Below, one piece after another: positions 1 to 29,701 of a stretch of 29,701 nucleotides of DNA; within the stretch, counting starts at the first letter, position 1, and every line of letters begins with the position of its first letter. The stretch is from the NCBI GenBank assembly GCA_002269645.1, contig NIVC01004977.1:1-29701 (forward strand), given 5' to 3'. Source of the DNA: Macrostomum lignano (lineage: Eukaryota). Position numbers and translations under genes: made by a program. Under the pieces are notes generated by a model. The model had not been told where the DNA came from. It was given only the letters and a program-made list of their open reading frames with translations, and ran no database searches.

Positions 1-21
1 CTGTCTGTCTGTCTGTGTCTG

Positions 22-54
<33 letters not shown>

Positions 55-82
55 TCTGTCTGTCTGTCTGTCTGTCTGTCTG
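1..82. repeat. (CTGT)n microsatellite
   Basis: Near-perfect tetranucleotide run from the window start. Confidence 0.95.
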
Positions 83-426
83 AGTGTATTTTTATACAGG
101 AAAATATAATTCTCACAATACTCGCTCATAATGCAACAGATAGAAAGAATCGTTTGAATGACACCTGCATATCTCATCAATTCATGGCACACTTCATCCT
201 AGCGCCCTTATTCACTTAGACAGCGAGATAATATTGCATTTTTTATGGTTCTCCCTTGTCAACAAGAGCTTTCCATGCCTGCAGCAGCCACTCAGTGCTT
301 CCGTCAAGAGGCATGACGGCCTATCTTATGTAGCTTTCTTTTGTGAGGAACTGCGATATATGACTAGTGCTGTGAGAGCTGCTTCTGGTTGGGTTGCACT
401 TAATGACCCGGAACTGATGATGATCC

Positions 427-784
<358 letters not shown>

Positions 785-800
785 CTATTTGACCATTTTA

Positions 801-1159
801 GATCTTCAATCCCAAGCAGGTTCCAGTCGCTCCGCTCACTCAGCTGAGAACCTGCTGGCGTCACCTCAAGGTGGCAAGCCCGGCAGCTCAGCGACAATGA
901 AGAAGGCCCAACAGCAGTCGCAACATCCAAGCTCATTTCGCTACCAGAATCCACTGAATTCAGCGGGCATGGCCTATCAGACAGACACCTATAGTGTACA
1001 TCACCTGCCATCCGCAGTAACAATCAGCCACCGCCTTACATTGCCTCCAAGCATCCTCAATACACTGAACTGCTCGCCACCCTGGCAACTGGCCAGCAAC
1101 AGCCTGTCGGTACAGCAAACTTGGCGCGCCTTCCTTATGATCACATCAGCGACGTGTGA
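801..1159 (+). CDS. Possible terminal exon(s) of an upstream plus-strand gene; low-complexity tail ending ...QPPPY...YDHISDV*
   Basis: Acceptor-like ccattttag| at 800, then an open S/Q-rich frame. A second frame, open from 995 after cctatag|, encodes a PPPY motif and stops at 1157-1159. The junction between the two frames is unresolved. Confidence 0.3.
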
Positions 1160-1270
1160 ATTTTCTTGAATACTTTACTGAAACTTGAAGACAGGTTAAT
1201 TAACGATAACTGATTTGCTGCGACTATGAGGAACTATCCACATTTTTTGCTTCAGACCACCTTAAATACA

Positions 1271-1560
1271 GCCTACAATCCATTGGAGCGCCCTGATTGG
1301 CTGAGACCGCAGTCCCCCACACCAATCAATACTTTCCTACCCCAGCCCTAGCTGATACTAGAGTACAGAGGCTCCATTCGGCTAAAACCCCTCAGAGCTC
1401 CCTGATTGGCTGAGACTGCAGTCCTCCAAACCCAATCAATAATTTTCTACTCCAGCCCTAGCTGATACTAGAGTACAGTGGCTTCATTCGCCTACAACCC
1501 TCAGAGCTCCCTGATTGGCTGAAACTGCAGTCCACCAACCCCAATTCTTTCCTACCCCAG
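1271..1560. repeat. ~109-bp tandem repeat, about 2.6 copies
   Basis: ccctgattggctga recurs at 1291, 1400 and 1509, with conserved intervening sequence. Confidence 0.9.
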
Positions 1561-2466
1561 TTATTCTAGCAGTATAGAGCTTTCTCATCAGTCTCTCTGT
1601 GTGTGCATAGCTAATTAGTACATAGTTGGACGGTGTAAGGTCGTTCTGTCGTCACTGTACTTCTTGATCACTATATACCGACATTAAAACCACAGTAAAA
1701 TAAAAAACTGTAATAGCGCCAATATAGTTAATCGACATAACCATAACGACCAGCTTTTAATGTTGTTCTGCTAAAATTCGATGTAATTAACTCGAATGTT
1801 TGATATTAATTTCTAGTGTCATAAAGTGTCTTTTAAGCATCTAAAAATCTTTTAGCAACATCGAGACAGAGCAGAGCCAGAGCAGAGCATAAATTAATTT
1901 TCCTAATTAGCATATCCACTGAGGCAGATGCGGAAAAAATTTCAATCAGTTTTGAAATTAGCAAGTCAAATTTGTTTAGCCGACTTTCTCTGTCTCTGAA
2001 CTGACATCTGAGTCCGAGCAGTTTTTCTTGACAGCAAATTTATTGAAGGAAAACCAGCGCAAGGATTTCAGCTGAAACTTTAAGTCCCTGGGGGATTCAA
2101 ATTCCAGGAATATTTTGAGTGCTGTTAGCTGATGCAGATTCTGAATTAAAAACCTTGCTCAACTAAGAATCAAGATTTTTGCGGTTTTATTCAGTATTCG
2201 AATTTTGCTACTGTTCATCAGTAGTGTTTGTAGTGCTGGGTTTACTGATTGTTAAGATTGGGGTTGTGGAATATATAAAGATTCGCAGAAAATTGGGATA
2301 CATGATGGGCAAATATCTAAGTGATAGATAAATATTTAGTGGAGATACTTCTGAGAAAAATAGAGACTCAACAAAGACCTTAGAGATGTATGGAGATTCA
2401 AAACAAAAGCCTCAAAGAATTTTAGAGATTCGGGAGAAAAATCTAAAAGATAGCTAGATATATATT

Positions 2467-3120
2467 CGAGACAAAGACCTCAGAGAAAAATAAATATTCA
2501 GGACAAGGTCCTCAGAGGCAGATATAGATTCAGGACAAAGACCTCAGAGGCAGATATAGATTCAGGACAAAGACCTCAGAGGCAGATATAGATTCAGGAC
2601 AAAGACCTCAGAGGAAGATATAGATTCAGGACAAAGACCTCAGAGGCAGATATAGATTCAGGACAAAGACCTCAGAGAAAAATAAATATTCAGGACAAGG
2701 TCCTCAGAGGAAGATATAGATTCAGGACAAAGACCTCAGAGAAAGATATAGATTCAGGACAAAGACCTCAGAGAAAGATATAGATTCAGGACAAAGACCT
2801 CAGAGAAGGATATAGATTCAGAACAAAGACCTCAGAGAAAGCTAGACATTCGGAACAAAGTCCTCAGAGAAGGATATAGATTCACGACAAAGACCTCAGA
2901 GAAAGATATAGATTCAGAACAAAGACCTCAGAGAAAGATATAGATTCAGAACAAAGACCTCAGAGAAAGATATAGATTCAGAACAAAGACCTCAGAGAAA
3001 GCTATATATTTAGGAAAAACATCAACGAATTTTAGATATTCAGGACAACAATCTGAAAGAGAGATAAATTCATGACACAGACCTCAGAGATGGATGTAGA
3101 TTCTGAACAAAGACCAGAAA
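2467..3120. repeat. 32-bp minisatellite, about 20 copies
   Basis: Unit gatatagattcaggacaaagacctcagaggca in head-to-tail array, degenerate at both edges, with no spacers. Confidence 0.93.
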
Positions 3121-3152
3121 CTAGCTTCATATTCAGTCAGAGGTGCAGTCAC

Positions 3153-5429
<2,277 letters not shown>

Positions 5430-5506
5430 TTTTGTTGAAAATTTCTTGTCACAAAAGTCTGCTTTTTCAATCCGCGCTGTTCCAAAACGTAGTGCGCAAC
5501 AAAGCG

Positions 5507-5514
5507 CTTTTATA
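5507..5514 (-). promoter_or_regulatory. Candidate TATA box of the FReD gene
   Basis: TATAAAAG on the minus strand, about 78 nt upstream of the ATG at 5429. Confidence 0.55.
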
Positions 5515-6329
5515 CCCCTAGAAAACCATGGGCGCAACATCCTGTCTACCTGTCAAAACTATTTTTAACTTGATGTGTCGTCCAAATCTTGGGCAGCTTC
5601 ACGGTCCCTTCCTGAGCCTTTTGTCATAGGCCATTGTTTGCTTTTTTTCACTGCCCCAATCAAAAAATAAATGTCTTTTGATGTTTTCGAATTTTTTCGA
5701 TGTCAAACACGAGCAATCTGTCAGAACTGACAAAATGATTTACAATTTCTGCCGATAAAAATCCACTCGTAGAGTGACTTTTGGTAAATAAGCCTGTTAA
5801 TTTAAACAAATCGGAACAATTCTAGAACTTTCTGTTTTATTAACTTTTTCATGTCCACCACTATCGTGCGCAGCAGTCATTGTACATGTGCGATCAAGTC
5901 AGTCACGGAAAAATCAGGAAAATTTGAACAAAATCTGTAGTTAATATTAACAAAATTTTTACAAATAATGATAAATAGTGTTACATACAGTGCTTCAAAA
6001 GCAGCTATTAAAAGTAGGGCTCGCAGTTCATAGTAGGATTACGAGCTAGCTAGAGAGGAAAGTATATCTACCATAAATTGGAGTAGCTAGAAATTAAAAG
6101 AATCAAAGAATAAATGTTAAATATATTACTTCGTGTGCGTTTCTACAACGCAGAAAGTTATTTAATTATATAAGCTCATGCACTGTAGTTTGAGTTGTAT
6201 TGCACTTTTCCATCTGTCAATTCAAAATCACCAAGCAAATTTACGTGTAGCTAAAATAAGTACTCGTAATTTCTAAATTAAAAATTAAAAAACCGGAATC
6301 ATAATTTCTTGGAAATAAAACTGAATAGT

Positions 6330-7573
6330 GGACAGACAGACAATCCAACAGACAGACAGACCATCTAACAGACAGACAGACCATCTAACAGACAGACAGA
6401 CCATCTAACAGACAGACAGACCATCTAACAGACAGACAGACCATCTAACAGACAGACAGACCATCTAACAGACAGACAGACAGACCATCTAACAGACAGA
6501 CAGACAATCTAACAGACAGACAATCTAACAGACAGACAATCTAACAGACAGACAGACAATCTAACAGACAGACAGACAATCTAACAGACAGACAGACAAT
6601 CTAACAGACAGACAGACAATCTAACAGACAGACAATCTAACAGACAGACAGACAGACAATCTAACAGACAGACAGACAATCTAACAGACAGACAGACAGA
6701 CCATCTAACAGACAGACAGACAATCTAACAGACAGACAATCTAACAGACAGACAGACAATCTAACAGACAGACAATCTAACAGACAGACAATCTAACAGA
6801 CAGACAGACAATCTAACAGACAGACAGACAATCTAACAGACAGACAGACAATCTAACAGACAGACAGACAATCTAACAGACAGACAATCTAACAGACAGA
6901 CAGACAGACAATCTAACAGACAGACAGACAATCTAACAGACAGACAGACAGACCATCTAACAGACAGACAGACAATCTAACAGACAGACAATCTAACAGA
7001 CAGACAGACAATCTAACAGACAGACAGACAGAAAATCTAACAGACAGACAGACAGACCATCAAACAGACAGACAGACCATCTAACAGACAGACAGACAAT
7101 CTAACAGACAGACAGACAATCTAACAGACAGACAGACAATCTAACAGACAGACAGACCATCTAACAGACAGACAGACAATCTAACAGACAGACAATCTAA
7201 CAGACAGACAGACAGACAATCTAACAGACAGACAGACAATCTAACAGACAGACAGACAGACCATCTAACAGACAGACAGACAATCTAACAGACAGACAAT
7301 CTAACAGACAGACAGACAATCTAACAGACAGACAGACAGAAAATCTAACAGACAGACAGACAGACCATCAAACAGACAGACAGACCATCTAACAGACAGA
7401 CAGATAATCTAACAGACAGACAAACAATCTAACAGACAGACAGATAATCTAACAGACAGACAGACCAGCTAACAGACAGACAGACAATCTACCAGACAGA
7501 CAGACAATCTACCAGACAGACAGACAATCTACCAGACAGACAGACAATCTACCAGACAGACAGACAATCTAAC
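6330..7573. repeat. Compound (ACAG)n + ATCTA/CATCTA satellite
   Basis: About 1.25 kb of 16-24 bp units such as ctaacagacagacagacaat, with variable ACAG number. Confidence 0.95.
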
Positions 7574-7713
7574 AAATATAAAATCGTTCCCAACATCGTC
7601 CTTTTGTCATCGCTTCTTCTCTTTCTAAACTCTAAATTGCCATGGTCAAACTTCAGAAAGTCTGCATCCCGTCGCACGACAGTCCCCAGGCCCTACAAAG
7701 CTGCTGTCCCGCA

Positions 7714-10700
7714 CTAGTTTTGGCGCTTCGACCGTTGAAAGGCTTCGTAAACCTCCGGCGACGGAGCCGTCGGCAGCCTCGGCGGTTGCGTCATCAAATC
7801 GCCCGCCACCTCCCAGTACGGACCAGCAGCGGTTGATGATGACGCTTGCGGAAGCTGCGGCGGAGTCTGCGGCGGCGGCGGCGGCACCTCGTCGTCTTCG
7901 CGCCCGTCGCTGGCTTCCTCCTCTGCCTCTTCGGTGTCGGCATCATCGTCACTGCTCAGCTTCTCGGCAGCTGCGGCGCCGGCCGCGGCGAGTTTCTTCA
8001 TCATCAAGAAGGTCGTCGTTGTCGCCGACTCGCCGACAGCCACTCCGTCGACGTCCATGCCGGTCTCCGGCAGCTCGTCGATGCGGTCGATTTCGGCCAG
8101 GTCAATGCCGCTACCGCCGCCGCCCGGGCCTCCGGGACCGCCGGCCCCACCGCTGCCACCTGCAGCTGTCGTCGCGATGTTGTCCATCGAGGCCGAGGAG
8201 CCGACGCTTTGCACGCTGAAGTTGCTGCCCATCCTGGCAAGTCGCGGCCGAGCGCTGCCAGACCTTCGACCGCCTGAAGGCCCCGGCGGCTGCTGCTGCT
8301 GACCAGTCAGGGAGCCGCGAGAGTTCGTTCGCTGGAAGGCCGTGTAGATGTCGCCCTTGGCTGTGCTCGGTCGCGACACGATTTCGGCACCGCTACGCGT
8401 CAGCTCGGCGACTTTGATTCGTTCAACGGCTCGATTGGCCGCCTCCAAGCGGGCGAACTCTTTCGGTAGCCACTCGCTCGGGTGGCTGAGCAAGCTGTGA
8501 GAATGAGAGAGCAGGCATTAAGACTGAGTTTTCATGCGGATATTGTAAAAAGTTGCGTTTAACTATGCGTCCGAAAACAACTCACTTGGATGAAGTCGCG
8601 CTGGGCAGCCGCTGATCGTCCAAAACGTACCGGCACTGCCTGTACTCGTTCGGCGGCAGGAGGGCTCTGAAATGTGTGGTATTATGACGCTTGGGTCTTT
8701 AGGTCATTAGCTTTCTCGGTCATTGGGTCTTTTGGTTACTGGGTCATTGGATCTTTTGGCAATTGGGTCATTGGGTCTTTTGGTTATTGGGTCATTGGGT
8801 CTTTTGGTTATGGGTCATTGGGTCTTTTGGTTATGGGTCATTGGGTCTTTTGGTTATGGGTCATTGGGTCTTTTGGTTATGGGTAATTGGGTCTTTTTGC
8901 AATTGGGTCATTGGGTCTTTTGGTTATGGGTCATTGGGTCTTTTTGCAATTGGGTCATTGGGTCTTTTGGTTATGGGTGATTGGGTCTTTTGGTTATTGG
9001 GTCGTTGGGTCTTTGGGTCATTACCGTAGGTTTTGGGTCATTGGGTCTTTTGGTTATTACCGTAGGTTTTGGGTCATTGGATCTTTTGGTTATTGAGTCA
9101 TTGGGTCTTTGGGTCATTGGGTCTTTGGGTCATTGGGTCTTTGAGTCATTGGGTCTTTGGGTCATCGGGTCTTTGAGTCATTCTGTTCTTAGGTCGCTGT
9201 GAATCTAAGTTGCTAGGTGATGTGGTTGCTAAGGTATTCATACGTATTAGCCGCTAACCTCTTCAACTTGTCCATGTCAATGTTCAGCCCATAGCTGCAG
9301 AACTTCTCGTAAATCGTTCGGCACTCCTTCAGGCCGTCTGTCTCGATTTCCTAGAAATAAAATAATAAAACTCTACATCAACATAAAACTTTCAGACAAA
9401 ATAAATAATTTCTGAATCTTGACTCTTACAGAGAAATGTTTCCTCGTATTAATAATTACTGGCTGTCGGTTGTAAACCAATTTTCCTGATCCGACGACCG
9501 GAGCGGAGAACGGCCGGTCCCCTCCGCCTCCTCCGCCCCCGCCTTTGCCTGAGCGCTTCTTCTTTTTTGCTTTGGCGGATTTTCCACCGTTGTCTCTGTC
9601 GACTGTTTGATCGTCTGCGTTCTCTGCTTTTGCGGACTTCTTGCGCTTGGACTTTTTGCCTTTTTTGGCTTTCTTGGCGGTTTGAGATGACTGAGCGGCT
9701 ACCAGGGTCTCCTCAGCCTCCTCTGGTTCCTCATCTTTGGTCTCGACTGCAGCTGCTGCTTGCGGAGGCCTGCTTTGGTTTAGTTAATTGGTTTGTTGGG
9801 TCATCACTTCTTTGGTAATTTGAGTCATAAATCCCTTGGATCATTGGTTTCATGGGTTATTGGTTCCATGGGTCACTGATTCCATGGGTCACTGATTCCA
9901 TGGGTCATTGGTTCCATGGATCATATTAATTCCATGGGTCGTTGGTTCCATGGGTCGTTGGTTCCATGGGTCGTTGGTTCCATGGGTCGTTGGTTCCATG
10001 GGTCGTTGGTTCCATGGGTCGTTGGTTCCATGGATAATTGGTTCCATGGATCATTGGTTCCATGGGTCACTAATTCCATTGGATCATTGGTTCCATGGGT
10101 CGTTGGTTCCATGGGTAATTGGTTCCATGGGTAATTGGTTCCATGTGTCATTCGTTCTATGTGTCATTGGTTCCATGGGTCACTAATTCCATTGGATCAT
10201 TGGTTCCATGGGTCACTAATTCCATTGGATCATTGGTTCCATGGGTCGTTGGTTCCATGGGTAATTGGTTCCATGGATCATTGGTTCCATGGGTCATTGG
10301 TTCCATGGGTAATTGGTTCCATGTGTCATTCGTTCTATGTGTCATTGGTTCCATGGGTCACTAATTCCATTGGATCATTGGTTCCATGTGTCATTGGTTC
10401 CATGGGTAATTGGTTCCATGTGTCATTGGTTCTATGTGTCATTGGTTCCATGGGTCACTAATTCCATTGGATCATTGGTTCCATGGATCATTGGTTCCAT
10501 GGGTAATTGGTTCCATGTGTCATTGGTTCTATGTGTCATTGGTTCCATGGGTCACTAATTCCATTGGATCATTGGTTCCATGGGTCGTTGGTTCCATGGG
10601 TAATTGGTTCCATGGATCATTGGTTCCATGGGTCATTGGTTCCATGGGTCACTAATTCCATTGGATCATTGGTTCCATGGATCATTGGTTCCATGGGTAA

Positions 10701-13002
10701 TTGATTCCATGTGTCATTGGTTCTATGTGTCATTGGTTCCATGGGTCACTAATTCCATTGGATCATTGGTTCCATGGATCATTGGTTCCATGGGTTATTG
10801 GTTCTATGGGTCATTCGTTCCATGGGTGACATTAGTTCCATGGGTCATTTGCCATTTTTTCTTAAAACCTCTTCAAGACGGTGAATTTATTTGTCACTCT
10901 CCGTTTCAGTCGGATGGGTCGAAACCGGGCCATAGACACTTTCTTTCTGCTCAGACCCTGCATTCCCATTCCAGTCGGAAAGACCACAGAGTAAAAGATT
11001 TTATGCATAGATGTATGCCTGTGTCCTCTGTGAGTTTGGAACTTTCTGTCACAGACAGAAGTGTTTTATATTAATCCGCAACATCTCGAGGCATGGCTTC
11101 GAGAAGACCTCCACCCAGGCAGGCTTTACTGGCTTGGCTGCAAAACGCAGACTCGGTCTTGATTCCGACACCGACGAGTCTGAAATCAACGACAGCGCTG
11201 ACTCGGACTCCGAGGATGAGGCCAATTTGGAGCAAGAAGAAGGCGAAATTGTGGAACAACAGGAAGCCTGAAACATTGTGTGGGAGCACGACGACGAACG
11301 ACCGGATCAATGTCCCGAATTTCTGGGAACAACTGGCTGCAATCCATCCTGGAATCTGCCGGATCAAGCCAACTATTCGGTTTGTTGTTGGTTTGCATCG
11401 CCATCTATTCGTCTTTTATGGGCGGCGTAGATCGCCTGGACAGTGGACTCCAGTCGTACCATCCGAACAGGAAGACGCAGAAATGGTTTCAGAAGCTCGG
11501 TTTTCACATCATCCTCCTTCTGGTTCGCAATGCTTGGATCGTTTACCAGAATGCTGGAGGAACAAAGAGTTTCCTCTGCTACCTAGAAGTTGCGATCAGG
11601 GATTCAATAGAACAGTCTGGGCCAGGCAGACGTTGCGTTTCGGTTCGGGTCGGTCGGGCACCCGCCGCAGCCGGGCACATTCCAAGCAAGTCAGGCCAGG
11701 TTGCTGGGCAAAATCGACCGAGGCGTCGATGCCGACAGTGTCAAAAGAAGACAGTGTACGTCTGCTCGCAGTGTCCTGGCGTCCCGTCCCTGTGTCTTGT
11801 GAACTGCTTTGGCACGTGGCACATTTTAAGAACCATTGTCATTTTATCAAGTGTTGGCAAGCTCTAAATGTTTTTGAAATTTGAATGGAACTTTCCCGCT
11901 ATGTTTGCTGGTTTGTTACTGTTGTTACTGTTAGTACGAGCCATCTTTGCAAAGCTTGTTTGCTTCACTTCTATTATTGGTCGAGTTCGACCCATAGCCG
12001 ACTGGAACGGTGGGTAGAGAATTTGTGCGCTGTCCATAGATATTTTGAACCGACTGCGCTGGGGAGTTGTAAGTGGTCGAAAACGACCTTCCCGACTTCT
12101 TAAGGTACTAATTGATCATTCTAAAAATAGATTTTTATCTAACTCAAGCCAAAATCATAGATCTTACATTCCCTAGATAAGCCACTCACGACCATAAGCA
12201 CACCCATAGAGCCTTCGTCTTTCTTGAAGATTTTGCGAACACGGTATCAGGTCAGTAGCTTGTGCGCGTATTAAGGGTTTTTCTAAGGATACTTAGATGG
12301 CAGGCGCAAGCCATACTTGCAGTCCGTGTAGCCCTTGTTTCGGAAAAAAGGCTATGCCTGAATCCGATGACTGAAAGGAATTCGACTTCAGGGTCGCTTA
12401 TCGCTTCAATCCACTTCTGTGCAGCAGAGTCACTCCTAGGGAAGTTGTGCAGCGACATGTTGACTCCATTACTTTTTGGTGGTGGCAATTTATGTATGCT
12501 GCAGCCCCGAACACAGCAGCCTCGAATTCAGCGCTCTTCCACTCATCTGTTTGATAGCAAAGCGCAAGTCGCGAGGACCAGTGAACTTTGTGTCTGTTGC
12601 GAATATTCTTGTAACCACGAAAGAAATATGTCTATGTCCCTTTAAGCTACTGACCTCAGACTTGTCTTAAACGCTGTCGGCTTAATTAAATTTTTCTTGC
12701 AATTCGCGTGGTCGGTCTTTTCCTATTGAATGCACTGAGAGTGGCCTATCTAGGGGATATAAGATCTATGGCAACAATAACATCAATATTGGTCTCCGTA
12801 CCCATCCTGATCAGTTTCCAGCGACTCAATTTTCAGTGTCACTTCCAGCTTCTCTGCCAGCTTGTTGTCAGCGGCTGGCGCCTCCTTGATCCGGACTGCG
12901 CTGGATTTGGTGGGCTTTGAGCTGCAGAATTCGGCGATGATTCATATTTTATTTATTATTACCAAATGGCCCAAAACCTACGGTAAATGAAAAAACAGAC
13001 AC

Positions 13003-13040
<38 letters not shown>

Positions 13041-13048
13041 TGACTGAC

Positions 13049-13101
<53 letters not shown>

Positions 13102-13104
13102 GGC

Positions 13105-13135
<31 letters not shown>

Positions 13136-14773
13136 TAGACAGACAGACAGACAGACACATGTAAAGTCAATCTCCAAGACGCTCTCACCGAGTCCCCGCG
13201 CCCCCGGTTCTCTGCGGCAGCTTCCTCGCTGGTTTCTGCTGCCCCGGCACCTTCAATGTAGCCGCAGGCGCAACTTCTCGATGCTGCGAGGCTACACTGG
13301 ACCGTCGCGAGTTCGAATCCCCGGCCTGTTGCAGCTTTCTAGCTTCCAGTTCGCTATGATGCGGCCCAGGTTCTAGCCGGTACATCTTCTTGGTCAGAGT
13401 TGCCGGTGATGTCTCCGGCTCCGACCTGGTGGACTCTGACATCAGGGTGTCGATTTCCAGACCTCCAGTGGCGATCTGCTTGGAGTCTCGCCGGAGTCGC
13501 TGATGCTGGTCCATTGTGGGGGCCACGAATGCGCTCTGCGACCTCCTCAGTGGTGGGACGGGTGGCGGCGGCTGCGGAGCTGCCTGAGCTGCTGTTGAAG
13601 TGTCTGTTGCATGATGCATGAGAAAGAAAGGGAGAAGTAGACAGGAATAAATGGAGAAGTAGACTGGAACAAGGGGAGAAGTAGACTGGAACAAGGGGAG
13701 AAGTAGACTGGAACAAGGGGAGAAGTAGACAGGAACAAGGGGAGAAGTAGACTGGAACAAGCGGAGAAGTAGACAGGAACAAGGAAAGAAGTAGACTGGA
13801 ACAAGGGGAGAAGTAGACAGGAACAAGGGGAGAAGTAGACTGGAACAAGGGGAGAAGTAGACTGGAACAAGGGGGGAAGTAGACTGGAACAATTGGGGAG
13901 AAGTAGACTGGAACAAGGGGAAAAGTAGACAGGAACAAAGGGAGAAGTAGACAGGAACAAGGGGAGAAGTAGACTGGAACAATTGTGGAGAAGTAGACTG
14001 GAACAATTGGGGAAAAGTAGACAGGAACAAGAGAGAAGTAGACAGGAACAGAAAATCAATAGACTAGAAATTGAAGTGTGAAGAACATTCCAATCAAAAT
14101 AGGCGCATAAAAGGGATACTATAAGTCTATTCCAACGTAGTTAAGCTTACTTGTAACACATTTTACTGAACTTGTTGTTGTCTGAACCTTTCTAGGTGCT
14201 TGTTTTTCACGTTGCTGCGGTAGCTGCTGCTGCTGAGGCCTGTTCTCAGAGTCAGTCAGTTGCTCATCCTTGGTCTGTTGTGGCACCTGAGGCTTTTCTG
14301 TTTCTGGTGGTATTGCAGTTGAAGATGAGACATCCTTGACCGGCTGCCGTTTGACGACACTCGGCTTCGAAACGGTTCGTTTCTTTCTTCTCACAGGTCG
14401 ATGCTGCTTCGAGTTGGACTTGCTGGCAGCGCCTGACTTGGCCAGCCTCCTCTGCTGCTGCTGCTCGATTTCGTCCTCAAGCGAGTCTCTTTCCTCATCA
14501 TCATCTTCGTTTGCGCTGCTGTCTTGACGACTGTCAGCTTCAAGGACGTCGCCCTGGGTCTCTGCTGGCTCAGCTGACATCCTGACCAAATCTGTGAGTC
14601 TGGTGCGTTGCTGTCGCAGTCTGTCGGCGGAAATGACTGATTTCTCTCCACCACAACTGCTATAAGAATGATTTTTGCGCTGCCTCGGATGCGCTCACAG
14701 CCAGGCTCCCTGGGTCGCGTCAAGTCATACCTTCATCCCCGACCCGACCCTCAAGAGAAAATTGGAGAGGAAA
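7714..14773 (-). CDS. Uncharacterised multi-exon protein (>=770 aa, 5' end not resolved), low-complexity with a short ordered core
   Basis: Phase-compatible GT-AG exons 14773-14731 (tentative), 14591-14151, 13603-13189, 12921-12802, 9769-9430, 9350-9259, 8666-8586 and 8494-7714 total 2313 nt and read as one open frame ending RSKRQN*. Core: [42 protein letters not shown]. The family was not recognised. Confidence 0.75.
8690..9200. repeat. 23-bp minisatellite (gggtcattgggtcttttggttat) in intron 9258-8667
   Basis: Tandem units with deletion variants; it produces the WVIGSFGY ORFs. Confidence 0.92.
9820..10850. repeat. ~16-bp minisatellite (cattggttccatgggt) with higher-order variants, intronic
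   Basis: About 1 kb array mixing cattggttccatgggt, cactaattccattggat and cattggttctatgtgt units. Confidence 0.92.
10897..12014 (+). mobile_element. Non-autonomous piggyBac derivative (internally deleted transposase)
   Basis: Acidic N-terminus from ATG 11093 (frameshift and stop) fused to C-terminal piggyBac motifs [18 protein letters not shown] and NAWIVY, plus the Cys-rich RRCRQC..YVCSQC..LC..CF..WH. Degenerate inverted repeats at 10897-10926 and 11983-12014. No intact TTAA TSD. Confidence 0.85.
12156..12770 (-). mobile_element. Non-autonomous P-element-like DNA transposon carrying a THAP-domain remnant
   Basis: 32-bp TIRs (12156-12187 and 12739-12770, 29/32 match) with CATAG...CTATG termini. 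Flanking 8-mers gccaaaat / gcaacaat match 6/8. Internal peptide CCVRGC...[19 protein letters not shown] matches the THAP signature (C-x-V-x-C...FP...KW). Confidence 0.8.
12992..13157. repeat. (AGAC)n microsatellite, intronic
   Basis: About 40 units in intron 13188-12922. Confidence 0.95.
13625..14050. repeat. 22-bp minisatellite (gtagactggaacaaggggagaa), intronic
   Basis: About 19 copies within intron 14150-13604. Confidence 0.92.
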
Positions 14774-15117
14774 CTGAAATTAGCACGCGACACAATACCG
14801 GCGGGGAAGACGGACGATTCTGAATGGATGAAGGCAGCTGGGCGAGGGATGAGGGCTAGAGGGTGAAAGTGAGCATAATGGATGAGTGTAGACTCGTCTT
14901 GAGCACAGATTTTAGATTGGTGAACGCTTGAGTGCGTCTGTCGAGAGCGGAGCTTGAGGCTGCTGGCTGCCTGGCAACAGCAGACTGGTGTGACTGAATT
15001 ATTCATCTGATCTCATGCCGTGCCTGATTAAGCACTGCACTGCGCTGCACTTCTGCGCTAGGTTTCGTTTGTGGCCTGATTATGTTTGTCCGGTTTACGA
15101 GCGTATTGACGTGGATG

Positions 15118-15482
<365 letters not shown>

Positions 15483-15918
15483 CACTCGAGACTCGGTAGA
15501 TTAAATGGAGCAGTCCTTTGAAGTGAAGCGCTCATAGATTCTATTTTGCAGAAGAGCGTAGAAGCACTGATAATTTGTGGCTGTAACAAAATTTTGGCTG
15601 CTTCTGGTGTAACGCGCCCAGAGCTTCAACTTTTATACACGTTCATGCATGTGTTTAAATCTGTGCACGCATCTGCGCTAGCTCGTAAAAGTAGATATAA
15701 GTTACAGCAGTGGAAGCCTCAGTCTTTTGGTAACACATCTGCCGTGTCTGCACACTTGTGCACTGCAGCACTTCACGGACTCCATCATGCTTAAGTCTTA
15801 CTCATCATTTCGTGAGATTCTATGATTCTGAGTCAGCTATAATTCACGAAACTGCCATTCTAATACTTGCATACTCAATGATACTTACATGCACAACAAC
15901 AACAACAACAACAACAAG

Positions 15919-17525
15919 ATCCTTGCTCGCACTCAAGATGCGCTCCAGAAGATCGAACAGTGGGCAGATCACCTGCGCATTGACCTTAATCCATCCAAGA
16001 CCGAGTGCTGCCTCTACACTGTCTACAGCCACTCGATCCCCTCCAAGAAAGAACTGAAGTTCCTCGGGGTGTGGATAGACCATGGCCTCCTTTTTGATAA
16101 GCACTCCAACGCAGTCAAAGAGAAGATGACACGCAGAACCGCCATCATCCGCGCGCTCGCCCATCGCGAATGGGGCTGGGACCGCGCCCTGCTCCTCCGG
16201 GTTTATCGAGCACTCGTCGAATCTGTGGTCTGGCACGCTGCTGCTGCCTGACTCCATGGCTGTCCAGTACCCGCCTCGACGACCTGGACCGCGCTCAAAG
16301 AGAATCCCTCAGAGCCATCACGGGATTGCCACGCTCGACACCGGTGGAAGCCATCTATATGGAAACCAACGTCAGCCCGATCAGCCTCGAAGCCCGCCGT
16401 AGGGCCCTGATGGCCTACGAGAAAGCAAACCGCCGACCGGCCGACGATCCGTTCCGGCAGATCTGTGACAGGCAACTCAACACCCGGCTAGCGGCCAACA
16501 AAGGGCTACGAGAGCAAGCCAGAGCCATCTGCAACGCTATGATCCCTCTCCCGCGTCTGCCTATACCTACGACCCGCAACCCCCATGGGACTCGCTGGTT
16601 GATTGCGGGGTGCAGATGTTCACCAAACTCCCCGAGCATGAAGGATCTGCGACCGAGGCAGTGCTCTCCGCGATTGAGCAGCGTTGTCCCGATGCAGCCC
16701 TCTACTTCACTGACGGTTCGGTCTCAGGAGGCACCACCAACGGGGGATCGGCCTGGATCCTCCTCCGCAAAGAAGACGGCATTATCATCCGCAGAGGGCA
16801 CGCGGCAGCAGGCCGATGGTGCAATTCCTACGAGGCCGAGCTAAATGCCATCACTCTCGCGCTCCAGGACATCATCGATTCCGCTCCCGCCTGCGCCGCC
16901 ATCCTCACGGACAGTCAAAGTGCCATTACCGCCATCCAAGCCGACCGGCCCACACTGAACGCGAGGCTCGAACTAGCGAAGGCCCTCCTCGTGACTGCGG
17001 CCCATAGGACCAAACTTACGCTGCTCTGGGTGCCCGGGCATTCGGGGGTGCACGGCAATGAACTCGTCGACACAGAAGCTAAAGTCGCAGCGACTCTCTG
17101 TCAAGGTCAGGTGCTCATCTCGCTCCCCCGCCTCCAAGGAGCGGATCTACCATCACCTTAGGTATCAGCCCGACCTGCCAGGACACCTGGAGGTATACCG
17201 CACCCCGGTGTCCCCAGGAACGGGCACTCGTCGGCAGCGGACGCTTATATCCCAAGTCAGATCCGGCCATTGTCCAGAATCATCCTACTATCGTCACCGA
17301 ACAGGCATCGCCGAAGGAGGGCCATGCCGGCTATGCAATCAACCGACTGAGCAGTTCCATATTCTCCATTGTCCTAAGCTCGAACCTACTAGACGCACCA
17401 TCGGCGTCACTAGCATTGGTGACCTTGCACGAGGAGAAGTAGTGGCGCAGCTCCTGGGGGCCATCGACTGGCGGCCCCTCTGAGCTCATCTCCGCAAACA
17501 ACAACAACAAAAACAACAACAACAA
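15919..17525 (+). mobile_element. 5'-truncated, frameshifted non-LTR retrotransposon (I/Nimb/Ingi-like): RT C-terminus, RNase H, Cys/His knuckle, (CAA)n tail
   Basis: LNPSKTE..KFLGVWID..WGW; ITGLPRSTPVEAIYMETNV; RNase H YFTDGS..EAEL..ILTDSQS..WVPGHSGVHGNELVD; CRLCNQPTEQFHILHCP. Stop at 17481-17483, then a CAA-rich tail. At least 3 frameshifts. Confidence 0.9.
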
Positions 17526-17539
17526 GACACGCTGTCAAA

Positions 17540-17940
17540 GATGTTGTTAGAAGGTAGCATCACAGAGCGCGCCTCTCGGACAGGTCGGGAACGAAAGCTG
17601 CGCCGCCGACCGAATCCGGAACGCCAGCGTCAGCCGACATACGAAATGCCGAGTGCGCGCCTGTCCCCGCCGATAGGGTGCCTGCACCTCCGGCACGGGA
17701 TGTGGGCAGTACGACTCGGCGCGTATGATGTGTGTGACCTGGCAGCCGGAGTCCCTGAAAGCACAACAGATCACTTGGGCGGACCAAGGCCAGGGCGGCG
17801 ATACAGTGCTGAGTTTGAAACATCTCAAGCGTCTTCTTGTGGCTCGAGCGAGTCCGTCAGCGTCTAGGTCTCAGCGTTGTACAGCAAGACGGTCTCCACC
17901 ACCGCCTGGAATAGTTCCGCCCTCGGGCCTCGGAGGTAGG
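17540..17940 (-). mobile_element. 3' fragment of an RTE-like non-LTR retrotransposon
   Basis: Minus-strand peptide RAELFQAVVETVLLYNAET*TLTDSLE...HIIRAESYCP is typical of the post-RT region of RTE-clade elements. It is nearly identical to 28487-28540. Confidence 0.7.
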
Positions 17941-19131
17941 ACCTCGGATTGCAGGACTGGCTTCACAGAACAAAAGTCAGTCGAGGCAATGACTGTGATT
18001 AAAGATTTTACTCCTCTCGCTCCTCTATATTTATACTAATTTAAGCGGCTCCCTACTGGAGGGCGCCTAGTCCAATAAAATCTAGTAAAGTATAGTAAAA
18101 AAGTCTAGTAATCTAGCATAGTAAAAAAATACATATACATAACTACAGAATTACAGAATTCCACAATATGACGCTGTTGTGAACACTACGGCCAATACCA
18201 AAAGTCAGGATCAACTTTGTGCGTAACTAACTGAAAAAAGTGAGTATACTCGTAGTCATACAAAATCCTTGAAATTCAGATAGCATCGGAAATATTTTAA
18301 CACTCACATGCATTGATTCATAAAGTGCATACCAATAAGAGTAACCTATGTAACTCCAAAATACTAAATATCAGTAGGAATACCAAGCCATTTTCCACCC
18401 GTCGAACTACCCGGCCCTGACAATTTTTTCTGTGCCGGAACGGAGCAAAGCAGGCACACGAAATGCAAACAGACGAGTGAACTTTTGTTGTGCACATTCT
18501 CAAACAATATAAAATAGGATTTTTCCCATAAGCGCAGTGATTTAATACACCCCTGTGCTTCAATCAGCACTGTGCCTCAGTGCAGCCTTGCCAAGCCTCA
18601 AGGTGTAAAAGTTAGCCCGTGTTCATGAATCTCGTGTGCCTTGCTTTCCTCCGTTCCGGCGCAGCAAAAAGATTGTCTGAGGGATTCCTCTCTGATACGA
18701 GCGTGTTACGGATCTGTACGATTTTTATTTTAGAAAGGAAACGGCTCCATCGAGAATCACCAAACTAAAAATTTTCAGGATTTGTTACATATGCTTTTTA
18801 AGCTATTCATATAATGCAGATTGCTCAATGCTGCACAGTGAATATAACTGGGCATAGCACTGCATTGCCTTGAACGGAATATCTAAAATTGCCCAGACTT
18901 AACAAGAATCGATTTGATTTAACAATGCCTTTGAAATAAAAAGCTGGGGTTTTCAGAGCCAATGCTTTCCTGCTTTAAACATATATCGAAGAGAAATTTA
19001 CAATTGTGACAACTCCAAAGGTATACATAGGTAGGTACTGAAAAATTTTGGGAATTGAAATCGTCTGACAAGGATAAAAAATCTCTGTATTGTAAAACGA
19101 CCTGAGCGTGTCTCATTTTACTTGACGATCA

Positions 19132-22100
19132 CTAGTCAGTAGCCTCACCAGCTTGGACTCTAGTGGCCTCACCAGCTTGTACTCCACCAGCCTCACCAGC
19201 TTGTACTCCAGTGGCCTCGCCAGCTTGGTCTCCAGAGGCCTCACCAGCTTGTACTCCAGTGGCCTCACTAGCTTGTATCCCAGTGGCCTCACCAGCTTGG
19301 ACTCCAGTGGCCTCACTAGCTTGTACTCCAGTGGCCTCGCCAGCTTGTACTCCAGTGGCCTCACTAGCTTGTACTCCAGTGGCCTCACTAACTTGTACTC
19401 CAGTGGCCTCGCCAGCTTGTACTCCAGTGGCCTCGCCAGCTTGTACTACAGTGGCCTCGCCAGCTTGTACTACAGTGGCCTCGCCAGCTTGTACTCCAGT
19501 GGCCTCACCAGCTTGTACTCCAGTGGCCTTGCCAGCTTGTACTCCAGTGGCCTCGCCAGCTTGTACTCTAGTGGCCTCGCCAGCTTGGTCTCCAGTAGCT
19601 TCACCAGCTTGTATTACAGTGGCCTCACTAGCTTGGACTCCAGCAGCCTCACCAGATTGTACTCCAGTAGCCTCACCAGCTCGAACTCCATTGGAGAAAA
19701 CGGCCCACGTCTCCTCAGCGAACTCCGCTGCCAGGTGCGCCACATCGTACGCCGTCTTTCGGCACACTCCGCCTCCCGACCAATCAGATTTGAGCTGCTG
19801 ATTGAGCTCTTTCACCAGGATCTCAGTCGAGTGCTTCTCGTTGTTAACCAGGTAGACCCAGCGGACAATCCAGCTGTCCTCACTTGATAGAATTCTGTGC
19901 TCACGACTCACCATGAAGTTGAATATGTCTCTGGTGTCTCTCGATTGGTGAAAGTTTTTACGAGTATCCTTATCAATTCGCTTTGATTCTTCTAGCAGGC
20001 ATTTTTGCACGTTTTCAAGCGTTACAGTATCGTTCTTGAGCAGCTTCATCAGCGACTCGAGCTCGAATGCCTTCCGCTCTGTCTCGGAACTAAGCTGGTT
20101 GAACTGCCTTTTATAGTCGCCTCCAAGCTGCTTCTTAAACTGGCCAAACGCGTGAGGATATGAGAACTCTCGACCCGATCCCTTAAGCCGAACTGCCAGC
20201 GACCGATCGAGGACTTCCTTCGCCTCTTTCAGCACCGAGACGATCATGTTGTTCATTTCTTGAACTTCTCTACCAGTCTCCTTCATCTGCAGCTTCGTCA
20301 TGAGAAATCGATTCGATCTCATGAGGTTTCCGCGATCGCCGGCGCCTTCAGCTGACCGAGTCGAGCCCGCTTTGCTCGTTAGCAGATTGAGCTCCAAGAA
20401 CTCAGCGATTCTGAGCTTTCCAGACTTCTTTAAATCGTCCAAATCCGATTCAGTTTCAATAAAGAAGCTGTTGGAATCATCTATAGTGAGTTCGATCTTG
20501 GTGCACAGCTCGTACAACTCTCGGCGGAAGAACAGCGGGTCTTTTCCAGCTTGAGCTGATGGTGACGCATCCGCCATCACCCTTTCGGCAGTTTTCTGTT
20601 CGGACTTTCGACGCTCGAGAATTTCGAGAATTTGAGGAGCCGCATCGCGACATCCGCACTCGAGGCACTCCTGAAAATGTTTTAGATCAGCCTCGGGATT
20701 CTCTAGAAGTGACTGAGCCAGCAGTTTGTTTTTACTTTCATGCTCATCTGGAAGCTTCCTAAAACAGTCTACTGCGGCATCGAAGTTTCTGTTCTTCATT
20801 AGAAAGCGACCAAGGTGCTCCAGAGCGAACTCATTACCTTCATCTCGTTCTAATGCGGTTCTGTAAAGCGATTCGATGTCCAGCTTCTTCCTAAATGTGC
20901 CAAACAGAGAAGCAAACCATGCCAAGTACTCTTCTCTGCCTTCTTTTAAACGAAAAAGATCCTCAAAGAAGGCCTGTTTCTTTGCGTAAAACACCATTTC
21001 TAAACTGGACTGGGCCTCTACAGCAGCGATGCACGACTCTATAGCTTCGTCCGTATCACCCTGCTTCATCAAATACAAAGCCTTGCTAAACAGAATAACT
21101 GCCACATCTTTGTTATACATTGAAAATATCTGACGAAGTTAGTCGAAGTGAGCTACAGATTTATCTTTGCCTAAACTTTCGCTCTGCAGTTCCAGAAGTT
21201 TCAGCTCGATCCAAAGATTACCAGGTGCAGCTGCGACTTCTTGGCCTTTTTTTAGCAGTTGCATTGCTTCATCTGTACTCCCGATTTCGCAGGCTGCACC
21301 CGCCATCTCCAAGTAAAATCCGGAGTCGCTTATTGAAAAGTCAGAACTTTTTACATCGTCCAGTAGAGCCTTTTTTTGCTGGTCAAAACTTTCTTTTGTT
21401 CGCCAATTCAGATGCCGAAATATTTTTGCGCACACAACGTACATGAATAACGAATGCTCTTTGAAGCTCTTCGGGCTTTGCAGAAACATGTTGGTAGCTT
21501 TTTCAACGAGCTGGCAACACAATTCGTGGTTTACATTGTGAAGAATTGCTTCTGCATAGTTGGCATAAAAAATGGAGGTTGTGAGATTCTTCTTCTCCCC
21601 AATCTCTCTGGCGGTGCGCCACAGCTCCAACAATTCACTGTCGGCCTGCTTTTTTGCCGTCTGCCTGTTGCACCGAGCCTTTAAAAATGCCTCACCATAA
21701 AGCCAATAAAAGTTTTCTGGTTGTATTTCTTTGGCCTTGGAAAAAGCCTCAACACCAATAGCATACTTTTTGGGTCCGAAACAGTCAAAAGTGACGCCTT
21801 TGACGCCGAAGACTTGAGCTCGTTTGTTAGAGTCATTCCACAGACTGCTGAGCTCGCGAAGTTCCTGTGCAAGTGAGTCCTCTTCACGCTTCTGGAACTT
21901 TTTACTTGTATTTCCGCGCATCTTTTTGAGGTGCAATATGTCAGCTCTGATAACATACTCGCTGGATACGTGCAGGTCAGTCTGATTGTCTGACTGAATT
22001 TGAGCATCAATGCGTCGCGCCTCATCCAGGAGTTCTTGCGCTCTGACGAAATCCACGCGCGTCTTTTGGGTATGTAGGTATGCCAGCGTAGTGAGGTAGG

Positions 22101-22233
22101 CGACCTTCTTGTGAGGCTCTCTTTTGATCTTTCGTTCTGTGGTCTTGATCACGTCTTCGATGTTGACTTTTGTACTTTCCTCGTCAGGACGCCAAGTAAA
22201 GTGACACTCCAGCTGGTCCAAGGACTCAACCAT
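19132..22233 (-). CDS. IFIT-like tetratricopeptide-repeat protein with C-terminal extension; single 1034-codon frame interrupted by one TAA (21139-21141)
   Basis: N-terminal SLDQLECHFTW is the IFIT CHFTW signature. FSKAKEIQPENFYWLYGEAFLKAR aligns without gaps to human IFIT1 FEKVLEVDPENPESSAGYAISAYR (recalled sequence). Further TPR-like helices follow. ORFs 21139..22233 and 19132..21120 are in the same frame (GAC TAA CTT CGT CAG ATA TTT TCA ATG). Confidence 0.8.
19135..19686 (-). repeat. 24-bp coding minisatellite, 23 copies, encoding VQAGEATG
   Basis: Unit gtacaagctggcgaggccactgga on the minus strand, with no indels; the ORF stops immediately after the last copy. Confidence 0.93.
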
Positions 22234-22247
22234 CGTAGCAGCGGACC

Positions 22248-22256
22248 CTGTGAAAC
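22248..22256 (-). promoter_or_regulatory. Candidate 3' splice (or trans-splice) acceptor 14 nt upstream of the IFIT-like ATG
   Basis: tttcacag| followed by GGTCCGCTGCTACG ATG, preceded by an AT-rich intron-like tract. Confidence 0.4.
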
Positions 22257-23799
22257 TTTTGGGTACAAAATTTGCTTTCAGTCGTCTAAGTAAGTTAAAG
22301 AAAATGTTTTTTTATTGTCCTGTATTGAAATATATGTTAGATTTATATTATCACTGAAAACATGCCAAATACCGAAGGGCGAAGGCGCACTTAATCGCAA
22401 ACCTACGAGCGTAGTACGAGGAGAGTCAGCACTACTTGCAATGCGAGTGTCTCGCTTCTCTTTACTCCAAGGCCTTTCTCTAACTGCGTCTTTTAAGCAA
22501 AAAAGATGAAGAATACGAGCTAGTTGAACACTTATGGGGGCAGATAGTGCGCACAAAATGCATCTTAAAAGCTGTGTCGGTTTTACAGTGCTGCCCTATG
22601 CATTGTTTGAGTTCAATTTGTTGTGTACTCTCTGCTTGCTTATGTGGTTCAGAGCAATTTTAGTGTTTGTGTACATAAATTTACAGGGACTGTTACAGTG
22701 ACAGGCGACAGCAAGCGCAAACACTCCAACCGCATACAATATTAATCATTGTTTTCTAAGAGCTGATCTAAAGTACATGTTCTCAGAATCAAAGCACGCA
22801 GGAAAGCTTGCTTTCGCCCGTTCTGTGCGTTCTGCGCGTCCATGCCTGATAAGGCTCAAGACTTCGTTGAGCATCCCTCGATGCGCGTAGAGTGTGCATA
22901 TGTCGTCGTAGACCTGAACACTGTCCTGCGTAGGTTTGAGCGGTCTCTGTTCGAGACGCGCATAAGAACGGAAACTTCCTGGAGGACTTCTCATGGACCT
23001 CTCCAGACTCTCCTGAAGAGGCAGGACATGGTGTCGGTCAACACCCGTTTTCGCAAGCCACCGGGAGGACTTTCAACTATGTGTGCTGCAAGCGAAGACG
23101 GCAAGAATGCGCGTGGCCGAAAAGCAACACAGAGGCAAACAGAACTCAAACATGTGCTTGTGCGCTTTTGGGAGCGCCGCCGCGCCGTTAACTGCCGAGT
23201 CCATCACGCGCGCTGACTCCTCGTCTCTCGGAGGCCTCAAATTCAATAACTCGATAGAAATATACTGTATAATAGCAGCCGGCAATAACACAGCTCTCAA
23301 TAATCGAATAACAAAGATTTGACCAAGGCTTACCGATCGATATAAGCTTCTCTCAGAGATTTAGCTCTCGTTCATGTTAGTTTGTCTCGAGTTCTCTTGA
23401 GGCTGCTTCGAGGCTGCTACGGTATGGATTTCAGCTCAGATTTTTCGCTTATATTTATACCCGTTTTGAGTCGACCTTGAGCTCAAACCGTTTTTTGATG
23501 AGTTTACGAAAGGACTTTATTTGACAGATGAGATTTTCGAAAAGAAGCAGTGAAACTTAGGTCAATTTAAGGTTAACGTTTACATTTTTTGCGAGTTCTA
23601 AAATTAAATGTTGCGAACCGGTTTTTCGCATAATGAAATTGTAATTCACTGTTTTCGTGATAATACTAACGCATGCAAGGTGGGTTCAGCACGCCTGTGT
23701 AGCATGAGACAGACCAGTCTGCGATCCTACACACCTGCACCCCTATATTCTGGTGCAGGAATATGTACGGTGCTGAAAAACCTGTTTATCTACATGGAG

Positions 23800-26700
23800 G
23801 ACGAGCGACCCCAGACACACCGGCACCGTGCCTGGATTTCGGCTCGCAGCTGCATCACCAAGGCCGACGAGCTGCGTCACCTGCTAGTGGCTACCAACCC
23901 GGCGCTACCGGCAAACGGTGTCGTAGTTCACAAGACCATCTCCAAGCCGGACGGAGATGGTTTCACGGCTATTCTAGGACTGTCGGATAGCTGGATGCTC
24001 CGCTATCCGGACATGTCCCTCATCTCTGTCGGGCTGATGCAGATTCAGCTCTTTAGCTTTGAGTCTGACGCCACCCGTCCACCGCCCCCGGAGAAGCGTA
24101 AGCGGGCGAGCGGGCACCGCCCGCGGAGAAGCGTAAGCGAGCGAGCGGGCACCGCCCGCGGAGAAGCGTAAGCGAGCGAGCGGGGGCTCTGCCGGGCGGA
24201 AACGCCCAGGAAAAGAAGCTCCCGGTCGTCACGACCCCTCCGAGGACGTGGACCCTGTCAGAGGGAAAGCCGCGAAAGCTGCAGCAACAGGCGGACGTGG
24301 AAAGGGCCGGAAACCCACCCGGAACACTATCCGCTCTGGTCTGACTCAGCGCGCGAAGCAGCTGCTGGACACCGCCAGGGCCCACAACCGCAGCAACCCC
24401 CAGCCCAATGTCACCACTGCCCCCCAGAAAACCGGGCTGAGAGCGAGAATGCCGCCCAGGTGGAGGCATCGCCCTCGACCATGGAGACCATCCGGAAGGA
24501 GCCCATGGAACTGGAGCCTGGAGCTATCGGCGAGGCAGAAGAGGTGGCTCTCCTGCACAACTCGCCCTGAGCCGGCAGGAAGCTGCGCGGACCACTCGTG
24601 GATTCCCCGGAGTGGACATCCTGCAGCTAAACCTACACCACTGCATCGCGGCCTCGACCAACCTGATGCGGGTGGCAAACTTTGCGAAACCGGGCATCAT
24701 CCTACTCCAGGAGCCCTGGACAAAGAAAGGTAAGATTCTGAATATTCCTGCTGGTTTTGACTGTTTTCAAGACCACCAAAACCCCAGAGCAGCCATGTTC
24801 GTGTCTACCCATCTCAAAGCTTGGCACAGACCGGACCTCTCTGACAGAGATCTCTGTGTGATTCAATTCAACCATATTATCACCAACCGCACGGTCATCA
24901 TCGCCTCGATCTATATCCCTGGCGATGGCCCCGCGGTTCCACCCAACCTCATCTCCCTCGTGGACTACTGCTCTAACTGTAGGTTCGAGCTGCTGGTGGC
25001 GGGCGACGTCAACGCTCACCACACCACTGGGGCAATAATACTTCCAACAGCAGAGGCGAGGAACTCCTTGCTTACATCTGCACCACCAATACTGAGTTTT
25101 GCAACATTGGTGGAACCCCCACCTTTGACAACGGGCGATGGACGGAGGCCCTCGACGTTACCCTCGTCTCCCATGGCTTGACTCCTTTAGTCAAGGACTG
25201 GGAGGTTTGGGACGAATAGGAATCTCTGTCTGACCATCGCTTCGTTCGTTTCCGATTGCAATCCTCTTGCCCCAAGCCTCACATCCTGTGGAAAAGGAAC
25301 GTCCGGAACACTGACTGGACGGCTTTCACGGAAACCCTGAAACGCCAGACAGATCAGCTGTTTACCGCCGCTCCAACCATCTGTCAGGAAGTGGATGACC
25401 TTGCAGACTTGCTCAGCAAGACCGTCCTGACAGCCCATGAGGCTTCCTGTCCTCTTAAAGCCTACAAAGGCACAATATCCGCCCCCTGTTTGCACCCGGC
25501 GCTTGGATCCCTCCGGCGCAAGGTAAAGCTTCCAACCGTAAGCTCGCAAGAGCAAGGACCCAGCTGACCTGGCCGCCTACCAAGAAGCGATCCGCGACTT
25601 TAAGCGTGAAACCAGGAAAGCCAAGTCCGACAAATGGCGCCAATACTGCGCGGAGTTAGAAGGCACCCGTCCTACTTCGCGCGTAGTTAAGGCTCTCACT
25701 CTTGACAAAATGTAAAAGCTCTCAGTTATTAAAAGACCGGACGGCCGGCTCGCTGAGAACCCTGGGGAATCGCTGGACATCATGCTCACCAGCTCTTTCC
25801 CACGTGCCGCACAGCAGCTAGGCCCACCGGACCACTCTCCGGGCGGACAGATCCTGGCTTCGACCATCATTACTAGAGAGAGGACGGCTCGCGCCGCAAA
25901 ATACTTCTCTCCTTTCAAGTCACCAGGATCTGACAACATTTATCCTGCCTTCCTCCATGAGGCAGTTATAAATGACAGGTTTCTCGGCCTCCTCTGCAAC
26001 CTCTTCAAGGCCAGCATTACCCTGGGTACGTGCCAAAAGCCTGGCAAGAGGCTACGGTAGTCTTCATACCCAAGCCAGGGAAGGGAGACTGATGGAACGG
26101 CTGGTGCTCTGGCGCCTTCTCCTCGTAGAGCTGAGGAACTCCCCGCTCTCCCTAACCAGCACGCCTTTCGTTCTGGACGCTCCATCGAAAGTGCGCTGCA
26201 CGCCATTGTCGACAAGCTGGAGCACGCCGTGCTTGGCAATGGATACGCGCTCTCGCTTTTCCTCGACATTGATGATGCTTTCAATAATGTGCTCTTTGAA
26301 GTCTTTAAGCGGGCCCTGGAATCCCGGGGCACGCACGAGCACCTCACTCGCTGGATCATGTACATGGTCTCCCATCGTACTGCCACCTCGCGCCTCCTGG
26401 GACACTCGCGCTCCGTGGAAGTCCAGAAAGGCGGACCGCAAGTCCTAAGCCCGAAGCCCGATCCTCTCCTAAGCCCGATCCTCTGGAATATAGTCATGGA
26501 CGAGCTGCTTTGCAGCCCGCATCCGGACCCAGTTTAGAAGGTCGGCTATGCGGATGATGTTACCGCCACTGTGGCTGGACCATCACCCGCGGTCCTCAGG
26601 GACTCCTTCAAGCCTTCATCCACCGTGCCGAACGCTGGGCACACAGCTGCGGTCTCAGGTTCTCTGAGTCTAAAACCGTGGCTATCATGTTCACCAGCCG

Positions 26701-27533
26701 CCGAAACTGGAGGATCGAACCGCTCTCCCTCTATGGCAAACCTGTTGCCATGGAGAAACAAACCAGATGTCTGGGCGTCACCCTCGACCACAGCTAAGCT
26801 GGACCCCGCACGTCCAAACCAAAGCCCGCAAAGCCTCGCGACTCTCGCGCAGATCCGCAGAGCTTTCGGCGCTACCTGGGGCCTCACCCCCGCCGCCTCT
26901 GGTGGATTTACACTGCCATTGTTAGACCGGCCATCTCCTTCGCCGGCTTCATTTGGAACAGTGCCTAGTGAAAGGGGTTCTTTAGGTTCTAAATAGGGTG
27001 CAAGGCCGCGCTTGTCGAGCTATCATGAGCGCGGCTCCCTCTGCGCCCTTCGCTGGCATGAACTCCTTCTTGGACATTCCCCCTCGACCTACCTCTTTGT
27101 TGGGTGTCCAAATCCAGAAGCAGTTTGCCTTCAGAAAGCGGAATTTCCGGCCGCATGGCGACCTCAGCCTGCGAGACCTGGAAGAAGCGAGAGGCATTCC
27201 ACCACGTCATGAAGCAAGAGACAACTGGAAACCCCATGAAATCCACTGCTTCACTGACGGGTCCCAAATCAACTCCGCCTCTGGCTACGGCTACTGCATC
27301 GTGTCTGGAGGGAGAACTATGGCGACCTTCTCCCAACACACCGGCACCTGCTCCACCGTCTTCCAGAACGAAGTTCTCGCCATTAGCTCCTGCGCCATGG
27401 AGCTGTACAATCAGCGCGTCTGGGGAAGGAAATTACCCTCCAATCAGACAGCCAAGCGGCGATTCACGCCCTTGAGCGCAGCACCACCTGCTCGCGTACA
27501 GTCCTCGACTGTATCGGGCAGCTCAACCGCTTA
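23800..27533 (+). mobile_element. Decayed LOA/R1-group non-LTR retrotransposon: ORF1 remnant, then APE endonuclease, RT and RNase H; 3' end missing
   Basis: APE: ILQLNLHHC, LLQEPW, GDVNAHH. RT: PGSDNIYP, VFIPKPG, HAFRSGRS, FLDIDDAF, LSPILWNIVMDELL, GYADDV (26547). RNase H: CFTDGS..VFQNEVLAI. ORF1 has a DUF4780-like stretch (tentative). Many frameshifts and stops. The 5' boundary is approximate. Confidence 0.9.
24082..24185 (+). repeat. 35-bp triplication inside LOA ORF1
   Basis: ccgcccgcggagaagcgtaagcgagcgagcgggca x3. Confidence 0.9.
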
Positions 27534-27940
27534 GGCACAACATATCTTTTGATATTTGTGCCTTTCTTATTGTTCTATCGATATTCATAAAGCTTTTTGT
27601 TCAGAAAATTAGGATTCCATGTTAATTTTTTATTCTACGTATATTTGTGCACGTCTAGTGCCTAAAAACCATTAAAATGGCACAGCTTGGCTCTTTGATT
27701 TTATGAGTCTATTTCATCATTCTTAGCTGACTGTGTAACAAATATGCGTAGCAAAAATGATAAAATGGATTCATAAACCAAAGATTTGGAGCTGTACAAT
27801 GCATTATTATTTTTTTAGGTACAGGAAACGTACGTAAAATAAAAATTAAATTTGAATCCTAATTTTTGAACGAAAGTTTACAAATATCGATAGAGCAATA
27901 AGAAGGCACAACATATCAAAAGATGAGCTTGGATCTGCCT
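27534..27940. mobile_element. AT-rich foldback element / MITE (~400 bp imperfect palindrome)
   Basis: 27547-27630 is the reverse complement of ~27840-27925, and weaker symmetry continues to a centre near 27735. GGCA...TGCC ends. No clear TSD. Confidence 0.75.
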
Positions 27941-28269
27941 CCTATCAAGCAAAAGCAATTTTGTGCTGAAAAAATGAAAATTCTATCTCCGTAGTGTATT
28001 TTTCCGGGAAAACCGCCTTCTAAATTTTTCTAAGAAACAAGGTTTCCCGTCTTTTCGTCCTTGTTTTGATCGCGTGACATTAAAAATTTTGGTTGTGCAA
28101 ATTTTTATCTTACTGCTTCTAGTAGTCTGCTTGCACTGTATTTCGAAGATCTCTACACCGCCACTGTTAACGCGCCACCACCCCGCTGCCAGACAATCCC
28201 AACTTCCGCCAGAGACGCCGTTGTCGGAAGAGGAAAATTAATTTTAGCGTTGCACCAGCCGTGCACTGC

Positions 28270-28620
28270 CTGCTAGAGCACATCGAGGCTGAAATTTAGT
28301 GCGGAGGCAGTCGACGGAGATTCTGCGTTGCCAGTAGTTTATCTACCTCAGCGGTCTGGTTTCTGGCTTACGCGTGGATCTTAGCGTCGCCGTGGGCGTG
28401 TCTTGGCTGCCTTTCGTTCTGTGAGGGGAAGCCCTGCAGTCTGAGGCCCTGTCTGACTGCCCTGGCACTGTTTCAAGCAGTGATCGAGACCGTCCTGCTG
28501 TACAACGCTGAGACCTGGACGTTGACGGACTCACTCGACCAACAAGTAGACGCGGCACAGCTGGTCTGCTGCGCGAAATATTCAAGATCGGCTACGAGCG
28601 ATGGACCAACGTGGCACTTC
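28270..28620 (+). mobile_element. Second RTE-like retrotransposon fragment
   Basis: FIYL..RRRGRVLAAF..LFQAVIETVLLYNAETWTLTDSLDQQVDAA; same family as 17540-17940. Confidence 0.7.
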
Positions 28621-29475
28621 TATCTATACGCGAGTCTGTAGGCTGTCGTGCGTCGTACGCTCGAGCAGCCTAGTCCCGACGGACACCGCGTTGTACGCGT
28701 GTCAGTGGAGGACCGCAGCCAGGGTCAGTACGCAAACCCGGGTCTGGGAAAGGGGCACGAAAGGACCAAGCCCTTGAGCCCCATCACCAAAATTATTTAA
28801 AAATTAGGCGACTTCTTTTCAACAAAATGTTTCTAGTGAAAGTTTTTAGGAAATGAGGTTTCACTATTCATTTACTCCTTAAGTAATAAAGTCCTTGTGA
28901 ATAATATGGAATTGTGAGTCATCGCAATGGTGCTTTTTGACGTACTTTTACGAGCGTATTCTAAACAACGATACTAACAATAGACAACATTGCCTGTAAA
29001 AGATTTGATATCGCTTAAAATTAGCTTAAATTTCAGAGAGATAAATGATAAGAAGCGTTACCATTAAAATTAATCTTCAGAGCTTCAGCTACATTTCCAG
29101 GAAAATTACAGTGGGAAACGTACACAGAACAGTTGGAAAAATGAGTTAGTGAAGTACAGGTTGGATAAGAAAGGCTGGCGCCAACAAAAGCTCACTGCAC
29201 AGTGCGCATCGACTTTCTCAGTAAATGCAGAAAGAAAGCTGCGAGCACAGTACACAGACAATTTCTGCCCTGCCAGACGAAACACCAACAAGAATGGCCA
29301 CCGCCGTTGTTCACTCACAAGTACGAGCGTACGTCTATTTTTAGCTGCAGACGCATAAACAAATTTATCCACTACGTACGTACATTAAAGTTGAGTAAAA
29401 GTTAAAGCTCTGGATTCAATTGCACCAAAAGCAGCAGCGACAGTTTTTGTTCCAGCCGCATCAAATCAGTGATTC

Positions 29476-29701
29476 CATATAGAATCTAATTTCACATGGA
29501 CGCTTCACTTCAAAGGACTGCCTCCATTTAATCTGCCGAGTCTGAATGCCACTTTCTATGGCAACCAGAGAAGTCGAGCACAAAAACCAACATCGACCAG
29601 GTGATTGAACGATTGCTGGAGTACAGGCTGTCAGACTCTGAGATGTCAGTTGTCTACCTGACCACCCTTAGCTACCTATCAACTCTGCCACCGTTTCCGA
29701 A
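29476..29701 (+). CDS. N-terminus of a second IFIT-like paralog, cut by the window end and apparently disrupted upstream of the CHFxW motif
   Basis: From 29544: ECHFLWQPEKSSTKTNIDQVIERLLEYRLSDSEMSVVYLTTLSYLST, versus ECHFTWRPDEESTKVNIEDVIKTTERKIKREPHKKVAYLTTLAYLHT in the first gene. In-frame TAA at 29529; an adjacent frame (29476-29544) reads ...FNLPSL. Confidence 0.75.

What the first reader, a model, noticed from the sequence alone, without database searches (positions are those of the whole stretch)
19132..22233. Invertebrate IFIT-like protein fused to a large C-terminal effector-like region: candidate RNA-sensing immune system
Seen: an intronless 1034-codon frame starting SLDQLECHFTW, followed by TPR-like helices, a ~200-aa non-TPR domain and an 8-aa repeat tail. 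Established: CHFTW is the N-terminal signature of vertebrate IFIT1/2/3/5, interferon-induced TPR proteins of ~470-490 aa that bind the 5' ends of viral RNA and carry no fused effector. By manual alignment to recalled IFIT1, the R187-equivalent Arg and the Y157-equivalent Tyr appear kept, while W147/K151 appear changed (V/C), suggesting altered RNA-end specificity. The acceptor just upstream of the ATG parallels the two-exon layout of vertebrate IFITs. Inference: an IFIT scaffold about twice the usual size in a probable flatworm may be an interferon-independent sensor coupled to an effector.
Basis: partly seen in the sequence, partly recalled or inferred. Interest (0 to 1): 0.9.

Follow-up and report, generated by a model that had tools for sequence, protein, structure and literature searches.

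The report
Flatworm IFIT-like gene, interrupted copy
This is a stop-codon-interrupted copy of a Macrostomum lignano (flatworm) gene whose first half is a true relative of the vertebrate antiviral IFIT proteins and whose second half ends in a conserved domain that matches nothing known; its function has not been tested.

Summary
The frame is on the minus strand at 22233..19132, but it is not open. Codon 365 is TAA (21141..21139), which splits it into ORFs of 364 and 662 aa. The window is collinear at 97-98% with the M. lignano locus of BOX15_Mlig031348g1. That sister copy has TCA (Ser) at codon 365 and one intronless 921-aa ORF.

IFIT homology is real. A family profile hits IFIT5, IFIT1, IFIT2 and IFIT3 collinearly from the LxCHFTW motif (E 7e-24 to 2e-7). 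An AlphaFold model (pLDDT 92) has IFIT5 and IFIT1 as its best Foldseek matches, ahead of generic TPR proteins.

The RNA 5'-end pocket is only half kept. R187, Y157, T31, D27, K270 and R273 are retained. The equivalents of K150, R253, Y254 and Q288 are C, V, V and E.

The C-terminal ~300 aa are all-helical. They end in a conserved ~95-aa domain (RREH..W..W..N..KH..YDVAH.AAEFAE) with no Pfam, PDB or viral-fold match.

In M. lignano paralogs this domain is combined with RRM, CCCH zinc-finger or RGG modules, which points to RNA. Related full-length genes occur, partly in tandem, in unidentified ENA assemblies.

Verdict: a new variant of a known kind. The immune and effector roles are unproven, and this copy is probably dead or mis-called.

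The parts
21142..22233 (-). ORF1, codons 1-364. IFIT-homologous N-terminal TPR region: LxCHFTW cap at residues 8-14, and equivalents of IFIT subdomains I, II and pivot.
   Evidence: ORF. (IFIT5/1/2/3 sequence matches, collinear from the N-terminus). (model pLDDT 91.9; best Foldseek hits are IFIT5 and IFIT1).
21139..21141 (-). In-frame TAA at codon 365. The sister copy has TCA (Ser), and the 50% paralog also has Ser.
20599..21138 (-). Codons 366-545. Continuation of the TPR solenoid, with canonical TPRs at about 379-412 and 455-495. ORF2's first ATG is at 21120.
   Evidence: TPR_1/2/8 hits; consensus-TPR matches; 29 helices up to residue 544.
19969..20598 (-). Codons 546-755. Helical, non-TPR middle region with family motifs LFFS..YE.CA.I and YPHA. 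It holds the weak DUF1722 match.
   Evidence: family alignment; model; DUF1722 in only 3 of 21 members.
19684..19968 (-). Codons 756-850. Conserved ~95-aa C-terminal four-helix domain. E778, W788, W792, E837 and E840 are invariant. R777, N797, H801, Y829 and H833 are nearly invariant.
   Evidence: conservation. (no match to PDB sequences, Pfam, PDB folds, BFVD or PADLOC).
19132..19683 (-). Codons 851-1033 plus stop. About 23 copies of an 8-aa repeat (AGEATGVQ), variable in number (about 9 in the sister copy). The paralog has an RGG-type repeat here instead.
   Evidence: TRF; comparison with P0001 and P0002.
29496..29701 (+). Start of a neighbouring, divergently oriented family paralog (MDASLQRTAPFNLPSLECHFLWQPE...), which runs off the window. 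It has a +1 and a -1 indel relative to the sister locus, creating an in-frame TAA.
15479..15535 (-). Remnant of a duplicated N-terminal fragment of that paralog (MSASLQRTAPFNLPSLEC), cut off by the (TAGA)n microsatellite.

Best explanation
Shown: the window holds an allele or recent duplicate of the Macrostomum lignano gene BOX15_Mlig031348g1. The intact gene is an intronless ORF of roughly 920-1030 aa with five parts.
1. An IFIT-homologous TPR clamp (about residues 1-480) with the same LxCHFTW N-terminal cap, helix order and fold as IFIT5/IFIT1.
2. Extra TPR helices up to about residue 545.
3. A helical linker region of about 210 aa.
4. A conserved ~95-aa four-helix domain (RREH..W..W..N..KH..YDVAH.AAEFAE) that is not in Pfam or the PDB.
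5. A variable 8-aa repeat tail.

In the window copy a single C-to-A change makes codon 365 TAA. As sequenced, this copy can encode only the first 364 aa. It is a recent nonsense allele or young pseudogene, or else a base-call error.

The gene belongs to a multi-copy, locally clustered family. In M. lignano, members of the family also combine the IFIT-like region or the C-terminal domain with RRM, CCCH zinc-finger or RGG modules.

Inferred: the intact protein is an RNA- or RNP-binding factor. The IFIT-like groove, lined by the retained R187, Y157, K270, R273, T31 and D27, holds single-stranded RNA. It does so without the canonical triphosphate pocket, because the equivalents of K150, R253, Y254 and Q288 are lost. 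The C-terminal domain has a cluster of invariant Glu/His/Trp/Asn residues on three helices. It provides the output: a catalytic or metal-binding site, or a partner-docking surface. An antiviral role is plausible by analogy with IFITs and from the family's fast, clustered evolution, but nothing here tests it.
For: Identity and the stop codon:
- 97% and 50% M. lignano homologs at 100% coverage.
- the whole window is collinear with the P0001 locus at 97-98%, apart from transposon indels.
- TAA versus TCA at codon 365; 43 differences in 2570 nt.
- derived amino-acid changes split 7 to 7 between the two copies, so the stop is recent.
- the gene is intronless in both the sister copy and the paralog.

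IFIT homology:
- the 3-sequence profile hits IFIT5 at E 3.7e-5, positions 5-184 against 13-183.
- the 19-sequence family profile hits IFIT5 at 7e-24 (7-395 against 13-404), IFIT1 at 5.5e-19, IFIT2 at 4.7e-10 and IFIT3 at 1.7e-7, each as one collinear stretch.
- library-wide hits include P0044 (E 2.4e-9) and P0062.
- NCBI names these IFIT5-like (Hypanus sabinus, a stingray) and IFIT1-like (Saccoglossus).
- BLASTP against IFIT5 gives E 2e-5; hhalign gives probability 96.7%.
- in the reverse search, IFIT5 matches family members from its N-terminus in one stretch, whereas generic TPR proteins match only through internal repeats.
- the model has pLDDT 91.9, and its top Foldseek hits are IFIT5 bound to PPP-RNA (E 2.9e-9) and IFIT1 (TM 0.58-0.60).

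Pocket residues: using the residue list in PMC9677429 Table 5.

C-terminal domain:
- conservation across more than 25 proteins.
- model pLDDT 79.6, pTM 0.82, all alpha-helical.

Link to RNA:
- RRM_1 in P0017 at E 5.5e-9.
- P0055 is named C3H1-type and P0028 RRM-containing; both are from M. lignano.
- RGG-type tails in P0002 and P0034.

Clustering: searches show a tandem pair in an ENA contig, a neighbouring paralog, and a fragment in the window and sister locus.
Against: - The window copy is interrupted. The neighbouring paralog's start in the same window is also broken, so this haplotype may be decaying or poorly base-called.
- Half of the residues whose mutation strongly reduces IFIT5 RNA binding are not conserved: K150 to C, R253 to V, Y254 to V, Q288 to E. 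Q288E and K150M are themselves loss-of-binding mutations in IFIT5.
- I could not inspect model coordinates, so whether a basic channel exists is untested.
- The C-terminal region has no detectable relative of known function, so 'effector' is a guess.
- There are no expression data, and no ISRE-like motif within 7 kb of the gene.
- dN/dS between the two copies is near 1 (28 nonsynonymous against 11 synonymous codons). That fits relaxed constraint as well as it fits an arms race.
Confidence: 0.6

Rival explanations
1. The TAA is an assembly or base-call error, or a rare somatic or heterozygous variant. In the animal this copy is an intact gene of about 1033 aa, like its sister.
For: It is a single-base difference, TAA against TCA. 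There is no excess of derived changes in the window copy (7 against 7). No other frame disruption occurs over 1033 codons. The same window shows two 1-nt indels in the neighbouring paralog's start that look like long-read errors.
Against: Substitution errors are less typical of long-read consensus than indels (own knowledge). The flanks differ from the sister locus by real structural variants, namely transposon presence or absence and repeat number, so this is a distinct haplotype or copy that may carry real mutations. No reads are available to check.
Confidence: 0.3
2. The protein is an ordinary TPR scaffold. The CHFTW motif is a chance resemblance and there is no specific relation to IFITs.
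For: Pfam sees only weak generic TPR hits. ORF1 alone hits IFIT1 at only E 0.57. Designed consensus-TPR proteins score as high as IFITs against the family profile. Liu et al. 2013 rejected invertebrate IFIT candidates on phylogenetic grounds (PMC3688568).
Against: IFIT matches are single collinear alignments of about 390 residues that start at the N-terminal motif, whereas generic TPR proteins match only by repeated local hits. IFIT5 and IFIT1 are the top structural matches. R187 (the R186 equivalent) is nearly invariant across the family. Proteins that NCBI names IFIT-like, from a stingray and an acorn worm, are significant hits of the flatworm profile in a library of 1.8 billion proteins.
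Confidence: 0.05
3. The window copy is expressed despite the stop. This could happen through a 27-nt GT..AG mini-intron (gtagctcacttcgactaacttcgtcag) that removes the TAA in frame, through stop-codon read-through, or as two separate proteins (a 364-aa IFIT-like protein and a 662-aa C-terminal protein).
For: The 27 nt around the stop begin with GT, end with AG, contain CTAAC and are a multiple of 3. ORF2 has an ATG six codons after the stop. Short N-only and C-only family members exist elsewhere.
Against: The same 27 nt are coding in the sister copy and align without a gap in the paralog, with F363, R367 and F370 invariant. 27 nt is far below usual metazoan intron sizes (own knowledge). No transcript data are available. 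Many of the short 'members' are ORF calls made by prokaryote-style gene callers on eukaryotic contigs.
Confidence: 0.07
4. The intact protein is an IFIT homolog by descent but works in housekeeping RNP biology (for example germline or neoblast RNA granules, or translation control) or as a protein-protein scaffold. It is not in antiviral defence, and the C-terminal domain is a structural or oligomerisation module.
For: The canonical 5'-ppp/cap pocket is not conserved. Partner modules in the paralogs (RRM, CCCH, RGG) are typical of general RNP proteins. No IFN system or ISRE is evident. Human IFITs also act through protein-protein contacts, as in the IFIT1-IFIT3 complex 6c6k listed.
Against: The family's lineage-specific expansion, local clustering, copy-number and repeat variation, frequent broken copies, and dN/dS near 1 between recent copies resemble fast-evolving defence families more than housekeeping genes. 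This is circumstantial only.
Confidence: 0.3

Closest known systems
Human IFIT5 and IFIT1 (PDB 4HOT, 3ZGQ, 5W5H, 5UDI, 6C6K)
   Same: The N-terminal L-x-C-H-F-T-W cap is the same. The sequence match is collinear over about 390 residues (E 7e-24 and 5.5e-19 with the family profile). They are the best structural matches of the predicted fold. The equivalents of E33, T37, Y156, R186, K257 and R260 are retained. The genes sit in local clusters of paralogs.
   Different: The flatworm protein is twice the length. It has about 65 extra TPR residues, a helical C-terminal extension of about 300 aa with a novel conserved domain, and a repeat tail. The equivalents of K150, Y250, R253, Y254, H287, Q288, R294 and R307 are replaced (C, F, V, V, L, E, C, L). 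Pairwise identity is about 15-26%. There is no interferon system or ISRE, and the CDS is a single exon.
Invertebrate 'IFIT1-like' proteins, for example Saccoglossus kowalevskii XP_006812281.1 (P0062) and Strigamia-type UniRef T1JLK3 (P0042)
   Same: They are significant hits of the flatworm profile. They share the N-terminal motif (SHFHW / CHFTW) and the conserved Arg equivalent to R186. Like the flatworm protein, they lack the K150 equivalent.
   Different: They are 400-560 aa TPR-only proteins without the C-terminal domain. Identity to the flatworm protein is about 18%. Liu et al. 2013 (PMC3688568) did not accept the acorn-worm candidates as IFIT family members on phylogenetic grounds.
M. 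lignano paralogs: BOX15_Mlig030191g2 (P0002), Mlig010163 (P0024), Mlig019237 (P0034), the RRM-fused A0A1I8FW97 (P0017) and the C3H1-fused A0A1I8GYW7 (P0055)
   Same: They share the same C-terminal domain, and most also share the IFIT-like region.
   Different: They have other tails (RGG-type repeats) or extra RNA-binding modules (RRM, CCCH zinc finger). Identity ranges from 23 to 50%.
Pfam DUF1722 (the UniRef name for P0001 is 'DUF1722 domain-containing protein')
   Same: There is a 28.6-bit match over residues 649-734, above the gathering score.
   Different: The match is found in only 3 of 21 family members, all of them close M. lignano copies. It lies in a poorly conserved, insertion-prone helical stretch and is absent from the 50% paralog. 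It is most likely a compositional false positive, so the database name is misleading.

Membership tests
[quoted passage not shown] | N-terminal L-x-C-H-F-T-W motif at the start of the first helix pair | tested here: met
   LECHFTW at residues 8-14. It aligns to IFIT5 C18-W22 with maximal posterior probability and is conserved across the family.
IFIT | Collinear sequence homology to IFIT1/2/3/5 over subdomains I, II and pivot, stronger than to generic TPR proteins | tested here: met
   The matches are single stretches of about 390 aa starting at the N-terminus, at E 7e-24 (IFIT5). Natural generic TPR proteins match only locally or repeatedly.
IFIT | IFIT-type fold (a non-canonical TPR clamp of three subdomains plus a pivot) | tested here: met
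   The model has pLDDT 91.9. The top five Foldseek hits are IFIT5, and IFIT1 reaches TM 0.58-0.60. TM values are moderate, and the subdomain geometry was not inspected.
IFIT | Positively charged pocket that binds the RNA 5' end (IFIT5 K150, R186, Y250, R253, Y254, Q288; IFIT1 R38, K151, R187, R255) | tested here: inconclusive
   The equivalents of R186, Y156, K257, R260, T37 and E33 are kept. The equivalents of K150, Y250, R253, Y254, H287, Q288, R294 and R307 are lost (residue list). Electrostatics of the model could not be computed.
IFIT | TPR-only architecture of about 470-490 aa | tested here: not met
   The protein is 921-1062 aa, with about 300 aa of non-TPR C-terminal region plus a repeat tail.
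IFIT | Induction by interferon or virus through ISRE elements close to the promoter | tested here: not met
   GAAANNGAAA occurs only at 14295 and 14770, far from the gene, and at the chance rate. Inducibility itself cannot be tested here.
IFIT | Two-exon gene in which exon 1 carries the ATG and a few bases | tested here: not met
   The ATG lies within the long ORF. The public gene model is one CDS exon. The upstream AG is not conserved in the paralog. A non-coding first exon or a spliced leader remains possible.
IFIT | Monophyly with vertebrate IFITs in a phylogeny that includes other TPR families | not tested
   No tree was built. Identities of 15-26% and unidentified source organisms make a quick tree unreliable.
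HEPN-type RNase domain (considered for the C-terminal four-helix domain) | R-x(4-6)-H motif in an all-alpha four-helix domain | tested here: not met
   The conserved motifs are R-R-E-H, N-x-x-K-H and H-x-A-A-E-F-A-E. No R-x4-6-H is conserved, and there is no Foldseek or PADLOC hit.
DUF1722 (PF08349) | Match above the gathering score that is shared by the homologous family | tested here: not met
   Only 3 of 21 members match, and the 50% paralog does not.

The most novel reading that the evidence does not exclude
Flatworms, and at least one other unidentified invertebrate lineage, carry an expanded, clustered family of IFIT-derived RNA sensors that are covalently fused to a previously unknown helical output domain, possibly a metal-dependent enzyme. 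This would be an interferon-independent 'sensor plus effector in one chain' version of IFIT immunity. In paralogs the same output domain is re-used with RRM, CCCH and RGG RNA-binding modules.
Probability: 0.2. Interest if true: 0.8.

Novelty: new variant of a known kind. Interest (0 to 1): 0.55.

Why it matters
IFITs are textbook vertebrate, interferon-driven effectors. The one systematic survey I could read (Liu et al. 2013, PMC3688568) concluded that they arose with jawed vertebrates.

This work shows a flatworm family that is IFIT-like by sequence profile and by predicted fold. That pushes the scaffold's origin deep into Bilateria, alongside the acorn-worm and centipede-type hits. It also shows the scaffold fused to a conserved domain of unknown fold class.

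If the fusion proves to be a sensor-output pair, it would show how IFIT-type RNA recognition worked before interferon, and it would add a new protein domain to RNA biology.

On the practical side, the public names for these proteins ('hypothetical', 'DUF1722 domain-containing') are uninformative or misleading.

The specific window copy adds little, because it is interrupted by a stop codon.

Tried and rejected
1. DUF1722 as the identity of the C-terminal region. Rejected: it matches only 3 of 21 members and lies in a non-conserved stretch.
2. A 27-nt in-frame mini-intron or read-through across the TAA. Rejected as unlikely: the same bases are coding and conserved in the sister copy and the paralog.
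3. An ISRE/IRF motif upstream of the gene. None is present.
4. Conservation of the upstream 'acceptor' in the paralog. The region is not alignable, so there is no conclusion.
5. Word-indexed homolog searches with wide alignments. One was flooded by generic TPR proteins, the other returned only six short ENA proteins, so neither widened the taxonomic picture.
6. Foldseek of the C-terminal model against the PDB and BFVD, PDB sequence-profile search, and PADLOC. No significant match.
7. 'mafft --add' of IFIT5 to the family alignment. It gave a register shift of 2-3 residues around K150/R186. I discarded it in favour of hmmalign, which reproduces the hmmsearch alignment with high posterior probabilities.
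8. Identifying the organisms behind the ENA and Logan homologs (ERZ25074608, ERZ26859043, SRR21676453). There is no paper hit. GC content is 38-40% and there is no DNA similarity to M. lignano. They remain unidentified.
9. A literature search for invertebrate or flatworm IFITs. It found only Liu et al. 2013; the other hits were IFITM or reference-list mentions.
10. HEPN as the C-terminal domain. The defining motif is absent.
Full report
**Observation.** It is not open. Codon 365 is TAA (window 21141..21139). This gives ORF1 of 364 aa (MVESLDQLECHFTW...) and, six codons later in the same frame, ORF2 of 662 aa. The 8-aa repeat tail is a 24-nt tandem repeat at 19137-19694 with 23.2 copies and 87% matches. 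The window is eukaryotic and repeat-rich.

**Identity of the locus.** A protein search with the read-through sequence found only two proteins, both from the flatworm Macrostomum lignano.
- P0001 (BOX15_Mlig031348g1) is 921 aa and 97% identical at 100% coverage.
- P0002 (BOX15_Mlig030191g2) is 1062 aa and 50% identical at 100% coverage.

The P0001 locus (L001, NIVC01000347.1) holds a single uninterrupted 2766-nt ORF. In P0002, residues 1-1036 are also encoded without an intron.

The whole 29.7-kb window is collinear with L001 at 97-98% nucleotide identity, apart from transposon presence/absence and repeat-number differences. The window is therefore an allele or a very recent duplicate of that gene.

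At codon 365 the sister copy has TCA (Ser) where the window has TAA. Otherwise there are 43 substitutions in 2570 nt, affecting 28 nonsynonymous and 11 synonymous codons. Using P0002 as outgroup, derived amino-acid changes split 7 to 7 between the two copies, and Ser365 is ancestral. The stop is therefore recent, or it is a base-call error. A 27-nt GT..AG stretch spans the stop, but the same bases are coding and conserved in both homologs, so I do not think it is an intron.

**Is the N-terminal half an IFIT?** Pfam sees only weak generic TPRs, and ORF1 alone hits IFIT1 at only E 0.57. Profile-based evidence is much stronger:
- A profile of the three M. lignano sequences hits IFIT5 at E 3.7e-5 over positions 5-184 against 13-183.
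- An exhaustive HMMER search of 1.84 billion representative proteins found only 61 hits. Among them are P0044 (E 2.4e-9) and P0062, which NCBI names IFIT5-like (Hypanus sabinus, a stingray) and IFIT1-like (Saccoglossus kowalevskii).
- A 19-sequence family profile of residues 1-545 hits IFIT5 at E 7e-24 (7-395 against 13-404), IFIT1 at 5.5e-19, IFIT2 at 4.7e-10 and IFIT3 at 1.7e-7. Each is one collinear stretch. The other strong hits are designed consensus-TPR proteins that score by summing repeats, and local matches to OGT.
- BLASTP of P0001 against IFIT5 gives E 2e-5, with 26% identity over 172 aa.
- hhalign of the family against a rodent IFIT1B-like protein gives 96.7% probability.
- In the reverse direction, IFIT5 matches family members from its N-terminus in one stretch, whereas generic TPR proteins match only by internal repeats.
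- An AlphaFold2 model of P0001 residues 1-545 (pLDDT 91.9, pTM 0.83, 29 helices) has IFIT5 bound to PPP-RNA as its best PDB match (4hot_A, E 2.9e-9). The next four are also IFIT5. IFIT1 reaches TM 0.58-0.60. The first generic TPR protein (OGT) comes after them.

**RNA pocket.** I reconstructed IFIT5 residues 13-404 from the HMMER output. Its residues agree with the published numbering at all 17 positions checked. I mapped the residues tested by mutagenesis (Table 5 of PMC9677429) onto the family by hmmalign.

Retained (IFIT5 residue to flatworm residue):
- E33 to D27
- T37 to T31
- Y156 to Y157
- R186 to R187 (Arg in 17 of 18 family sequences)
- K257 to K270
- R260 to R273

Changed:
- Q41 to K35
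- W146 to V147
- K150 to C151 (Cys in most long family members)
- Y250 to F263
- R253 to V266
- Y254 to V267
- H287 to L308
- Q288 to E309
- R294 to C315
- R307 to L327

The pocket as a whole, however, is only half conserved, and K150M and Q288E are loss-of-binding changes in IFIT5. RNA 5'-end binding of the IFIT type is thus possible but not supported. I could not inspect model coordinates or electrostatics.

**C-terminal half.** Residues of about 495-850 were modelled with a 21-sequence alignment (pLDDT 79.6, pTM 0.82) and give 16 helices and no strands. The last ~95 residues form the most conserved block of the whole protein..F.ARREH.II..EAAWH..W....N..KH...LNEYR...TAYDVAH.AAEFAEQT. E778, W788, W792, E837 and E840 are invariant. 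R777, N797, H801, Y829 and H833 are nearly invariant.

There is no match in:
- PDB sequences
- Pfam as a family-wide hit (DUF1722 matches only three close paralogs)
- PDB folds (best E 0.49, TM below 0.3)
- BFVD viral folds
- PADLOC

There is also no conserved HEPN R-x4-6-H motif. The spacing of conserved His, Glu and Asn residues on three helices suggests a metal or catalytic site, but that is inference only.

**Family and context.** Full-length homologs carrying both the N-terminal and C-terminal parts (P0004, P0006, P0007, P0009, P0011) occur as intronless ORFs in ENA assemblies ERZ26859043 and ERZ25074608. These come from an organism or organisms with 38-40% GC and no DNA similarity to M. 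lignano. I could not identify the organisms.

Two family members lie in tandem 4 kb apart on one ENA contig.

Within M. lignano the C-terminal domain also occurs with other modules:
- an N-terminal RRM (P0017 and P0028)
- CCCH zinc fingers (P0055, named C3H1-type)
- RGG-type tails (P0034 and P0002)

These partners point to RNA or RNP biology.

The sister locus carries a second, divergently oriented family gene about 7 kb upstream, and a duplicated N-terminal fragment of it downstream. In the window, the start of that neighbour is at 29496-29701 (+). It has two 1-nt indels that create a stop. The fragment survives as a 19-codon remnant at 15535..15479 (-), cut off by a (TAGA)n microsatellite.

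**Interpretation.** The best-supported account is a nonsense-interrupted copy, real or an artefact, of a member of a fast-evolving, clustered flatworm family. The family consists of IFIT-homologous TPR proteins fused to a novel helical C-terminal domain.

The intact protein most likely binds RNA or RNPs through the IFIT-like groove, using a pocket different from that of IFIT1 and IFIT5, and acts through the C-terminal domain. An antiviral role is plausible by analogy and from the family's evolutionary style. It is untested: there is no ISRE, no expression data, and dN/dS near 1 is ambiguous.

**Literature.** In the literature I could search, IFITs are regarded as restricted to jawed vertebrates (PMC3688568). 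I found no description of flatworm IFITs or of this fusion. NCBI's automatic annotation already labels some invertebrate proteins 'IFIT-like'.

**Rating.** I rate this a new variant of a known kind, with interest 0.55.

Noticed in passing
window 29496-29701 (+): Start of a second IFIT-like family paralog (MDASLQRTAPFNLPSLECHFLWQPEKSSTK...). It is divergently oriented, about 7.3 kb upstream of the gene studied, and runs off the window end. Relative to the sister locus it has a +1 and a -1 indel that create an in-frame TAA. In L001 the full gene is at 2734..108 (-), split into two overlapping ORFs.
   Followed up: partly
window 15479-15535 (-); L001 18961-19656 (+): Duplicated N-terminal fragment of that neighbouring paralog. 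About 190 codons survive in the sister locus. In the window only 'MSASLQRTAPFNLPSLEC' remains, followed directly by the (TAGA)n microsatellite at 15118-15481.
   Followed up: partly
window 3153-3722 (-): ORF with a strong fibrinogen C-terminal globular domain (PF00147, E 1.4e-30). It is probably an exon of a fibrinogen-related protein, a class often used as immune lectins in invertebrates.
   Followed up: partly
window 15752-17507 and 24600-27600: Non-LTR retroelement pieces: RNase H at 16610-17161 (+), and a weak endonuclease/exonuclease/phosphatase match at 24612-25181 (+). The 15.7-17.5 kb element is absent from the sister locus. In turn, the sister locus has an insertion of about 4.5 kb encoding an integrase (rve) between its positions 13186 and 17750, which the window lacks.
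   Followed up: partly
window 21145-21171 (-): 27 nt around the premature stop read gtagctcacttcgactaacttcgtcag. The stretch has GT..AG ends, an internal CTAAC and a length divisible by 3, so it looks like a mini-intron. It is coding and conserved in the homologs.
   Followed up: yes
L004 10001-12610 and 16666-18762 (ENA ERZ25074608 contig ctg185430): Two family members in tandem on the same strand, 4 kb apart, in an unidentified low-GC organism. Further short family-like ORFs lie at 15299-15661 and 20252-20587, which suggests broken copies.
   Followed up: partly
P0017 / P0028, P0055 / P0045, P0034 (M. lignano proteins): The conserved C-terminal domain, the IFIT-like region, or both are combined with an RRM, CCCH (C3H1) zinc fingers or long RGG-type repeats in other M. 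lignano genes. This is domain shuffling around RNA-binding modules.
   Followed up: partly
window, many sites (for example 423-784, 2456-3115, 3810-4526, 6331-7574, 9837-10849, 13630-14050): Very dense micro- and minisatellites. Several of them create long spurious ORFs in several frames (SIYL, SSS and LVPW repeats).
   Followed up: no
P0001 (UniRef name): The public name 'DUF1722 domain-containing protein' rests on a match seen only in the closest paralogs. It is probably a false positive.
   Followed up: yes

What the first reader, a model, noticed from the sequence alone, without database searches (positions are those of the whole stretch)
29476..29701. Hidden second IFIT-like paralog, head-to-head with the first: a gene cluster
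Seen: a plus-strand peptide not in the ORF track aligns without gaps to the first gene's N-terminus (ECHFxWxP...STKxNIxxVI...YLTTLxYL). It is diverged enough to be an old duplicate. It starts ~7.3 kb from the first ATG in the opposite orientation. Upstream there is either a TAA (29529) or a -1 frameshift from ...FNLPSL, and that upstream frame holds a second FTW-like motif (ESNFTW). Inference: a lineage-specific expanded IFIT-like family, reminiscent of the clustered vertebrate IFIT locus.
Basis: partly seen in the sequence, partly recalled or inferred. Interest (0 to 1): 0.75.

Follow-up and report, generated by a model that had tools for sequence, protein, structure and literature searches.

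The report
Second IFIT-like gene at window edge
The last 200 bases of the window are the true start of an unannotated second copy of a flatworm gene related to vertebrate antiviral IFIT proteins, although this copy's first few codons are damaged.

Summary
Frame +3 of 29544-29684 matches codons 9-55 of the minus-strand gene (ATG 22233) without gaps: 22/47 identical, and it is the only other hit in the window. A family N-terminus profile built without either gene scores it 53.5 bits.

A 98%-identical copy of this locus in the Macrostomum lignano assembly (L007) runs 2.5 kb past the window end. There the gene continues for about 874 codons, is intronless, and is 35% identical to gene 1 over its full length. 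It is absent from that locus's gene list.

The family is IFIT-like. Its profile hits human IFIT5 at E=2e-16, colinear from the CHFTW motif. A confident structure model's top 13 fold matches are all IFIT5 or IFIT1. The family adds a ~450-residue C-terminal domain with no known relative.

- The true start is ATG 29496.
- "ESNFTW" is a chance motif.
- This copy has a +1 and a -1 indel that create TAA 29529.
- Gene 1 here carries a nonsense codon.
- A third, truncated copy lies at 15482-15635.

Function is inferred only.

The parts
29396..29495 (+). Upstream flank and probable 5' UTR of gene 2, shared with the third copy. It begins with a TATA-like TAAAAG.
   Evidence: 29396-29559 matches 15635-15473 (minus) at 72%, E=2e-16. 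Local alignment score is 102 against 17.9 +/- 2.4 for shuffles. The promoter role is inferred only.
29496..29543 (+). Start codon (29496-29498) and N-terminal leader of gene 2, damaged in this copy. There is an extra C at 29521/29522 and a missing G at the 29543/29544 junction. Between them the frame is shifted and TAA 29529-29531 is read.
   Evidence: In four-way alignment A3, L007 gene 2, L007 gene 3 and the window's relic 3 all read M(D/S)ASLQRTA(P/S)FNLPSLEC in one frame. Only the window's gene 2 has the two indels. The intact frame restores the family's L-x-x-L-E-C pattern.
29544..29701 (+). Conserved N-terminal coding region of gene 2: CHFLW loop and the first helices. It is open to the window end and continues beyond it.
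   Evidence: In L007 the same sequence continues for about 874 codons.
19132..22233 (-). Gene 1, the IFIT-like paralog: 1033 codons, intronless. It has an in-frame TAA at 21139-21141 (codon 365) and a C-terminal 8-residue tandem repeat, GEATGVQA, at about 19135-19700.
   Evidence: It is 96% identical to M. lignano Mlig031348g1 (P0044), which has Ser (TCA) at the stop position and 9 repeat units instead of about 24.
15482..15635 (-). Relic third copy (gene 3): about 100 nt of upstream flank, ATG 15535-15533, and 18 codons (MSASLQRTAPFNLPSLEC).
   Evidence: In L007 the same copy still holds codons 1-163 (96%) and 674-782 (85%) of gene 2.
15118..15481 (-). (TCTA)n microsatellite that cuts off the relic copy. 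The same microsatellite follows the stop codon of gene 2 in L007.
24441..27531 (+). Degenerate non-LTR retrotransposon (endonuclease and reverse transcriptase matches) filling much of the 7.3 kb between the two gene starts.
   Evidence: Pfam Exo_endo_phos (weak) and RVT_1 on ORFs there. It is present in both copies of the locus.

Best explanation
Positions 29396-29701 hold the upstream flank, start codon and first ~68 codons of an unannotated, intronless gene of about 874 codons (gene 2). It runs off the right end of the window.

Gene 2 is an old paralog of the neighbouring minus-strand gene 1: 35% protein identity over the full length. The two are transcribed divergently, 7.3 kb apart, with a decayed LINE element between them. 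A third, internally deleted duplicate of gene 2 lies 3.6 kb downstream of gene 1's stop codon. The window therefore shows a small birth-and-death cluster. The organism is Macrostomum lignano or a very close relative.

The proteins belong to an invertebrate family with two parts. The N-terminal ~400 residues are homologous to vertebrate IFIT proteins: a TPR clamp that starts with the L-x-x-L-E-C-H-F-(T/N/L)-W latch loop. A conserved ~450-residue C-terminal domain follows, ending ...RE(H/Y)xI..W...W...KH...YDVAHxAAEFAE, with no detectable relative.

The stretch visible in the window encodes helix 1, the CHFLW loop and the next helices. In IFITs this is the element that packs subdomain I onto subdomain II.

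In this copy of the locus the leader carries a +1 and a -1 single-base indel that expose a TAA, and gene 1 carries a TCA-to-TAA nonsense change. The most likely reading is that this copy is decaying while the sister copy is largely intact.

Shown: existence, extent, paralogy, orientation, the lesions, and IFIT homology of the N-terminal domain. Inferred: RNA-related or defence function, promoter, and expression.
For: Match and its significance.

Extension in a 97.9%-identical locus. It gives 476 open codons from the ATG, then a frame change at a G6 run, then 400 more codons.

Paralogy: 34.6% identity over 864 residues to gene 1, E=2e-141. Gene 2 is equally distant from P0001 (34.0%). Over the 47 aligned N-terminal residues, gene 1 and P0001 share 32/47, against 22/47 and 21/47 for gene 2.

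Lesions.

Third copy.

IFIT homology:
- phmmer of gene 1 against 1.84 billion proteins returns shark, ray and teleost IFIT5-like/IFIT1-like proteins at E=7.5e-13 to 4.5e-4.
- The family profile hits IFIT5 at E=2e-16 in one colinear stretch, 9-398 against 13-367, and IFIT1 at 3e-10.
- The AlphaFold model has pLDDT 93.9. Its top 13 Foldseek PDB hits are all IFIT5/IFIT1, E=3e-6 to 5e-5, TM up to 0.61.
- Gene 2's own N-terminal 475 residues hit only IFIT5 significantly, E=0.0058.
- CHFTW is reported as invariant in IFITs (PMC11462223).

Link to RNA: two family members carry an N-terminal RRM domain.
Against: Nothing beyond codon ~68 of gene 2 can be seen in the window itself. The extension rests on a sister copy that is 2% diverged.

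That sister copy has its own frameshift, at a G6 homopolymer. No copy examined is shown to be intact end to end.

The two indels in the window sit in 2-base runs and could be assembly errors.

No expression data were available.

IFIT5's main RNA-contact lysine K150 aligns with Cys in gene 1 and Phe in gene 2. IFIT-like RNA 5'-end binding is therefore not supported residue by residue.

No ISRE-like element lies upstream.
Confidence: 0.85

Rival explanations
1. Gene 2 in this window is intact, and the two single-base indels (and possibly gene 1's TAA) are assembly or consensus errors.
For: Both indels are length changes in 2-base runs: GCC against GC, and TGGA against TGA. They are 21 nt apart and cancel each other. 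The rest of the visible frame is open. The sister assembly also shows a homopolymer-type frameshift.
Against: Gene 1 has 1033 codons in this assembly without one frameshift, so the indel error rate looks low. Gene 1's lesion is a substitution, not an indel. dN/dS between the two gene 1 copies is 0.64, which fits relaxed constraint.
Confidence: 0.33
2. The start of gene 2 is supplied by splicing. One route is spliced-leader trans-splicing, since the M. lignano leader ends in ATG. The acceptor would be the AG at 29539-29540, giving M-S-E-C-H-F... in frame and making the damaged leader irrelevant.
For: The M. lignano spliced leader ends ...TTGCATG, and about 30% of its genes are trans-spliced (PMC8629364). 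The AG at 29539-40 is followed by the codon boundary of the ECHF frame.
Against: The site reads CCGAG, not the enriched YTNCAG acceptor motif. All three other copies keep one continuous ATG-to-ECHF frame. The leader is better conserved than the flank: 49/55 alignment columns match, against 72/115. That argues the leader is translated.
Confidence: 0.05
3. The family is an ordinary TPR family. Its resemblance to IFITs is generic TPR similarity plus a convergent short motif, not homology.
For: TPR proteins cross-match easily. Designed consensus TPR proteins also score highly against the profile. Pfam gives only weak TPR hits. Liu et al. 2013 rejected invertebrate TPR proteins as IFIT relatives.
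Against: The IFIT5 match is a single colinear stretch of about 390 positions starting at the shared LECHFTW, whereas other natural TPR proteins match about 120 positions at E>=3e-7. Apart from two marginal repeat proteins (P0033, P0037, E>3e-4), every hit among 1.84 billion proteins that was examined belongs to this family or is a CHFTW-bearing IFIT or IFIT-like protein. IFITs fill the top 13 fold matches.
Confidence: 0.1
4. The match is a short fragment carried by a transposon, or a chance similarity.
For: The surroundings are rich in LINE fragments and microsatellites. The flank 29396-29543 is repeated at 15.5 kb.
Against: The repeat at 15.5 kb is itself a truncated copy of the gene. The sister locus shows a full-length gene. 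Profile E=9e-16.
Confidence: 0.01

Closest known systems
Vertebrate IFIT proteins (human IFIT5, IFIT1; PDB 3zgq, 4hot, 5udi, 6c6k)
   Same: N-terminal L-x-x-L-x-C-H-F-T-W motif at the same position. Colinear similarity over about 390 residues. All-helical TPR clamp fold. Paralogs sit next to each other in the genome.
   Different: Twice the length, with a conserved ~450-residue C-terminal domain that has no relative in PDB or Pfam. Intronless, rather than a tiny first exon plus one large exon. No ISRE-like element upstream. IFIT5 K150 is not conserved. The host is a flatworm with no known interferon. Gene 2 has CHFLW, not CHFTW.
Macrostomum lignano hypothetical proteins BOX15_Mlig031348g1 (P0044; UniRef name 'DUF1722 domain-containing') and BOX15_Mlig030191g2 (P0001)
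   Same: Same family and architecture. P0044 is the sister copy of gene 1 (96% identity). P0001 is a 47%-identical paralog.
   Different: Gene 2 is only 34-35% identical to either. No gene model covers it in the sister locus, and no protein like it appeared among the hits from the protein collections searched.
Short CHFTW-bearing TPR proteins of other invertebrates, e.g. RefSeq 'IFIT5-like' of the hemichordate Ptychodera flava (P0036) and UniRef T1JLK3 (P0022)
   Same: Same N-terminal motif and TPR region; found with the gene 1 query at E=8e-9 to 5e-4.
   Different: IFIT-sized or shorter (237-441 residues) and without the C-terminal AEFAE domain. Names come from automatic annotation only.
Generic TPR scaffolds (O-GlcNAc transferase TPR domain, APC/C subunits, designed consensus TPR)
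   Same: TPR helical repeats.
   Different: They match only short parts of the profile, lack the N-terminal latch motif, and rank below all IFIT structures.

Membership tests
IFIT family (vertebrate) | CHFTW pentapeptide in the loop between the first two helices, reported as invariant in IFITs (PMC11462223) | tested here: met
   Gene 1 has LECHFTW, seven of seven residues as in the IFIT5 chain aligned. Gene 2 has LECHFLW in the sister copy and ECHFLW in the window, so four of the five motif residues. Other family members have CHF(N/K/R/T)W.
IFIT family (vertebrate) | TPR clamp fold colinear with IFIT1/IFIT5 | tested here: met
   Profile against PDB: IFIT5 E=2e-16 over 9-398 against 13-367. Model pLDDT 93.9. 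Foldseek top 13 hits are IFIT5/IFIT1, TM up to 0.61. Gene 2 N-terminal 475 residues: IFIT5 E=0.0058.
IFIT family (vertebrate) | Conserved residues of the RNA 5'-end pocket (IFIT5 T37, Q41, K150, R186, Y250, R253; PMC9677429) | tested here: not met
   From the HMMER alignments: K150 aligns with Cys in gene 1 and Phe in gene 2; Q41 with Lys or Tyr; T37 is kept in gene 1 only; R186 is kept in both. Positions 250-260 align too poorly to judge. This is a sequence alignment only, not a structural superposition.
IFIT family (vertebrate) | Protein of about 430-500 residues made of TPRs only | tested here: not met
   Gene 1 has 1033 codons and gene 2 about 874. The added C-terminal domain has no PDB or Pfam relative apart from one weak DUF1722 hit.
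IFIT family (vertebrate) | Two-exon gene whose first exon holds only the 5' UTR, ATG and two bases (Liu et al. 2013) | tested here: not met
   ATG and coding sequence are contiguous in gene 1, gene 2 and the M. lignano homologs.
IFIT family (vertebrate) | Interferon inducibility through ISRE elements within about 200 bp upstream | tested here: not met
   No GAAANNGAAA on either strand upstream of gene 1, gene 2 or relic 3; the only two matches in the window are at 14295 and 14770. Induction itself cannot be tested here.
IFIT family (vertebrate) | Paralogs arranged in a local gene cluster | tested here: met
   Two full-length paralogs and one fragment lie within about 17 kb. Six related loci elsewhere show one gene per 20 kb.
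Invertebrate long IFIT-like family (uncharacterised; M. lignano P0001/P0044 and metagenome-assembly relatives) | N-terminal L..LECHF.W.PE..STK...VI...; central ..CFGP.. motif; C-terminal RE(H/Y)xI..W...W...KH...Y(D/E)VAHxAAEFAE | tested here: met
   The gene 2 fragment scores 53.5 bits on the N-terminal profile. The sister-copy gene 2 carries RFFGP, MANRERRIL..W..W..EKH and YELANLAAEFAEETW. Full-length identity is 24-35% to family members.

The most novel reading that the evidence does not exclude
The IFIT module (CHFTW latch plus TPR clamp) predates vertebrates and interferon. In flatworms it is fused to a new conserved C-terminal domain, and in some paralogs to an RRM. Together these form an interferon-independent, RNA-directed defence family that turns over by local duplication and decay, as seen in this cluster.
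Probability: 0.3. Interest if true: 0.8.

Novelty: new variant of a known kind. Interest (0 to 1): 0.55.

Why it matters
The published view in the literature I could search is that IFIT genes arose in jawed vertebrates (Liu et al. 2013, PMC3688568) and have not been reported from lower animals (PMC11462223).

Here a flatworm carries clustered genes whose N-terminal 400 residues are IFIT homologs by sequence, profile and predicted fold. They include the signature CHFTW motif and are joined to an unknown C-terminal domain. Relatives with the same motif appear in a hemichordate and in other invertebrate-derived sequences.

If these proteins act on RNA or in defence, they give a tractable model for what IFIT-type proteins did before interferon existed, because M. 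lignano is transgenic-capable.

For annotation, a full-length family member has no gene model in the public M. lignano assembly at this locus.

Tried and rejected
- Single-sequence searches of the 5.8-billion-protein index with gene 1 and with gene 2 returned nothing. The first was a false negative: the same index holds a 96%-identical protein, found only with an alignment query. I therefore do not rely. The case that gene 2 is unannotated rests.
- Exact look-ups of the window's own ORFs found no contig.
- A metagenome scan for the gene 2 peptide found nothing.
- A single-sequence AlphaFold model was too poor to use (pLDDT 48).
- An intron across gene 1's TAA was rejected. The only in-frame option is 27 nt, and the sister copy simply has TCA there.
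- A reassigned TAA codon was rejected for the same reason.
- Similarity between the gene 1 5' UTR and the gene 2/3 flank is not above shuffles (19 against 17.7).
- The repeat at 15.5 kb first looked like a transposon end with a microsatellite tail. It proved to be a truncated gene copy.
- The C-terminal domain profile found no PDB relative.
- tRNA and Rfam scans of the window were empty.
- Literature searches for invertebrate IFIT homologs and for the M. lignano gene identifiers found nothing relevant.

Full report
**What is in the sequence.** The window is animal DNA. It holds long microsatellites, decayed LINE fragments and a fibrinogen-domain ORF.

It has 1033 codons in one frame, with a single in-frame TAA at 21139-21141.

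At the right edge, frame +3 reads ...FHMDASLQRTASI*SAESECHFLWQPEKSSTKTNIDQVIERLLEYRLSDSEMSVVYLTTLSYLSTLPPFP. It was not in the ORF list because ORFs that run off the window are not listed.

**Is the match real?**
- BLASTP of the peptide against gene 1 gives 22/47 identities without gaps.
- tblastn of all of gene 1 against the window finds this place and no other, E=1e-8.
- I built a profile from the N-termini of 20 relatives from other sources, leaving out both window genes. Among all six-frame open stretches of the window it scores gene 1 at 91 bits, the stretch 29532-29699 at 53.5 bits (E=9e-16), and nothing else above 7 bits.
- Between the two genes the 47 codons have dN 0.54 and dS about 1.9, a ratio of 0.28. 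That indicates an old duplicate that diverged under constraint.

**Finding relatives.**
- A first search of the word-indexed protein collection found nothing.
- An exhaustive phmmer search of 1.84 billion representatives found 37 proteins.
- The best, P0001 (47% identity, 1062 residues), is a hypothetical protein of the flatworm Macrostomum lignano.
- Others are ORFs on eukaryote-like contigs in two ENA metagenome assemblies. Several distant paralogs come from each sample.
- All share L..LECHF(N/T/K)W.PE..STK at the N-terminus. The long forms end with a conserved RE(H/Y)xI..W...W...KH...YDVAHxAAEFAE block.
- The same hit list holds real vertebrate IFITs: IFIT5-like proteins of a stingray (E=7.5e-13), a shark and a smelt, and an IFIT1-like protein of milkfish. 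It also holds an 'IFIT5-like' protein of the hemichordate Ptychodera flava.

**Is it IFIT-like?**
- A profile of 20 family members searched against all PDB sequences hits human IFIT5 at E=2e-16. The match is one colinear stretch, profile 9-398 against residues 13-367, starting at LECHFTW. IFIT1 scores 3e-10.
- The best other natural TPR protein (OGT) matches about 120 positions at 3e-7. Designed consensus TPR proteins score through many short repeats.
- With that alignment AlphaFold gives a confident model: pLDDT 93.9, pTM 0.91.
- Foldseek's top 13 PDB matches are all IFIT5 or IFIT1.
- CHFTW is described as invariant in IFITs and as the loop that contacts helix 7 of the second subdomain (PMC11462223).

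The label is therefore supported for the N-terminal ~400 residues. It is not a plain family member:
- The proteins are twice as long.
- The genes are intronless.
- No ISRE-like site lies upstream.
- IFIT5's strongest RNA contact, K150 (PMC9677429), aligns with Cys in gene 1 and Phe in gene 2, although R186 is kept.
- The C-terminal domain has no PDB relative. Its only Pfam hit is weak, to DUF1722, in gene 1.

**Extending the window.** An alignment query to the indexed collection returned P0044, M. lignano BOX15_Mlig031348g1, 96% identical to gene 1. Its locus, L007 (GCA_002269645.1, NIVC01000347.1), aligns with window 19473-29701 at 97.9% over 10.3 kb and reaches 2.5 kb beyond the window's right end.

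The window is therefore M. lignano or a very close relative. L007 is an allelic, homeologous or sibling copy of the same locus. The two copies also differ by transposon insertions.

In L007 gene 2 starts at an ATG that corresponds to window 29496. It reads MDASLQRTAPFNLPSLECHFLWQPEK... for 476 codons. The frame then changes at a G6 run, where one more G would restore EHLGGFYLKEHKYQLAFDCF, parallel to gene 1's EHLGRFLMKNRNFDAAVDCF. It then runs 400 more codons to a stop, followed directly by (TCTA)n.

The conceptual 874-residue protein has these properties:
- It is 34.6% identical to gene 1 over 864 residues and 34.0% identical to P0001.
- It carries the C-terminal AEFAE block.
- Its N-terminal part hits IFIT5 as the only significant PDB match and shows weak TPR hits in Pfam.
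- No gene is called there in L007, and none of the 37 library hits resembles it closely.

'Hidden' is therefore apt.

**The 5' end.** A four-way alignment shows that the window's gene 2 differs from L007's gene 2 in the leader by two changes. There is one extra C (CTGC[C]TCC, 29521/22) and one missing G (TCT[G]GAATGC, at 29543/44). Between them the frame is shifted and TAA 29529 appears.

The other three copies all keep one frame from ATG to LEC: L007 gene 2, L007 gene 3 and the window's relic. That frame supplies the two leucines of the family's L-x-x-L-E-C pattern.

The frame holding FNLPSL has no ATG of its own. ESNFTW (29482-29499) overlaps the true ATG and is missing from the third copy, so it is a chance motif.

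**The third copy.** Positions 29396-29549 also match 15635-15483 on the minus strand: E=2e-16, alignment score 102 against 18 for shuffles. There an ATG (15535) opens MSASLQRTAPFNLPSLEC, which runs straight into about 360 nt of (TCTA)n.

In L007 the same copy still has codons 1-163 (96% identical to gene 2) joined to codons 674-782 (85%), then (TCTA)n. It is a recent duplicate of gene 2 that has lost its middle, and in the window nearly everything.

The 54-nt leader is better conserved between the copies than the 100-nt flank: 49 matches in 55 alignment columns against 72 in 115.

**State of this copy of the locus.** Gene 1's TAA aligns with Ser (TCA) in P0044 and with Ser in P0001. Between the two gene 1 copies dS is 0.023, dN 0.015 and the ratio 0.64.

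With the damaged leader of gene 2, my reading is that the window holds a decaying copy of the cluster. Assembly error is the main alternative for the two indels. I cannot decide between them without reads.

**Function.** This is inference. The fold and the latch motif argue for an IFIT-type clamp. Two family members carry an RRM domain in front of the IFIT-like region; one is shown to be from M. lignano, and the other's source was not looked up. That points to RNA. Against it, the IFIT5 pocket residues are not conserved, so the ligand is open. No expression or induction data could be reached.

**Cluster.** The two full-length genes are head to head, 7.26 kb between their ATGs, about 3 kb of which is a decayed LINE present in both copies. 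The fragment lies downstream of gene 1. Six other family loci (one in M. lignano, five in the metagenome assemblies) show a single gene within 10 kb on each side. Clustering is therefore a local feature here, not a rule of the family.

**Novelty.** In the literature I could search, IFITs are said to start with jawed vertebrates and to be unreported in lower animals. Nothing was found on invertebrate homologs or on these gene identifiers. Automatic RefSeq naming does already call a hemichordate relative 'IFIT5-like'. I rate this a new variant of a known kind. The finding is solid but of moderate interest until function is tested.

Noticed in passing
window 21139-21141 (minus strand, codon 365 of gene 1): In-frame TAA splits an otherwise uninterrupted 1033-codon gene. 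The 96%-identical sister copy (P0044) has TCA (Ser) there, and P0001 also has Ser.
   Followed up: yes
window about 19135-19700 (minus strand): The C-terminus of gene 1 is a 24-nt (8-residue, GEATGVQA) tandem repeat with about 24 units. The sister copy has 9, so copy number varies.
   Followed up: partly
L007 about 1300-1320 (minus strand): Gene 2 in the public M. lignano assembly changes frame at a G6 homopolymer. One extra G restores a frame parallel to gene 1. This may explain why no gene is annotated there.
   Followed up: partly
window 15916-17507, and L007 13186-17534: The two copies of the locus differ by insertions. A LINE piece (RT C-terminus plus RNase H) is present only in the window. 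A 4.3-kb element with an integrase gene is present only in L007.
   Followed up: partly
window 3156-4787 (minus strand): One open reading frame joins a long Thr-rich, mucin-like repeat to a fibrinogen C-terminal domain (Pfam E=2e-33). It may be a fibrinogen-related lectin-type gene.
   Followed up: partly
window 17616-17947 (+), 22877-23143 (-), 28315-28554 (-): These stretches match parts of a 4203-residue M. lignano gene model (P0040, named 'AMP deaminase') that also contains the P0001 sequence. The pieces contain stop codons and lie next to or over LINE fragments. My reading, not tested, is that the model fuses repeat-derived sequence to the IFIT-like gene.
   Followed up: partly
proteins P0011 and P0016: Family members with an RRM domain fused in front of a degenerate IFIT-like region (motif AESPFKW in place of ECHFTW). 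P0011 is from M. lignano; P0016's source was not looked up.
   Followed up: partly
C-terminal ~190 residues of the family (gene 1 residues about 660-850; alignment A4): A conserved block, (V/I)L(K/R)(E/D)..LD(R/S), YPHAF, RE(H/Y)xI..W...W...KH and YDVAHxAAEFAE, has no PDB relative by profile search. Its fold and role are unknown.
   Followed up: partly
(tool behaviour): The single-sequence mode of the indexed protein search missed a 96%-identical protein that the alignment mode found. Negative results from that mode should be treated with care.
   Followed up: yes
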